From Patescibacteria group bacterium (lineage in GTDB: Bacteria; Patescibacteriota; Minisyncoccia; 2-02-FULL-40-12; IGHO2-01-FULL-4-A), in assembly GCA_038064015.1 (NCBI GenBank), contig JBBTUB010000023.1:369-64368 (forward strand): 64,000 nt of DNA, written 5' to 3'. The position numbers and the translations under genes are program-made. Below the pieces are notes generated by a model. That model worked only from the letters and a program-made list of their open reading frames with translations, made no database searches and was not told the DNA's origin. Every line of letters starts with the position of its first letter. The stretch's first letter is position 1. Shown here in pieces: positions 1 to 64,000 of this stretch.

Positions 1-425
1 CAGATTTTTCAAAGCATATTTGGCCTGATATCATTTCTGATACGGTCCAAAAAACTCTCAAGGCGCGTTTATTCATCACATTTCCCATCACCCTGAAATC
101 AGGAAAGGTTGCTGGAGTATTTATGTACTCATCGCCGCGCACTGAAATTCCCATGGAGGAACTCAATCTCTTCCAGACGTTTGCTCATCAACTCGGACTT
201 GCGTTCTCCAATGTTTTTGCGTTCGAGCGCCTTATGCAGAAGTACAAAAAAGATAGTGCAACGGATTCGCTCACTAAGCCTGAAACGAATACCCCATCTG
301 TCAAATTTACCCTCCGGATCACACCCAATCAACTCAAGAATCTTGAACGCGTATCGAAAGCGCAACAAAAAAATAAAGCTGACCTGATTCGCGATCTTCT
401 TGACAAGCAAATAATTTCAGAGTAA
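1..425 (+). CDS. 5'-truncated CDS: GAF-like domain C-terminus followed by a ribbon-helix-helix (CopG/Arc-like) tail
   Basis: Frame 3 is open from position 3 to the TAA at 423-425. The ...LRITPNQLKNLERVSKAQQKNKADLIRDLLDK motif is RHH-like. The preceding ...GKVAGVFMYS...ELNLFQTFAHQLGLAF resembles the end of a GAF domain. Confidence 0.45.
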   Translation, partial: DFSKHIWPDIISDTVQKTLKARLFITFPITLKSGKVAGVFMYSSPRTEIPMEELNLFQTFAHQLGLAFSNVFAFERLMQKYKKDSATDSLTKPETNTPSVKFTLRITPNQLKNLERVSKAQQKNKADLIRDLLDKQIISE

Positions 426-489
426 TCTCACGCCGGTCGAGGCACCTCATCTTAACGAGGTGGCGCTAGCGCCACCTTAGCAACATAAC

Positions 490-639
490 ATGAGATATCC
501 TTGGGCGGCTTTTGTCATTCTCGGGATTTGGACGGCAATTACTATTATTGTGGTTGATCGAACAACTACCCAACCGGTGCAGATGTACATGTTCGCTTCT
601 GCGGCCACATTCATCTTGTCGGTCATGGGATTCGTATGA
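490..639 (+). CDS. small 2-TM membrane micro-protein (49 aa), paralog of the 2089..2262 ORF
   Basis: ATG at 490. The product MRYPWAAFVILGIWTAITIIVVDRTTTQPVQMYMFASAATFILSVMGFV is a hydrophobic hairpin. Its stop TGA overlaps the ubiB ATG (ATGA at 636-639). It is about 35% identical, ungapped, to the ORF at 2089. Confidence 0.4.
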   Translation: MRYPWAAFVILGIWTAITIIVVDRTTTQPVQMYMFASAATFILSVMGFV

Positions 640-2108
640 TCCTCCGTATCTTCCTTATTATCGGAGTGATCGCTCGCTGCACAATCATGTATCGAGGGCC
701 TGTGCGGATCCGAATGATGTTCCAGCAATGCGGCGGGGCCATCATCAAGCTCGGTCAGATGCTCGCACTTCGTGCCGATGTGGTGTCGGTGCCGCTTGCG
801 TTTGAGCTCCTCAATCTTCTGGAGCATATGCCCTCAGTGTCGACGGATCAGATTAGGGTAATTATCGCGCATGAGCTCGGCGCTCCGGTTGAGAATCTTT
901 TTCCCTGGTTCGAAGAAATCCCGCTTGCTGTCGCATCGTTTGCGCAGGTACACCGGGCGCAACTTTCTGACGGCAGGATCGTGATCGTCAAAGTCCAAAA
1001 ACCCATGATCGCTCATCAAGTAGCCGAAGACCTTGAGATTCTGGCGATCCTTGCAAAGCTTAGCGACATGTTGATCCCTCGCCTACCCATATCCACAACG
1101 TCGCTCGTCAAAGAATTCAGCGAATGGACGCTTCGCGAGTTGGATTATGAAATGGAGGCGCGAAATGTGGAGTTCTTCCGCCAGCAAAATAACCGTCCGG
1201 AAGTCCATATTCCTGAAGTGATCTGGGACTACACCACCTCGCGAGTCCTCACCGAAGAATATATTGAAGGTTCCAGTATGGCAGAACTCGTCCAGCAACC
1301 ATCTCACCCGACCAAAGCTTTGCTCGCCCAACATCTGATCACCACGAGCATGCGCCAGTATTTCCTCCTCGGATACTTTCATGCCGATCCACATGCCGGC
1401 AATATCCTTGTTGACGACAAGGGCAGGCTAAACTATGTAGACTTTGGAATGGTGGGCTCGTCGGGGCCGGATCATCGAGTCGTTATGGCAAGTTTTATCT
1501 ACCACACGATCAACCGGAATTTTTCCGCGGCAATCAAAGCATTCCTCGCACTTGGCTTTTCGAGGCGTACGAACCACGATTTGCGATATTTTGCCACCGA
1601 TAAAAAATTCTTGGATCGGTTTACAAAAAACATCACGTTCTTCGAACGCGTCCTGACGCAAGAATTCATTAACATTGCAGAGCCATGGTTGGCTGCGATT
1701 GAGGCTCCCGGAGCATCATTCGCCGAAAAAAGCTCCGCAAAGTCATTTCTGACTTTTCTCAACATCGCTAAGCGGCATCGCGTCGTGCTTGATCAAGAAA
1801 TCACGCTGTTTGTGAAGACGCTCGTAGCGGTGGATGCGATCAGCCTCCAGCTTGATCCACACTTCAACCTGATCACGACGCTCAATAATGTTTTTGCTGG
1901 TGAAGAATTCCGATGGTTGCTAGCAGCCCGAAATTTTGAAAATCTTTCGATTGCTACCCTGCCCCTACCGGCAATGCAATTAAAAAATCCCGAGAAAGCT
2001 GTCTTGCTTAAAGACTATTATACAGATTGGCTTGGAGAGCTCTTGAGTACGCAACTTCCTATGTTAACAAAAAATAACCACAATAAATATGAAATACGCT
2101 TCCATTAG
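636..2108 (+). CDS. ubiB: ABC1/UbiB-family atypical protein kinase
   Basis: It carries the KLGQMLALRADVV motif and the LAVASFAQVHRAQLSDGRIVIVKVQKP lysine region, hallmarks of the ABC1/AarF kinase family. The start is supported by an ATGA overlap with the upstream micro-ORF. Confidence 0.8.
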   Translation: MILRIFLIIGVIARCTIMYRGPVRIRMMFQQCGGAIIKLGQMLALRADVVSVPLAFELLNLLEHMPSVSTDQIRVIIAHELGAPVENLFPWFEEIPLAVASFAQVHRAQLSDGRIVIVKVQKPMIAHQVAEDLEILAILAKLSDMLIPRLPISTTSLVKEFSEWTLRELDYEMEARNVEFFRQQNNRPEVHIPEVIWDYTTSRVLTEEYIEGSSMAELVQQPSHPTKALLAQHLITTSMRQYFLLGYFHADPHAGNILVDDKGRLNYVDFGMVGSSGPDHRVVMASFIYHTINRNFSAAIKAFLALGFSRRTNHDLRYFATDKKFLDRFTKNITFFERVLTQEFINIAEPWLAAIEAPGASFAEKSSAKSFLTFLNIAKRHRVVLDQEITLFVKTLVAVDAISLQLDPHFNLITTLNNVFAGEEFRWLLAARNFENLSIATLPLPAMQLKNPEKAVLLKDYYTDWLGELLSTQLPMLTKNNHNKYEIRFH

Positions 2109-2262
2109 TATCACGATCGTTGGTATCTGGATTATTATGACGGTCGCCATTCTTGCGCGCGAGGACGCATCGCCAATAGTGATGATGGTTTTTGCGCTCG
2201 CTAATACCGTCTGGTTGGCGATGCTTGGTTTCCGCGCACCACGGCATCCCGACGCGAAGTAA
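2089..2262 (+). CDS. small 2-TM membrane micro-protein (57 aa), paralog of the 490..639 ORF
   Basis: ATG at 2089 overlaps the last codons of ubiB in another frame. The product is MKYASISITIVGIWIIMTVAILAREDASPIVMMVFALANTVWLAMLGFRAPRHPDAK. It shares the M+Y...GIW...R..P..M.F...T.L..GF register with the 490 ORF. Confidence 0.4.
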   Translation: MKYASISITIVGIWIIMTVAILAREDASPIVMMVFALANTVWLAMLGFRAPRHPDAK

Positions 2263-2267
2263 GATGC

Positions 2268-3521
2268 CTATCGCTTAATCTCGGTAATTCCCATCATCCA
2301 GAGCTTGAGTACATCAGGGATTTTGATGGAGCCATCGGGTTGCTGATAGTTTTCAATGATGGCGGCGATGGTGCGGCCGATGGCGAGGGCCGTAGCGTCG
2401 TTCATGTGGACAAAAGCAGTTTCGCTATCACTTTTACGATACTTAGTACTTAATCGTCGGGCTTGATAATCAGCCATGTAGTCAGCCGTGTGTGTCTCGC
2501 AAAATCTATCTTGCCCTGGCATCCAGGTATTGATATCCACGCCGCGCGCGTTGGGATCGCCGATGTCGGCGGTGCATTTGAGGATGACTTGGTACGGAAG
2601 CCCGAGGCCTTGCAAAAGCTCTTCCTGAATTACAATAAGATTCTTGTGCTCATCTATCGCCTGCTCAGCAGTACTAAAAACCCCCATTTCTACTTTGTGG
2701 AATTCATGAAGGCGGATGATACCTCGCGTGTCTTTGCCTGCCGCTCCAGCCTCTCTTCTCAATGCAGGAGAAAAGGCAACATAGCGAAGCGGCAAGTTTT
2801 TCTCGGGGATGATTTCGTCCATGTGCATCGGCCCGAGCGTATGCTCGGCACTGCCGATCAGATACATATCGTCAGATGGAATATAGTATCGTTCTTCTTT
2901 GGGCTCCAGGCGAGCCATTTTTTGATAGACATCGGGCTTGATAAACATCGGCGGGACAATTGGCACGAAGCCTTTCTTGATGATCACCGAGAGCGCGTAC
3001 TGCACCAACGCGTATTCCATCATCGCCGCTTCGCGCTTGAGATAGGTAAACCGAGCACCTGAGACATTTCCCGCACGCTCGTTGTCGATGATATCCAGCG
3101 TCTCGCCAAGTTCCCAGTGTGGCTTTGGCGTAAAATCAAACGCCGGCTTCTCTCCCCACTCTTTTATTATTTTATTATCCGCTTCACTCGTCCCGATTGG
3201 CGTATCTTCAGTCGGGATATTTGGCACTTTATATAAAAGTTCCTGCAGTTCTTGCTCAACCGTCTTGATCTCGCGATCAAGCTCGGCGGCTTGTTCTTTG
3301 TATTTTTTGCCCTCGGCGATCTGATCCAGAGTCGGTTTGCCCCCTTCGGATGCCTTGGCGATGGCATTTCGAAATGAATTCGCCTGATCCAACTCTCCTT
3401 GCACATGCCTCCGCCGCTCATCGAGCGCAAGAAGTTTATCAACATCAACCGCGACGTTCTTGTTCTTCGCGGCTTGTTTGACGATGTCCGGATTTTGGCG
3501 AATAAACTTGATATCGAGCAT
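2268..3521 (-). CDS. serS: seryl-tRNA synthetase
   Basis: Full-length class II SerRS. It has the N-terminal coiled coil (MLDIKFIRQNPD...) and the catalytic motifs, including RREAGAAGKDTRGIIRLHEFHKVE. Confidence 0.95.
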   Translation of the reverse strand: MLDIKFIRQNPDIVKQAAKNKNVAVDVDKLLALDERRRHVQGELDQANSFRNAIAKASEGGKPTLDQIAEGKKYKEQAAELDREIKTVEQELQELLYKVPNIPTEDTPIGTSEADNKIIKEWGEKPAFDFTPKPHWELGETLDIIDNERAGNVSGARFTYLKREAAMMEYALVQYALSVIIKKGFVPIVPPMFIKPDVYQKMARLEPKEERYYIPSDDMYLIGSAEHTLGPMHMDEIIPEKNLPLRYVAFSPALRREAGAAGKDTRGIIRLHEFHKVEMGVFSTAEQAIDEHKNLIVIQEELLQGLGLPYQVILKCTADIGDPNARGVDINTWMPGQDRFCETHTADYMADYQARRLSTKYRKSDSETAFVHMNDATALAIGRTIAAIIENYQQPDGSIKIPDVLKLWMMGITEIKR

Positions 3522-3651
3522 GGATTAAATATACCAGAAAGCCGCTATAAAATCACCTGTCACAAAAAACACTATGATACGTTATATGCACTAGGTCAAG
3601 AACGCTTGGCCAAAGTTTTCCAAACCCTCCCGTCCAGGAGAAGAAACGAAA

Positions 3652-3915
3652 ATGGCTCCACGGCACGAGTGTCCCGTAAAGGCTCTCCATGATGCTCTGC
3701 AACGCCTCGAAGACGTCAGGCGAGGCAGAAAAGATGTCGCCGCTCCGAGCGACACAACTCTGATTACCTACTTCGATCTGGCGATGAGTAAGCATGAGTT
3801 TGGGCAGCTCGCTCGAACTCGCGCTCTCGATCGCTTGGTCCCCCTCAGACCACACCTTGTCAGAAGTCTTGGTGAGAAGTATAGCCTCACCCCCACGCCC
3901 CGACAGCAGAAATAG
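3652..3915 (+). CDS. GC-rich orphan cassette 1: 87-aa hypothetical protein with its own SD and terminator
   Basis: AGGAG sits 11 nt before the ATG. The ORF is visibly GC3-richer than its neighbours and is followed by an intrinsic terminator. No homolog recognised. Confidence 0.5.
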   Translation: MAPRHECPVKALHDALQRLEDVRRGRKDVAAPSDTTLITYFDLAMSKHEFGQLARTRALDRLVPLRPHLVRSLGEKYSLTPTPRQQK

Positions 3916-3958
3916 CTCCCCAGCGGCTCGATCATTATTTCGATTCGAGTCCGCAACA

Positions 3959-3998
3959 CCCGTCGTCGCCTACGTGCGTCGGCGGGCTGTTCATTTTT
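3959..3998 (+). terminator. intrinsic terminator of cassette 1
   Basis: A GC-rich stem (cccgtcg ... cggcggg) is followed by ctgttcatttttat. Confidence 0.55.
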
Positions 3999-4003
3999 AT
4001 ACT

Positions 4004-4019
4004 ACTGTACTAGTACAGT
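4004..4019. repeat. perfect 16-bp palindrome ACTGTACTAGTACAGT
   Basis: The sequence is its own reverse complement. It sits between the convergent 3' ends of cassette 1 and lysS. Confidence 0.7.
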
Positions 4020-4036
4020 GTCGTAAAAGCAGAATA

Positions 4037-5821
4037 CTAGCTGAAGAGTTTCAAATCCCCGGTCAGTTTTTCTACCAAGGATTTTTTGCCGAAAATGAGC
4101 ACACCGTAGTAATCGATGTCTTCGCGGTTTTTGCCTTTCGTCCACTCGATGACTTTTTTGTCGTCTGTAGTTTCGAGCATTTCTTTGGTAAACTCGGCGA
4201 CATCAAGATCGAGCTCCTTTGCTTGATCAACCAGATTGCATATCGCTTTGTTTGAGTCAGCGACTTTGATCATGATCGCATGCTGGATGTTGAGATTAAT
4301 TTTTTGATAATCCTTTGTAGCGATCGTATCCTGCATAAACAACTCTCTGCCAAGCCGCGCCCCAAACGCGGCATTAAGATGAGCAATTGTGTTCATCTCC
4401 TGCCACGGCTCCATGTCTTGAGCTCTATTGATAATCGCCACGGCAATCTTGCTTTCTTTTGCTTTACCGGGAACGGTTTCTTTGAGGTCTTTCGGCCTCA
4501 TGAACGGAAACGGGATCACGTCGCGAATGGAGTGCTGGTCGGTTAAGAGCATGGTCATGCGGTCAATACTGATGGCAATCCCACAAGTGGGCGGCATACC
4601 GATCTCTAGGGCGTGCAGATAATCTCGATCCATACGTTGGGCTTCTTCGTCGCCTTTTTTGAGTGCTTCTTCCTGCGTCCGCCAGTTTTCTTCCAAAATA
4701 GAGGCGTCGGTCAGTTCAGAATAATTATTCCCCACTTCCATGCCGTTGATATAGTGCTCAAAGCGCTCCACGATTTCCGGGTTATCATGCTTCGGCTTGG
4801 CAAGCGGAGAGGTTGCTTTCGGATAGTCGTACAAAATTGTCGGCTGGATAAAGAACGGCTCACATTCCTCGATGGTCGCCTTGCCGTATTCTTGAAGCGC
4901 TTCAGCATATCGGATCCGGCGCCACGGCGCTTTAAAGTCGATCGTGGTGCCTTGATACGTGACCTTCGTCCCACTAGTTATTTTTTGCACCACATATTCT
5001 GTAATAGCCTCCACCAGCTTCATGCCGGCTTCATAGTCGCTATACGCCGTCATTGCCTCCATGATGGTGAACTCCGGATTGTGGCTCCGATCAATGCCTT
5101 CGTTGCGAAAATCCGTAGAAAATTCAAATACGCGCTCCATGCCGCCAACCACAAGCCGCTTGAGATACATTTCATCTGAAATACGCATATAGACGTCCAT
5201 GCCTAAAGCATTGAGACGTGACTTGAACGGCCGCGCGGATCCGCCTCCATACATCGGCTGGAGAATGGGAGTCTGGACCTCAGCATAGCCGCGCCCAATA
5301 AAAAACTCCCGCATCGCTTCTATTACTTTCCCGCGCGTAACAAAAACATCCTTTACGGACGGATTCATGATCATATCGACATAGCGCTGACGATAGCGCT
5401 CTTCGACATCTTGTAGGCCATGCCACTTCTCGGGAAGCGGAAGGAGCGACTTGGTCAGCATCCGATACTTTTCGACTTCAAGGGTCTTCTCGCCTTTTTG
5501 TGTGGTGAACAGCAGTCCAAAAACTTCCAGAAAATCTCCAATGTCTGTTGTCTCCAGAGGCTGCTGATTTTTAAATAACACTTGGATGGTGCCCGTACCA
5601 TCCAAGAGATCCATAAATGTGATTGCGCCATGTCCCCGCGCGGCCATAACACGGCCAACGAGAACAAGACGGTCTTTGTTCGCCACAAAATCATCAAAAC
5701 CCTCAAGCGCAGCAGCGATCGTATGCGTGCGCCATGACTTGGCCGGATACGGATCAATGCCGGCATTGCGAAGCTTTTCCAGTTTTTCTACGCGAGCAGC
5801 GCGAATGTCATCAAGGGGCAT
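4037..5821 (-). CDS. lysS: lysyl-tRNA synthetase (class II) with an extra ~150-aa C-terminal domain
   Basis: N-terminal OB fold and class II core (motifs up to ...GIAISIDRMTMLLTDQHSIRDVIPFPFMRP). The unassigned extension runs from KESKIAVAIINRAQD to YYGVLIFGKKSLVEKL. Confidence 0.9.
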   Translation of the reverse strand: MPLDDIRAARVEKLEKLRNAGIDPYPAKSWRTHTIAAALEGFDDFVANKDRLVLVGRVMAARGHGAITFMDLLDGTGTIQVLFKNQQPLETTDIGDFLEVFGLLFTTQKGEKTLEVEKYRMLTKSLLPLPEKWHGLQDVEERYRQRYVDMIMNPSVKDVFVTRGKVIEAMREFFIGRGYAEVQTPILQPMYGGGSARPFKSRLNALGMDVYMRISDEMYLKRLVVGGMERVFEFSTDFRNEGIDRSHNPEFTIMEAMTAYSDYEAGMKLVEAITEYVVQKITSGTKVTYQGTTIDFKAPWRRIRYAEALQEYGKATIEECEPFFIQPTILYDYPKATSPLAKPKHDNPEIVERFEHYINGMEVGNNYSELTDASILEENWRTQEEALKKGDEEAQRMDRDYLHALEIGMPPTCGIAISIDRMTMLLTDQHSIRDVIPFPFMRPKDLKETVPGKAKESKIAVAIINRAQDMEPWQEMNTIAHLNAAFGARLGRELFMQDTIATKDYQKINLNIQHAIMIKVADSNKAICNLVDQAKELDLDVAEFTKEMLETTDDKKVIEWTKGKNREDIDYYGVLIFGKKSLVEKLTGDLKLFS

Positions 5822-5824
5822 GAC

Positions 5825-6280
5825 TTATGTTACCTCAAGTATCTTATATTTCACAGTTCCGCTGGGGATATGCGCTTCGACTTCTTCGCCTTTCTCTTTG
5901 CCCATGAAGGCGATGCCGAGCGGAGATTCATTGGAAATAAAGCCTTGGGCGGGATTGGATTCCGCCGGGCCGACAATGGTAAATTGCTTGGTCGTGCCGC
6001 CGAACTTCACGCTGACCGTAGATCCTATGGCCACATTTTTTTGCTTATGATGAGGCGCGATAACCACCGCGTGCTTGAGTAAGTCTTTCAACTCCTCAAT
6101 GCGCCCTTCATTCATTCCCTGCGCCTCTCGCGCTTCAGCATACTCGGCATTTTCGGACAAATCACCAAGCTCCTTGGCTTCAAGAATGCGCTTGGCGATA
6201 TCGGGACGCAAGGTGGTTTCCCGCTCTTCCAGCTCTTTCTTCAATTTTTCCAAACCCTCCTGACTAAGATATTGTGTCAT
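5825..6280 (-). CDS. greA: transcription elongation factor GreA
   Basis: It has the GreA N-terminal coiled coil with ELGDLSENAEYAEAREAQ, plus the C-terminal FKBP-like domain. Confidence 0.93.
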   Translation of the reverse strand: MTQYLSQEGLEKLKKELEERETTLRPDIAKRILEAKELGDLSENAEYAEAREAQGMNEGRIEELKDLLKHAVVIAPHHKQKNVAIGSTVSVKFGGTTKQFTIVGPAESNPAQGFISNESPLGIAFMGKEKGEEVEAHIPSGTVKYKILEVT

Positions 6281-6292
6281 AACAATAATGAA

Positions 6293-8170
6293 TTACTGCT
6301 TAGTAAAGTACCACGAGAAAAATTTCTCTGCAACCATGACACCGAGCGATTGGCTTTGTGGGATATGCTCCACCAGGACGGTAAGCGCGATCTCCGGATT
6401 ATCATAGGGACCATACACGATAAAGAGTGAGTTTAAAGCTTGGCCGCCTACCTGCGCCGTCCCGGTCTTCGCAGCCACCGGCTTGGGCAAACTGTTGAGC
6501 CGCTGGGCAGTCCCATCGGTGATCGTTTGTCGCATGCCCTCGCGCACGATACGATACGTCGCTTCGTCAAACGGCAAGCGCCCGACCTCTCGCGGCTTCA
6601 TCTCCGTAATCTTCCCAGATGCGGTATCTTTGATGCTTTTGGCCACCATCGGCCGGTACAAGGTGCCACCATTGGCAATCGCGCTCACATAGGAACTCAA
6701 CCAGATCGGCGTAAGCTGCAAATCCCCTTGTCCAATCGAAACATTATAGGTATCGCCGATATACCATGGTTCACGCTTCTTTTCTTTTTTGAGTTTTTGC
6801 GAAGGAACAAACCCGATCGCTTCGCCGGGAAGATCAATGCCGGTCTTTTGATCCGCGCGGGCGATCCGCAAGTACTTTTCAAGGCGGTCAATGCCAAGCC
6901 CGCGAAAATCTTTGTATCCCCCGCCCAGTGCGTAAAAATACACATCCACCGACCACGCGATGGCTTTGCGAAGATCCGTCAGGCCATGCACTTTCCAATC
7001 TCGGTAGGTATAAACAACGCTCGGATCATTTTCACTTTGCACGTAAATCGCCCCGTCCGCATAAATAGTCTTGGCCGGATCGACAACTTTTTCCCAGAGG
7101 CCTACGAGCGCGTAGTACGGCTTGATCGTGGAGCCAGGCGCATAGAGCCCGCCGACGGCACGATTGAACAAGGGCTTGGATGAATCGGCAAATAGCTGCG
7201 CAAGCCGCGTTCGAGTACTGTCGTCGGAGCTTTCTTCAAAAAGATTCGGATCAAAGGTCGGCATGCTCACCATACCGAGTACGGCGCCGGTACGGACATC
7301 TTGTACCACGGCCGCACCACGACGCACACCGGCGGACCGGAATACTTCATCAACGGCACGATATAATGTTTGCTGAACATCGGCATCAAGATATAACGTC
7401 ACGTCGTCACCGGCAACCGCGGTCGTTGCTTGCGTCGTCGTAGAGCCTTCAAGCACGATGTATTGCGGCTGACCATGAAGCTCTTCTTCATACTGTGATT
7501 CAACCCCGGCACGGCCAACGCGATCATTGGGTTGATAACGGTCATCCGTATCAAGCGTAGCCTCTTCAGGACTGATGAGTGAGGTATAGCCGAGCACATG
7601 AGCGAGCGCGGGTCCCTGCTCATAATGCCGTCGAGCGAACGGAACGATAAAAACTCCGGGGATCCGCGCAGCTTGCAGGCTGACCGCCTCAGCCTTGGTA
7701 ATGTCACGCGCCACGACGAACACTCCGTTGTTCTTGTTGGCGGCGATGATCTTGGTAATGCCGCCTTCAGGGAGCTTGATCAAGTTATTAAGTTGCAGAT
7801 ATTGATCGCCGCTAGAATTCGCCAACAGCTGTGCTCGCGCCACGACGACGTCAAAGATCGGAATATTTTCTACGAGCGTTTTTCCCTGGCTGTCAAAAAT
7901 ATTGCCACGGAGCGCCGGGATCGGGTACGTATTGAGCCGGCTTCGATCGGCTTGCTGGGTAAGCTTTTTGCCATGAACGACTTGGAGGCGGAATGCTTGA
8001 ATACAAATCACGAGGATCATCGCGCCCACCAGGATATACAATGCTCGAAATACGCCCCTCGTGATGGGTATCTCCACCATAGAGTGGCCGCTCAAACCAT
8101 CCAGAAGAGTTTCTTCAGGCGCCACATCATGATCATCACTTCGATTGACAGTGTATTTATGCGGTCCCAT
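6293..8170 (-). CDS. mrdA: penicillin-binding protein 2 (elongasome transpeptidase)
   Basis: An N-terminal TM anchor and PBP dimerisation domain precede the transpeptidase domain, which carries the STIKP (SxxK) and KTGTA motifs. It follows mreBCD. Confidence 0.85.
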   Translation of the reverse strand: MGPHKYTVNRSDDHDVAPEETLLDGLSGHSMVEIPITRGVFRALYILVGAMILVICIQAFRLQVVHGKKLTQQADRSRLNTYPIPALRGNIFDSQGKTLVENIPIFDVVVARAQLLANSSGDQYLQLNNLIKLPEGGITKIIAANKNNGVFVVARDITKAEAVSLQAARIPGVFIVPFARRHYEQGPALAHVLGYTSLISPEEATLDTDDRYQPNDRVGRAGVESQYEEELHGQPQYIVLEGSTTTQATTAVAGDDVTLYLDADVQQTLYRAVDEVFRSAGVRRGAAVVQDVRTGAVLGMVSMPTFDPNLFEESSDDSTRTRLAQLFADSSKPLFNRAVGGLYAPGSTIKPYYALVGLWEKVVDPAKTIYADGAIYVQSENDPSVVYTYRDWKVHGLTDLRKAIAWSVDVYFYALGGGYKDFRGLGIDRLEKYLRIARADQKTGIDLPGEAIGFVPSQKLKKEKKREPWYIGDTYNVSIGQGDLQLTPIWLSSYVSAIANGGTLYRPMVAKSIKDTASGKITEMKPREVGRLPFDEATYRIVREGMRQTITDGTAQRLNSLPKPVAAKTGTAQVGGQALNSLFIVYGPYDNPEIALTVLVEHIPQSQSLGVMVAEKFFSWYFTKQ

Positions 8171-8624
8171 AGGCCTTGATACGCGGTGGTTGGTTGATCA
8201 CGATTACCATAATTAACGGCGCTAAAGATTGGAGCAGAAAAATCGGCAGGCGATGCGCGACTGAGGACATCCCCAGCGGGTATGATATCATGAAAGCAAA
8301 AATCGCCGTCAGGCACACCGCGTACACCCCAAAAAACAGAACATGCATGTCTCGCGTGCGAACCCAGCGCGCCCCGATAAATACAATTCCTTGAATGGCA
8401 ACGAAGGCCGACGTCACCCACCCAAAGGGAATCCCAGATACAAGGTCAATGATGATTGCGGTAGCCATAAAGATCAGGCTATCGCGGCCGGGTTTTTTTT
8501 GAGCAATCATCGCCGCGATCAATGCCATGGGAGCAAACCAAAACATGCCCGGAGCGAATCGCTGGAATATCCAATCGGCAATCAAAATAAACACCATAAG
8601 AATAGTAAATTGAAAACGCATCAA
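8157..8624 (-). CDS. mreD: rod shape-determining protein MreD
   Basis: A 155-aa polytopic membrane protein immediately after mreC. Its ATG overlaps mreC in an ATGA. Confidence 0.6.
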   Translation of the reverse strand: MMRFQFTILMVFILIADWIFQRFAPGMFWFAPMALIAAMIAQKKPGRDSLIFMATAIIIDLVSGIPFGWVTSAFVAIQGIVFIGARWVRTRDMHVLFFGVYAVCLTAIFAFMISYPLGMSSVAHRLPIFLLQSLAPLIMVIVINQPPRIKAYGTA

Positions 8625-9412
8625 GGTGAGAAGATGAAAAGTATGGAGCTTTGTGCGGGATCAAAAAGCAGTGAAGCTCGCACGTCTTTAAAAAGCGTGT
8701 TCTCCCCGCGGTCAACATGGGCAACCGTGCCGATGGCCAACCCCTCCGGGAACACATCAAGGCCGCTCGTCACAATGGTAGCTCCGACCTCAAGGGTTTC
8801 AGTATGGGCAATGAGATTAATTGCGGCTTCGTTGCGCAACGCTCCTTTGGACTCGGCAAGAATCGACGTCCCAAGAACCCGCGCGCTGATGATGCGCCGC
8901 GGATCATCAGCCAAAATCACTCGGGATGAATGCTCAAATGCCTCTCCGATGGTACCAACCAAAATATTGCCCGGGGCAACCACCACCATACCCGACGCCA
9001 GGCCATCAGCTTTCCCTCGATCGATCATAAGCGTGGAGACCAACGGGGTTCGCTGAAGCGAGAAAATTTTTGCCGCTATCCGCGCCGGCTGCGTCCGGCC
9101 TTCCACGCGAAGTTGCCGCCGGAGCGCTTCGTTCTCGCGCTCAAGCGCTTCGGTTGTTACAATCTTACCGATAAGCTCATTACGCTCTTGCTCGAGCTTT
9201 GCGATTCTTTTGCTTTGCAGTTTGCTTTCAAAAAACGATACCGGCCGAGCGGCAATGCGGTAGAAAAAACCCTGCAACGGATTGCTCAAAAACACGCTGT
9301 TGAGCGCGATGATGACAGCTACCACAATCACAATTTTTAGATATAGGCTTCTTTTGCGCTCCATACGAGAATGGGCTTGAGCTCTTCGATATGTTCGAGA
9401 ACCATACCGCAC
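8621..9412 (-). CDS. mreC: rod shape-determining protein MreC
   Basis: An N-terminal TM segment and coiled coil (KLEQERNELIGKIVTTEALERENEALRRQL) precede a beta-barrel domain. The true start is probably the internal MERKRS. Confidence 0.8.
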   Translation of the reverse strand: MRYGSRTYRRAQAHSRMERKRSLYLKIVIVVAVIIALNSVFLSNPLQGFFYRIAARPVSFFESKLQSKRIAKLEQERNELIGKIVTTEALERENEALRRQLRVEGRTQPARIAAKIFSLQRTPLVSTLMIDRGKADGLASGMVVVAPGNILVGTIGEAFEHSSRVILADDPRRIISARVLGTSILAESKGALRNEAAINLIAHTETLEVGATIVTSGLDVFPEGLAIGTVAHVDRGENTLFKDVRASLLFDPAQSSILFIFSP

Positions 9413-10386
9413 CCGCGCACGACCGAAGTAAGCGGGTCGTCGATGATTTTGACGGGGAGATTGGTCTCGTGATTAATCAGTTCGTCCAGTCCGCGAAGTA
9501 AGCTGCCCCCGCCGGCCAAGATGATGCTTCGATTGATAAGATCCGCGATCAGTTCAGGCGGAGTTTCCTCGATGGTATTTTTGATCGCCACGACGATCGC
9601 GCGGATGGAGCCGTGCATCGCTTTGCGGATCTCTTGAGAATTCACGCTGATTTCTTTGGGAAGTCCCGTCAGCACATCACGCCCCCGCACGCGCATGGTG
9701 AGTTCTTCAGCCAGCGGGTACGCCGAACCGACGGTAAGCTTGATCGTCTCCGCGGTCATTTCACCGATGAGCATATTGTGCTCATCGCGGACAAATTGCG
9801 TGATATCGGTGGTGAGGCGGTCGCCCGCGATTTTCAGTGACCGTGAAGCAACGACGCCTCCCATGGAAATCACCGCCACGTCCGTGGTGCCTCCGCCAAT
9901 GTCCACCACAAAATTCGCTGCCGCTTCTTGGACGGGCAACCGAGCACCCAGGGCGGCGGCCATCGGTTCTTCAATCAGGTAGACCTCTCGCGCGCCGGCA
10001 TTGTACGCGGCGTCTTCGACGGCTTTTTTCTCGACCTCCGTGATACTGGCAGGAATTCCTATTACCACACGAGGACGCGGGACAAGGGTAAAAGATTTTT
10101 GGTGGGCACGATCAATGAAATATTTGAGCATCTGCTCGGTCACTTCAAAGTCCGAGACAACGCCGGCGATCAAAGGCTTGGAGACCTGGATGAACCCGGG
10201 CGTACGGCCAACCATCTTTCGTGCCTCCTGGCCGATTGCCAGTATTTGCCCGGTTTTTTTATTGATCGCGACAATCGACGGCTCATTGATGATGATGCCT
10301 TCATTCTTTACGTATACCAATGTATTGGCAGTACCGAGGTCAATGCCAATGTCTTTTGAAAAAAGCCCGAAAAGCTTGTTGAGCAT
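9337..10386 (-). CDS. mreB: actin-like rod shape-determining protein MreB
   Basis: IGIDLGTANTLVY, DIGGGTTDVAVIS and ILAGGGSLLRGLDELI are canonical MreB/actin-fold motifs. Confidence 0.95.
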   Translation of the reverse strand: MLNKLFGLFSKDIGIDLGTANTLVYVKNEGIIINEPSIVAINKKTGQILAIGQEARKMVGRTPGFIQVSKPLIAGVVSDFEVTEQMLKYFIDRAHQKSFTLVPRPRVVIGIPASITEVEKKAVEDAAYNAGAREVYLIEEPMAAALGARLPVQEAAANFVVDIGGGTTDVAVISMGGVVASRSLKIAGDRLTTDITQFVRDEHNMLIGEMTAETIKLTVGSAYPLAEELTMRVRGRDVLTGLPKEISVNSQEIRKAMHGSIRAIVVAIKNTIEETPPELIADLINRSIILAGGGSLLRGLDELINHETNLPVKIIDDPLTSVVRGCGMVLEHIEELKPILVWSAKEAYI

Positions 10387-10390
10387 GGAG

Positions 10391-11587
10391 CTACTGTAGC
10401 ATAGCTGCCAGCTCCGTCAAAGGCACGATCTTGGACTCTTCAGCGCCACGTTTTTTTACTTCGATACCCTGATGTTCTAAAGTTTTTTTGCTGACCACCA
10501 GCCGTATCGGGCACCCGATCAAATCCGCATCAGCAAATTTCTCTCCGGCAGATTTATCGGGCCTATCGTCATAGAGCATAGAACCTGGATCATAGAGTTT
10601 TTCTGCCTCTTGTTCTCCACCCGGCAAAGCAATGAGATGCGCGCGAAATGGCGCGAGCGTCCGGGGCCAGATCATGCCGCGATCATCATGATGCACCTCG
10701 ACAACCGTCCCTAGCACCCGGCTCAAGCCGATGCCATAGCAACCCATGACGACATGTTTCTTCTCGCCTGCTGCATCAGTGAATTGCAAATTCAGCGCCT
10801 CGCTATACTTCGTGCCAAGCGGGAAAATATTGCCAACTTCGATAGATTTCTCTTCTACTAACTCCTCGCCACATTTTGGACAAGATTTCTCGTCGGCGAT
10901 TTCTGTGTTGATCGCCCACGAGCATTTTGGACACAACAAAATCAAATCTTCGCCGGCTTTGGTGAGTACCTGGAATTCATGCGTATTGCTCGTGGTGAAG
11001 TCTCCGCCGGCCGCGACCGTGTAGTATGCTTTCAGCCCGCAGCGCTCAAAAATCTTTCGATATGCTTCGCCTACTTTGGCATAATAGTCCAAGAAATCGC
11101 CTTCATCAGCGTGAAAGCTGTACATGTCTTTCATGAGAAATTCCCGCCCGCGCAACAGTCCCGACTTGGCACGCGCTTCGTTGCGAAACTTGGTCTGAAA
11201 CTGATACGCGGCAAATGGCAAATCATGATACGAGCTGGTATATCGCCCCGCCATGGCCGTCAAAATCTCTTCATGCGACCATCCGAGAATAAAATTATCG
11301 TCGCCCGTCTTAAACCCCACCTTAATATCAGCCCGCCCCGCGGCTTCGTAGTATTTTTTGTCGATAAGCGCAGGCATGAGCATCTCCGTCCCGCCCACCG
11401 CGTTCATCTCTTCTCTGATAATCGCTTTGATTTTCTCCAGCACCCGAAATCCCAGCGGCATATACGTATAGATCCCCGCGGAATTTTTATACACAAATCC
11501 CCCACGCTCAAGCAATTGCGCATTGACGCTGACTTCATCAGCGGGATTCTCGCGAGTGGTGCGGGTAAAAAGCTTAGAAAGGCGCAT
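10391..11587 (-). CDS. proS: prolyl-tRNA synthetase, minimal form with no editing insertion and a CxxC...CxxC zinc-ribbon insert
   Basis: Class II motifs are present (FRNEARAKSGLLRGREFLMKD; GCYGIGLSRVLG) with an anticodon-binding domain. At only 398 aa there is no INS domain. The CPKCSWAINTEIADEKSCPKCGEEL insert is Zn-ribbon-like. Confidence 0.88.
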   Translation of the reverse strand: MRLSKLFTRTTRENPADEVSVNAQLLERGGFVYKNSAGIYTYMPLGFRVLEKIKAIIREEMNAVGGTEMLMPALIDKKYYEAAGRADIKVGFKTGDDNFILGWSHEEILTAMAGRYTSSYHDLPFAAYQFQTKFRNEARAKSGLLRGREFLMKDMYSFHADEGDFLDYYAKVGEAYRKIFERCGLKAYYTVAAGGDFTTSNTHEFQVLTKAGEDLILLCPKCSWAINTEIADEKSCPKCGEELVEEKSIEVGNIFPLGTKYSEALNLQFTDAAGEKKHVVMGCYGIGLSRVLGTVVEVHHDDRGMIWPRTLAPFRAHLIALPGGEQEAEKLYDPGSMLYDDRPDKSAGEKFADADLIGCPIRLVVSKKTLEHQGIEVKKRGAEESKIVPLTELAAMLQ

Positions 11588-11602
11588 GGGGCTAGTATAT
11601 CA

Positions 11603-12277
11603 CTACTCTTTCTTTTTTATAAGCGTCCGTTCCCAGTCAACGGGCGTCACTGAAATGACTTTTTTATGTTCAAAATCAATTTTTACGATCATGTCCTTGA
11701 GATGCCATGGACGAATAATTCCTTCCTCCTCGAATTTCAAGCTAAGTTCAGCCATCTCCATCGTTGCTTGAGTAACAATTTCGTCAATGTCTTGCAAACT
11801 AAACCCGTGCCGTATGAGATTTTGCTTCGCTTCATCGGCAACTCCTTCTTTTTCCACGAAAAGGCGCTCACCCTCAAGACGCTCCATCACCAGTAAATGC
11901 TGACCATCTTTTTCAATTCGAGCAAGCGGACGCGCGCACGGCAGATGATGCTCTTGAATATGCGTCATGATTTCAAATTCGTGAAGCGGGTTTTGCGTCT
12001 CTCCAATTTGATGCCTTTGTAGATTTACTTTTTTTCCCACAACTCTGACAGGGATATCTGTATCTTTTAATTTCCAATCAGGTAGGTCCCTCACGGCGCG
12101 ATGATTCCGCGCGACAATACCTTCTACGTATCTAACTTTATCTCCAGGCCTTGTATTTTTTCCCTCACGCTCAAAATATCCAAAAGGATCATTTAAGAAT
12201 TCGTCTGGAGCAACGACTTCGGCATCAACGAAGATAATTTCTTTACGTGATTGTAACTCCGCGCTTTCCCTACTCAT
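11603..12277 (-). CDS. hypothetical protein, protein-kinase-like fold (RIO/Kdo-kinase-like)
   Basis: It has the LLVMERLEGERL hinge, an RPWHLKDMIVKIDFEH region (HxD-like plus DF-like) and a VRVVGKKV lysine. Only the fold is assigned. Confidence 0.35.
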   Translation of the reverse strand: MSRESAELQSRKEIIFVDAEVVAPDEFLNDPFGYFEREGKNTRPGDKVRYVEGIVARNHRAVRDLPDWKLKDTDIPVRVVGKKVNLQRHQIGETQNPLHEFEIMTHIQEHHLPCARPLARIEKDGQHLLVMERLEGERLFVEKEGVADEAKQNLIRHGFSLQDIDEIVTQATMEMAELSLKFEEEGIIRPWHLKDMIVKIDFEHKKVISVTPVDWERTLIKKKE

Positions 12278-12278
12278 A

Positions 12279-13316
12279 CTAGAGGAATTTCAAAACATCT
12301 TTTGCCGTGATGAAGAACATCAGCAATAAAAGGAGGACAAAGCCGACTGCATTGAAGCCGTTTTCGACGCGGCGGGGCAGCGGGCTGCCTTTGATTTTTT
12401 CGATGATGAGGAAGAGGAAGCGGCCACCATCAAGCGCCGGGAACGGCACGACGTTGATCACCGCGAGGTTGAGCGAAATAATTGCCATGAATTGGATAAG
12501 ATAGACAAGTCCGAGACGTGCCGCTTCGCCTGCAAAAATCGCAATACCCACCGGCCCGGCGATTTCTACGCCTGCTTTGCCGGTAGTAAAAAGATGCTTC
12601 AATAATCCCGCAAATCCGGCTGCCATCGCCCACGTCCCCTTCACGGCATCCACGGCACCTCGCCACAATGCTTGGTGCCAGGGATATTTTTGGATCTTTT
12701 CCAGTTCTGCGAAGCTGATTCCCACCGCGCCCTCGCCGGGAGGAGGATTGGTGCGCGGTGTCATCGTAAGCGTGAGTACCTCTTTTTTAATAAAAAACTT
12801 TGTTCTTCGAACCGAGATTGAGATAGATTGCCCTTTATGATCGGCAATGAATTTTTGTGCAACGTTGATGTTTTCAAAGCCCAAGAGTTCATCATATTTT
12901 TTCATGCCGGCTTCACTGGCGGGACTTTTGGGAGCAATTTCCCGGATGACAATCTTGGAATCCGCCCCTCGCATGTTAACAATCGCCAAAAGGACTGCCG
13001 CCAGTATGACGTTCATGACTACCCCAGCCAAAATAACGCTCGCCCGCCTCCAAAAACTTTTCGTGCTAAAACTCTTCTGATCGACTCGATCATCGCCATC
13101 CTCACCTTGGATTTTTACGAATCCCCCAAACGGTATCGCGTTGATCGTATAGGTTGTCTCGCTATTCTTGGGTTTATACCCCCAAAGTCTCGGCGGAAAC
13201 CCGAAGCCAAACTCCTCCACCTTCATCCCCGCCCGCTTCGCCATCACAAAATGCCCCAGTTCGTGGACAAAGACGATCACCGACAGGACGATAATAAAAA
13301 TAATCGCGGTAATCAT
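12279..13316 (-). CDS. rseP: site-2 protease, M50 family (RseP-like)
   Basis: It carries the HELGHFVMAK zinc motif, multiple TM segments and a PDZ-like middle region. Confidence 0.85.
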   Translation of the reverse strand: MITAIIFIIVLSVIVFVHELGHFVMAKRAGMKVEEFGFGFPPRLWGYKPKNSETTYTINAIPFGGFVKIQGEDGDDRVDQKSFSTKSFWRRASVILAGVVMNVILAAVLLAIVNMRGADSKIVIREIAPKSPASEAGMKKYDELLGFENINVAQKFIADHKGQSISISVRRTKFFIKKEVLTLTMTPRTNPPPGEGAVGISFAELEKIQKYPWHQALWRGAVDAVKGTWAMAAGFAGLLKHLFTTGKAGVEIAGPVGIAIFAGEAARLGLVYLIQFMAIISLNLAVINVVPFPALDGGRFLFLIIEKIKGSPLPRRVENGFNAVGFVLLLLLMFFITAKDVLKFL

Positions 13317-13633
13317 GCGGTCTTGGGTGCATGACCCTCGAGTTTCCTTTCAACTTTGGTAAGTCTCTCCTCAAAGCCTTTTTGACCAACCTTGATAGCT
13401 GCAACATCATCGATAAGCTTCTCCTGGCCTTTTTTTAAATCTTTAATATCGTCCTGGATTGCAGGAATCACGCTGACAAACTCAAGAATCGTCTTGATAT
13501 TGCTCGCCATATCCTCATGCATGACCTCCCGCTCTTTTTTCTTTGTTATGACAGGCATAGTCCAATTGTAGTCGAGATAATGTAATGGGTCAAACCATGG
13601 CCGCGACAGTTCATTTCTCAAACGCAGAAACAA
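13313..13633 (-). CDS. hypothetical coiled-coil protein (start uncertain; may begin at MPVITKK, 13558)
   Basis: ORF with an ATGA overlap with rseP. The product is charged and helical. No homolog recognised. Confidence 0.4.
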   Translation of the reverse strand: MFLRLRNELSRPWFDPLHYLDYNWTMPVITKKKEREVMHEDMASNIKTILEFVSVIPAIQDDIKDLKKGQEKLIDDVAAIKVGQKGFEERLTKVERKLEGHAPKTA

Positions 13634-14531
13634 GTACTTTCTTAATCGCGCCTGTTCTTAGCCCCTCTAAGTCTCTATAAGTATTCTGCAATATTCGTAA
13701 TCCGGCTTTTTTGCCTGCTTGCCCGATGGAATCTTTAAAAATATCGATAAATGCAGGTTCAGCTCTCAAATATCGAGTTATCCCAGCCAGCGAGGATAGC
13801 TCCTCGATAATCCTCCAGAAACCCTCTTGATCCCCTCCTCCATGTTCAAGTAAAATCAACTGATGGATGTAGGTTGGATCTTCTAGATTCTCTCGTATAT
13901 TCTGAGCGAACTGTGCGCCTTCTTTTCGATTAATATATTCAAATAATTCATTCAGGCGCGATCGGTGGATTGTATAATATCGCATGTTACCTTGGTCGAG
14001 ATAGGGTATAGGAATTTTGCCCATCTTCATAAACTGGTCCAAAATAACAAGGCTATTTGGGCGCAGGTCTAAAAGATGTAAAAACCTTCCTCCTGGTTTT
14101 AAAACCCTCCTCAATTCGGAAAATGCGGTCGCTAAGTCGTCGTCAAAAAGCGTATCAAATGAGGCCAGAGAAAGAACGTTCGCAAGACTTTCATCTCCGA
14201 ATGGCAATTTCAGAGCATCCGCCCGTACCCGATTACCTTCGTACAATCGATTATTAGATCTAAAAATTGCTTCTGAGTTTTCTGTTTCAATAATTCTCGA
14301 ATCCTGTGTTATTGACTTCAACGCACCATCACCAGCACCAAGTTCGATAATGGGCTCCTGATTGTTAAAAAATTGCTCGAAGAGTTTTGCGCAAAGCGAC
14401 TTCATTGACTCGGTCGTTTCTGCTCTTACTTTTCTAAAACGATCAAAATGACGTGGATCTCCCCAACTCGCTTTTGTTAATGTCTTATACTCCTCCGGAA
14501 CTCCAGCATGTTTTCCTGATTCTCGGATCAT
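13611..14531 (-). CDS. class I SAM-dependent methyltransferase
   Basis: IIELGAGDGA is the glycine-rich SAM motif I. LKPGGRFLHL is the post-II motif. Confidence 0.75.
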   Translation of the reverse strand: MIRESGKHAGVPEEYKTLTKASWGDPRHFDRFRKVRAETTESMKSLCAKLFEQFFNNQEPIIELGAGDGALKSITQDSRIIETENSEAIFRSNNRLYEGNRVRADALKLPFGDESLANVLSLASFDTLFDDDLATAFSELRRVLKPGGRFLHLLDLRPNSLVILDQFMKMGKIPIPYLDQGNMRYYTIHRSRLNELFEYINRKEGAQFAQNIRENLEDPTYIHQLILLEHGGGDQEGFWRIIEELSSLAGITRYLRAEPAFIDIFKDSIGQAGKKAGLRILQNTYRDLEGLRTGAIKKVLVSAFEK

Positions 14532-14537
14532 AGGCGA

Positions 14538-15095
14538 TCATGTCATCAATTCCCCTTCTTTTTTCTTCTCAAGCTCTTCAATCTTGCGGTTGTGCTCGTC
14601 GACGATTTTTTGGAGGTCTTCGCGGCCGCGGAACTTTTCGTCTTCGCGGATCTCGCCGTCTTGCGCCATCGTCTGGATTTTTTCCCACATTTCTTCCCGC
14701 AAGCGGCGGATTTTTACTTTTGATTCTTCAGATTTCGCTTTGAGCATTTTGATAAAGTCCTTTCGGCGCTCTTCGGTCAGGGACGGGATCGACAATCGGA
14801 TAATCTCCCCGTCCACGACGGGATTGAGGCCGATGTCCGACTTGCGGATGGCGGCGGAAATCGGCTCCAGCGTGCCTTTGTCCCATGGCTGGATGACCAA
14901 GGTGCGCGGCTCAGGCGTCGCAAGCGATGCGAGCTCTTTGATATGCATCTTTTGCCCATACGCGTCCACGATGATGTCTTCCGCAAGTGCCGGCGTCGCT
15001 CTTCCCGTCCGAATCGAAGCGATGTCGGATTTATAAAAATCAATAATATGGTCAAAATCGCTTTTGTGCTTGGTAAAGATGTCTTTGAGTGTCAT
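14538..15095 (-). CDS. frr: ribosome recycling factor
   Basis: The product begins MTLKDIFTKHKSDFDHIIDFYKSDIASIRTGRA and matches RRF in length and pattern. The ORF-track start at 15227 is an upstream extension. Confidence 0.9.
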   Translation of the reverse strand: MTLKDIFTKHKSDFDHIIDFYKSDIASIRTGRATPALAEDIIVDAYGQKMHIKELASLATPEPRTLVIQPWDKGTLEPISAAIRKSDIGLNPVVDGEIIRLSIPSLTEERRKDFIKMLKAKSEESKVKIRRLREEMWEKIQTMAQDGEIREDEKFRGREDLQKIVDEHNRKIEELEKKKEGELMT

Positions 15096-15097
15096 TG

Positions 15098-15844
15098 CTA
15101 TAATTCTAGCATAAACTGCTCCAAAGCCAATTGCTTGCCGAATTGCGGCTTGGAGATGGTGTTGTAAAGCTCGAGCAACCCTCGAAGCGGCTTGTAAAGC
15201 TTTTTCGTGCGCAGGTAGAGCATCCAAAAAAGAATTTTTTGCGGAAGTGACTCGTCCTCGGCAAGTTGCTGCGCCGCCGTAAATCGCTGGCTGATATCGG
15301 CTTGAGAGAGCTTCGTAAATTCCTCGGCGTATGCTTTAATTTTTTGGTAGTCAAGATTATAGAGCAGGCCGATACTGCCATTCGAAAATTCATACAGAAA
15401 ATCTTGCTGAGCCTTGGAAAGCTTAGTCGTTGCGAAAAATTCATCGTAGACCTTCCTGCCATGTGCCGGGAAAAAAAATTGCTGGCATCGCGAGAGAATC
15501 GTGGGCAAGAGCGAGTCGGGACTCGACGTGACGAGAATGCAGATCGAGCTTCGATTTGGCTCTTCAAGCATTTTCAAAAGAGCATTTTGCGCATCTTCAG
15601 TAAGCTTTTCTGCATGATCGATGATGGCGATTTTTGCCGTGCCGGCAAATGGCGTGAGGGATAAGAATTGCTTCACGTCCCGGATCGCGTCGATCAAAGG
15701 CGAATCAACCAGTACGATATCGGACGCGTCTGCGATATCATGCGCGAGCTCAAGCGCGTACGTTTTTTTGCCAATCATCTCCGGCCCCGCAAAAAGATAC
15801 GAACCGGGAACCAGGGTCATCGATTGAAAACCAAGGGTCTTCAT
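15098..15844 (-). CDS. holB: DNA polymerase III delta-prime subunit
   Basis: AAA+ clamp-loader features: GPEMIGKKTYALELA and LLKMLEEPNRSSICILVTSSPDSLLPTILSRCQ. Confidence 0.8.
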   Translation of the reverse strand: MKTLGFQSMTLVPGSYLFAGPEMIGKKTYALELAHDIADASDIVLVDSPLIDAIRDVKQFLSLTPFAGTAKIAIIDHAEKLTEDAQNALLKMLEEPNRSSICILVTSSPDSLLPTILSRCQQFFFPAHGRKVYDEFFATTKLSKAQQDFLYEFSNGSIGLLYNLDYQKIKAYAEEFTKLSQADISQRFTAAQQLAEDESLPQKILFWMLYLRTKKLYKPLRGLLELYNTISKPQFGKQLALEQFMLEL

Positions 15845-16842
15845 GCGACATCAAGCAATTCTTTTGCGATGATCGCCGCGGCATCGGGCTTGGCAAATGC
15901 TTTTACTTTTTGGCCAAGTTCCAGGCGTTGTTCATAGGCAAGGTTGATTTCGTTCATCAGGATATGCGGCGTGAGATTGTCTTGCTCGACAATGATCGCG
16001 CCATGTTGCGCGAATTCAAGCGCGTTGGTCATCTGGTGGTTCTGGGCGGAACCGTCCAGCGGCACGAGAATCGCCGGCTTCCCCGCCACGGCAATTTCAA
16101 AAATAGCCGATCCCGCGCGGGATACCACGACATCCGCGTCGGCGTACGCCTGCGCCATCTGCTGGACATCCCATGATCCGTCTTTTTGATGGATCACAAA
16201 GAATTTTTTAGAAAGCTCCGCCATCGCAAGATCAACAACTTCATTGATCGCTTGAGCGCCTTGGCTACCACCGGTGATGAAGACAACCGGCTTATCATAG
16301 GCTCGTCGCTCGCGGGGCACGATAAGCTCGGGCCGGATCGGATTGCCGATAACTTCGGTGCGATCGGGCTTAAAATACTGCCGCGCATGATCAAAGGCGA
16401 GGTAGACGCGACGGCAATGTCGCCCCCAAAAAAGATTGACTTTACCCGGCACCGAGTCTGACTCATGGACGATAATGGGCACAAAGAGCAACTTTGCCGC
16501 CAGGGCGGGCAAAAATGAAGCGTAGCCGCCTTTGACCAGCATGACGTCAGGCATATAGGCCCACACGTGGATAAACGCTTGGAGCAGCCCCAGAGGGATT
16601 TTGAAAAGATCAAGAATATTCTTGTAGCTGGCGTAGCGTCGCCACTTGGGTGCGATGACGCGGCGGAAAGGAAGATTGAGGTCCTTGGCCGCCCGCGCCA
16701 TGAGTTCGCCATCGCCGATAAAGCGGATACCAATTTTTTTATTGATTTTTACTTCTTGGACAAGCAGTTCTTCCGCTACGGCAACAAGCGGATACACATG
16801 CCCGCCCGTTCCCCCGCCTGCCAACATAATCCTGAATGACAT
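15841..16842 (-). CDS. murG: UDP-GlcNAc:lipid I N-acetylglucosaminyltransferase MurG
   Basis: It starts MLAGGGTGGHVYPLVAVAEEL (G-loop) and ends in a GT-B C-terminal domain. Confidence 0.9.
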   Translation of the reverse strand: MSFRIMLAGGGTGGHVYPLVAVAEELLVQEVKINKKIGIRFIGDGELMARAAKDLNLPFRRVIAPKWRRYASYKNILDLFKIPLGLLQAFIHVWAYMPDVMLVKGGYASFLPALAAKLLFVPIIVHESDSVPGKVNLFWGRHCRRVYLAFDHARQYFKPDRTEVIGNPIRPELIVPRERRAYDKPVVFITGGSQGAQAINEVVDLAMAELSKKFFVIHQKDGSWDVQQMAQAYADADVVVSRAGSAIFEIAVAGKPAILVPLDGSAQNHQMTNALEFAQHGAIIVEQDNLTPHILMNEINLAYEQRLELGQKVKAFAKPDAAAIIAKELLDVA

Positions 16843-16863
16843 AAATTCTATACTACCATAATT

Positions 16864-17517
16864 CTACTTCACATGCTGGGTCGGCTGGACGGCGTGCTCA
16901 CGCCGATGACGGATGTCGACACGATGAGTTTGCCGAATCGCGCGAAGTTTTTTAAAGTCGCTATAGAGCGGGATGAGCAGTACGGTGGAAACATATCCCA
17001 GGCACGCGAGCAGGATCAGCACGGGAATGAAGCCGAACCGATCCGCGAGCAACGACCCGAGGTACCCGCTGGAGCCCACCGCGAGGCCAATCGCGATATC
17101 TTGAAGCGACCATTCATAACCCGTTGCGCCTTTATCCAGATGATCTGTAAAAAGAATGCGCCAACCGGGAACCGCCATGGAGTTACCGATGCCATGCAAA
17201 AATTGGATGACATATAATTGCCATGGTACATGCGCGAAAATAAGAAGCAGTGGCACGGTTGAAATCATCAAGGTACCAAAAATCGTAAAATAAAATTCAT
17301 CGCGCTCCCCGGCGGTACGATCCATGAAGCGAGAAAGCGGCGTCGTCGAGAGAATGCGCGCAAACCAATAGATACTCGTCGCGGTACCGATGACCCGCAA
17401 TGAGCTGCCTTCGACATTTTGGAGTACGAAAACTGCAAAAACAGGAGCTAATAGCCCGAATGCAAAGTTTAGAACAAGATCATACGCGATGAGATAGCGA
17501 ATGACGCGATTAATCAT
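16864..17517 (-). CDS. 6-TM membrane protein resembling one half of an MFS transporter
   Basis: Six hydrophobic spans with an MFS motif-A-like GSLLADRFG. At 217 aa it is a half-size protein or a fragment. Confidence 0.45.
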   Translation of the reverse strand: MINRVIRYLIAYDLVLNFAFGLLAPVFAVFVLQNVEGSSLRVIGTATSIYWFARILSTTPLSRFMDRTAGERDEFYFTIFGTLMISTVPLLLIFAHVPWQLYVIQFLHGIGNSMAVPGWRILFTDHLDKGATGYEWSLQDIAIGLAVGSSGYLGSLLADRFGFIPVLILLACLGYVSTVLLIPLYSDFKKLRAIRQTHRVDIRHRREHAVQPTQHVK

Positions 17518-18322
17518 GAGCTAAAAGCTTGGCGCTGCGCGCGGTAAAGTATGCGGCAGCTACTGAAGTTCCTGCAATAGTTTTATACTCACCGGTTTCC
17601 CACGCATCAATAGTACCACGAGAACTCCACTCGGCGGGCGTTCCATTTTTGCTAAGCGCCCCGACGGCGGTGACACGGGGATATCGCGCAGGATACTCGA
17701 TACTGTCGGCAAATGGGCCGTTATTGCCCGCGGCTGCGACCAGGAGCACATCGCGATCAGCCGCATACGCAATGGCACCGGCAATCAATGGCGAAGGCTG
17801 TTCCGATCCAAAGCTCATGTTAATAATGCGCGCCTTGGCATCAGTAGCAAGACGAATCGCGGCGGCAATATCATCAGAAAAGCAATTCCCCTGCTTATCA
17901 CAAACTTTATAGCTAACAAGCTTTACATTTCCGACCGAAGTGATGATCTCAGCCATTGAGGTCCCGTGACCATGGTCATCTTCCACTCCAAAGCCGGTAT
18001 CGAGAATCGCCACGATAACGCCGTCCTCATCGGAAGACGATTGAATAATTCGAGATTGAGCAGGAGTCGAAGCAGAAATCACAAACACTCCCGCGCGCTC
18101 AACATCGCCGAACATTCTCGCGACGCGCACCTGAAAAGGTGTGAGATCGGCTGAAAAAGAGTTCCCAAAATCATGCCGGATCATGCCAACCGCCTTTCGA
18201 GCCATACCGCTCGAGGATTTTACCAGGTAGCGGTTGGTTTCTCCGAAGGCATGGGCGGGGCGGGCGAGAAGCAAGAATAAGCAAAAAAAGAGCGCGAATG
18301 CAATATATTTTGCTGTTTTCAT
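17510..18322 (-). CDS. secreted subtilisin-like serine protease (peptidase S8)
   Basis: It has a signal peptide and the S8 catalytic triad motifs: AILDTG (Asp), HGHGTSMAE (His) and GTSVAAAY (Ser). Confidence 0.85.
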   Translation of the reverse strand: MKTAKYIAFALFFCLFLLLARPAHAFGETNRYLVKSSSGMARKAVGMIRHDFGNSFSADLTPFQVRVARMFGDVERAGVFVISASTPAQSRIIQSSSDEDGVIVAILDTGFGVEDDHGHGTSMAEIITSVGNVKLVSYKVCDKQGNCFSDDIAAAIRLATDAKARIINMSFGSEQPSPLIAGAIAYAADRDVLLVAAAGNNGPFADSIEYPARYPRVTAVGALSKNGTPAEWSSRGTIDAWETGEYKTIAGTSVAAAYFTARSAKLLAHD

Positions 18323-18328
18323 GGATGC

Positions 18329-19537
18329 CTATATGATATCAGAATCGAGTATGCCCAGCAATCCCCAGAACACCAATCCTCCTTGCTGGAGCGTCCAGAA
18401 GAAATGATCAAAAACGCCAAGCGCAAGAAACGCGGCCATGCCGACGATCACATACGGATTGGTACGCTGCGCCACGAACCAAACACCCAAAAAAATCAGG
18501 AATGCCAGAAATCCAGGTACTCCCATTTCGTCAACGACCAACAGATACATGCTATGCGCCGGCTGGTAAATAAATGCCGGATAATGGGGCAGTGACTTCA
18601 TCAGATCGGGCACAAATTGCCCGATGCCGATCCCCTGCACGAGGTGCCCTCGGGTGGCCTGGCCGGCAAGCTTTGCATAGAAAACTCGCTGAGCAACCGC
18701 TTCGTCTTCCGCATGAATGGAAAGTCGCGACTGTACCTGCGGCCACAAGACTGACGCAAATGTGATGCCGATCACGACGGTCAAAATCAAGGGCGCCCAA
18801 AAATCTTTGCGTTTCTGCCGGATCCAAAAGATCATCAGCATCACCAGCGTAGCGAGGATCCAAAATACGATGGCGACTCGAGAAAATGTGAGCAAGAAAG
18901 CAATCAGGATAATCGCATACGCGCCGAGAGCAAGTGAACGATGTTTGTTTTGCGTGAAGTAAAGCCACAGGGCGGCCCATAGGCCAATCATAAGAATTGC
19001 CGCAAGCACATTGGGATGTGGCGTCGTGCCATACGCGCGCAAAAAAAGCCGGCCCGCCGCGGGCACGACAGCAACGGCAGTGCCGTACGGATTCAAAACG
19101 CTTTCGCCCAAAATCGAAAAACCAACTTCATGTTGCAAAACATACTGCACAATGCCGATGAGCGCCTGAAATATGCACGATCCCACCCATACTGCGGCAA
19201 TCGCAGGGAGTGAGAGAATTTTTTGCTGCCGGAAAAAGAAAAAAAATGCGCTATACTCAGCGAGCTTGATGAAGCGATAGATCGCCACGGACACAAGATC
19301 GGCTTGCAAGATAGAAATCGCGGCAATGGCAAGAAATAAAATCAGAAACCGGTTTTTTTTGAAAATTGAAAATTGAAAATTGAAAATTAGAAGGATGACG
19401 AATAGTATGTCCGTCGCCCACAAAAATCCGGCCGTCCATTCGTTGAATGGCATGGTCCAACGAAATAAAACAAAACGTGCTTGAAACGGGATAGCGAGAA
19501 CAAACAGCGCGAGGAGAATTTTTTCGAATTTTTTCAC
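18329..19537 (-). CDS. O-antigen ligase-like (Wzy_C) polytopic membrane protein
   Basis: At least ten TM spans with a central periplasmic loop. LTFSRVAIVFWIL is typical of the O-antigen ligase/polymerase family. Confidence 0.55.
   Translation of the reverse strand: MKKFEKILLALFVLAIPFQARFVLFRWTMPFNEWTAGFLWATDILFVILLIFNFQFSIFKKNRFLILFLAIAAISILQADLVSVAIYRFIKLAEYSAFFFFFRQQKILSLPAIAAVWVGSCIFQALIGIVQYVLQHEVGFSILGESVLNPYGTAVAVVPAAGRLFLRAYGTTPHPNVLAAILMIGLWAALWLYFTQNKHRSLALGAYAIILIAFLLTFSRVAIVFWILATLVMLMIFWIRQKRKDFWAPLILTVVIGITFASVLWPQVQSRLSIHAEDEAVAQRVFYAKLAGQATRGHLVQGIGIGQFVPDLMKSLPHYPAFIYQPAHSMYLLVVDEMGVPGFLAFLIFLGVWFVAQRTNPYVIVGMAAFLALGVFDHFFWTLQQGGLVFWGLLGILDSDII
19361..19388. repeat. heptanucleotide tandem repeat (GAAAATT)x4, preceded by T8, inside the O-antigen-ligase-like CDS
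   Basis: Read directly from the sequence. It encodes FNFQFSIF. The unit length is not a multiple of 3. Confidence 0.9.
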
Positions 19538-20679
19538 GTTACGAGCGTGTATACCGCCCCGAGCGCAAACAAGATCATAATGCCGTAAAGAACGACCTTG
19601 GGGATATTGATGGAGTATTCGGGAATACGATTACCGTGGTCTTTGGCCTTCGCGTAGATCAGCAGCAACAAAATCATATCAATACTGACGGCGATGCCAC
19701 CTACTAAGCTTAAGATCTCAATGAAATTACGCACTCCGAGAAGAAACAACGCGAACGGCGGTATCAACGGCAACAAAAAATCCGCCTTGCGCCGAAGCTT
19801 AAAATCTTCGCGCAGTGATGTGCGAAATGCTGTGATGACGCTCAAGAATATCGTACTTGAAGTCAAAAATCCCACGAGGGACCCCACGAAGATCGCGCTA
19901 TCCCCCACGCGCCCCGCCAATCCGAGAATCGCTTGCTGGGAAGTATCGGGTCCCGTCACACCGACGACGACCAGGCTAAAAATCAAATACAACGTGGCGG
20001 GAACCGCGGTGCCAAAGATCAGCGCGCGACGAAGCAAATGCTCCTTGCCGACGAGCATTTCACGCACCAAGGGAACACCCTGCGAACCATTGAGCGCAAA
20101 TAAAATGACGCCAAACGGCAAGAACCAGGACAGATGGCTTGAGAAAAGGAAATTTTCGCGTGCAAGATGCGGAATCCCAAAACCCGCGATGGTCGCTACC
20201 AATGCAATCGCGAGCATCATCACGCCAAGATCCACTCGCGAGACGGTCTTCACGCCCGCGTAGACCAGCACGAGTAAGATGCCGAGTACGATCAAGCTCA
20301 GTACAATCGGTGAAATCCGATACCCGAAAAATTGCAAAACCTGGCTCAAGAACGCGCCGTTGACGATCAAGATGCCGATCACCGCGCCATAGACCGAGAT
20401 CCAAAAATTGAGCAAGTTGACCCGACGCGCCCACGGCCCCAAGTAGGTACGGACGTACCCGACAAATTGGTGCCGCTCATGCGTACGGAGAATAATCTCG
20501 CCGTACAGAAAGTGGTTGATCAGCATGAGGCCGGCGATGACCACCAAAAAAATCACCCCGACGCCGGTCCCGGCCTGGGCGAACGTATAGGGAATGCCAT
20601 AAAATCCGATCCCCACCGTCGACGCGACCAAAAGCGCTACGGCGTACCAAAATGGCTTGAGCGGCTTGATTTGTAACAC
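19534..20679 (-). CDS. amino-acid permease-like transporter (11-12 TM)
   Basis: Polytopic membrane protein with the conserved N-terminal motif GIGFYGIPYTFAQAG of amino-acid/aromatic permease families. Confidence 0.55.
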   Translation of the reverse strand: MLQIKPLKPFWYAVALLVASTVGIGFYGIPYTFAQAGTGVGVIFLVVIAGLMLINHFLYGEIILRTHERHQFVGYVRTYLGPWARRVNLLNFWISVYGAVIGILIVNGAFLSQVLQFFGYRISPIVLSLIVLGILLVLVYAGVKTVSRVDLGVMMLAIALVATIAGFGIPHLARENFLFSSHLSWFLPFGVILFALNGSQGVPLVREMLVGKEHLLRRALIFGTAVPATLYLIFSLVVVGVTGPDTSQQAILGLAGRVGDSAIFVGSLVGFLTSSTIFLSVITAFRTSLREDFKLRRKADFLLPLIPPFALFLLGVRNFIEILSLVGGIAVSIDMILLLLIYAKAKDHGNRIPEYSINIPKVVLYGIMILFALGAVYTLVT

Positions 20680-20703
20680 ACCTTGAGTATAGCAAGGAAA
20701 AGT

Positions 20704-20757
20704 AGAATTTTAAAAGGCCCGGCACGCGTGTTGTTACACATGGTGTGCGCCGGGCCC
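20704..20757 (-). terminator. intrinsic terminator of cassette 2
   Basis: A ggcccggc ... gccgggcc stem with an inner hairpin. On the minus strand it is followed by TTTTAAAATTC. Confidence 0.6.
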
Positions 20758-20788
20758 CTTACTCGCGGTTGCCGCGAGGTACTGGTGG

Positions 20789-21082
20789 TCATACTGGAGG
20801 AGGCGATCTCGAAGTCCATCGGTCTAATCTATAATACATATAGATTAGACCGATGAAGATCACCACTCCTTCGACGTAGAAGATCCAGGGGAAGAACATG
20901 TCGAGCTGCTGACTGGCCAGCTCTAGAGGGGTTTCTCCCCATGGGCCAGTAGAGAGCTGGGCAGCCCTCCACGACACGATCCTGCCACTGTTCAGGGTAA
21001 CCCCAAGTGCGCTCCATATCATGGCGGCCCAACTTATGGCCCCGGACAGGATGACGTGGATAGCCCATAGTGTTCTGCGCAT
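20789..21082 (-). CDS. GC-rich orphan cassette 2: 97-aa two-TM membrane protein
   Basis: GGAGG sits 5 nt before the ATG at 21082. A TTGACT-18-TATAAT promoter lies upstream and a terminator downstream. The composition is atypical for this window. Confidence 0.55.
   Translation of the reverse strand: MRRTLWAIHVILSGAISWAAMIWSALGVTLNSGRIVSWRAAQLSTGPWGETPLELASQQLDMFFPWIFYVEGVVIFIGLIYMYYRLDRWTSRSPPPV
20817..20855. repeat. perfect 17-bp inverted repeat (CATCGGTCTAATCTATA / TATAGATTAGACCGATG, 5-nt loop) inside the cassette 2 CDS
   Basis: Both arms read directly from the sequence. The repeat is exact over 17 bp. Confidence 0.9.
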
Positions 21083-21123
21083 GAATGCCTCCAAAATCGC
21101 CGAGCTGAACCCGACGTGATCAT

Positions 21124-21153
21124 ATTATACCACGCTTTATATTAAAAAGTCAA
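21124..21153 (-). promoter_or_regulatory. sigma70-like promoter of cassette 2 (TTGACT-18 nt-TATAAT)
   Basis: The minus strand reads ttgactttttaatataaagcgtggtataat, ending about 40 nt upstream of the ATG. Confidence 0.55.
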
Positions 21154-21167
21154 ATCAAGGCACCGAG

Positions 21168-23518
21168 TTACGCTTTCGGAAGATGGTTCTTGAGGGCGAT
21201 GGAGAGGACTTCGTCGACGGACTTCACGAATTTAAACGTGAGATCGCGGCGGATTTCTTTGGGAATGTCTTCTTCGATGTCTTTTTTGTTGTCCATCGGT
21301 AAGATGATGGTCTTCAGGCCCGCGCGGTGGGCGGCGAGGATTTTTTCTTTGATGCCGCCGATTTCCAGGACTTTGCCACGAAGCGTCACCTCACCGGTCA
21401 TGCCAACGTCGTGGCGGATCGGCTTTCGTGTCATGAGCGATACGATCGCGGTGGTCATCGCGATGCCGGCCGATGGGCCGTCTTTCTTGACCGCGCCCGA
21501 CGGCACGTGGATGTGGATGTCTTCTTTATAAAAATCTTCTTTGATGCCAAGAGACGCGGCCTTGGTCCGCGCGTAGGAAAGCGCCGCTTGCACGGATTCT
21601 TTCATGACATCGCCAAGATGTCCCGTCAAAATCAGCCGCCCTTTGCCCGGCATGCGCGAAGCTTCGATCGAAAGCACTTCTCCGCCTACTGGTGTCCAGG
21701 CAAGGCCGGTGGCCACGCCGATTTCGTCTTTTTTCTCGGCTTCCTGGTGGGTAAATCGCTTGGGCCCCAGATAGCCGTGGAGCGATTTTGAGGTTATCTG
21801 GTATTTGCCTTTTATTTTTTTTTCTACGGTCTGCCTTGTTACCTTGCGATACACGGTCGCGATCTGGCGCTCGAGGTCGCGCACCCCCGCTTCACGCGTG
21901 TAGTGGCGAATAATCTCCGCGAGCGGGGGCTCGGGAAACGTGACCAGCTCGCCATTGAGGCCATTTTCTTTGAGTTGCTTGGGTACCAGATAGTTGGTCG
22001 CGATCTTGAGCTTTTCGTGCTCGGTGTAGCCGGGAAACTCGATGATCTCAAGACGGTCGCGAAGGGCCGGAGGAATCGTATCTAATTGGTTTGCCGTCGC
22101 GATGAAGAATACATCGGATAGGTCATATGGCACCTCCAGATAGTGATCGGAAAAAGCATTGTTTTGCTCCGGATCAAGCGCCTCCAAAAGCGCCGCCGAG
22201 GGATCGCCACGAAAATCAACGCCGATCTTATCAATCTCATCGAGCATAAAGACAGGATTGGAGGAACCTGCCGTGTTGATGCCCTGGATAATACGACCTG
22301 GCAAGGCGCCAACGTAGGTACGGCGATGGCCGCGAATTTCTGCCTCGTCGCGAAGCCCACCCAGCGAGACACGCACGAACTTGCGGCCAAGCGCCCTCGC
22401 CACAGATTTCCCGATCGAGGTCTTCCCTACTCCGGGAGGACCGAAAAGGCACAGAATAGGCCCCTTGATCTTGCCGACTTGTTTTTGGACCGCCAGATAT
22501 TCCAAAATGCGCTCTTTGGCTTTCTTAAGACCATAGTGATCCGCATCGAGGATTTTTTCGGCTTCAGTCATCTCAATAGTACCTCCGGTTTTTTTGGACC
22601 AGGGCAAGTCAACCAACCAATCTAAATACGTACGTAAATAAGAAATTTCAGGACTAAACGGCGGCATCTTCTCAAATCGCGCCAACTCTTTGAGCGCCTT
22701 TGCTTTGGCCTCTTCCGGCATGCCGGCAGCCTCGATCTTCGCTCTGATCGCATCAATGTCGCTTTTTTCGCCATCCATGCCGAGCTCTTTCTCGATACTC
22801 TTCATCTGCTCGCGCAAAAACATTTCTTTCTGCATTTTGCCAAGCGACTTGCGGGTCTCGCGGACGACGCGCTTCTCCGCATCGATGATCTCAAGCTCGC
22901 GCCCGATGAAAAAGTTCATTTTTTTGAGCGCCTCGACTGCGTCACTGGTTTCAAGCACTTCCTGCTGATCCTGGAGCTCCAAATTGAGATTGATCGCGAT
23001 CAGGTACACGATCTGGAATGGGTCTTTGATCTGATTGAGAATATTCATCAGGTCCGGCAAGAGGGCGGGCATGTTACGAACTTCCAAAAGCTGCTTGAAG
23101 AGCTCCACGGTCGCGCGGATCAAGGCCTCGGTTTCAACACTTTTGGGAAACTCGCTGGAAATCGGCTTGACGGTAGCCCGGAAGAAAGGCTCAATCTGCG
23201 TAAAATTGGAAATATAGACGCGCGCGATGCCCTCGACGTCAATCTTGGAGGGCCGTCCGGGAGTTTGTGCACCTCAAAAATCTTGCCGACGGTACCTACG
23301 GTAAAAAGGTCTTTGTGGTCAACATCATCGAAGATGTTTTTTTGAGCGACAAAAATCGCCAACTTATCGGTTTCCATCGCCTCATCAAGACTATTCACCG
23401 ACTTTGGACGCTGGACGAGCAACGGAATCGCGACGCGGGGAAACAGTACCACGTTCTTAAGTGGAATAACCGGCAAATTCGTGGGAATGGAAAGATTTTT
23501 GTTATCTGATTCAGCCAT
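21168..23518 (-). CDS. lon: ATP-dependent Lon protease, interrupted by a 1-nt frameshift near 23250-23252
   Basis: The ORF 23120-23518 is the Lon N-domain (LPVIPLKNVVLFP ... EVHKLPDG). The ORF 21168-23123 carries the AAA+ module (GPPGVGKTS) and protease (PSAGIAMTTAIVS). In the other frame the N-domain continues SKIDVEGIARVYISNF..., so one base is missing in a GGG run. Confidence 0.9.
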
Positions 23519-23538
23519 GATGAAAGCAGTTTAGGTGA

Positions 23539-23565
23539 TTAGCACTCTCGTGTCAAGAGTGCTAG
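23539..23565. promoter_or_regulatory. CIRCE element (HrcA operator), 20 nt upstream of the lon ATG
   Basis: TTAGCACTC-tcgtgtcaa-GAGTGCTAG matches the consensus TTAGCACTC-N9-GAGTGCTAA at 17 of 18 positions. A TTATAA -10-like hexamer lies immediately upstream. Confidence 0.8.
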
Positions 23566-23566
23566 T

Positions 23567-24934
23567 TTATAATTCTTCGCTTTGCCCCGGGATGGGCACG
23601 ATTGCCTCGATGCCAAGCCGTTCGTGAGCCACCGTGGCGAGTGTTTTCGCAACCCGCTCTTCGCCCTGCACGATAAAAACACGCTTAAGATGCTTCTTGC
23701 TATTAGCCTCGGCAAGCCAGTGCAGAAGCGTCGGCTGGTCCGCATGGGCGGAATAGCTTTGCAGCGTCAGGACGCGGCATCGAACCGGAATATTTTCACC
23801 AAATATATTCACGTACGAGTCCCCCTGCATGATTTTACGACCACGACTACCCATGACCTGATAACCAACCATCAAAATCGCAGAATTCGGATCAGGTAAA
23901 TAGCGTATCTCGTGATGCAAAATACGCCCGCCTTGGCTCATGCCGGATCCGGCGATAATAATTTTTGGCTGCGGCACGTCATTGATCGCTTTGGACTCCT
24001 GGACGCTCGCCGTCATACGAAGGCCGGGGAACGCGAACACATCATCTCCCGAATTAATGAGATATGACGCTTGCCGGTTAAAATACTCGTGATGCTTCTG
24101 GTATACCGCGGTCATCTTGATCGCCAAGGGGCTGTCAACGAAAATAGGAACCTGGGGAATTATCTTTTTCTCGTGAAGTTCGTTGAGCTCGTAGAGCAAC
24201 TCTTGCGTGCGCTCCAGTGAAAAGCTCGGGATCATGAGCACGCCGCCCCTACGAATAGACTCGATTACAATTTCAGCCAGCTTCCCCCGCCGCTCTGTCC
24301 GATCCTCGTGCGCGCGGTCGCCATAGGCGGACTCGATGACGATATAGTCGGCATCATGGATGAATTCAGTGGGCCGCAATAATGGCGTAGGCGGATTACC
24401 CAGGTCGCCGGAAAAAATAAGCTTTTTGGGCGCGCCGCCGTCACTCCAGCGAAACTCGATAAACGCCGACCCCAAGATATGGCCTGCGTCATGGAGCATC
24501 GCCGAGATCCCATCGCCAAGATCAAGCATCTGCCGATACTCCACGCCTTTGATCAAAGCAATCAGGCCGGCAACATCTTCTTTTTCATACAGCGGCTCGT
24601 GGCCGTTTTCTTTCGCTTCTCGCGTGATATGCTCGAGATTATCGGGAAGGGCGACTTCAATAAGATCACGCGTCGCGCTCGTCGCGTAGACGACGCCACT
24701 AAAGCCTTCTTTGAAAAGCTTTGGCAAGCGCCCGATGTGATCAATATGGCTATGGGTTACAAAGACAAAATCAATCGTCTTTGGGTCATAGCCGAATGGC
24801 TGATAATTTAAGTCGTCAGCGTATTTGGAACCCTGAAAAAGACCGCAGTCAACAAGGATGCGCTTTTCATTTCCCTCAAGCAAATAATTCGCTCCCGTCA
24901 CCCACCCCGCCCCGCCGTAAAATGTAATTTTCAT
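23567..24934 (-). CDS. MBL-fold beta-CASP ribonuclease (RNase J / CPSF-like)
   Basis: HSHIDHIG is the metallo-beta-lactamase motif II. The D, H and H motifs follow, and a C-terminal RMMBL-like region ends in ...SYSAHAD. Confidence 0.75.
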   Translation of the reverse strand: MKITFYGGAGWVTGANYLLEGNEKRILVDCGLFQGSKYADDLNYQPFGYDPKTIDFVFVTHSHIDHIGRLPKLFKEGFSGVVYATSATRDLIEVALPDNLEHITREAKENGHEPLYEKEDVAGLIALIKGVEYRQMLDLGDGISAMLHDAGHILGSAFIEFRWSDGGAPKKLIFSGDLGNPPTPLLRPTEFIHDADYIVIESAYGDRAHEDRTERRGKLAEIVIESIRRGGVLMIPSFSLERTQELLYELNELHEKKIIPQVPIFVDSPLAIKMTAVYQKHHEYFNRQASYLINSGDDVFAFPGLRMTASVQESKAINDVPQPKIIIAGSGMSQGGRILHHEIRYLPDPNSAILMVGYQVMGSRGRKIMQGDSYVNIFGENIPVRCRVLTLQSYSAHADQPTLLHWLAEANSKKHLKRVFIVQGEERVAKTLATVAHERLGIEAIVPIPGQSEEL

Positions 24935-25323
24935 GGTCGTACGGTAATCGTTCCCCGCTCATTTTTATTATTAACATTGTAATAGTCGTACGTCCCCGCT
25001 TCGGTGAATACGTGCGTATACACCGCGGAAGATACTAAGTCTCCCGATGGGCCAAATGATCCGTCGATGCTCATCGTTACCTCGCTTTCATTGCGGAACG
25101 CCACCGAATCTTTCGTTCGTATCTGAAGATTCGTCGGACTGAATATGCCATGGTTATAGGATACGCTATACTGTCGCGGCGGCCTGACCGTTTGCGCCGC
25201 GTGCGGCTCGGGCAACGGATTATTTTTGGTAAAAATCAAAATCGCCGCGACAAACAATACGGTGATCCCCATAATCGCCAGCCACATCCCTCCATGGTTT
25301 TTGGGGTCTAGCTGGTCGCCCAT
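24931..25323 (-). CDS. membrane-anchored hypothetical protein with a cupredoxin-like beta domain (no Cu ligands seen)
   Basis: An N-terminal TM helix precedes a beta-rich domain ending VYTHVFTEAGTYDYYN. There is no Cys, His or Met copper site. Confidence 0.35.
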   Translation of the reverse strand: MGDQLDPKNHGGMWLAIMGITVLFVAAILIFTKNNPLPEPHAAQTVRPPRQYSVSYNHGIFSPTNLQIRTKDSVAFRNESEVTMSIDGSFGPSGDLVSSAVYTHVFTEAGTYDYYNVNNKNERGTITVRP

Positions 25324-25919
25324 AGGGTAAGCTGTTCTTTAATCCTATCTCCCGGTGTCTCGAACCCCGGCATATAGACAACCTTGTCACTATAGTTCAT
25401 AAAATGAAAATATTGAAGCTGCGCACGCATATCGGTCTCATTAACTTCATTGCCAAACAACTCTCGAGAGCGAGCTATAAGTTCAGGAATTGAGTGATAG
25501 TCCTTAATGATGAAATACAGATCGACGTAATCTTTCCATTTCGCCCGGCGGCCCAAGGCGTGGAGTTTCATCGCGCCCAGCGTCACCAGATCCGGCATTT
25601 TGATAATATCCCGCAATGCGCGATCGTACGGAATCTTGAATCGGTACTTCATGAACGTGAATTGCACGCCGTTTATGTAGAGTGTGTATTGTCCTTCTTG
25701 GTCGGTCTGGACTTTTTCGATCGGAGCAACTTTATTGATCTGATCTGCAATCATCCCGTTGTCAAAATCCTTTTCAGTAAACAAGTCGAAATCAACCGAG
25801 AGCCGATGGCCGATCTGCAGGGCAACTGCAGTTCCTCCGACCAAGCTAAAATCCTTCGAAAAATACTTGACCAGCGGCAAGAGCTTGCGTTGTTCGTCAG
25901 TGAATATTTCTTCGTGCAT
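25308..25919 (-). CDS. AbiEii/AbiGii-family nucleotidyltransferase (type IV toxin-like, DUF1814)
   Basis: LVGGTAVALQIGHRLSVDFDLF matches the NTase fold of the AbiEii family. The start is probably MHEEIF. The ORF-track extension to 26063 looks like non-coding read-through. Confidence 0.55.
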   Translation of the reverse strand: MHEEIFTDEQRKLLPLVKYFSKDFSLVGGTAVALQIGHRLSVDFDLFTEKDFDNGMIADQINKVAPIEKVQTDQEGQYTLYINGVQFTFMKYRFKIPYDRALRDIIKMPDLVTLGAMKLHALGRRAKWKDYVDLYFIIKDYHSIPELIARSRELFGNEVNETDMRAQLQYFHFMNYSDKVVYMPGFETPGDRIKEQLTLWATS

Positions 25920-26166
25920 CGTGGGCGAAATATGTTTTAAAGAAGTCAGCCCGCTTAGGCGAATAATTGCACCGCTGATGGCTTGTTTGCTCGAAAAATA
26001 TCTCGGCGACTTTTTCTCGCCCGAGCGCTTTGATGAGATCTTGCAATTCTTCCCAATCTCCACAATTCAGCACCGCCTCAACGACAGCTTCCTCATTGAG
26101 CCCATTGTAGTCCCTGGTATACCAGATTAGATAGGGCTTGTGTCGTATGATATCGCGGAAATCCAT
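25897..26166 (-). CDS. 89-aa putative cognate partner (antitoxin-like) of the AbiEii-like NTase
   Basis: Small ORF immediately upstream on the same strand, with a small overlap. No domain recognised. Confidence 0.3.
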   Translation of the reverse strand: MDFRDIIRHKPYLIWYTRDYNGLNEEAVVEAVLNCGDWEELQDLIKALGREKVAEIFFEQTSHQRCNYSPKRADFFKTYFAHDARRNIH

Positions 26167-26178
26167 AGGCTTATTATA

Positions 26179-27033
26179 TCACATTCGAAGCTTTTGCGTC
26201 AGATCATAGGCGAGTTTCCAGGGCTTTGAAATGACCAAATCAAACGCCCCCGGATACTCGATCGTGCGACCACCCCAGCCGAGCTTAAAACGCGTTACGC
26301 CGGGCCATTTGTTCGCATCAATCCCCCACAAATCGTAGAGCGTAGAACCTAGAACTTGGAGCTTTTTTATAATTTCCCAGTGCAATGCATAGGGTGCCAT
26401 GAGAGCACGGTGCTCATGATCGGAGGCACCGTGGAGATAGTAGGCTTGATCGCCATGCATCGCGACGAGCGCGGCGGCCACGGGGGTTTCTTGATGATAT
26501 GCAATCCAAAGTTCTGTGTAATTCATGAGTTTCTCGTAATAACTTTTTGGATATGAAGAAAATTTATCGCGCGCGCTTGTCTTTTGCATGAGCTCCCAGA
26601 ATATTTCATGTTTCATGCTACGTGCTACATGAATTCCGTGTTTCTCGGCGACTCGGATATTATACCGCGTCTTGTGATGCATCGCGTCGAGCAGCTCATC
26701 TTCGGTCTTCGTCAGATCTATTACGACCGTTTTCTGCGGCTGGATGTTCTTGTTTGATTTCTGAAAGCCGGTCGCGACCAGCTGCTGTGCGACGTCGTCT
26801 TGCATTGGTTCGGCTTTTACGAAGATCGAGCCTTGTTCCCGTGCCAGTTGCCGAAGCTCTCCCGCAAACTGATGCGAGACTAATTCGGGTCCGTAGGGAA
26901 TATATAAATAGTTCTTGCCCAGAGGCAAATCGTGTTGGATAACTTTTGCGCCTGCTACCTCAAAAACTTTCCGCCCCAGCGATTTCTGAAAATCCATCCA
27001 GTCTTGCGATTGCAAAAAAGAATTCATATTCAT
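26179..27033 (-). CDS. FemAB-family peptidoglycan-bridge aminoacyltransferase-like protein
   Basis: TRYNIRVAEKHGIHV and YYLHGASDHEHRALMAPYALHWEII are characteristic of the FemABX/GNAT-fold family. Confidence 0.6.
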   Translation of the reverse strand: MNMNSFLQSQDWMDFQKSLGRKVFEVAGAKVIQHDLPLGKNYLYIPYGPELVSHQFAGELRQLAREQGSIFVKAEPMQDDVAQQLVATGFQKSNKNIQPQKTVVIDLTKTEDELLDAMHHKTRYNIRVAEKHGIHVARSMKHEIFWELMQKTSARDKFSSYPKSYYEKLMNYTELWIAYHQETPVAAALVAMHGDQAYYLHGASDHEHRALMAPYALHWEIIKKLQVLGSTLYDLWGIDANKWPGVTRFKLGWGGRTIEYPGAFDLVISKPWKLAYDLTQKLRM

Positions 27034-27764
27034 CTAACGTGAAGTGCTATTTTCGTAAATGGTTTCTTAAATATAAGTGCCCAGAGAAAATTCATACTAT
27101 AGCGAAAGTTTGTCAATAAAAAACCTTCCTTATTAAATCTCCTTGCTGAAGTGTTCATAACCAATTTAAAAGTAAATATGACCTTACCAACTTCATGCAA
27201 ACGTCTAGAAATATCTGTATCGTCTCCAAAAAATGTAAAACCAGCATCATATCCGCCTATTTTTTCTAGGGCAGTTCTTTTTATGACCATATTTCCAGCA
27301 CTTGCTAAAGAACCTGTATCAAAAAAATATTTACAACTAACATAGGCAAGATAGGAAAAGATATAAAATATTTTTAAAAGCGCCTTATGATACCCTGGCA
27401 AATCAAAAAATACACATGGTCCGGTTATTGAGATTAGGTTTGAGTCGGCATCAAATAGTTCTCTGACAATTATTGACCAGTTATCAGGGATAATAGTATC
27501 AGCGTCAATATTAGCAACTAACTCTCCATTACTATGCAAAAATCCCGCATGGCGAGCCTGTGAAGACCCCAGCTTTGGTTCTTCGATAACACGTACCCCA
27601 AGGAATGCGAGAGCAACTTCTCTTGTATGATCAGTGCTCGCATTATTCACGACAATAATTTCTGCATCATGCGGAAATTTTTCAATATGCTGAGTCAACG
27701 CTTCGAGACAGCGTGGCAAATACGCCTCTTCATTATGCGCGGGGATAATATAGCTGATTTTCAT
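27030..27764 (-). CDS. family-2 glycosyltransferase
   Basis: ISYIIPAHNEEAYL, IIVVNNASTD and DADT (DxD) are GT-A/GT2 hallmarks. Confidence 0.8.
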   Translation of the reverse strand: MKISYIIPAHNEEAYLPRCLEALTQHIEKFPHDAEIIVVNNASTDHTREVALAFLGVRVIEEPKLGSSQARHAGFLHSNGELVANIDADTIIPDNWSIIVRELFDADSNLISITGPCVFFDLPGYHKALLKIFYIFSYLAYVSCKYFFDTGSLASAGNMVIKRTALEKIGGYDAGFTFFGDDTDISRRLHEVGKVIFTFKLVMNTSARRFNKEGFLLTNFRYSMNFLWALIFKKPFTKIALHVR

Positions 27765-28582
27765 AATTGAAATTTTTGCTTCATCGCTTCGAATTGATTT
27801 TGATATGCCTGGTTATCTTTTTTATTCTTATATTCCAATAATACTGCATAATCCGCTATCTCGGCATCCAAACGATCGGCCATCAATTGCTTCTTGGCTA
27901 GGATCCGAGACTCGATTGAGGGGAAATAATGCGTAGGCGTGGTGTCCGCTTTGACATACAGACGCACGGCGAGCCGGGCTTGTTTGAGATAGTAGCTCGT
28001 GATCGGGCGGTCGAGCAAAAACTTCTTTTCCAATAACGTGATGCGTTCATCGCTCGTATGATCAATTTCGTCAATCGCTTTAACGATTTTCGCCTCGAGC
28101 GTCTTGAGCGGAACGATGACGAGATGCGTGTGCTTCATGATGCAGTACGAAACCTTCTTGGAGAGAACCGGATCGATCGCATATTTTTTCGCAAGCTTAC
28201 GAAAGTCCGACGGCCCGCCAAAATGCTCCAGAAACATATATTGCATCATTTGGAACGCCGTATGGGCGTCTTTTTTTGATCGCCACAAATCATGGCAGAT
28301 AATTGCAAGAAAAATAATTTTGAGATCGACGATATTTTTTATATTTTGAAAGTCAGGGGTCGCGATAAATTCATCAAGATATCCTAGTAACCGAAAAACA
28401 TGCGTATGATCATGATGCACATCGGTAGCACGTTTCATGATCTCGATTGCTTCACCGCACAGCCGCCGCTCATTGTCGGTCAGCGAGATGGGGTGTTTAG
28501 TGAGAAACTCATTGAGTAACAAGAATTTGAGTGCTATCGCTTTACCGAGTATGCCCCGTAGCATCCGCCGGGAACATTCCAT
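27761..28582 (-). CDS. HD-domain phosphohydrolase
   Basis: It has the H...HD...H...D pattern (VHHDHTHVFRLL, ICHDLWR, KAIDEIDH). Confidence 0.65.
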   Translation of the reverse strand: MECSRRMLRGILGKAIALKFLLLNEFLTKHPISLTDNERRLCGEAIEIMKRATDVHHDHTHVFRLLGYLDEFIATPDFQNIKNIVDLKIIFLAIICHDLWRSKKDAHTAFQMMQYMFLEHFGGPSDFRKLAKKYAIDPVLSKKVSYCIMKHTHLVIVPLKTLEAKIVKAIDEIDHTSDERITLLEKKFLLDRPITSYYLKQARLAVRLYVKADTTPTHYFPSIESRILAKKQLMADRLDAEIADYAVLLEYKNKKDNQAYQNQFEAMKQKFQL

Positions 28583-29628
28583 GTTCCGGAGCCACTGCCT
28601 GATGCTAGAAGTTTGCCGGAAAGATTAATTGTGCCTTGCATGACAGACCCGGAGCCGGACAAAGACCAGCCCCCGCTCATCGTACCGGCATTATTCACTG
28701 ATCCGCCGCCATAGAATGCCGTGCCAACCCCATCAATGTTGACGGGGCCTTGAAAGGTACCGTCGGCTTTGACGGTGAACGACACGGTCCCGCCGGGACA
28801 TCCCGCCTGCGCGGCGAGAGAGTTGGGGGTAAATCTTCCGCTCCAAAAACCAATGAACGATGCAATCGTCGTGCCGGATTGAGCCGTTGGAGTTGCGGTA
28901 CCCGCAGGAGCGGGAGTTTGGGTCGCGGAAGGAACTTGTGCTTGAGTTGCCAAGGTCGAACTTACGATCGTGATGACCTGAGCGGAATTGCCTGCCGCCA
29001 TGGTAGCATTACTTCCGGTGCCTGTTCCGATGATATCTACCTGCAAGGTTCCATTCGTAGCTCCGGCTTGCAACTGGGTTTCGATGGCCTTACGAACCGC
29101 CCCCGCATTTTTTCGAAAGAGAAACCCATACCACGGCAAATCTATTTCAACATTCCCGCCACTCATGACCACCACCGTCCCATTGAGCGTGGAGCTGAAC
29201 AAGCCGAGAAACTTTGCCGGCTGGCGATACTCAATGCGAATCTCGTTGCTCTTGATTTCAATGTCGGTAATAGCTGCCTGCTCTTGGATTACGAGTGAGG
29301 CATATGCATCAAGGTCTTGATTGTTGGTAACGCTGATAATCCTGCCGTTCGCATCATTGATTTGCACCGAGCCGTCGGTCTGCGTCGTAATCGTCCGCGC
29401 ACCGCCACCGATCTCTACGGTCGTACTACCCGAATTATTGGTCGTGATGTCCATCCCGGGCCGATTCACCGTCGTATTGCCACTCGCATCAGTCCCCGTC
29501 TTGATGTCGGGACGACTTGGTATAGTAACTGCTTGCGCAGCACTTGCGACCACACCAAACGCAATGCTCAAAAAAATCCCTACTACGAGTACTTGTTTAT
29601 AAAGTATATTCATAGTTTCAGTATACAA
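28534..29628 (-). CDS. secreted low-complexity Gly/Thr/Ser-rich hypothetical protein
   Basis: A signal peptide is followed by T/S/G/N-rich beta-repeat-like sequence. No catalytic motif is seen. Confidence 0.55.
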   Translation of the reverse strand: MYTETMNILYKQVLVVGIFLSIAFGVVASAAQAVTIPSRPDIKTGTDASGNTTVNRPGMDITTNNSGSTTVEIGGGARTITTQTDGSVQINDANGRIISVTNNQDLDAYASLVIQEQAAITDIEIKSNEIRIEYRQPAKFLGLFSSTLNGTVVVMSGGNVEIDLPWYGFLFRKNAGAVRKAIETQLQAGATNGTLQVDIIGTGTGSNATMAAGNSAQVITIVSSTLATQAQVPSATQTPAPAGTATPTAQSGTTIASFIGFWSGRFTPNSLAAQAGCPGGTVSFTVKADGTFQGPVNIDGVGTAFYGGGSVNNAGTMSGGWSLSGSGSVMQGTINLSGKLLASGSGSGTWNVPGGCYGAYSVKR

Positions 29629-29633
29629 GCTGG

Positions 29634-30224
29634 TTACTTTTTGGCAAGCAGCTTCAGCGCCGCGGTGATTTTGTCTTCGGATTTTGCGAGCTTGGCGTCA
29701 ACTTGCTTCATCGCGTCGCGGGCTTGGTACTGGGTGTAGCCAAGCGCCATGAGCGCTTCGATCGCGTCGGACTCGGAGGAGAGATTTGCTCGTGCGCCAT
29801 CGCCGAGATTCACTCCCGCAATCTTTTCTTTGAGCTCCAAGATCAGCCGCTGGGCGGTTTTGGGACCAAGGCCCGCGACTTTATGGAGGTATGTCTCATC
29901 ACCTTGGATAATTGCAAGTTGTAACGGCTGCAGGTCCGCTTTCGTCAGTATCGCTTGGGCGCTCTTTGGGCCAATCCCGGAGATGCTGGTAAGTAATTCA
30001 AAGAATGCGAGCTCCTCCGGCGTGCCAAAGCCAAAAAGCTCCACCGCGCCGTCTCGCGGATTCATCGTGAAGTGCGTATAGAGCTTGATTTCCGAGCCGA
30101 TTGATGCTAGACTAGAGTGCATTTTTTCCGGGATGACCACGCGATAGCCTACGCCGTTGACGTCCAAAATCATATATTTTGCAGTCACCGCTTGGATTTT
30201 CCCAGATAGGTAACCAATCATCAC
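29634..30224 (-). CDS. ruvA: Holliday junction DNA helicase RuvA
   Basis: An OB-fold N-terminus (MIGYLSGKI...GVGYRV) is followed by a tandem HhH (ISGIGPKSAQAIL; VAGLGPKTAQRLILEL) and a C-terminal domain. Confidence 0.9.
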   Translation of the reverse strand: MMIGYLSGKIQAVTAKYMILDVNGVGYRVVIPEKMHSSLASIGSEIKLYTHFTMNPRDGAVELFGFGTPEELAFFELLTSISGIGPKSAQAILTKADLQPLQLAIIQGDETYLHKVAGLGPKTAQRLILELKEKIAGVNLGDGARANLSSESDAIEALMALGYTQYQARDAMKQVDAKLAKSEDKITAALKLLAKK

Positions 30225-30230
30225 TTAAGT

Positions 30231-32225
30231 ATGTTTCAATTAGCTTCCAAATTCAAGGTGGCAGGAGACCAGCCTCAAGCAATTGAGAAGCTTTCGCGCG
30301 AGCTCGACAAGGGCCGCAAGAACCAGACGCTGGTCGGCGTGACCGGCTCCGGGAAGACCTTTACGCTTGCCAATGTCATCGCTCATCACCAAAAGCCTAC
30401 GTTGGTGATCTCACACAACAAGACGCTCGCCGCGCAGCTCTACCAAGAGTTCAAGGATTTTTTCCCGCACAATGCGGTACACTACTTTGTTTCGTACTAC
30501 GACTACTACCAGCCTGAGGCATACATCCCCCACTCCGACACCTATATCGAAAAAGATGCTAAGATCAACGAGGAAATCGACCGCCTTCGCCACGCCGCAA
30601 CGCAGGCATTACTCACGCGCGACGACGTCATTATTGTGGCGTCAGTATCATGCATCTATAACCTGGGCGACCCGGCGAACTATGAAAAAATCTCGCTTCA
30701 AATCCATGAAGGACAGAAGATCTCCCCCGCCGCGATTACTACCTCGCTCAAGCGATTGCAATACACCCAGGATATCGAACTGAAGCGCGGCACCTTTCGC
30801 AAGACTCGCAACGAGATCGAAATCGTGCCAGCAACCGGAGATCAAGTTATCAAGATCAGTTTTCCGGGAACGCACATTGCCATGGCCAGCAATGTCGACC
30901 TTGAAAAAATTATGTACCATGAGCCAAAATTTGAGCCGATTTCGGAAATAAAAATCTTTCCAGCCAAGTATTGGATCGCCGCTGACGAGAAGATCCATGT
31001 TGCGATCGCCAATATCAAAGCCGAACTTGATCAGCATATTAAGAAACTTAAAAAACAAGGCCTCTATCTCGAAGCCGATCGGCTCAAAGAACGCACGGAG
31101 CGAGACATGCAAATGCTCAAGGAAACCGGATTTTGCTACGGGATTGAGAACTACTCCAGCCACTTGGATTTTCGCGAGCCCGGCGATCCGCCGTATACGC
31201 TACTCGATTTTTTCAAGATCAAAGGCGAATTCTTGACGATCATCGACGAGTCCCATCTTACGATTCCTCAGCTCAACGGCATGCATGCCGGGGATTTTTC
31301 TCGAAAATCAACGCTTGTGGAGCACGGATTTCGCCTGCCCTCGGCGCTGGACAATCGCCCGCTTCGCTTTGACGAATTCACCAAACGCATCCAGCAGACA
31401 ATCTACATGTCGGCCACACCCAAAGAATACGAACTCAAAAAATCAGGCAAGGCCGGCATCGTCGAGCAACTCGTTCGTCCCACGGGGCTTTTGGATCCCA
31501 CGATCGAAATCCGTCCGACGAAAGATCAGATCCCTCATCTCCTTAAAGAAATTAAAAAACGCGTCGTAAACAAGCAGCGCATATTAGTCACGACGCTGAC
31601 GAAGCGCATGGCGGAAGACCTGACTGATTTTCTGGCGGAGGCCGGCATCAAGGTCAACTATATCCACTCTGATATCAAAACACTGCAACGCCTGGAAATT
31701 TTGCACGACTTGCGCCTGGGCAACTATGATGTGATCGTGGGCGTGAATTTACTCCGCGAAGGATTAGACTTGCCGGAAGTGTCGTTGGTAGCGATTCTTG
31801 ATGCCGATAAAGAAGGCTTCTTGCGCAACGCCACCACGCTCATCCAGACCATGGGACGCGCCGCCCGCCACCTCAACGGCCACGTGATCATGTACGCCGA
31901 CAAGCTTACCCGCTCCATGGACAACGCCATGAAAGAAACGGATCGCCGCCGCAAAGTCCAAGTAACCCACAACACGAAGCACGGCATCACACCCGAATCA
32001 ATCGTCAAAGAAGTAAAGCGATCCAGCCTGCCAGCAGCCAAAAAAGAAAAGATTTCGAAATGGTATTCGTATCAGCCCGGGGATGCGATTGATGAATCCA
32101 AGCTCACCCCATCCCAGCGCATCGACCGTCTCCAAAAAGAAATGGAGCGGGCGGTACATGATTTGCAATTTGAGAAAGCACTCTGGCTCCGTGAGCAAAT
32201 GCTTCAGTTACGAAAAGAATTATAA
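30231..32225 (+). CDS. uvrB: excinuclease ABC subunit B
   Basis: The N-terminus FKVAGDQPQAIEKL is followed by Walker A GVTGSGKT, a beta-hairpin, helicase motifs and the C-terminal UvrC-interaction coiled coil. Confidence 0.97.
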   Translation: MFQLASKFKVAGDQPQAIEKLSRELDKGRKNQTLVGVTGSGKTFTLANVIAHHQKPTLVISHNKTLAAQLYQEFKDFFPHNAVHYFVSYYDYYQPEAYIPHSDTYIEKDAKINEEIDRLRHAATQALLTRDDVIIVASVSCIYNLGDPANYEKISLQIHEGQKISPAAITTSLKRLQYTQDIELKRGTFRKTRNEIEIVPATGDQVIKISFPGTHIAMASNVDLEKIMYHEPKFEPISEIKIFPAKYWIAADEKIHVAIANIKAELDQHIKKLKKQGLYLEADRLKERTERDMQMLKETGFCYGIENYSSHLDFREPGDPPYTLLDFFKIKGEFLTIIDESHLTIPQLNGMHAGDFSRKSTLVEHGFRLPSALDNRPLRFDEFTKRIQQTIYMSATPKEYELKKSGKAGIVEQLVRPTGLLDPTIEIRPTKDQIPHLLKEIKKRVVNKQRILVTTLTKRMAEDLTDFLAEAGIKVNYIHSDIKTLQRLEILHDLRLGNYDVIVGVNLLREGLDLPEVSLVAILDADKEGFLRNATTLIQTMGRAARHLNGHVIMYADKLTRSMDNAMKETDRRRKVQVTHNTKHGITPESIVKEVKRSSLPAAKKEKISKWYSYQPGDAIDESKLTPSQRIDRLQKEMERAVHDLQFEKALWLREQMLQLRKEL

Positions 32226-32280
32226 ATTTTCTCATTGCAGTCTTTTGCAAAATGCTGCAATGAATGCTCAAAACGAATAA

Positions 32281-32314
32281 CAGCCCGACTTTTTCCGAAG
32301 AAAAAGCAGGGCTG
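32281..32314. terminator. bidirectional hairpin terminator between uvrB (+) and cassette 3 (-)
   Basis: CAGCCCgaCTTTTTCcgaaGAAAAAGcaGGGCTG is a double hairpin with T-runs on both strands. Confidence 0.65.
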
Positions 32315-32360
32315 CAGAAACTAAGCGACCACGGTAGTAAGGACCCGAGGTCCGAAGAGG

Positions 32361-32780
32361 CTACTTGCGAAGACGGACGGAGACGCTGTTGCGATTGAAG
32401 TTGTGGCCGAGGTAGTAGCAAAAGAACAGCGTGCGCTTCTTGCCACGCCGTGGGCTGAGACATGGCACAACCCAGCAGCCGCTCGGACCCCGCCCAACCG
32501 TCCCTAGCGCGAGCAGGTACTTGTCGTCCAGCTCGCGCGGGATTTTGGTGACCATGCCCCGCAGGCACTCGAGGTGCTTCAGGCCTGCGGCGACCTCCCT
32601 TTCCTTGACCCAGAGTATCTTGCCCTTGATCACGTCCCCGTCTCCCTCCTGAAGGACGGGGACGAACTCCAGAGTTTCGCCCCCGATGAAGGGAACGTCT
32701 TCTATAAGCTCCCAGCCGTCATTGGAGCCTGACGGAGGCTTCAACTGCATTTGTGGGATAGGCCATATGTGCGTTGCCAT
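32361..32780 (-). CDS. GC-rich orphan cassette 3: 139-aa hypothetical protein
   Basis: AAGGAGG sits 8 nt before the ATG at 32780 (MATHIWPIPQ...). The composition is atypical, with a terminator downstream. The ORF-track start at 32840 is an extension. Confidence 0.5.
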   Translation of the reverse strand: MATHIWPIPQMQLKPPSGSNDGWELIEDVPFIGGETLEFVPVLQEGDGDVIKGKILWVKEREVAAGLKHLECLRGMVTKIPRELDDKYLLALGTVGRGPSGCWVVPCLSPRRGKKRTLFFCYYLGHNFNRNSVSVRLRK

Positions 32781-32810
32781 GAGTTTTTTCCTCCTTTCAT
32801 GGCTTCGGAT

Positions 32811-32850
32811 ACAGCACTGAATACATGAATCTTCACACACTCAATGCTGT
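32811..32850. promoter_or_regulatory. inverted repeat ACAGCACTGA-N20-TCAATGCTGT in the divergent cassette 3 / rpsT promoter region
   Basis: Nine of ten positions pair. It overlaps the TTGAGT / TATTCA promoter-like hexamers of cassette 3, so an operator is plausible. Confidence 0.4.
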
Positions 32851-32978
32851 ACCCGATCTTCGCAAAGTAGCTTCAAATCAAAGAACAAATATGTCTCGTA
32901 TCAAACCACAAATCGGTTATTTACGCAAGATCGCGAAAACGCTTGTTTTTTTACAAGAAGTATAGTATTATTTCCTTC

Positions 32979-33245
32979 ATGCCTATTACTACATCAGCCA
33001 AGAAAGCGCTTCGACAGTCAAAGCGCAAGAAATCATTCAATGACCGCCGCAAGCGGCTCTATCGTGATGCCGTCAAAGAGTTCAAAAAAGCAGTCGCCGC
33101 CAAGGAATTTGACAAAGCAAAATCGCTGCTCCCCCAGGTCTATAAGCGACTGGACAAAGCAGCGAAGTCTCATACCATTGCCAAAAACAAAGCGAGCCGA
33201 ACCAAGTCTCGTCTTACTGCACTGATGAAGTCGCCGAAGGCGTAG
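32979..33245 (+). CDS. rpsT: 30S ribosomal protein S20
   Basis: MPITTSAKKALRQSKRKKSFNDRRKRLYRDAVKEF is the bS20 pattern. A TATTAT -10 lies about 7 nt upstream, so the transcript is leaderless or has no SD. Confidence 0.9.
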   Translation: MPITTSAKKALRQSKRKKSFNDRRKRLYRDAVKEFKKAVAAKEFDKAKSLLPQVYKRLDKAAKSHTIAKNKASRTKSRLTALMKSPKA

Positions 33246-33561
33246 GCTTGAGAGTTTCTCTCGAACGCTTTTCTTTCTTTGCCTCAGTTTGTGCTTGCTT
33301 GAGGCAAGCATTTTTGACGCGCACGGCCATCTCATGCTTCTTCTTCGCTTCCTTCATGGCAACTTTGTACGCTTCCTCCGCACGGCGAAATCCGACTTTA
33401 CATGCGTCTGCCGAAGTTCCCTCAGGGACACTGATAGCCGCCGTCGTATCATCCGAAGAACCGGAAAAGCCAACGGTTTCTATGGCATTCAGATTCGCGG
33501 CATCGCCAATCGCGAACCCACCAACGAACAGGAGTCCTGCTGCAAGAATGAGTTTATTCAT
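33214..33561 (-). CDS. small secreted hypothetical protein (signal peptide plus Lys-rich tail)
   Basis: It starts MNKLILAAGLLFVGGFAIGDAANL. A TATAAT -10 lies 6 nt before the ATG. The composition is host-like. Confidence 0.5.
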   Translation of the reverse strand: MNKLILAAGLLFVGGFAIGDAANLNAIETVGFSGSSDDTTAAISVPEGTSADACKVGFRRAEEAYKVAMKEAKKKHEMAVRVKNACLKQAQTEAKKEKRSRETLKPTPSATSSVQ

Positions 33562-33600
33562 GGCTTTATTATAGTCTTTTTGGAAATAAAGTTATGCACA

Positions 33601-33668
33601 CCCAGTAAGACAACATCGCGTAGCTCCGCTTTTGCGGCTACGCCGCAGCGCGATGTTGCTCTACTGGG
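33601..33668. repeat. nested inverted-repeat structured element (about 68 nt) between ftsW and the downstream gene
   Basis: The outer arms are cccagtaagacaacatcgcg and cgcgatgttgctctactggg. The inner arms are gcgtagc and gctacgc, enclosing a ccgcttttgcgg hairpin. Confidence 0.6.
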
Positions 33669-33674
33669 CACACC

Positions 33675-34772
33675 TCAGCTCCGCGCCACGCTTCGTACTA
33701 CTCCCATCGCCGCCATCAGTGATACAAGCGATGAGCTGCCGTAGCTGATCAATGGCAGGGGTACGCCGGTCAGCGGCACTAATCCACTAATTGCGGCGAT
33801 ATTTATAAAAGCTTGGCCACCAATCCAAGTCGCAACACCCAACACGAAGAGGCGCCCGAAAGGATCCGTGGTGTGTTTCGCCAGCCTGATCATAGCAAAC
33901 AAGAAAGCGACATATAACGCGATCAGCGCGACGCCCCCGACGAATCCCAGTTCTTCAACCGTAATGGCAAAAATCGAGTCCCCCAGCGGCTCGGGCAGAT
34001 AATTGAGTTTTTGCCGGCTCTGCCCGTACCCAAGGCCAAACATACCGCCCGATCCGATACTGATCTTCGCTTGATTGATATGATACGAGGTTCCCTGTTT
34101 GTCCGAGTGCGGATCAAGGAATGTCTTGATCCGATCAAAACGATACGGCGCAGCCAGCGCCAGCCCTCCCAAGATGACCAGAGAGACGATGATTAAAGCC
34201 GCGATATGCTTGAACTTTGCTCCGGAGAAAAAAAACATCGCCATGCCGATCAAGATCACGATGCCGAGCGTACCAAAGTCCGGCTGAAGCACCAGGAGCG
34301 CCGCGACACATCCAAGAACTAAAAAAAACGGAATATGAGCAAAGACGCCATGGCCGCTCTTTTCTCGTCTCCCAAACCACGCCGCCAGATACACGATCAA
34401 CGCGAACTTGAGAAATTCAGCCGGTTGCACCGTTGCGATTTTTATATCCAGCCAACGCTGGGCGCCTTTCACTGGCGTACTCATACCTGGCACAAATATT
34501 AGAATCAGCGACACGATGGATAAAAGCAGAATTGGAAGAGCGAATCTGCGCCAACGATCATATTTAATTTTTGAAAATAACCAAAAAATTATGATACCCG
34601 GCAAAACACCAAATTCAATTTGATGCCAGAGAAAGCAATACGCGGAGCCGCACCTTTTCTGCCCTTCCGCCACGCCTGCCGAGGCGAGCATGACCAAGCC
34701 AAAAATAATAAGCGCGAAAAATAAAAACGTAACAACTTTAGTATTGGGCGAGTTTTTCTGCAAGGCCGACAT
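33675..34772 (-). CDS. SEDS-family peptidoglycan glycosyltransferase (FtsW/RodA)
   Basis: Ten TM segments and a large periplasmic loop, with the conserved FLPEPLGDSIFA-like motif. Confidence 0.85.
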   Translation of the reverse strand: MSALQKNSPNTKVVTFLFFALIIFGLVMLASAGVAEGQKRCGSAYCFLWHQIEFGVLPGIIIFWLFSKIKYDRWRRFALPILLLSIVSLILIFVPGMSTPVKGAQRWLDIKIATVQPAEFLKFALIVYLAAWFGRREKSGHGVFAHIPFFLVLGCVAALLVLQPDFGTLGIVILIGMAMFFFSGAKFKHIAALIIVSLVILGGLALAAPYRFDRIKTFLDPHSDKQGTSYHINQAKISIGSGGMFGLGYGQSRQKLNYLPEPLGDSIFAITVEELGFVGGVALIALYVAFLFAMIRLAKHTTDPFGRLFVLGVATWIGGQAFINIAAISGLVPLTGVPLPLISYGSSSLVSLMAAMGVVRSVARS

Positions 34773-36075
34773 AGGTTTCAGGAGTGAGGGTGAGGAGTTC
34801 TTCTTTTATTTTTTGATCAATTTCCAAATTTTCAATAAACTTTCTCAAATCTTCAAGCGTCAGCTGCTTGCCGCGTGTCAGTTCCTTGAGCTTCTCATAC
34901 GGCATAGGCACGCCTTCGCGGCGCAAGATGGTCTGGATTGCCTCGGCAAGGACTTCAGGATGAGCCACCAGCGCTTCCCGCATGGCTGTTTCATTGATGG
35001 CAATTCTACTCAAACCATTCTGGAGTGAGTGATACGCAATCATAGAATACGCGAATGCAGAACCGATACTTCGCAACACCGTAGAATCCGACAAATCTCG
35101 TTGCAGTCGTGAGATAGGAAGTTTTTGGGAAAAATGATTCAACAAAGCATTCGCAAGCCCGAGATTCCCTTCACTATTTTCAAATTGGATGGGATTGATT
35201 TTGTGGGGCATCGTCGAAGAGCCAACTTCACCAGCGATGGCTTTTTGGATAATCCATTCGTCGCTAATATAGCGCCACATATCTTGATTAAAATCGATGA
35301 GGATCGAATTGATCCGGCGGAGCGTATCAAAGAGCTCGGCGAAGTTATCATAAGGTTCGATTTGTGTAGTGACGAGATTCGGCTCCAATCCAAGTGAGCG
35401 TATGAATTTTTTTGAAAATGCGATCCAGTCAATCTTGGGATACGCCGCAACCAGTGCGTTGTAGTTCCCAGTCGCGCCGTTGAGTTTTGCAAGCGCTTTC
35501 CACTGTTTGAGTTGTTCGAGTTGCCGCTGAAGACGATTTCTGAATACGGCCATCTCTTTTCCAAAGGTCGTAGGGCTTGCCGGCTGGCCATGCGTTCGCG
35601 CCAACATGGGAACGTTTTTAAATTTCAAGCTTGCGGCGATTTTCTCAAGCTCGGGAATCAGGACTTCTTGCAAGGCATCCTGAAGCATCAATGCATAGGG
35701 AATATTGGTCGCATCCCACGTCGTCAGTCCAAAATGAATCCACTCGATCGCATTTGCAAGCGTCGTTTCTTTGAGCTTTGACTTCATCCAGTACTCGATC
35801 GCCTTAAGATCGTGATTGGTTGTCGCCTCAATCTCTTTGATCGCTTCGGCGTCTTTGGCGCTAAACTGCTTCGCCAATTCTCGAATGCCGACAATTTCAG
35901 TTTTGGTTAATTTGCGTAGACCAATCCCTTGCACCTGCGAAAGCGCAATCAAGTACTCGCCCTCCATGTGCACCCGATACTTCATAAACGCTTCCTCGCT
36001 AAAAAACTTCACCAGCGGCTCGGTGTAGTTGCGGTAGCGACCGTCAATAGGAGAAATGGCGTCAAGCATGATCAT
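34738..36075 (-). CDS. purB: adenylosuccinate lyase
   Basis: Fumarate-lyase superfamily, PurB subfamily: SPIDGRYRN N-terminus, the GSSTMPHKINP signature and a C-terminal ADSL domain. Confidence 0.93.
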   Translation of the reverse strand: MIMLDAISPIDGRYRNYTEPLVKFFSEEAFMKYRVHMEGEYLIALSQVQGIGLRKLTKTEIVGIRELAKQFSAKDAEAIKEIEATTNHDLKAIEYWMKSKLKETTLANAIEWIHFGLTTWDATNIPYALMLQDALQEVLIPELEKIAASLKFKNVPMLARTHGQPASPTTFGKEMAVFRNRLQRQLEQLKQWKALAKLNGATGNYNALVAAYPKIDWIAFSKKFIRSLGLEPNLVTTQIEPYDNFAELFDTLRRINSILIDFNQDMWRYISDEWIIQKAIAGEVGSSTMPHKINPIQFENSEGNLGLANALLNHFSQKLPISRLQRDLSDSTVLRSIGSAFAYSMIAYHSLQNGLSRIAINETAMREALVAHPEVLAEAIQTILRREGVPMPYEKLKELTRGKQLTLEDLRKFIENLEIDQKIKEELLTLTPETYVGLAEKLAQY

Positions 36076-37586
36076 AGAAACTCAATCGTAGCAGGGGGCT
36101 TCTGGGTTATATCATACAGCACGCGGGTCACTCCTGCCACTTCATTGACAATGCGGCTGGCGGTGTGGGAGAGAAAGTCATGCGGGAACGGGTACCAGTC
36201 AGCGGTCATAAAGTCCGGCGTGGTGATGGCGCGCAGGAGAATCATATAGCCATACTCGCGCTCGTCGCCTTTTACGCCGACGGCGCGGCTCGTGTCGAGC
36301 GCGGCAAGGGCTTGTGAAATATGCCGGTAGTGACCGGCTTTTTTAATTTCTTCGATAAATATTGCGTCTGCTTTTCGCAAGATCTCCAGTCGCTCTGGCG
36401 TGATCTCGCCAAGGATGCGAATGCCAAGCCCCGGCCCCGGAAACGGATGGCGCCAGATGCTGTCCTCGGGAAGGCCAAGCTCCTTGCCCAGCGCGCGCAC
36501 TTCGTCTTTAAAAAGCTCTTTGAGCGGCTCGATGACGCGTCCTTGCTTGATGAGCTCCAGGACTTCCGGCGCGCGATTGTGATGCGTCTTAATCGTATCC
36601 GACGGCCCATGGACACTGACGCTTTCGATGACGTCCGGATACAGCGTCCCCTGGCTCAAGAAGTCTTTGGGGCCAACATGCGCCATCAAGACTTCAATAA
36701 ACACTCTTCCAATTATTTTTCTCTTCTGCTCGGGATCAGTTATCCCCTGTAATTCTTTCAAAAATTTCTCTGATGCATCGATAAACTGCACTTGCAACTT
36801 TAAACTCTTAAACTTTGAACGTACTTCTTTGGCTTCTTCCAGACGCAAGAGGCCATTGTCAATAAAAATATTTTTTGTTTTTACGCCGGATTTTTTTAAG
36901 AGCAGCGCTAATACCGTGGAATCTACCCCTCCGGAGAGCGCATGCACCACAGTGTTTATTCCACTATTCGCGCGAATTAGAGATAGGATGTCGCCCAGGA
37001 GATGCTTCGGGGTCCACTCCGGCTTCATCTCGCAAATTTTGGCGAAGTTCTCAAGAATCTTTGTCCCGTATTCCGTGTGTGCGACTTCGAGATGAAATTG
37101 CACACCATAGAAATTGCGCTTAGGATCGGCAATCGCCGCATGCGGCGACGTTGATGAATGTCCGATCGTCTTGAAGCCTTTAGGAAGCTTAGTAACGATA
37201 TCGAAGTGGGACATCCAGACGATTTGCTCTTTTGGTGTACCGGCAAAAAAAGCGTCTGAAACTTTTATTTTAGTTTTACCGTACTCTCGCTCCGTGCCGC
37301 TTTTTACCGTGCCACCGAGCATATGGGATAAAACTTGGATGCCGTAGCAAATGCCAAGAACCGGCTTGCCAAGGCTAAAGATGCCCGGATCCGGTAGTGC
37401 GCCGTCTTTGGCATAGACACTCGATGGACCACCGGAAAGTATAAAACCTCGAATGTTAGGATTTTGCAGTCTCGAAAGCGGAACATTATAAGCCACGATT
37501 TCCGCATGATACCGCATCGCCCGCAGTCTGCGGGCGATGAGTTGAGTTACTTGTGATCCGAAATCGAGGATTACTATCGTGTCCAT
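36072..37586 (-). CDS. guaA: GMP synthase (glutamine-hydrolysing)
   Basis: The N-terminal class I GATase (GICYGIQ) is followed by the ATP-PPase SGGVDSTV P-loop and a C-terminal dimerisation domain ending ...PPATIEFL. Confidence 0.95.
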   Translation of the reverse strand: MDTIVILDFGSQVTQLIARRLRAMRYHAEIVAYNVPLSRLQNPNIRGFILSGGPSSVYAKDGALPDPGIFSLGKPVLGICYGIQVLSHMLGGTVKSGTEREYGKTKIKVSDAFFAGTPKEQIVWMSHFDIVTKLPKGFKTIGHSSTSPHAAIADPKRNFYGVQFHLEVAHTEYGTKILENFAKICEMKPEWTPKHLLGDILSLIRANSGINTVVHALSGGVDSTVLALLLKKSGVKTKNIFIDNGLLRLEEAKEVRSKFKSLKLQVQFIDASEKFLKELQGITDPEQKRKIIGRVFIEVLMAHVGPKDFLSQGTLYPDVIESVSVHGPSDTIKTHHNRAPEVLELIKQGRVIEPLKELFKDEVRALGKELGLPEDSIWRHPFPGPGLGIRILGEITPERLEILRKADAIFIEEIKKAGHYRHISQALAALDTSRAVGVKGDEREYGYMILLRAITTPDFMTADWYPFPHDFLSHTASRIVNEVAGVTRVLYDITQKPPATIEFL

Positions 37587-39211
37587 CTATCTCGTACGAT
37601 ACCACCCCATTCAACAACGGTAAAGCCTCGTCGCTCGGTCTTCGGAATCGTAAGCGGTTCGACCGACATCGGCTTCATAAGTGGCTGGTAATCCATCAAA
37701 ACGCGTATCACGGTATCAGGCTTCGGCTCTATGGACATGGGCGCCGTGCGATCAATTTCCGATGTAGAAATAAAGGTAATAAAGTAGTACGGGGTTCGCG
37801 ATAATTTTGGCACCCAGAATTCCAGAAAATCAGCACGCTCATTTTCATTCAGTCCAAATTGCGTAAGCTTATCCCCAAGTAGCGAAGCGACCTGATGCCT
37901 GGCGACTACAAATCCTTGTTTCGGCGTCACGACACTTCCGTCTTCGGCACTTTCCCAGAAAAGATAAGGATACTGCATACCGTCTTGTCTGTTCGTAATA
38001 CGGCCGCTTGGGTCAGCTTCCACAATCCAGCCGTTCCCATATTCCGGATCAGTTTTTATAAAACTACGCGAAGGAAATACTTTGACACTCACGATTTCTT
38101 TTTGTTCGGGATAGAGATAGATAACCGGCTTTGCGCGCTCCGCGGGGGGAGCAAAATATTTATTCTTCAGGATTACCCAGCGATCAAGCGGGTCGTGGTA
38201 GATAATCAATCCGTGCCGTGCGCCATACTGTTCGGGAGATATCGCGGCACCGGTCACCGGATCGCGCATTTGAGCCAGGATCGAAAGGATCAAAGGATGA
38301 CGAAGATCTTTGAACTGGTACACCGTTTCGTTGGTACTCGTTGTCCCGGCGATTATTAATGCCTGGGTGTCAGGTGTCGCCAAGATTTCTACTGTTTCTT
38401 CGTAGAGCGTATCACTGAACCCATCTTTATTGGGCGTACCATCGGACCACGTGATAGCTGGGATTTGATCATCAGTTAAGAAAGCAGGATGGTAGTTATA
38501 TGGCCCGTATAGTCCGCTGGGAAGCATGAGCTCATAGGCGATCTTTGCGATACCGTCATATTCGGATCGAACAACCGCTAAGGTGCCGTATTCCGTATCC
38601 GCAATTTTTGATGGTCGATCTGGCTGATTACGTTCTTGTCCACGTGATAGCGAAAAACTTCCCATAAAATATGTGGACTTGGTAAGCTTCACCCCCCGAT
38701 ACTCCAGTGTCTCGGGGAATTCCAACGATGCATAGCGAGTCGTAGCATCGCTTGAGACGCCTACCAGCTGATAATACGATGCCTCAGCAGAATAGCGAGT
38801 TAATAATGCGTAGCCGTTATTCTTTTTCACAAAGAAGAACCAAGAAGAACCCATTTCGGCTATTTCCGCAAGAATAATGTCTTTACCGTGATCATTCCCA
38901 AGTAGATAATATGTTGCTTGTATGCCTGTATCTTTGAAGAGCTTCAGATCTTCATTGATTTTTCGGGTACCGGCATACCAGATGACTCCGTCCTTATCAG
39001 TCATCGGCCATGAATTTGGCAACGGAGAATTTGATGGCGACTCGCTCACCGACACTGAAGGTGTTGGGGTGCTGTCAATATTTTTGGTTAGATAGTATCC
39101 CCCGCCAGCCAGGATAACGAGCGCGATGATGCCAACCACGGGACCCAAGGGAAATTTCTTCGGAACAACTGGCACTGGTGACACCGACGGGGTCGATAAT
39201 AGTTCGTCCAT
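37574..39211 (-). CDS. 545-aa membrane-anchored extracellular hypothetical protein
   Basis: An N-terminal TM anchor and S/P-rich linker precede a large domain with no recognisable motif. It is inserted in the purine cluster. Confidence 0.5.
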   Translation of the reverse strand: MDELLSTPSVSPVPVVPKKFPLGPVVGIIALVILAGGGYYLTKNIDSTPTPSVSVSESPSNSPLPNSWPMTDKDGVIWYAGTRKINEDLKLFKDTGIQATYYLLGNDHGKDIILAEIAEMGSSWFFFVKKNNGYALLTRYSAEASYYQLVGVSSDATTRYASLEFPETLEYRGVKLTKSTYFMGSFSLSRGQERNQPDRPSKIADTEYGTLAVVRSEYDGIAKIAYELMLPSGLYGPYNYHPAFLTDDQIPAITWSDGTPNKDGFSDTLYEETVEILATPDTQALIIAGTTSTNETVYQFKDLRHPLILSILAQMRDPVTGAAISPEQYGARHGLIIYHDPLDRWVILKNKYFAPPAERAKPVIYLYPEQKEIVSVKVFPSRSFIKTDPEYGNGWIVEADPSGRITNRQDGMQYPYLFWESAEDGSVVTPKQGFVVARHQVASLLGDKLTQFGLNENERADFLEFWVPKLSRTPYYFITFISTSEIDRTAPMSIEPKPDTVIRVLMDYQPLMKPMSVEPLTIPKTERRGFTVVEWGGIVRDRWTR

Positions 39212-39222
39212 AAATAGAGATG

Positions 39223-42584
<3,362 letters not shown>

Positions 42585-42587
42585 GAT

Positions 42588-44051
42588 CTATCTCGGATAA
42601 TTAGGAGATTGTTCGGTAATTTCAATATCGTGGGGGTGCGATTCGACGACGCCGGAGTGGGTAATCTGGACAAACTTTGCTTTCTTTTGGAGGTCGGGGA
42701 TATTCTTGGCGCCGCAATAGCCCATACCGGCACGGAGGCCGCCCATGATCTGGTGAATCGTTTCGGACACACTGCCGCGAAACGGCACGCGCCCCTCGAT
42801 GCCTTCGGGCACGAGCTTGGCAAGATTCTCTTCCATATCCTGAAAATACCGATCGCGCGTCCCCTCGCGCATCGCCGCTTGCGATCCCATGCCACGATAC
42901 ATTTTGTATTTGCGGCCTTGGAAGAGCACCGTCTTGCCCGGCGCTTCTTCGTGTCCCGCGAGCATATTGCCGAGCATGACCGAGTCGGCACCGGCGGCAA
43001 GGGCTTTGGGTACATCACCGGTATACTTGATGCCGCCATCAGCGATGACGGGAATCCCTTGCTTGGAGCACACAGCGGCCACATCCATGACCGCGGTGAG
43101 CTGGGGTACGCCGACGCCGGCGATCACGCGCGTCGTACAAATCGAGCCGGGACCGACGCCCACTTTGACGGCATCCACACCGGCTTTGATGGAAGCCAGC
43201 GCGGCTTCAGCCGTGACGAGGTTGCCGCTGATCATCTGGAGATCCGGATATGAGGCACGGATCTCGCGGATACGGTCGAGGACTTTTTTGGCGTGGCCAT
43301 GCGCCGTGTCGACGGTGATAACATCCACGCCAGCTTTGACGAGGGCTTCGACGCGCTCAAGCGTATCTGTAGCGACGCCGACCGCCGCACCAACACGAAG
43401 TCGGCCGTGTTCATCCTTGCAGGCATGGGGATGGCTTTTCTTTTTCTCAATGTCTTTAAACGTGATCAGACCTTTTAATATTTTTTGTTTATCTACGATG
43501 AGAAGCTTCTCGATTTTATTTTTTTGCAAAATTACTTCAGCATCTTTGAGCGTCGTGCCGACGGGCGCCGTGATGAGCTTTTCCGTCATAATCTCGTGGA
43601 GCTTCGTACTGCCGGCAACTTCAAAGCGCAGGTCGCGATTTGTCACGATGCCGACGAGCTTGCCCGTCTTCTCAATAATCGGAATTCCGCTGATCCGATT
43701 TTTGCGCATGAGCTCGAGTGCCTGCTTGACGGTGTCGCGTGGGCCGAGCGTGACCGGATCCATGATCATGCCTGACTCGGAGCGCTTCACCTTATCTACC
43801 ATCTCGGCTTGTAGTTGGATGGAGAGATTTTTATGAAGGATGCCGATACCGCCTTCGCGGGCCAAGGCGATGGCCATTTCCGACTCCGTGATGGTGTCCA
43901 TGGCCGCGCCCACGATCGGGATATTGAGCTCGATGCCACGCGTCAGCCGCGTCCGGACATCCACATCCCGCGGCGACACATCCGACGCATCGGGGATCAA
44001 CAACACATCGTCGTACGTGAGTCCAAGCTGAGTGATTTTGGAGGTTGCCAT
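42588..44051 (-). CDS. guaB: IMP dehydrogenase
   Basis: A TIM barrel with a tandem CBS insert. It has the catalytic Cys loop [11 protein letters not shown] and [24 protein letters not shown] -10 lies 9 nt before the ATG, so it looks leaderless. Confidence 0.95.
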
Positions 44052-44100
44052 TGAGTTTTTACTATATCAATGGTAGCTTGTTTTCGCAAGGAGGTCGGCA

Positions 44101-44226
44101 TGAATTGCACAGAAGCTCTCCTCGCGCTCGAGTTTCCGATCGCATACGGTCTCGAGGCGGAAAAAAGAGCAGTTGAACACTGGCGCTCGTGCAAGGAGTG
44201 CCAGAAATCGGTAACGCCGAAATGAA
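44101..44226 (+). CDS. GC-rich orphan cassette 4: 41-aa Cys-containing micro-protein (C-X27-CxxC with His)
   Basis: AAGGAGG sits 5 nt before the ATG. The product is MNCTEALLALEFPIAYGLEAEKRAVEHWRSCKECQKSVTPK. An intrinsic terminator follows. A structured-RNA alternative is not excluded. Confidence 0.35.
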
Positions 44227-44262
44227 AGGAGACAGGTCATGCCACGTGCCCCCTAGTACCCG

Positions 44263-44297
44263 ACCGCCGGCCCCCGCCGACGGTCAACTCTTTTTAT
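44263..44297 (+). terminator. intrinsic terminator after cassette 4
   Basis: gaccgccggc-cccc-gccgacggtc pairs at 9 of 10 positions and is followed by aactcttttta. Confidence 0.5.
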
Positions 44298-44427
44298 AGG
44301 ATCCCTAGCGAGCAACAGTGAGCTTTCAAGCAAAACCTTATCACAGCGCGACTGGCGCGAGATAGGAGGGAGCGATTTCAGCAGAAATCGACGACTGGTT
44401 TTGCGGAAGGCTCACGGTCGCGAGCGT

Positions 44428-45531
44428 CTAGTATTCCCCCGGAGGAGGCAAGGTTATGCCCCCGGGAGTAAAAATTGTCTGCCGCTTGCCGGACTCTACG
44501 ACGCCAAGATCATGAAGCGTGTAGCCGGTAGCTTTTCCGATATCCATCACGCGATTCACTTCTTTTGCCGGCACAAAAATATAATACCCGATCCCCCAGT
44601 TAAATGTCTTCAGGCAATCGGCCAGCGAGACGCCAAGTTCTTCGTGAAAATATCTGAAAAATTCCGGCACGTCTGGCCACGTGTTAATACGATACGTAAA
44701 CGGCCGCTTATCAAAGGCGATCTTGCCCACCCCATCCCCTGTCCCCGGTAACAGCGTATGGATATCGACGTCTTCTTCGAGGAGCTTCTCGATGAGCTTC
44801 ACGTATGATCGCGTGGGCGTGAGCGCAAGCTCTCCGAATGTAGAGTTATTTATTTTTGTTAAAAATTGATCTTTAAGCTCAAGACCTTTTTTGATGACGA
44901 GCGACACGCCATTTGCGTGGAGCCCCGATGACGTAACGCCGATAATATGATCGCCGGCCTTTAATTTTTTGCCGGTGATAAGTCGCGATCGCGGGGCAAT
45001 GATGCCCGTCACTGATCCGGAAAGGCTTGGCGCTTCGGGTTTAATAATATATTTCAATGTCGCGCTCTCACCAGCCGGCAGCGCCATACCAACTTCTTTG
45101 CAAATCTTCACAAAGCCATCCGCGAAGTCTTGCGCGCGTTTCTTGTCGCCGTACCAGCTCGCATCCCCCGACTCCACCTGATCAGTAAAAATCACCGGCA
45201 TCGCCCCTTGCGCGATCACGTCATTGACGACGATCAATGCCACATCAATGGCAATATTTTCATAAAAACTTCGGCCTGTCTTCATATACATCCACTCAGC
45301 AATCCAGTTCTTCGTCCCCAGATCCTCTTGTGTCTTGCAGTATATTGGATGCTTTTCTGGGCCTTTATATTCATACACCGCCCCATGCGCATGGATTGCC
45401 TCTTTCACCACATACACCCCCCGTTTATTCGGAAACGCGAGCGTCTTTTTCCCCGCCTCAATCATCGCCATCTTAAACGGCTCCATGAGGCTGTAATCTA
45501 CGCCGGATTTTGCGTATTCAGAGGTTTTCAT
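44428..45531 (-). CDS. purM: phosphoribosylformylglycinamidine cyclo-ligase (AIR synthetase)
   Basis: It has the PurM N- and C-domains, GVDYSLMEPF and the DxxG...GESA pattern. The length is 367 aa. Confidence 0.92.
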   Translation of the reverse strand: MKTSEYAKSGVDYSLMEPFKMAMIEAGKKTLAFPNKRGVYVVKEAIHAHGAVYEYKGPEKHPIYCKTQEDLGTKNWIAEWMYMKTGRSFYENIAIDVALIVVNDVIAQGAMPVIFTDQVESGDASWYGDKKRAQDFADGFVKICKEVGMALPAGESATLKYIIKPEAPSLSGSVTGIIAPRSRLITGKKLKAGDHIIGVTSSGLHANGVSLVIKKGLELKDQFLTKINNSTFGELALTPTRSYVKLIEKLLEEDVDIHTLLPGTGDGVGKIAFDKRPFTYRINTWPDVPEFFRYFHEELGVSLADCLKTFNWGIGYYIFVPAKEVNRVMDIGKATGYTLHDLGVVESGKRQTIFTPGGITLPPPGEY

Positions 45532-45893
45532 CGGAATAAATCGTCGTCTGAAGCTCCATATGATCGCATCGTGACATATGCATCATACAAAAGCGATTCA
45601 AACGGCTCGAGATACTGAGCGGGGCTTCCAGTTTTTGGTATCACTTGAAGGCTACTGTATAAGAAATTTGCTAATTTGGAATTTTCGGTGGCAAATCTTT
45701 GGTAGTATGGTTGGTCTCGATAGATGGCAGGGTAGCTGTCCGGCGGCGCGGCAAAAAGAAGATAGAAGTTATGATATCGAGGCACACCACGGGCATCCCT
45801 TCTTTTAAATTCCGCAAGGCTAAGTACATCCCGATTCGCTTCATCGAGCGTTGGCGGCATGGACGGCTTTGTTGGATCTCCTGGTTCAGACAT
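45528..45893 (-). CDS. hypothetical protein (121 aa)
   Basis: ORF with an ATGA overlap with purM. The composition is host-like. No motif recognised. Confidence 0.4.
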   Translation of the reverse strand: MSEPGDPTKPSMPPTLDEANRDVLSLAEFKRRDARGVPRYHNFYLLFAAPPDSYPAIYRDQPYYQRFATENSKLANFLYSSLQVIPKTGSPAQYLEPFESLLYDAYVTMRSYGASDDDLFR

Positions 45894-45942
45894 AGAATAA
45901 TATTTTACACGATATTCTCATATTCTTAAGAATACCAGAATG

Positions 45943-46710
45943 TCAGTTTAAACTCTTAATCCATGCATCAAAAATCATTTTCATTTCTTGTATATGCGCA
46001 GGATCGCGAAGAGTATGTGGAGCACCCTTAATGACATGCAATTCTTTTTTGCCCGGTAATAAATCATAGAGCATCGTTTGATGCTCTATGGGCGAAGTTT
46101 CTCGATCCTGATCTCCCACGATCATGAGTACGGGCATGGTAAGTTTATGAGCATCAGGCAAGAGATCATGAGTAATCCGATCTTCCATATGTGACCATGG
46201 TAGACGCTTAATAAACCCGGGCTTAGTATTGCTTACTTCGACCCGCCAACCCGAAGCCTTCCATTCCTCGCTTCTTTTTGGATCCGCTTTAATGCTCAAC
46301 GTGCCGGAAATCGTTGTGGCTTTTGGCGCAAGTCCCTTTATTTTTTCGGGAAATTTTTCAGCATATCGAGCCGTAGCATATCCCCCTAAACTGCTTCCCG
46401 CCAAACAAAACGGCTCCTGATACCACGATTGAGATGTGGACCACGCAATCACGTCCTCCAAGTCTTCGAGAAAATTAGTTGCGGTGGAATTTTCAAACGC
46501 TCCATCACTTTCTCCAAGAGAATTGGTACAATCAAATCGGACCACCGTATATCCATTTTCAAAAAAAGCTTCTGCGATCGCTTTGATCTGCGGCTGATCT
46601 TTGTTCGATCCTAATCCATGCATCGCAAACGCGAGACCCTTTTGATGCTCCGCTTCTTCGACGAGCACCATGATCTTCTGCCCTTTGCGATTTTTAATGG
46701 CGAGTTTCAA
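45943..46710 (-). CDS. alpha/beta-hydrolase (dienelactone-hydrolase / S9-like)
   Basis: A GSSLGG nucleophile elbow is followed by downstream Asp and His (GAPHTL). Confidence 0.7.
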   Translation of the reverse strand: MKLAIKNRKGQKIMVLVEEAEHQKGLAFAMHGLGSNKDQPQIKAIAEAFFENGYTVVRFDCTNSLGESDGAFENSTATNFLEDLEDVIAWSTSQSWYQEPFCLAGSSLGGYATARYAEKFPEKIKGLAPKATTISGTLSIKADPKRSEEWKASGWRVEVSNTKPGFIKRLPWSHMEDRITHDLLPDAHKLTMPVLMIVGDQDRETSPIEHQTMLYDLLPGKKELHVIKGAPHTLRDPAHIQEMKMIFDAWIKSLN

Positions 46711-47642
46711 ACTTGATATTTCTTTAAATTCTTCTCAATCCGCTTTGCGATCGGAGTGGCGCCGGGCTTGAATTTTTTGCCGGTGAGTTGCTCGTAGATT
46801 TGGATGTAGCGGCGGGAGAGCTCGACGATCATCGCGGGCGGAGCGGCGGGGAGAATTTTGTCTTTATAGGGATCGCAATGATCTTTAAACCACAACCGCA
46901 AAAATTCTTTGTCAAAAAACTCCGGATCCAGGCCGGCTTTGAAGCGCTTGGCATACGTCTTGGCCATCCACCAGCGGCTGGAGTCCGGCGTGTGGATCTC
47001 GTCGATCAAAGTTAATTTGCCCTTATCATCTAAACCAAATTCATACTTCGTGTCCACGAGAATTAAACCATGCTTGAGGGCGATTTTTTGTCCGCGCAGG
47101 AAAAGCTTCATGGCGACGGATTGGATTTTTTTCCAAAGCTTCGCGTCCACGATGCCTTGAGCGACGATTTCTTTGGAGGTGATCGGCCGGTCGTGCTCAT
47201 CCGACTTGGTCGTCGGGGTCAGCACGGGTTTTTTGAGCTTTTGATTCTTCTTCATGCCGTCGGGAAGCTTAAAATCCCCAAAATCGCGCTCACCAGCAGC
47301 GTAGATCGTCCACAGTGACGTATTGGTCGTGCCGGTGATGTAGCCGCGCATGACGACCTCGATGGGAATGACGGTGCATTTACGACCAACGACGACGTTG
47401 GGGTCGGGATTGCTGATGACGTGGTTGGGGACGATATCTTTAGTACGATCGAACCAAAAGAGGCTGGACTGTGTCAGCACCTGGCCTTTATGCGGAATGT
47501 GCGCGATGATGCGGTCAAACGACGAGTGACGATCGGTGGAGACGAGGATGATTTTATCCTCCTGGACGTAGATATCCCGTACCTTGCCGATTTTCTTCGT
47601 GCCGAGATGTTTGAGGTTAGTTGCTGGTAAGATATTTTTCAT
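46707..47642 (-). CDS. purC: SAICAR synthetase
   Basis: A long-form PurC (GKVRDIY...[11 protein letters not shown]...LVDTKYEFG) starting at MKNILPATN. The ORF-track extension to 47900 is spurious. Confidence 0.9.
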
Positions 47643-48120
47643 AGCCGAGTTTTTGTAATTTATCTGCTTTTTTTGCGACGCCGTCAGCGAGAGATTTTTT
47701 AAAGTCAGAAAACTTCTTGGCGAGCCCTGTGTCGGATGTTGCCAGGATCTGAATCGCAAGAAGTCCGGCATTGCGGGCGGAATTGATACCGACCGTAGCA
47801 ACTGGGATACCCGGGGGCATTTGGACAGTCGAGAATAGCGCGTCCTGGCCGTTGATCGGGACACCGATGACCGGCAAAGTTGTAAGCGCCGCCGTAACAC
47901 CCGCTAAGTGCGCTGATCCGCCAGCTCCGGCAATGATAACTTTCAATCCACGGCTGATTGCAGTCGTCGCGTATTCATGCGCACGCTCCGGGCTGCGATG
48001 GGCCGAGCAAACCGTGATTTCAAACTCCACACCAAATTCTTCGCAGACTTTGGCCGCTTCCTGCATGACTGGCAAATCCGAATCCGATCCCATAATGATA
48101 CCGACGAGTGGTTTAGTCAT
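47617..48120 (-). CDS. purE: N5-carboxyaminoimidazole ribonucleotide mutase
   Basis: It has [13 protein letters not shown] and [10 protein letters not shown], the class I PurE motifs. Confidence 0.93.
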
Positions 48121-48132
48121 GGTGATAATGTA

Positions 48133-49254
48133 TCATGACAATGCCTTCGCGCCAATATCCTTACGAAACTGCTTTCCCTGAAAATCAATCTTCGCCACGC
48201 CAGCATAGGCGCGATCGATGGCTTCTTGGAGCGTGTCGCCGGTCGCACTTACACCTAGCACTCTTCCCCCTGAAGTTTTGCCATCAACCATTCCTGCCGA
48301 AAATACAACAACCCCCGGCAGGCTTTCCGCTTCTTCGATGCCCGTAATCGGAAAGCCTTTTTCATATGAGCCCGGATAGCCAGCCGAGGCCATGATGACG
48401 GTCGCCGCAAAGCCGGGATGCCATTCAATATTTATTTTATCCAGTGTGCCGTCAATGCAATGCTCGATAATTTCAACCAGATCAGTCTTGAGCAATCGCA
48501 TGTAGCTCTGCGTCTCCGGATCACCAAAGCGCGCGTTAAACTCCAAAACTTTTGGACCGTCCTTCGTAATCATGAGTCCTGGATACAATATGCCTTTGTA
48601 ATGTAATTTTTTTACGATTTTACTGACGATGTCTCCTGCCACGTCCCCCAGTACCACGTTGGGTACTGGGGCTATGACGCCCATTCCACCCGTATTTGGT
48701 CCTTTATCGCCATCAAAAATTGTCTTGTGATCCTGCGCCGTCGGAAACATTTTGAATGTTTTCCCATCGCAAAACGCGTGCGTCGAAATTTCAATGCCCT
48801 CGAGATACTCTTCGATCACGACTTCGTCGTCAGTGATTGCCGCGAGAGCCTGCTCTGCTTCTTCCATCGTCCAGGCCACCGTCACGCCTTTGCCAAGCGC
48901 CAGGCCGCTTTTTTTGATGACGATCGGCACGTGCGGAATATGATCGTACTGCTTGGCTGTCGGGATGCCGAGCTCACGCATGAGTTCTTTCGCAAAAGCT
49001 TTTGACGCTTCGATCTGTGCCATGGCTTTGGTGGGGCCAAAGATCTCCAATCCTGCTTCCTGGAATGCATCTACGATGCCATCCGCAAGATATTGGTCAG
49101 GACCGACGATGGTCAGATCAAAATTGCGCCCGTACTCGACGAGCTCGGGAATCGTGCCGACTTTCATTTCGGCGGTGTGGCCGTCAGATCGCACTTTCCA
49201 CGCTATCGCGTGTTCTCTGCCGCCGTTGCCAATGATGAGAATACGTTTTGCCAT
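48133..49254 (-). CDS. purD: phosphoribosylamine-glycine ligase (GAR synthetase)
   Basis: It starts ILIIGNGGREHAIAWK and has an ATP-grasp core. The C-terminal 51 nt overlap the next ORF. Confidence 0.92.
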   Translation of the reverse strand: MAKRILIIGNGGREHAIAWKVRSDGHTAEMKVGTIPELVEYGRNFDLTIVGPDQYLADGIVDAFQEAGLEIFGPTKAMAQIEASKAFAKELMRELGIPTAKQYDHIPHVPIVIKKSGLALGKGVTVAWTMEEAEQALAAITDDEVVIEEYLEGIEISTHAFCDGKTFKMFPTAQDHKTIFDGDKGPNTGGMGVIAPVPNVVLGDVAGDIVSKIVKKLHYKGILYPGLMITKDGPKVLEFNARFGDPETQSYMRLLKTDLVEIIEHCIDGTLDKINIEWHPGFAATVIMASAGYPGSYEKGFPITGIEEAESLPGVVVFSAGMVDGKTSGGRVLGVSATGDTLQEAIDRAYAGVAKIDFQGKQFRKDIGAKALS

Positions 49255-49718
49255 AGCTTATTTTCTTTTATTTTTAATCGTGTGTAAAGGCTGTCCACGG
49301 TGTCATCGGGCTGTATTTTTTCAAAACACCGAGCCAGTACCGGGCCAAAATCGAACTCGTGAGTCAAACGATGAATACTGGAGCCGGCATAGGTCGCTTT
49401 CTTGTCTAAAAAATTCTTAATCGCCTTTTCTTTGTATTTGCCTTTATTCCAAAGGCCATCCGTGCCGTCAGGGCATATCACGTGGCCGTCTTTCGTATCG
49501 GGAATAAGTCCCGGGTGTATATTGAGAATTTTATAATTCTCGATTACTTCATCCGGTATGATTTGCTTCCAACCCGTGAGACACACATAGTCCGGGGCAA
49601 GCGACTTCAGGTCATCGAGATTTTGCGTAAGGATACCGACAACATCAACACCCGTGGCACGAATAGCCGCTAAATTGGTGCCTGCGCCGTCTGGTGGCAT
49701 GAGAACAACGACTCTCAT
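49203..49718 (-). CDS. purN: phosphoribosylglycinamide formyltransferase (short form)
   Basis: NIHPGLIP is the formyl-transferase motif. SIHRLTHEFDFGPVLAR is the catalytic Asp region. At 171 aa it is shorter than typical PurN. Confidence 0.7.
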   Translation of the reverse strand: MRVVVLMPPDGAGTNLAAIRATGVDVVGILTQNLDDLKSLAPDYVCLTGWKQIIPDEVIENYKILNIHPGLIPDTKDGHVICPDGTDGLWNKGKYKEKAIKNFLDKKATYAGSSIHRLTHEFDFGPVLARCFEKIQPDDTVDSLYTRLKIKENKLWQNVFSSLATAAENTR

Positions 49719-51160
49719 GACAACGGCAGGGTCGGGGTGAGTTTTTCGGGAGGCGAGCTGGGAGCACTTACTTCACGGGTACGTTCACGCAGATCGATCG
49801 GATACTCACCAGTAAAGCAATGCGTGCTGAATTTAAGTGGATCAATTCCGGTCGCGGTGAGCATGCCCTGGAGCGAAAGATAGTGCAGCGAAGCAGCGCC
49901 GATATATTGCCGGATTTCTTCGTTGTTCTTCGTAGCGGCGATCAAGTTGCGCTGATTGGGCGTATCAATGCCATAAAAATCGGGAAACTTGATCGGTGGC
50001 GAGCTGACCAGAAAATGGACTTCTTTGGCTCCTGCATCCAAAATACTACGAACGATTTGTCCCGACGTGGTACCGCGCACAATCGAGTCATCTACGAGTA
50101 CTACTCGTTTGCCTCGGAGAACGTTGGGAAGTGGCGTGAGCTTGAGCTTGACCCCAAGATCGCGCGAGTGCGGATCCGGCTCGATGAACGTGCGGTGAAT
50201 ATAGCGATTTTTGACTAGTGCCATTTCAAGCGGCATGCCGGTCGCCTGCGAATAGCCAAGCGCCACGGGAATCGCCGTCTCCGGCACGGGGACGACAAGA
50301 TCAGCCGTAATTGCTGTCTCACGGGCAAGCTGGGTACCAAAATTGTGCCGGACGTCGTAGACCGACTTGCCCAGCAGTTCGCTATCAGGACGCGCGAAGT
50401 AGACGAACTCAAAAACATCAAACTTGGGGGTCCCCGGCTGGATCTGGACCGACTCGATCGAGCCCTCCGTCACGATCACCATCTCGCCCGGCTCGATCTC
50501 GCGGACAAAGTCGGCGCCAATGGTCGCGAATGCGCAGGTTTCGGATGCAAAGACGATGCCGCCATTGAGCTTCGCCATCGCCAGCGGCCGCATGCCATAG
50601 CTGTCGCGGATCGCCGCCACGCTGTCCTTGGTCATCACCACAAGTGAAAACGCTCCGGTGAAGAGCGGATAGGCGGTCGTGATCGCTTCTTTGAGGGTGC
50701 AGCCGTTTTTAAAAAAATAACTGATGGCGTGTGCCATCAGTTCGGAGTCATTCAAGTCAGCAACGGGAATATTTTTTGACTTGAGAAAATTTTCCAGAGC
50801 AATCGTGCTGGGAAGATTGCCATTATGAGCCAGCGCGAGCTCGGGTCCCGAGTCTGTCGAGCGGTGGCCAATGACCACCGGCTGCGCGTGGGCAATGCCG
50901 GTCGCCTTGGACGTCGAGTAGCGATTATGCCCGATCGCCAGGTGCCCGCTCAATCGATGGATATCACTTTCGGAATACACATGCGTTACCAGGCCGGTGT
51001 TCTTGTAGCATTGAATGGCGGTGCCATCGCTTGTCGCGATGCCGGAGCTTTCTTGACCGCGATGCTGCAAGGCAAAAAGCCCATAAAAGGTAAGTCGACT
51101 GACATCCATGCCCTTGCCATAAATGCCAAACACGCCGCATTTTTCATTCAGCTCGCTCAT
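49715..51160 (-). CDS. purF: amidophosphoribosyltransferase
   Basis: An Ntn Cys2 (MSELNEKCGVFGI) is followed by a GATase II domain and the PRTase motif VVLVDDSIVRGTT. Confidence 0.95.
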   Translation of the reverse strand: MSELNEKCGVFGIYGKGMDVSRLTFYGLFALQHRGQESSGIATSDGTAIQCYKNTGLVTHVYSESDIHRLSGHLAIGHNRYSTSKATGIAHAQPVVIGHRSTDSGPELALAHNGNLPSTIALENFLKSKNIPVADLNDSELMAHAISYFFKNGCTLKEAITTAYPLFTGAFSLVVMTKDSVAAIRDSYGMRPLAMAKLNGGIVFASETCAFATIGADFVREIEPGEMVIVTEGSIESVQIQPGTPKFDVFEFVYFARPDSELLGKSVYDVRHNFGTQLARETAITADLVVPVPETAIPVALGYSQATGMPLEMALVKNRYIHRTFIEPDPHSRDLGVKLKLTPLPNVLRGKRVVLVDDSIVRGTTSGQIVRSILDAGAKEVHFLVSSPPIKFPDFYGIDTPNQRNLIAATKNNEEIRQYIGAASLHYLSLQGMLTATGIDPLKFSTHCFTGEYPIDLRERTREVSAPSSPPEKLTPTLPLS

Positions 51161-51813
51161 GTGAAATACTTAATTGCGTTTTTAAAAATTTGGATGCCGT
51201 GTCCTCCGCGTTGCCAGGGGAACTGCGCCCGCTCCGGGTGCGGCATCATGCCCAGCACTCTCCCATCATATCCCAAAACCCCCGCGATGTCATCTGTCGA
51301 GCCATTGGGGTTTTGGACATAGCGAAACGCCACCTCAATCTTGCCGTTTTTGATATATTTGCCTTCTCCATGCGCAATCGGCACTTCCAGTTTGTTGATT
51401 CCTTCGAGCCATGGGCTCTCGCCGATTTTTTCAATTTCTACCCACGTCGAGATATAGCGCTTGCTGTCATTGTGTGTGAGCGCCCCAGGAAGAAGTCCCA
51501 TGTTGGTCATGATTTGAAAGCCGTTACAGATACCGATGGCCAGCGTGTCGCGCGCAATAAATTTTTGGATCTCATCGCCAAGCTTCGCTTTGAGCTTATT
51601 CGCAAAGGCTTTGCCTGATCCTGTATCATCGCCAAATGAAAAGCCTCCCGGAATGACGAAAATCTGATAATTTTTTAAGCTTTGTAAATCATTCACATGC
51701 ACAATCTCCGCCTTCGCCCCGGCCGTCTCAAACGCAAACGCCGTCTCGTCTTCGCAGTTGAGGCCATAGCCAGAAAGGACTAGGACCTTAGGTTTTAGCT
51801 TCGTTAGCTTCAT
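51157..51813 (-). CDS. purQ: FGAM synthase glutaminase subunit PurQ
   Basis: Class I GATase with GICNGFQ (Cys) and HPER. It begins with a tandem 9-mer repeat encoding KLTKLKPK. Confidence 0.9.
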   Translation of the reverse strand: MKLTKLKPKVLVLSGYGLNCEDETAFAFETAGAKAEIVHVNDLQSLKNYQIFVIPGGFSFGDDTGSGKAFANKLKAKLGDEIQKFIARDTLAIGICNGFQIMTNMGLLPGALTHNDSKRYISTWVEIEKIGESPWLEGINKLEVPIAHGEGKYIKNGKIEVAFRYVQNPNGSTDDIAGVLGYDGRVLGMMPHPERAQFPWQRGGHGIQIFKNAIKYFT

Positions 51814-51828
51814 TAGCTTAAATTAGGC

Positions 51829-51860
51829 TTGACATGATGATGATGATGATGATGTAAAAT
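51829..51860 (+). promoter_or_regulatory. promoter of cassette 5: TTGACA-(ATG)7 spacer (20 nt)-TAAAAT
   Basis: Consensus -35 at 51829-34. The microsatellite (ATG)7 runs 51834-51854. The -10-like TAAAAT is at 51855-60, about 25 nt before the ATG. Confidence 0.5.
51834..51854. repeat. trinucleotide microsatellite (ATG)7
   Basis: Exact 7 units, read directly. On the other strand it creates a spurious His7-encoding ORF. Confidence 0.95.
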
Positions 51861-51884
51861 CATACTCGAAAGTGAGGTGGCCAC

Positions 51885-52112
51885 ATGGCTACATTGACCG
51901 ATTCTTCGAAGAGGAAACTCGATTCGCTCGAACGCGGAGAGGGATTCGTCAGCATCCGCATGGACCAGGGGACGCTGGCAAACCAACTCGCCGAGATGAG
52001 CGAGGCCGAACTGAGGGGTGTCCTGAGGAAGCTTCGGAACACGACCGACGGCTTCAAGGGGTTCCACGGCAAGCTCAACACCTCGCTCACCAAGCTCCTC
52101 GAGCACGAGTAA
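51885..52112 (+). CDS. GC-rich orphan cassette 5: 75-aa hypothetical protein
   Basis: GAGGTGG SD 4-5 nt before the ATG. MATLTDSSKRKLDSLERGEGFVSIRMDQGTLANQLAEMSEAELRGVLRKL may be HTH-like. A terminator follows. Confidence 0.5.
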   Translation: MATLTDSSKRKLDSLERGEGFVSIRMDQGTLANQLAEMSEAELRGVLRKLRNTTDGFKGFHGKLNTSLTKLLEHE

Positions 52113-52138
52113 CCTCTCCTCGTTCTCTTCCTCCCGCG

Positions 52139-52167
52139 CCGGACCCCCTGTGGTCCGGCTTTTTTTA
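52139..52167 (+). terminator. intrinsic terminator of cassette 5
   Basis: ccggaccccctgtggtccgg is followed by ctttttttat. Confidence 0.65.
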
Positions 52168-52220
52168 TTCCTACACGACATTCCAACATTCTTGAGAATG
52201 TGAGAATGTCGCTCGTATGG

Positions 52221-54806
52221 TTAATAATTTTTGAATGTTTCATGGTAGGCATCGGTGGCTGCTTTGATTGATAGGGTAACGGCGTGAGTGTCCTTTTGGA
52301 TTACGATCGTAGATGAAAGGGACACGGTGCCAATCTGCTTGGCATCCGGTAGCGCCTTTTCAAATGCTTTTTGATTTTCGGGCGAAATTGAAACAATTAT
52401 TCCTGACATTGATTCGTCATTCTTCATTCGTAATTCGACATTCATACCCAGCTGCCCCCCAATCGCGGATTTTGCCAGCGCCACATAAACTCCACCACGC
52501 CCGATACTGATTCCTGAATTGATGAGATTTTTCTGGACGGCTTTGAAGTAAGCTTTTAGGTTGTAGGTGTTAGCTTTTAGGAGATAGATTAAATCGCCGG
52601 GGGTTTTGAGATCTTCAGTCACCGTCTTCGTGACATCGGGAATCACACCAAGCGCAGAGATCAGTAGTGTAGGCAGGATCGAAATCTTGATCGGCTTGCC
52701 AGCGGCATCATAGCCTTTGAAGTCATTGAACATGCTGTCTTTGCCGGAAATAAACGGCGTACCGTAGGCGACCGCGGTATCGTACGCGCCGCGGCAGGCT
52801 TCTTTGAGTTGCCAGAGCCGCTCGGGATCGTTGGAACTGCACCAGCAAAAATTATCGAGCAAAGCGATATAGTCCGGATCGGCGCCGATCGCAACGGCAT
52901 CTTGGATTGCCTGTTCGATCACATACTTCGCCATTTCATAGGGGTTTTCTTCGGTCATCTCGGGCGCTAACGCATGACTCATGACAATGCCGCGTTTTGA
53001 TCCCAGCACGGGTGCCAGCACCGATGAGTTGCCATTAATCATCCCCTTCCCCTGGAGCGGACCAATGACTGCGGTACCTTGGACGGTGTGGTCGTACTGG
53101 CGAGAGACAAATTCGTAGCTTGTGATATTTGGACTCGCCAGTAGTTCTAAGAGTTTTTGATTTGATATTTTAGAATTTGAAATTTGTTTGTGATTTGGTG
53201 CTTGTGGCTTGGTGCTTTTTTGTATCTTCACCGGACGTCCGTCATGCAAAAACTTCATATCAAGATCCAGTACCGTCTTACCATGATACTTCACGACGCA
53301 TTTTTTTGATTTTGTAAATTTCCCGATCACCGTCGCCTCAACACCGCGACGAGCCATCAGGTCGCTAAATTTCTTCCATTTTGAGGGTGGCACAGCCAGC
53401 GTCATGCGCTCCTGTGACTCCGAGATCCAGATTTGCCATGGCTCCAGGCCCGGATATTTGAGCGGAACTTTATCGAGCTCGACTTCACAGCCGCCTGATT
53501 CTTTTGCCATTTCTCCGACGGAGCATGACAAACCTCCTGCGCCGTTGTCTGTAATACTGTGATAGAGGCCAAGGTCGCGTACTTCTCTAATAAGGACGTC
53601 ACTGAATTTTTTTTGAGTAATCGGATCACCGATCTGGACAGCAGAGGCGGGACTAAGCGGATTTAAGGATTCTGATGAAAATGTCGCTCCATGAATGCCA
53701 TCAGCACCCACGCGTCCACCCAACATGACAATGTAATCGCCGGGCAAAGCTTTTTTGATATGCGATTGTTTGCCGTGAACTTTTCTAGGGATCAGGCCCA
53801 CCGTCCCCGCAAATACCAAGGGCTTCCCTCGGTAGCGATCATCGAAATACAAGAATCCTTGCGGCGTCGGAATGCCCGATTGATTACCACCGGCATTGAT
53901 GCCCTCGATGACGCCGTCCATAATTTGACGCGTAGAAAGCATCGGTTGGGTGAGCCTCACATCACGATATAGTTTTTGAATATTATTCAATGGAGCCAGA
54001 CAAAATCCATACACATTTGCGATCGGCTTCGCCCCAAGTCCAAATCCGAGAGTATCGCGATTGACTGCGACAATTCCGGTAATCGCTCCTCCGAACGGAT
54101 CAATTGCCGAAGGCGCATTATGCGTCTCGACTTTGTGAGTGATGAGATAGTTATCGTCAAATGCAATCGCCCCTGAATTATCACTAAAAACTGAAACGCA
54201 GAATTTTTTGTTTATTTTCTTCGTCGCGGCTTTTATATAGTGCCGGTACAGCCCATCTTTGATCTCATCGAGCGGATCGGCAAAAATCGTATGCTTGCAA
54301 TGCTCTGACCAAGTCTGCGCCAACGCTTCAAGCTCGACATCAGTCACCACGTTTCGGTAATCTCTGATCGCTCGCATCGAAGCAAGGTCAAGCGCAAGCG
54401 TGCGCTCTTGGCTTATTTGCATCAGCTCTTCGTCGCTGACATTGAGATCGATTTTTTGGGCCTGGTGCGGTGGTGGGAGCACGACTCGAGGAACAGGCAA
54501 AAATTTATTTCTCGACGCACGCTGGATTAAGGGATTAAAAGCAGGCGGGTTTTTGAAATAAATACTCGAGGAATACGTGCGGTGGCCGAGCATTTCGGTT
54601 GCCGTATTGCCGACGTTATCAGTCACCCCCGGCAAAAACCCAATCTCAATAAACGGCGGCTTTGCCGTGATCACTTCCTCAATGAGCGGGTTAAGCAAAA
54701 GCGCTGTACAGCGCTTGATTTCTTTCGCAGAGAGACGGGCATCGATCGTATACACCGAGGCCTTTGAGTTGTCGAGTCTTGAGATAATCGTGATCCAGAC
54801 TGCCAT
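52221..54806 (-). CDS. purL: FGAM synthase subunit PurL (small-PurL type) with a ~110-aa N-terminal extension that may be PurS-like
   Basis: WSEHCKHTIF is the PurL linker motif. Tandem AIRS-like domains (DNGAGG..., GKDSMFND...) follow. The extension has an LPGVTDNVGNTATEMLG segment loosely like the PurS V.DPQG.A....L..LG motif. Confidence 0.9.
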   Translation of the reverse strand: MAVWITIISRLDNSKASVYTIDARLSAKEIKRCTALLLNPLIEEVITAKPPFIEIGFLPGVTDNVGNTATEMLGHRTYSSSIYFKNPPAFNPLIQRASRNKFLPVPRVVLPPPHQAQKIDLNVSDEELMQISQERTLALDLASMRAIRDYRNVVTDVELEALAQTWSEHCKHTIFADPLDEIKDGLYRHYIKAATKKINKKFCVSVFSDNSGAIAFDDNYLITHKVETHNAPSAIDPFGGAITGIVAVNRDTLGFGLGAKPIANVYGFCLAPLNNIQKLYRDVRLTQPMLSTRQIMDGVIEGINAGGNQSGIPTPQGFLYFDDRYRGKPLVFAGTVGLIPRKVHGKQSHIKKALPGDYIVMLGGRVGADGIHGATFSSESLNPLSPASAVQIGDPITQKKFSDVLIREVRDLGLYHSITDNGAGGLSCSVGEMAKESGGCEVELDKVPLKYPGLEPWQIWISESQERMTLAVPPSKWKKFSDLMARRGVEATVIGKFTKSKKCVVKYHGKTVLDLDMKFLHDGRPVKIQKSTKPQAPNHKQISNSKISNQKLLELLASPNITSYEFVSRQYDHTVQGTAVIGPLQGKGMINGNSSVLAPVLGSKRGIVMSHALAPEMTEENPYEMAKYVIEQAIQDAVAIGADPDYIALLDNFCWCSSNDPERLWQLKEACRGAYDTAVAYGTPFISGKDSMFNDFKGYDAAGKPIKISILPTLLISALGVIPDVTKTVTEDLKTPGDLIYLLKANTYNLKAYFKAVQKNLINSGISIGRGGVYVALAKSAIGGQLGMNVELRMKNDESMSGIIVSISPENQKAFEKALPDAKQIGTVSLSSTIVIQKDTHAVTLSIKAATDAYHETFKNY

Positions 54807-54809
54807 ATG

Positions 54810-55874
54810 CTAGTGTAGCAGAGGCGGAATCTTTGAGTCAATCAGGAAGATAATAATGCCGATGATCGCCCCAATGGCGGAGACCATCCAAAAACGCATG
54901 GTGACTTTGGTCTCATGCCAGCCTTTTGCCTCAAAATGATGATGAATGGGCGTGGAGAGAAATATTTTTTTGCCACGGAATTTTTTGGAAATCATTTGCA
55001 CAATTACCGAGAGCGATTCAAAGACAAAAATGCAGCCAATAGGAATCAGCAACAGCGGAGTATTCGTCAACATCGCGATCACCCCCAGCACCACACCCAG
55101 CGACATAGATCCCGTGTCCCCCATGAAAAACCGTGCCGGAAAAATATTGAACCACAAAAACGCCACGAGCGATCCCATGATCGCGCCGATAAACGCGACG
55201 AGATCAAGCCGCCCCTGGTCAAAGGCGATGACACCGTAGGCGCCGAGGCTCGTCAAAAAAATCCCCGCGGCCAGGCCATCGAGGCCGTCAGTTTCGTTGG
55301 CCGAAAACGCCGTCGAGACAATCACCACAATAAAAAACAATAGATACCAGCCTCCAATTACCACATCGCCAAGAAATGGGACATTGATCGAGTTAAATTC
55401 CAGCTTGTAATAAAACCACCACGCACCAATCGTCGCGATGATGAGATACAGTAAAATACGAAGCTTCATCTGGAGTCCACCGCCGTTGGGACCTTTTTTG
55501 AAAACGCCAAAAAGATCATCGAAGCCTCCTAGAACTCCGGCAAATACCATGACCGCCAAGGGTAACCAGGTTTGGGGTCGCGAGAAAAAATTTACCCGAT
55601 CCCAAAAGGTTGAGAATAGCGTCAAGAATGCCACGGTCCCCCACACGAGCACGCCTCCCATCGTGGGAGTTCCCTCCTTGGCTTTGTGAAGCTCATGAAA
55701 CACCGGCGCCGAATCCGATGAGCGAAGCTGCTTGCCCAAGCGATATTTAAAAAGGATCCGTGTCCAGAGCGGCGTGAGCGCCAGGGTAAGAAAAAACGAA
55801 ATCGCCACGACCGCGAAAATTCGGACGACGTTGAATACATTAAAAATCTCTGCGACGTCTACGGTTGTTCCCAT
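54810..55874 (-). CDS. mraY: phospho-N-acetylmuramoyl-pentapeptide transferase
   Basis: Ten TM segments with the DDLFG, NETDGLDGLA and HHHFE motifs. Confidence 0.93.
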   Translation of the reverse strand: MGTTVDVAEIFNVFNVVRIFAVVAISFFLTLALTPLWTRILFKYRLGKQLRSSDSAPVFHELHKAKEGTPTMGGVLVWGTVAFLTLFSTFWDRVNFFSRPQTWLPLAVMVFAGVLGGFDDLFGVFKKGPNGGGLQMKLRILLYLIIATIGAWWFYYKLEFNSINVPFLGDVVIGGWYLLFFIVVIVSTAFSANETDGLDGLAAGIFLTSLGAYGVIAFDQGRLDLVAFIGAIMGSLVAFLWFNIFPARFFMGDTGSMSLGVVLGVIAMLTNTPLLLIPIGCIFVFESLSVIVQMISKKFRGKKIFLSTPIHHHFEAKGWHETKVTMRFWMVSAIGAIIGIIIFLIDSKIPPLLH

Positions 55875-56788
55875 GAATGTGCTTTTTTACCCCACGCGAT
55901 TAAGTTCGCCATCTCGACAAATCGTTGATCCGACCCCAGCACGACGGCAAGAAGCGTATCTTCACGATCCCCGACACGCACCGCCAACGTGAGCGTGCCC
56001 TTAGCTCCCGTGGTATTACCAGTCTTCCCGAGAATAATACCGCTCAGCGTCGAAAGCAACTGGTCAGTATTGATCGCACGATAGCCTTTCCCTGCCTCAG
56101 ACGTGATCGAGATTTCTTTGGATCGCAAGGCTTCGCCAATGAGCGGATAGGCCTCCGCGGCTCGCAGCATCGTGATCACATCGGTCGCGGTGGAGTACGT
56201 GTCGGCATCGCTCAATCCCGCCGGATCATCGAAGTGAGTATTGGCCATGCCAAGCGCCTTTGCTTTTTCATTCATGAGCCCGACAAAATTAAGTCCCTGG
56301 CGATACGCGGTCGTCGCGAAGACCGACACGGCATCGTTGGAGGATTTGACGAGCATGATTTTAAAAAGATCGGCCCCCAGAAACTTCTCGCCTCGCGCAA
56401 AATCCGCTCCCATGCCATCAAGATTACGGTCCTCGGCGGAAACTTCATACATCGCGCCAAGATCAAGATGATCAAGAATCACCATGGCGCTCATAAGCTT
56501 GGTGATAGACGCAATCGGAAGACGAGCCTCGGCGTTTTTGGCATAGAGCACGCGATTGCTTTTGGCATCGATAAGCAGTACCGCGCGCGCTTTCATATCC
56601 GGCTCGGCAATATTGAAATCGCGAACCGGCGAATAGGATGCCTGGGAAACGGGGAGGATAAAAGCCTGGACGTTTTCGATAATGGCAGGGGGGAGCGGCT
56701 CGCCCGGCTGCCCGGCAGGGTGCCATAGCAAAAAACCTCCGATTCCCAGTACCATGCCGATCAATAACGTAAACGCGGTTTTTTTCAT
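55859..56788 (-). CDS. D-alanyl-D-alanine carboxypeptidase (peptidase S11, PBP5-like)
   Basis: A signal peptide is followed by SITKLM (SxxK), SSND (SxN) and KTGNT (KTG). Confidence 0.8.
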   Translation of the reverse strand: MKKTAFTLLIGMVLGIGGFLLWHPAGQPGEPLPPAIIENVQAFILPVSQASYSPVRDFNIAEPDMKARAVLLIDAKSNRVLYAKNAEARLPIASITKLMSAMVILDHLDLGAMYEVSAEDRNLDGMGADFARGEKFLGADLFKIMLVKSSNDAVSVFATTAYRQGLNFVGLMNEKAKALGMANTHFDDPAGLSDADTYSTATDVITMLRAAEAYPLIGEALRSKEISITSEAGKGYRAINTDQLLSTLSGIILGKTGNTTGAKGTLTLAVRVGDREDTLLAVVLGSDQRFVEMANLIAWGKKAHSWEQP

Positions 56789-56961
56789 AGACTCTGAATT
56801 CCTCCGATAATGCTCACGATAATCAAAAACGTAAATATGCCGATGCCGACATAGTACATCAGAATCGCGAACTTCGTCGCCATCGGGTTGTGCATGTTCG
56901 AGTCACGAATGACAATCCCCACTCCATAAAAAATTATCGCGATAATTCCCAGCCAGATCAT
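56785..56961 (-). CDS. 58-aa two-TM micro-protein, translationally coupled between aspS and dacA
   Basis: The product is MIWLGIIAIIFYGVGIVIRDSNMHNPMATKFAILMYYVGIGIFTFLIIVSIIGGIQSL. Its ATG overlaps the aspS TGA (ATGA), and its TGA overlaps the dacA ATG (ATGA). Confidence 0.45.
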   Translation of the reverse strand: MIWLGIIAIIFYGVGIVIRDSNMHNPMATKFAILMYYVGIGIFTFLIIVSIIGGIQSL

Positions 56962-58340
56962 TTTTTGATTTGCAAATGCAATTCTTTTAATTGTTTCTCC
57001 TCAAGTTCCGACGGCGAATGCATCATGAGGTCACGAGCATCGCCGGTTTTCGGAAATGGGATGATCTCGCGGATATTCGGCTCCCCCGCCAAGAGCATAA
57101 TAAATCGATCAAAACCCCAGGCGATCCCTCCGTGCGGCGGCGCGCCATACGAAAAAGCCTCAAACATGTGCTTAAAATCGCTTTGGATCTTCTCCTCGCT
57201 CAATCCGATGATATCAAGCACCGCTCGAAGCGCCTCCGGCTTGTGGTTGCGAATACTCCCGCCGCCGATTTCGTTGCCATTCAACACAATATCATATTGG
57301 GAAGTAAGAATATGCTCGATGTTTTTGGCACCCATAAGATCCTCCTTGTGTTCCGGCTTCGGAGCAGAAAAAGGATTGTGGGTGAATGTCCATCCGCCTG
57401 TTTCTGTTTTCTCGAAAAACGGGAAATCAACCACCCAGCAAAACGCCAAGAGATTCGGATCGTTTTTGTCTTCACGAACATCCGGCCGGTCGGTTTGGTA
57501 TGTTTCCATCGCCTCTTGATACCTCAAGCGTGGAAATGGAATCTGCTGAATTTTTTTTTCGGGAGTAAGTTTTTGGACAATTTCAATCAGCAACGCTTCG
57601 GTCAACGCCATGACATCTTCGCGCTCGACAAACGACATCTCAAGGTCAAGCTGGGTAAATTCAGGCTGTCGATCCCCTCGTGTGTCTTCATCGCGAAAAC
57701 AGCGTGCGATCTGGAAATATTTTTCCACACCCGCAACCATGAGGAGTTGCTTATACTGCTGGGGAGACTGTGGCAAGCCGTAGAATTTCCCGGAATAAAG
57801 CCGAGATGGCACGACATACGTCCGGGCGCCGGTATCGACGGTTGCCTTGGTCAGGATTGGCGTCTCGATCTCATAAAAACCCTGGCCATCCAAATAATCC
57901 CGAATAAGCTTGGTCACGTGGTGGCGAAGTTTGAGATTCTTTTGCATACGCTCCCGGCGTAAGTCCAAGTAGCGATACTGCATCCGAATTTCTTCATCGA
58001 TTTCTTTCCCATCAGTATCGAGCGGGAAGGGCGCAGTCTGCGCGCTGGAAAGCACCTCAAGCGTCTCAGGCTGGAGCTCCACCTTGCCGGTCGGAATCTC
58101 GGGGTTGATCATTTTCTCCGGGCGGGCGGCAACCGTGCCGGTAATTTTGACGACATACTCGGACCGAAGCTGATTTGCCTGCTCATAGAGCGCGCCCGTA
58201 AAGACAACCTGAACCACGCCGGATCGGTCGCGCAGGTCGATAAAAATCAGCTTGCCGTGATCTCGCCTGGTATGCACCCACCCAAAAACCTCCACCTGCT
58301 CTCCGACCTTGTCTTTGGTATCTAAAATATGCGTCCGCAT
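56958..58340 (-). CDS. aspS: aspartyl-tRNA synthetase, bacterial-type catalytic core with no GAD insertion
   Basis: An N-terminal OB anticodon domain (VEVFGWVHTRRDHGKLIFIDLRD) is followed by motif 2 FRDEDTRGDRQPEFTQLDLEMSF and motif 3 GGIAWGFDRFIMLL. At 460 aa, ...DRPDVREDKNDPNLLAFCWVVDFPFFE runs straight through where the GAD domain would be. Confidence 0.9.
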   Translation of the reverse strand: MRTHILDTKDKVGEQVEVFGWVHTRRDHGKLIFIDLRDRSGVVQVVFTGALYEQANQLRSEYVVKITGTVAARPEKMINPEIPTGKVELQPETLEVLSSAQTAPFPLDTDGKEIDEEIRMQYRYLDLRRERMQKNLKLRHHVTKLIRDYLDGQGFYEIETPILTKATVDTGARTYVVPSRLYSGKFYGLPQSPQQYKQLLMVAGVEKYFQIARCFRDEDTRGDRQPEFTQLDLEMSFVEREDVMALTEALLIEIVQKLTPEKKIQQIPFPRLRYQEAMETYQTDRPDVREDKNDPNLLAFCWVVDFPFFEKTETGGWTFTHNPFSAPKPEHKEDLMGAKNIEHILTSQYDIVLNGNEIGGGSIRNHKPEALRAVLDIIGLSEEKIQSDFKHMFEAFSYGAPPHGGIAWGFDRFIMLLAGEPNIREIIPFPKTGDARDLMMHSPSELEEKQLKELHLQIKK

Positions 58341-58395
58341 ATGAGTATCCTACTATGAAATGGGAAAATAACAAAGCCCCTCGGAATCATATCAC

Positions 58396-58425
58396 TTGAC
58401 TCATTGATATAATATATGCTATACT
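58396..58425 (+). promoter_or_regulatory. sigma70-like promoter of cassette 6 (TTGACT-18 nt-TATACT)
   Basis: It reads ttgactcattgatataatatatgctatact. The spacer carries ATATAA at the same offset as the cassette 2 promoter. Confidence 0.5.
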
Positions 58426-58473
58426 ATTATCACGCTGGTAACAGGGCCAGCAAGATCAAGGAGTGGTATCATT

Positions 58474-58914
58474 ATGAGTCAGTTGGAAGTCGTTTGCATC
58501 GGCGTCATCATCGGCATCGTTTTCCTGATCGTCGGCTGGTACGCCGGCAAGAAGTCAGGGAAGAATGTGGGATTCGACTGGGGGGTTGGGCAGTTCAAGA
58601 AGCGCCTCCTCCCTGGAGACAAGCTGGTCGCCATCGGGGGGCCCTTCGACTTCGTCCGCATACTGCAGGATCGGGGACTCTTCAACAACTACCAGCCGGT
58701 GACCCATGTCATGGCCGCGATCATCCGCAAAGAAGCTGGCGGCGAGGTCCTCCTCAGGACCGAACTCGCCGAAGAGAACTTCGCGGACGGGGCGACCCTA
58801 CACAACGTTACCCACGGCGACAACATGTACGTCAACACCGGAGGCAAGGTCGAGAGAGGCGACATGCCCGACGTGATCCTACGCGTTGTCAACAGCAATC
58901 GCAGGGTCGTCTGA
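58474..58914 (+). CDS. GC-rich orphan cassette 6: 146-aa N-terminally membrane-anchored hypothetical protein
   Basis: AAGGAG sits 10 nt before the ATG. The TM helix LEVVCIGVIIGIVFLIVGWYAG precedes a soluble domain. A terminator follows. Confidence 0.55.
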   Translation: MSQLEVVCIGVIIGIVFLIVGWYAGKKSGKNVGFDWGVGQFKKRLLPGDKLVAIGGPFDFVRILQDRGLFNNYQPVTHVMAAIIRKEAGGEVLLRTELAEENFADGATLHNVTHGDNMYVNTGGKVERGDMPDVILRVVNSNRRVV

Positions 58915-58960
58915 CCGACGACTAACCCAGTTCCGACGTCCGTCTCGTCAACGGCAATCC

Positions 58961-59001
58961 CCCGGAGCTCGACCTAGTCGGCTCCGGGGTGTTCTAATTT
59001 T
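58961..59001 (+). terminator. intrinsic terminator of cassette 6
   Basis: cccggagc-tcgacctagtcg-gctccggg is followed by gtgttctaatttt. Confidence 0.55.
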
Positions 59002-59008
59002 ACTCACT

Positions 59009-60004
59009 TCATGTCTGTAATTCAGAGAACCAATAATTGACATCGTTGGTTATTTCCCGCATCGCAAACGCAATCCCCTCTTGGTCTTTTTCTTGATAGG
59101 TATGCGCAAGTTTACCAATTCCCACATAGATTCTCCAAAGATTGAAATTGAAATCAAAATTTCTAGAAAAAATCTCTCGGTCGGTGTATCCGGCCATGAG
59201 GTCATTCACCTCATAGCTATCTTTATGAGAGAAGTGCCAGCGCGCAAAATCAAGTATCGGATCCCCTCCCTCTGCCATTTCAAAATCTAGGATGCCGACT
59301 ACTTTTTGATCTTCGACTAAAATATGCTTCGGCTCAAAATCATTATGTACCAGGTGTGGTTTAATACTCGGATATGACACAGCCCCCCGCTCCATGATTT
59401 CAAAAGCTCGCAAAAGTACCGCCTCATCAAATCCGGTGGCCTTTGCGATTTCAAGCATTTTTGCTTTCCCGATATACAGGTCGGTGAAAACTTCTTGAAC
59501 TGACGAATACCTGCCTTTGCCATATTCATCAAATAACCCAAAGCCCTCCACCGGTATTGAGTGTATTCTTGCAAGAATTCCACCAGCTTGAGTCAATAAA
59601 GATCTTTTCTCTTCATTGGTCAACGTACCTACCTCATCAAAGGGAGTCCCGGGCAGCTCAGACTCTATCGATGCATTATAGGCAACGCCTCCAATATGCA
59701 TCGTGTCAATTAGTAAAACTTTTGGGACAGAAATACCTGCTTGTAAACATTGCTCAAGAACCCACTGCTCTTCTCGTAATCTACTGTACCCTGTGTCACG
59801 AGAAATCCGTACGACGAACTTTTCTCCTGATGTAACCGTGACAGTATACACTTCATTACTCTTCCCTTTGACCATTCTTTCCATTTTCTGTATGGGAGAA
59901 GATGCGATTCTTTGAACGAGTGCTTCAATGGCTTGAACCGGAGCAGTCTCGGTTTCTGCTCTGCGTCGAGCAGGAGCGCCCAGATATATTGGATTTCTAT
60001 CCAT
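59009..60004 (-). CDS. APH/choline-kinase-family phosphotransferase (protein-kinase-like)
   Basis: HNDFEPKHILV is the catalytic loop and ILDFEMAEGGDPILDF is the DFG-equivalent region, of Pfam APH type. Confidence 0.7.
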   Translation of the reverse strand: MDRNPIYLGAPARRRAETETAPVQAIEALVQRIASSPIQKMERMVKGKSNEVYTVTVTSGEKFVVRISRDTGYSRLREEQWVLEQCLQAGISVPKVLLIDTMHIGGVAYNASIESELPGTPFDEVGTLTNEEKRSLLTQAGGILARIHSIPVEGFGLFDEYGKGRYSSVQEVFTDLYIGKAKMLEIAKATGFDEAVLLRAFEIMERGAVSYPSIKPHLVHNDFEPKHILVEDQKVVGILDFEMAEGGDPILDFARWHFSHKDSYEVNDLMAGYTDREIFSRNFDFNFNLWRIYVGIGKLAHTYQEKDQEGIAFAMREITNDVNYWFSELQT

Positions 60005-60014
60005 GAGATAACGA

Positions 60015-63000
60015 TCAGAATCTTCTTCTTAAGAGTTTTTCCCGAGTGATGACAGCTCTCCGCTTATCATCCGCACCAGCTACCTCGCTGGTAATCTCAA
60101 ATCCAAATTTTTTGAACAATCCCGGATTACTGCCAACAATCCACGAGGTCGCGGAAACTTCTTTGATGTCCGGATTAGCAGCCACAATTTCCTTTAATTT
60201 TTTGAATCCACCTTTTAGCAATTTTAGCTTCTCAAACATACCGAGATCTGAAGCAGGAGCCAAATGAATATGCATATCGCCCCTATTGATTCCATAGAAA
60301 AAGATTTTATTTACTGCGAAAAGGCCGAATAACTCACCGAATAATTCTCGTTGCATTGGAACGAATACTCCAGGATGTTTTTCGAGCGCAACCGCAATAG
60401 GCCGCAGAATGCTATTGACGCGGGAATTAAACTCGTCCTTTCCGCTTATGGTCTTACATGCTTCCAGTTGACGTGTTAACTCTCTTGAGGTTGTACCCAA
60501 TCCTAAATTACGCAATACACGATCGTTGAGTCCTTTACCCAATAATTTGTTTAAGGAATCAATTCTTTCCGGATTCGAAGAGAACTTATTCATGTAGTTC
60601 TGCAGCTGAGTTTCCATGACTCCTGGGTTCAGATTTATCTCTTCTTTTTTAGATCGATCTCGAATGTATTTTTCTGTCGGAAGCGGGGAACTTTGCCGAC
60701 GGTATCCAAGCTTCCATCTTTTTTCAGTCCTATATACTCGTATGAGATCTGTGATTCGCTGCATGCCTTCAGGTTTCAATTCCAATAAATCCCTCGTAAA
60801 AACATAGTCCTTATCTTTCTTTAGTCCCATAAAGGTCATCGTCCGCTTCATGACCTCCTGAGGGATCGTACTTCCTGAAGGATACAGGTTTTTTAGAAAG
60901 CCGTACAAAATCTCCATCTGTTTCTGGTATTTCTCGAGGAGTTCCGGTTTCGGATCCGCGAATTCGCTGATGCCCACGAGCAATTCATCCAATGATTTAT
61001 TTTTGAGGGCTTGATTCTCAAAATCCGAATATGGGTCAATGTCCCGTGCCACTCCATCGATGAAGCGTCGCGGACTAGAACTCGCACGCAAGCCAGATGG
61101 CTTTGCGGTAAGCGTATTGGGTATCACCACTCCAGGCTCAGGACGCGAAGCGCGCAAAATAGATATCTTTTGTCCGATATCCATATCCTCTCCAATAACT
61201 TTCCCTGCATCGTATCCGCCAATCTTTGCATATACCTCGGCAGTATAAGCGGTATTCCATCCGCCGCTAATGACACGATTCCACACAAAATTTGATTCGG
61301 GATTGATCTCTGGCCGATATCGCATATCCCGCAATAATATCTCCGCCATGTCCCATGCACGTCTGGCAAAAAACATAAGCGCGTTTTTTTGTAAAACCTC
61401 AGGTTGACGGTCTTGGAGACCTCTCAGAACATCAACTGATGGGTCCGCATCAAAATCAGCGATCAATTTTGATACCGTCCGCTTATCAACGCCAAACATA
61501 TCAGCATCTTCGGACTCGATATAGAGCGGACCATCAGCTCTTGTACGTGAGGTAGAGCGCAAAAGCACAGCATCAGTGACATATTTTCTTGCCAAGCCAA
61601 CCCTGGCTTTATCATCCTCAAATGCAATATCAATGACATTGACATGAATGTTGGGATGAGCCGCTTTCCATGCGTTAATGACTTCTACCGTGTCGTCGGG
61701 CGTTTCTGATTGCTTCCGATTGACAATAACGTTGACCTCATAGAGATCGGGATCCACTGCCGCACCACCTTTGCCAACCTGCTTTGAATATTGATCGAGT
61801 AGATTCCCGATACTCTTGGATTCAAAGCGGGCAGGAATATTGATGGCAAGCCGGCACTTCTCATGCATCGGAGCAAGTTTACTGACTATTTCCTGCAATT
61901 CAGTTTTGTATTCTGGTTTTTCTTTGTCCAAATAGCTTGATATAGCTGATCGCTCATCTTCTACGCTTCGAGTGATCTCTGATCCATCCGCATGCCGCAT
62001 CTCAACTTTGCCGTCGCGATCAGATGCTACATACGGTTCTGGCACGATTCCACGAGCCTCAAAATATTTATCGATCTCGCTAGGAGAACCGCCACCATAG
62101 TACAAAAATCCGGTAAGGTCCGGCTTACGTTTTTTTGTCGGCTCTAATGGTGTTCGGGGAATAAGTGGGATAGATACCGGAAGATCAACCTGAGACTCGG
62201 GAGGCGGCGGGTAAAATCCAACATCAACCTCGTCAATGATTTTTGTCTCCGGCACCATGCAAGGAATGCTCGTAATGCCTTCGCCTTCGTAGGTTGCGAG
62301 AATACGCACATGCTCAACGCCATTTCTCTCTCCCATCGACTGGGCGATTTCTGCAAATCGGCCATTATACACGGCCTGACCATTGGCATCTACGGAGAAA
62401 AGTCCCGCTTTCATTGCCTCAGCGCCATCTCCGGAATTTGGATCAATGATCACGTCGCCGTGCGTATCGACGGGAAATTCAAACACTTGATTTTGTGTCT
62501 CGCGGCTCAAAGAAAATAGTGCTTTGAGTGTTCCACCTTCATTAATGAGCTGCGGCGTATCCACCGATTCCGCACCGTGGAATGATCCTCCGGATGTCAT
62601 GCGAGAAACATTGAAAACAAACTTATGATCCGCGGTGAGTCCAGTGTGATTTTCCCCACCCCAAAGCAAACTGCGTTCGTTAAACTTCTCAAAAATGGGC
62701 GCCGGTGTGTCATCGTCGTACCAGAGACGACGTTTGATCGTATGCGTTCCCGCAGGGTTATCGTGCAGATACTCTTCGGGAGATTGGGGCTTTTGAACGT
62801 TCTCAGTAATAATATGCGGGGTATGAGTTGTGTTGACCAAAATTCCCGCATCGGCCAGCGCCTTATCAGTTTCCGGCGGAAGAGAACCGTCAGGATTGAG
62901 TTTGAAATGCGAAGCTATCGCATGACCTCCATCATTTTGAACAAGATTATACGTCCCGTCGGGATTTTGCGTAAATCCGTATCCTTCCGGCACACGGAAT

Positions 63001-64000
63001 TCCACCTGGTGGTTATTGAAATCGAGCGCTTCGTGCATGACGTTATGGACGCCATGCGTGGGTTCGCCATTCCACCATCCTCGCAATGATTTCGCAACCC
63101 ACCCGAGAGGAGTATAGTGCCGTGACCCGTCCGGCCATACTTGCTCGGGCCCCATGATATTCGAACGCACGTGTCCAACGATCGCCGCACCCTCATGAAA
63201 TACTTCCCCTGCAATAAGGCCCGTGATGACCCCGCGCAAAGCCGATCTCCAAGCTTTGCTGTTTTTCATTTTCCTAAATCCTTGGTTCTTTCGTTCCATG
63301 TCGCCATCCCCGGCAATCAGCAAAGCTCGCTCCTGAAATGTAGCATTTTGGATTTCATGGGGAGTACGACCTAAGTTCTGCAATTTTATTTTTGCTTTGG
63401 CAATCGCCTCATCAAGTAATCGCCGCTCTTTATCAACAACTTTCTTATCGGAATACGCAATGAGGTCAATGCTTCTTTGGTCTGAAAGCTGTACCCGAGC
63501 CTCCGCAATGCCGAGTGATCCAAGTATCCGATCAGCATCATCGCCTTCAAGGGCGGCAGAAATCGAGTTCGTAAGTTCAGCAGCGGATTCGGTATGATAT
63601 CGATACTCCTCCATTTCCTTACGAACGGGGGCATTATCAGCATCGAATGTCTTGCCTTGTGCCATTTCACGGGCATGCTGGCGACGTAAGTCTTCAAGAC
63701 GAAGCCGCTCACGCTCCGCCGCTATCGCCCCGGTTACCAGCGCCGATCCCCCAACGGTCAGTGCCATCGTTGCTTTGTTTCGAGCCAATGCCTGGGCTGA
63801 TTTTGTAATGAGTGAGTATGCGGTCGCCACCCCGAGCGCTACCGTACTTTCGTTGACGAGACCAAATGTTTTCTTGTGAATCCAATTGGAAATTTTATCT
63901 ACGGTATTATATTGCGCTTCGGTACGGACACCGCTTTTTGCCTTTCCGACAACGACGTCAAAGTCAAAATCGAGTTCGTCTATGCTCTTGCCTTGATCAA
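60015..64000 (-). CDS. giant multidomain protein (>1328 aa), with its N-terminus beyond the window end: unknown N-region, central GT2-like domain, C-terminal GNAT-like domain
   Basis: The reading frame stays open from 63830 to 64000 with no stop. IESEDADMF (DxD) and GGWNTAYTAEVYAKIGGYDAGKVIGEDMDIGQKI are the GT2 signature. The C-terminal SATSWIVGSNPGLFKKFGFEIT is an acyl-CoA N-acyltransferase-like motif. Confidence 0.6.
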   Translation of the reverse strand, partial: DQGKSIDELDFDFDVVVGKAKSGVRTEAQYNTVDKISNWIHKKTFGLVNESTVALGVATAYSLITKSAQALARNKATMALTVGGSALVTGAIAAERERLRLEDLRRQHAREMAQGKTFDADNAPVRKEMEEYRYHTESAAELTNSISAALEGDDADRILGSLGIAEARVQLSDQRSIDLIAYSDKKVVDKERRLLDEAIAKAKIKLQNLGRTPHEIQNATFQERALLIAGDGDMERKNQGFRKMKNSKAWRSALRGVITGLIAGEVFHEGAAIVGHVRSNIMGPEQVWPDGSRHYTPLGWVAKSLRGWWNGEPTHGVHNVMHEALDFNNHQVEFRVPEGYGFTQNPDGTYNLVQNDGGHAIASHFKLNPDGSLPPETDKALADAGILVNTTHTPHIITENVQKPQSPEEYLHDNPAGTHTIKRRLWYDDDTPAPIFEKFNERSLLWGGENHTGLTADHKFVFNVSRMTSGGSFHGAESVDTPQLINEGGTLKALFSLSRETQNQVFEFPVDTHGDVIIDPNSGDGAEAMKAGLFSVDANGQAVYNGRFAEIAQSMGERNGVEHVRILATYEGEGITSIPCMVPETKIIDEVDVGFYPPPPESQVDLPVSIPLIPRTPLEPTKKRKPDLTGFLYYGGGSPSEIDKYFEARGIVPEPYVASDRDGKVEMRHADGSEITRSVEDERSAISSYLDKEKPEYKTELQEIVSKLAPMHEKCRLAINIPARFESKSIGNLLDQYSKQVGKGGAAVDPDLYEVNVIVNRKQSETPDDTVEVINAWKAAHPNIHVNVIDIAFEDDKARVGLARKYVTDAVLLRSTSRTRADGPLYIESEDADMFGVDKRTVSKLIADFDADPSVDVLRGLQDRQPEVLQKNALMFFARRAWDMAEILLRDMRYRPEINPESNFVWNRVISGGWNTAYTAEVYAKIGGYDAGKVIGEDMDIGQKISILRASRPEPGVVIPNTLTAKPSGLRASSSPRRFIDGVARDIDPYSDFENQALKNKSLDELLVGISEFADPKPELLEKYQKQMEILYGFLKNLYPSGSTIPQEVMKRTMTFMGLKKDKDYVFTRDLLELKPEGMQRITDLIRVYRTEKRWKLGYRRQSSPLPTEKYIRDRSKKEEINLNPGVMETQLQNYMNKFSSNPERIDSLNKLLGKGLNDRVLRNLGLGTTSRELTRQLEACKTISGKDEFNSRVNSILRPIAVALEKHPGVFVPMQRELFGELFGLFAVNKIFFYGINRGDMHIHLAPASDLGMFEKLKLLKGGFKKLKEIVAANPDIKEVSATSWIVGSNPGLFKKFGFEITSEVAGADDKRRAVITREKLLRRRF

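Follow-up and report, generated by a model that had tools for sequence, protein, structure and literature searches.

Our window, a stretch of 64,000 nucleotides from a Patescibacteria group bacterium, ends inside a very large minus-strand gene that is followed by a kinase gene and, convergent with the latter, by a small orphan open reading frame. The features are listed below with positions in the window; residues of the giant protein are numbered within the window unless given as full-length.

60015..64000, minus strand: 3' 87% of the giant gene (full-length residues 191-1517 plus the stop codon)
63717..63773, minus strand: helix A, Gly/Ala-rich (residues 76-94; Kyte-Doolittle 1.53)
63252..63716, minus strand: conserved charged helical segment between helices A and B (residues 95-249)
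63168..63251, minus strand: helix B, glycine-zipper-like, with conserved QE/HE (residues 250-277)
62199..62996, minus strand: conserved beta-rich domain (residues 335-600), signature LWYDN/DDTP...NEL...WGG, with invariant residues
62100..62210, minus strand: proline-rich linker, PPPPESQ...IPLIPRTPLE (consensus PPxIPxxGRxPLE)
60690..62099, minus strand: predicted GT-A (GT2-like) module (residues 634-1103; full-length 824-1293), core at 61065-61850
61500-61508, within the GT-A module: DxD motif (DAD, residues 831-833); the other motifs are GGWN (912-915), GED (936-938) and SPRR
60018..60701, minus strand: lineage-specific tail domain (residues 1100-1327), with a helical portion and, at 60018-60440, a truncated alpha/beta portion resembling GNAT
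59009..60004, minus strand: APH/choline-kinase-family gene (PF01636), 331 aa, 10 nt after the giant stop codon
58959..58989: GC-rich hairpin with a stem of ~13 bp, between the convergent APH gene and small ORF, read from the sequence
58474..58914, plus strand: small orphan ORF, 146 aa, with a canonical N-terminal TM helix and a promoter-like site at 58396-58425
58380..62205: variable cassette, 3.8 kb, replaced with respect to the syntenic relative L001 (blastn of L060, a contig identical to the window here, against L001)

The giant gene and its family

The giant frame had been described as open to the window end, and this is real: 60015..63998 on the minus strand holds 1,328 codons without a stop, with TGA at 60015-60017. 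Extension through the identical contig (0 mismatches over 12,992 nt) revealed neither an in-frame stop nor an assembly chimera and gives a complete gene of 1,517 aa, of which 190 residues lie outside the window, the true start being 568 nt past its end. At NCBI the product is a hypothetical protein (MEK7583310.1), and no known exopolysaccharide synthase family claims it. Its source is an ultra-small groundwater bacterium. Neighbouring genes encode AspRS, a D-Ala-D-Ala carboxypeptidase, an MraY-like protein and enzymes of purine synthesis; no biosynthetic genes of a secondary-metabolism context were found among them.

The giant protein is a member of a large, undescribed and unnamed family that extends across the Patescibacteria, with 1,489 cluster representatives at E<=1e-3 and 494 at E<=1e-30. 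The 50 loci collected, each from a different assembly and thus one detected locus per assembly, carry the labels Saccharibacteria, Paceibacterota, Moraniibacteriota, Nomurabacteria, Doudnabacteria and Kaiserbacteria, and lie in housekeeping neighbourhoods. Directly upstream of the giant gene stands a DUF5663 gene, whose product is a small (~100 aa), acidic, helical protein, in all 42 informative genome loci and in 5/5 contexts. The gap between the two genes is below 150 nt in 38 of the 42, mostly 0-35 nt, and the junction in the identical contig reads TAA-ATG; the two genes are probably translationally coupled.

The N-terminal scaffold and the membrane

A conserved scaffold without a Pfam model makes up the N-terminal ~820 residues; in it, a helical domain is followed by the Gly/Ala helices A and B around the charged helical segment and then by the beta-rich domain. 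Within the charged segment R126 and D178 are invariant and many other residues nearly so (alignment A1). The preliminary description had noted a region of roughly 400 aa without recognisable motifs; Pfam and NCBIfam indeed give no match there, but the region contains the conserved beta-rich domain, which AF2 models with pLDDT >90 across most of its length. No structural relative of this domain was found by Foldseek, the best hits having E 0.31 in the PDB and 0.16 in BFVD.

Does the scaffold cross the membrane? Helix A, previously read as a TM segment, has a Hessa-scale sum of +2.86 kcal/mol, the best of the entire giant protein, helix B exceeds +4.5, and no window at or below 1.5 occurs in any of 144 family members; controls from the same DNA window gave -1.2 to +1.8 for the MraY-like protein and -2.24 for the small ORF. 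The supposed TM segment is therefore better described as a marginal Gly/Ala helix. Since both helices are only marginally hydrophobic, anchoring of the giant protein in the membrane is at best weakly indicated.

Two conserved hydrophobic helices around a well-conserved helical segment could also belong to a two-pass, receptor-like enzyme, with A and B spanning the membrane, the 155-aa charged segment facing outward as a sensor, and cytoplasmic glycosyltransferase, kinase or phosphatase outputs answering an external or host cue. Such outputs do include Hanks kinase/PP2C pairs, which are typical of signalling, but neither helix is a good TM candidate (+2.9 and >+4.5), and the K/R-rich flank of helix B would lie outside, against the positive-inside rule. 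We regard this topology as unlikely.

We favour a giant protein that would be cytoplasmic, perhaps peripherally attached to the membrane. Besides the Hessa values, no signal peptide was found in the giant family, and the partners fused to its members belong to intracellular enzyme types that depend on ATP or a metal, namely Hanks kinases (12/170 family sequences; PF00069 E 1e-20 to 1e-27), PP2C and a calpain-like protease. Two observations run against this location. Helix B, part of one long helix in AF2, is preceded by a mean of 5.5 K/R residues and followed by 1.06 (n=34), an asymmetry that resembles a signal-anchor; if helix B spans the membrane, the beta-rich domain and the glycosyltransferase would be outside the cell, contrary to the cytoplasmic model. 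Moreover, one family member, P0034, carries a hydrophobic segment and a YkuD domain after its GT domain, which may reflect some envelope link, but a gene-fusion artefact is possible.

The glycosyltransferase module, the tail domain and the downstream kinase

The earlier reading, in which a GT-A/GT2 core forms part of a very large multidomain protein, is upheld. AF2 models the GT region with pLDDT 89.5, and Foldseek matches it to GT2 enzymes of the GT-A fold at E 1e-9 to 1e-3 (PcManGT, GtrB, K4CP, and the GT domains of BcsA, HAS and chitin synthase), the best being PcManGT of Pyrobaculum calidifontis (6yv7, E 1e-9). It shares with these enzymes the Rossmann-like fold, the DxD, an acidic ED pair that follows the GG(W)N strand and, behind the core, basic residues, and D831, D833, E937, D938, R977 and R978 are near-invariant in the family. 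Identity is only 9-16%, and the giant's own Pfam GT2 score of 16 bits falls under the cut-off of 27; the homologue P0009 clears that of PF13641 at 28.8 bits. On this structural modelling, the giant protein carries a predicted catalytic GT-A (GT2-like) domain. A GT2-like module was detected in 157/170 family sequences, a sample picked with a GT2-containing query, while a GT-B/GT9 domain takes its place in a minority of members.

Unlike the known GT2 enzymes, this GT sits behind an 820-aa scaffold, to which the proline-rich linker joins it, in a 1,517-aa protein, has no membrane channel and no QxxRW, and has an obligatory DUF5663 partner gene. A rival reading is a membrane-embedded processive enzyme akin to cellulose, hyaluronan or chitin synthase, which would polymerise and export a surface glycan. 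The GT domains of BcsA, hyaluronan synthase and chitin synthase are matched at E 3e-6 to 5e-4, and GED and RR are placed like TED and QxxRW in those enzymes. However, SPRRF stands in place of QxxRW, no TM helices lie around or after the GT and no canonical one anywhere in the giant protein, the closest structure, a GT2 mannosyltransferase, is non-processive, and the GT-B/GT9 swap in some members is incompatible with a channel-coupled synthase. We consider a processive synthase very improbable.

The tail domain is present in only 4/170 family sequences and has the invariant motifs HxHxxP..D and SATS (alignment A4). It had been taken for an acyl-CoA N-acyltransferase-like domain, a claim of which a partial likeness in fold is left. 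About 100 residues superpose on 3owc, 5jph and 7ovu (Foldseek probability 0.99, E 0.05-0.08), with an element order, aa-bb-a-b-a-bb, resembling the C-terminal two-thirds of GNAT. The tail lacks strand 1 and one central strand, an invariant APxSDL replaces the pyrophosphate-binding Q/RxxGxG/A so that the CoA-binding motif is absent, and no Pfam or PDB sequence match to GNAT was obtained even at permissive thresholds. The modelled fold thus points only weakly to a GNAT identity.

The adjacent APH-like kinase is real and operonic. It matches PF01636 over its full length (89.5 bits, cut-off 23.2; E 3.6e-25), the family of small-molecule kinases that includes hygromycin-B 4-O-kinase, APH(2'') and macrolide phosphotransferases, and it retains the HxD catalytic loop (VHNDFEPKH) and the DFE metal-binding motif. 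It departs from these kinases in having His for the usual Asn that ends HxDxxxxN, as does its orthologue in L063 (HGDFTPKH), and in a genomic setting that links it to a giant GT instead of to resistance or salvage. Its best PDB relatives are hygromycin and aminoglycoside kinases (E ~1e-4), but NCBIfam resistance models score it at 12-24 bits against cut-offs of 205-725, 10-30 times under every one.

Co-occurrence of the pair, which the preliminary description had left to be checked, was found in L063, where the APH orthologue (42% identity) directly follows P0023, a giant 45% identical to ours. A separate kinase gene lies directly 3' of the giant in 4/4 informative tail-domain loci, two APH-type and two Hanks-type (L002, L066), compared with 0 of ~54 tail-less loci. 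In L014, L015, L018 and L043 the giant carries a fused kinase domain to which the L002 kinase is homologous; the APH gene shows no significant similarity in sequence to the Hanks-type kinase. This arrangement supports a functional coupling of the APH-like kinase to the giant, although the pairing may stem from one ancestral event, so that the four loci are not independent. In common with Hanks kinase/PP2C signalling pairs, the family has PF00069 and PP2C domains, fused to the GT in some members, and L002 and L066 encode the kinase separately after the same tail; unlike in those pairs, the kinase in the window is APH-type. To our knowledge, no arrangement has been described in which a kinase is covalently coupled to a glycosyltransferase.

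Do these genes decorate a glycan or secondary metabolite, as had been proposed? In such a scheme the GT, a GNAT-type N-acetyltransferase and the APH kinase would successively modify an amino-sugar or aminoglycoside-like compound, consistent with the GT-A domain, the partial GNAT-like fold, the relatives of the kinase and the operonic 10-nt gap. The neighbours are not biosynthetic, however, and the core family is Patescibacteria-wide rather than sporadic; in addition, Hanks-type protein kinases fill the kinase slot in two same-tail lineages, the acetyl-CoA motif and GNAT sequence signal are absent, and the resistance scores are low. A glycan or secondary-metabolite decoration module accordingly appears quite unlikely.

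A variable cassette and a proposed mechanism

The variable cassette comprises the C-terminal half of the giant, the APH gene and the small ORF; at the same position L001 has a GT9 module and two unrelated small genes. Its left breakpoint is the proline-rich linker, since nucleotide synteny with L001 ends at 62206, and protein homology to P0001 ends at residue 633. GC content is 0.446 and 0.435 in the cassette against 0.50 in the N-terminal half of the giant gene, and the nearest neighbours of the two halves disagree. The hairpin likely marks the end of a DUF5663-giant-APH transcription unit; it was missed by a simple terminator scan because it has no T-run.

Polymorphic toxins and large glycosylating toxins join a conserved N-terminal part through a linker to swapped C-terminal enzymes. 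The giant resembles them in logic only: lineages differ by exchange of the C-terminal domains along with the gene that follows, and GT-A recurs. Could it be a host-directed, contact-dependent effector of an episymbiont, whose glycine-zipper N-module, with DUF5663 as chaperone, inserts into or crosses a membrane and brings swappable GT, kinase, phosphatase or protease payloads into the host cell? The mosaic exchange with its GC shift, payloads typical of toxins and effectors, the charge bias at helix B and the small acidic helical partner encoded upstream would all suit such a role. Yet there is one detected locus per assembly (50/50), always in a housekeeping neighbourhood; the GT2-like module is hardly polymorphic, with the bias of the sample noted above; and no secretion signal or domain, secretion-system neighbour, immunity-like gene pattern, or PADLOC or toxin-family match was detected, the Foldseek comparison with the PaTox GT being insignificant (E 0.064, probability 0.51). 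We therefore assign the effector role a low probability.

A Patescibacteria-wide glycosyltransferase family with DUF5663, to which this lineage has added a tail and kinase cassette, is in our judgement the probable explanation overall. The GT would transfer a sugar from a nucleotide-sugar by an inverting, Mn/Mg-dependent reaction, with the DxD as metal and nucleotide-sugar site, the ED as base motif and the RR pair retained. The acceptor may be a macromolecule, either a protein or an envelope precursor, whose recognition the beta-rich domain, here purely by conjecture, and DUF5663 could assist. The 230-aa tail would act together with the downstream kinase, which may either phosphorylate the same product or regulate the enzyme, with the invariant SATS as a possible site. 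Catalytic half, tail and kinase would be exchanged as one cassette, with recombination at the linker.

The small ORF, the source of an earlier suggestion of a membrane-anchored cassette, does have a canonical TM helix but lies within the exchanged segment, outside the conserved module. It is a singleton cluster for which related loci contain neither a paralogue nor a homologue, and its GC3 is 0.82, compared with 0.39-0.60 in its neighbours.

The giant gene, its DUF5663 partner and its family

The minus-strand frame described in the preliminary account as open up to the window end is indeed open: 60015-63998 contains 1,328 codons and a single stop, which is terminal. Sequence past 64000 was obtained by an exact-sequence look-up of the neighbouring APH-like kinase, which led to ENA and Logan contigs from 0.1-µm filtrates of Hainich groundwater. 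One of these, L060, equals the window across all 12,992 common bases and runs 4 kb beyond it, giving a complete giant gene of 1,517 aa, in which the first in-window residue is residue 191. Residues are numbered below from the first inside the window; adding 190 gives full-length numbering. Because three independent assemblies (L060-L062) carry the same gene, a chimera is ruled out. The NCBI entry, cut at the contig end, reads 'hypothetical protein AAB483_02820, Patescibacteria group bacterium'.

Genes and sites around the giant gene (window coordinates unless L060 is named)
42588-54806, minus strand: near-complete de novo purine run (IMP dehydrogenase, PurM-like, PurC, PurD, PurF, PurQ, PurL)
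54810-56788, minus strand: MraY-like GT4 gene and S11 D-Ala-D-Ala carboxypeptidase gene, with a 16-nt overlap
58474-58914, plus strand: small ORF, 146 aa, orphan, hypothetical protein MEK7583308.1; promoter-like site at 58396-58425
58959-58989: GC-rich hairpin separating the convergent APH gene and small ORF; stem of ~13 bp, one bulge
59009-60004, minus strand: APH-like kinase gene, 331 aa, 10 nt downstream of the giant
L060 3125-3436, same strand as the giant: DUF5663 gene, 103 aa; the giant starts at L060 3437
L060 736-1818: 360-aa ORF upstream of the DUF5663-giant pair, with a weak GT2 match (PF13632, E 8.6e-5)

The DUF5663 gene is the obligatory partner of the giant family. In L060 it lies directly upstream, its TAA abutting the giant ATG, and all five family contexts examined likewise have DUF5663 as the next gene upstream. 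An HMM built from these five was run on 50 giant-family loci, each from a different assembly, which had been recovered with motif seeds from GTDB genomes taken at one per species. A same-strand upstream DUF5663 gene was detected in 42 of them, usually with a gap of 0-35 nt; the other eight all end at a contig edge and are hence uninformative, so that the count is 42/42 for informative loci. Apart from DUF5663, no neighbour is conserved among the examined family loci. The 360-aa ORF of L060 lies ~2.2-3.3 kb past the window end, together with three more ORFs that have no above-cut-off Pfam match.

How widespread is this family? A word-indexed search returned 22 homologues, which are 980-1,640 aa long; just two bear a name from their source, in both cases 'hypothetical protein'. 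An exhaustive phmmer search against 1.84 billion cluster representatives detected 1,489 proteins at E<=1e-3, 494 of them at E<=1e-30. The family alignments hold 33-34 sequences, and a profile search with one of them, A1, added zero new family sequences. Labels of the 50 loci include Saccharibacteria, Paceibacterota, Minisyncoccia, Moraniibacteriota, Nomurabacteria, Doudnabacteria, Kaiserbacteria and Parcubacteria. Several of the loci (L021, L024, L025, L032, L034, L042, L043, L045, L052) belong to MAGs that bear the label Gammaproteobacteria, Bdellovibrionales or Babeliales; these labels look doubtful, since the contig of one such locus measures 717 kb, about as much as an entire Patescibacteria genome typically does. 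DUF5663 is absent from the literature searched, in which nothing on Patescibacteria, Saccharibacteria or glycosyltransferases describes the giant family either. A pilus paper calls saccharibacterial glycosylation unexplored and says no more on the subject.

Domain architecture of the giant protein

Pfam and NCBIfam give the giant only a sub-threshold match to Glyco_tranf_2_3 (PF13641; 16 bits against a cut-off of 27, E 0.013), while the homologue P0009 passes with 28.8 bits. Sequence searches of PDB with the C-terminal half and with the whole-family profile gave noise only. Structure prediction bears out the proposed GT-A/GT2 core: residues 634-1103 are modelled by AF2 with a mean pLDDT of 89.5 as a GT-A alpha/beta/alpha fold. 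Foldseek against PDB yielded 21 matches at E<=1e-3; every one is a GT-A enzyme, and most belong to GT2. The best is PcManGT (E 1e-9), and WrtF, BcsA, hyaluronan synthase, K4CP, chitin synthase and GtrB also match, as does GpgS, a GT81 enzyme that is likewise GT-A. Across 33 sequences, D831/D833 (the DxD metal/nucleotide-sugar motif, D831-A-D833), N915, E937/D938 (the acidic motif expected to supply the catalytic base) and R977/R978 are invariant or near-invariant. Model and alignment agree on a catalytic domain of GT-A type whose active-site signature is intact and for which glycosyl transfer is predicted.

Is the giant, then, a processive polysaccharide synthase of the kind that makes exopolysaccharide? 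BcsA, hyaluronan synthase and chitin synthase are among its structural matches; however, those enzymes have channel helices packed on the glycosyltransferase and a QxxRW motif, and the giant has neither, carrying SPRRF and no canonical TM helix. This reading fails.

The TM segment previously proposed near the N-terminus is a weak claim. Two Gly/Ala-rich segments are present (residues 76-94 and, as helix B, 250-277), and were assessed on the Hessa biological hydrophobicity scale, summed per 19-residue window. The best segment of the giant scores +2.9 kcal/mol; among 144 full-length relatives the median is +3.8 and not one is at <=1.5, whereas the MraY-like protein of the same DNA window has ~10 segments from -1.2 to +1.8 and the small ORF scores -2.2. 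Counting against this assessment, the charge bias at helix B is signal-anchor-like, with a mean of 5.5 K/R in the 15 residues before it versus 1.06 in the 15 after (n=34). As the giant has no signal peptide and no canonical TM helix, and the partner domains fused to its relatives are all of kinds that depend on cytosolic ATP or metal, we infer that it is cytoplasmic, perhaps membrane-peripheral; a receptor-like reading has a low probability. In one relative, P0034, the GT domain is followed by a linker rich in K/E, a hydrophobic stretch resembling a signal peptide, and YkuD, an L,D-transpeptidase domain, downstream of which lie ES...GITQ...AYN motifs resembling a lytic transglycosylase. Either cell-wall enzymes are truly fused to this relative or two gene calls have been merged, and because of the latter possibility the TM segment and YkuD domain of its tail are only weak topology evidence.

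The roughly 400-residue region in which no motif had been recognised contains a beta-rich domain (residues 335-600), modelled by AF2 from 34 sequences with pLDDT >90 over most of the domain and a mean of 79.9 overall. The most conserved motifs of the family, LWYDN/DDTP, NEL and WGG, sit here; in alignments A1 and A3 the scaffold signature WYDN/DDTP reads LWYDDDTP in the giant (residues 425-432). Foldseek gave a best E of 0.31 in PDB and 0.16 in BFVD. As modelled, the domain is confidently predicted, its fold is unrecognised and a structural relative is not detectable. A proline-rich linker is likewise conserved, with the consensus PPxIPxxGRxPLE.

The C-terminal domain, or tail (residues 1100-1327), is present in only four of 170 collected relatives (P0023, P0004, P0050 and P0056). 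Earlier described as GNAT-like, it shows a partial fold match: it can be superposed on GNAT proteins over about 100 columns, with a Foldseek probability of 0.99 at an E of only 0.05-0.08. Helices and strands of its last 140 residues follow one another as aa-bb-a-b-a-bb (DSSP; a, helix; b, strand), two strands short of GNAT, and so cover part of the complete fold, b1-a1-a2-b2-b3-b4-a3-b5-a4-b6. GNAT sequence models and the CoA-binding motif speak against the assignment. Pfam gave no family at E<=5 and none common to five homologues, a PDB profile search at E<=10 returned no GNAT chain, and GNAT motif A (Q/R-x-x-G-x-G/A, b4-a3) is replaced by HLAPASDLGM. Invariant in the tail are APxSDL, whose P and D are fixed in five homologues, HxH and SATS. 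Beyond fragments, a protein search with the tail profile yielded a single stand-alone protein, 238 aa long and from Nomurabacteria, whose gene neighbours (tRNA synthetases, an M16 peptidase) are uninformative. The tails of two other relatives, P0037 and P0100, have in common a further C-terminal domain (...WYASQPY...GVWRYLPGY...MFCRD...) with no Pfam match.

An exchangeable catalytic cassette and its kinases

The two halves of the giant have discordant relatives. Closest to its N-half are P0001 (59%) and P0002 (52%), both of which lack the GT2 module, P0001 having a GT9 domain in its place; the closest relatives of the GT2-half (50-55% identical) have N-halves just 27-38% identical to the giant. 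The locus encoding P0001, L001, is syntenic with the window for DUF5663, the giant N-half, AspRS, the S11 peptidase, the MraY-like gene and PurL. Nucleotide similarity between the two ends at 62206, inside the proline-rich linker, and is back at 58379, just before AspRS. The intervening 3.8 kb holds the linker, GT2, tail, APH gene, hairpin and small ORF, and is compositionally distinct.

Base composition of the giant gene and the genes beside it
Giant N-half: GC 0.50
Giant C-half: GC 0.446
APH gene: GC 0.435
Small ORF: GC 0.594, GC3 0.82

From the break and resumption of synteny, the distinct composition and the discordant relatives, it follows that the catalytic half and its accessory genes act as an exchangeable cassette, swapped at the linker. 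In L001 the slot of the APH gene and small ORF (L001 5817-7135) holds a 169-aa gene with a weak DUF6165 match and a 242-aa gene with no Pfam match; the two may serve as accessory genes suited to the GT9 cassette.

The adjacent kinase was correctly recognised as APH-like: it matches PF01636 with 89.5 bits (cut-off 23.2) over residues 46-256 of 331. Its catalytic loop keeps H-N-D, and LDFE provides a DFG-like metal-binding Asp, but the terminal Asn of HxDxxxxN is His, as in its orthologue. It differs from aminoglycoside and macrolide resistance kinases, scoring at best 24.2 bits against a cut-off of 620 in the NCBIfam exception and equivalog models. The gene co-occurs with the giant in another genome: P0023, 45% identical to the giant and of the same architecture, is followed after 15 nt by an APH gene 42% identical to that of the window over 330 residues. 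P0004 and P0050, more distant tail-bearing giants, each precede a Hanks-type kinase gene, the two kinases being 47% identical to one another. A fifth tail-bearing locus stops at the giant gene and is uninformative. A separate kinase gene thus lies directly downstream in 4/4 informative tail-bearing loci, versus none of ~54 loci without the tail in an iterative search. Since the four loci share phylogeny, the association is suggestive, short of proof.

The slot appears to need a kinase of any family; APH-like and Hanks-type kinases were rejected as sequence homologues of each other (BLASTP E 0.08). The Hanks kinase of one tail-bearing locus, L002, is homologous to kinase domains fused C-terminally to the giants of L014, L015, L018 and L043. 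Such fusions, found in 12 of 170 representatives, connect the GT scaffold with a kinase by the gene-fusion ('Rosetta-stone') criterion. Further family tails carry PP2C, a calpain-like protease, DUF362 or, in a single case, a hydrophobic segment plus YkuD.

Possible functions and the neighbouring genes

What might such a protein do? The giant would be an inverting nucleotide-sugar transferase, cytosolic and perhaps membrane-peripheral, acting on a macromolecular acceptor, which would be a protein or else an envelope precursor, while the kinase would modify the same product or regulate the giant. Genomic context gives no support to a secondary-metabolite decoration module, as had been suggested. 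A very different possibility is that the family is a Patescibacteria-specific delivery platform, a host-directed contact-dependent effector. DUF5663 would then be a chaperone-like partner, a membrane would be entered or crossed by the N-terminal module with its glycine-zipper helices, and swappable eukaryote-like enzymes (GT-A or GT-B glycosyltransferase, Hanks kinase, PP2C, calpain-like protease) would be exposed, or injected into the episymbiont's host cell, a logic that parallels large glycosylating or polymorphic toxins. However, Pfam, PADLOC and NCBIfam show no hypervariable toxin tip, no cognate immunity gene and no recognised domain for secretion or trafficking, PADLOC defence models gave no match, and the genes downstream of the giants are kinases or housekeeping genes, not immunity-like. 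We regard this possibility as quite improbable; if true, it would add a new class to the known contact-dependent effectors.

For the cytosolic transferase that we favour, the enzymatic parts are of known kinds; the family as a whole, with its scaffold, beta domain, DUF5663 pairing and kinase-coupled tail, has no model in Pfam or NCBIfam and no mention in the literature searched. Recombination of the catalytic cassette suggests a diversifying pressure on specificity, exerted for instance by phage, host or surface recognition. Much of bacterial diversity belongs to the Patescibacteria (CPR), whose conserved lineage-specific proteins are mostly unassigned in function. The family numbers ~1,500 diverged cluster representatives, keeps its two-gene organisation strictly, contains a confidently modelled domain without a detectable structural relative and has a GT core repeatedly tied to kinases or phosphatases by fusion or adjacency; it is a testable entry into the almost unexplored glycosylation and signalling of these bacteria. 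Should it serve mere envelope glycosylation, its main value would be the annotation of a very common 'hypothetical protein'.

The small ORF lies within the cassette, convergent with the APH gene, and its product begins with a strong TM helix. For a genome of ~50% GC the ORF is very atypical in composition, and it is a singleton among a 15-billion-protein collection. It had been counted as one of a series of membrane-anchored cassettes, an idea dropped here, as neither the window nor related loci contain a paralogue. The hairpin at its 3' side is probably a bidirectional terminator, though it has no T-run and was missed by a simple scan. The MraY-like and S11 genes are syntenic in L001, so that peptidoglycan genes adjoin the variable cassette. 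Nucleotide biosynthesis is reportedly missing from many Patescibacteria, which makes the purine run beyond them notable.
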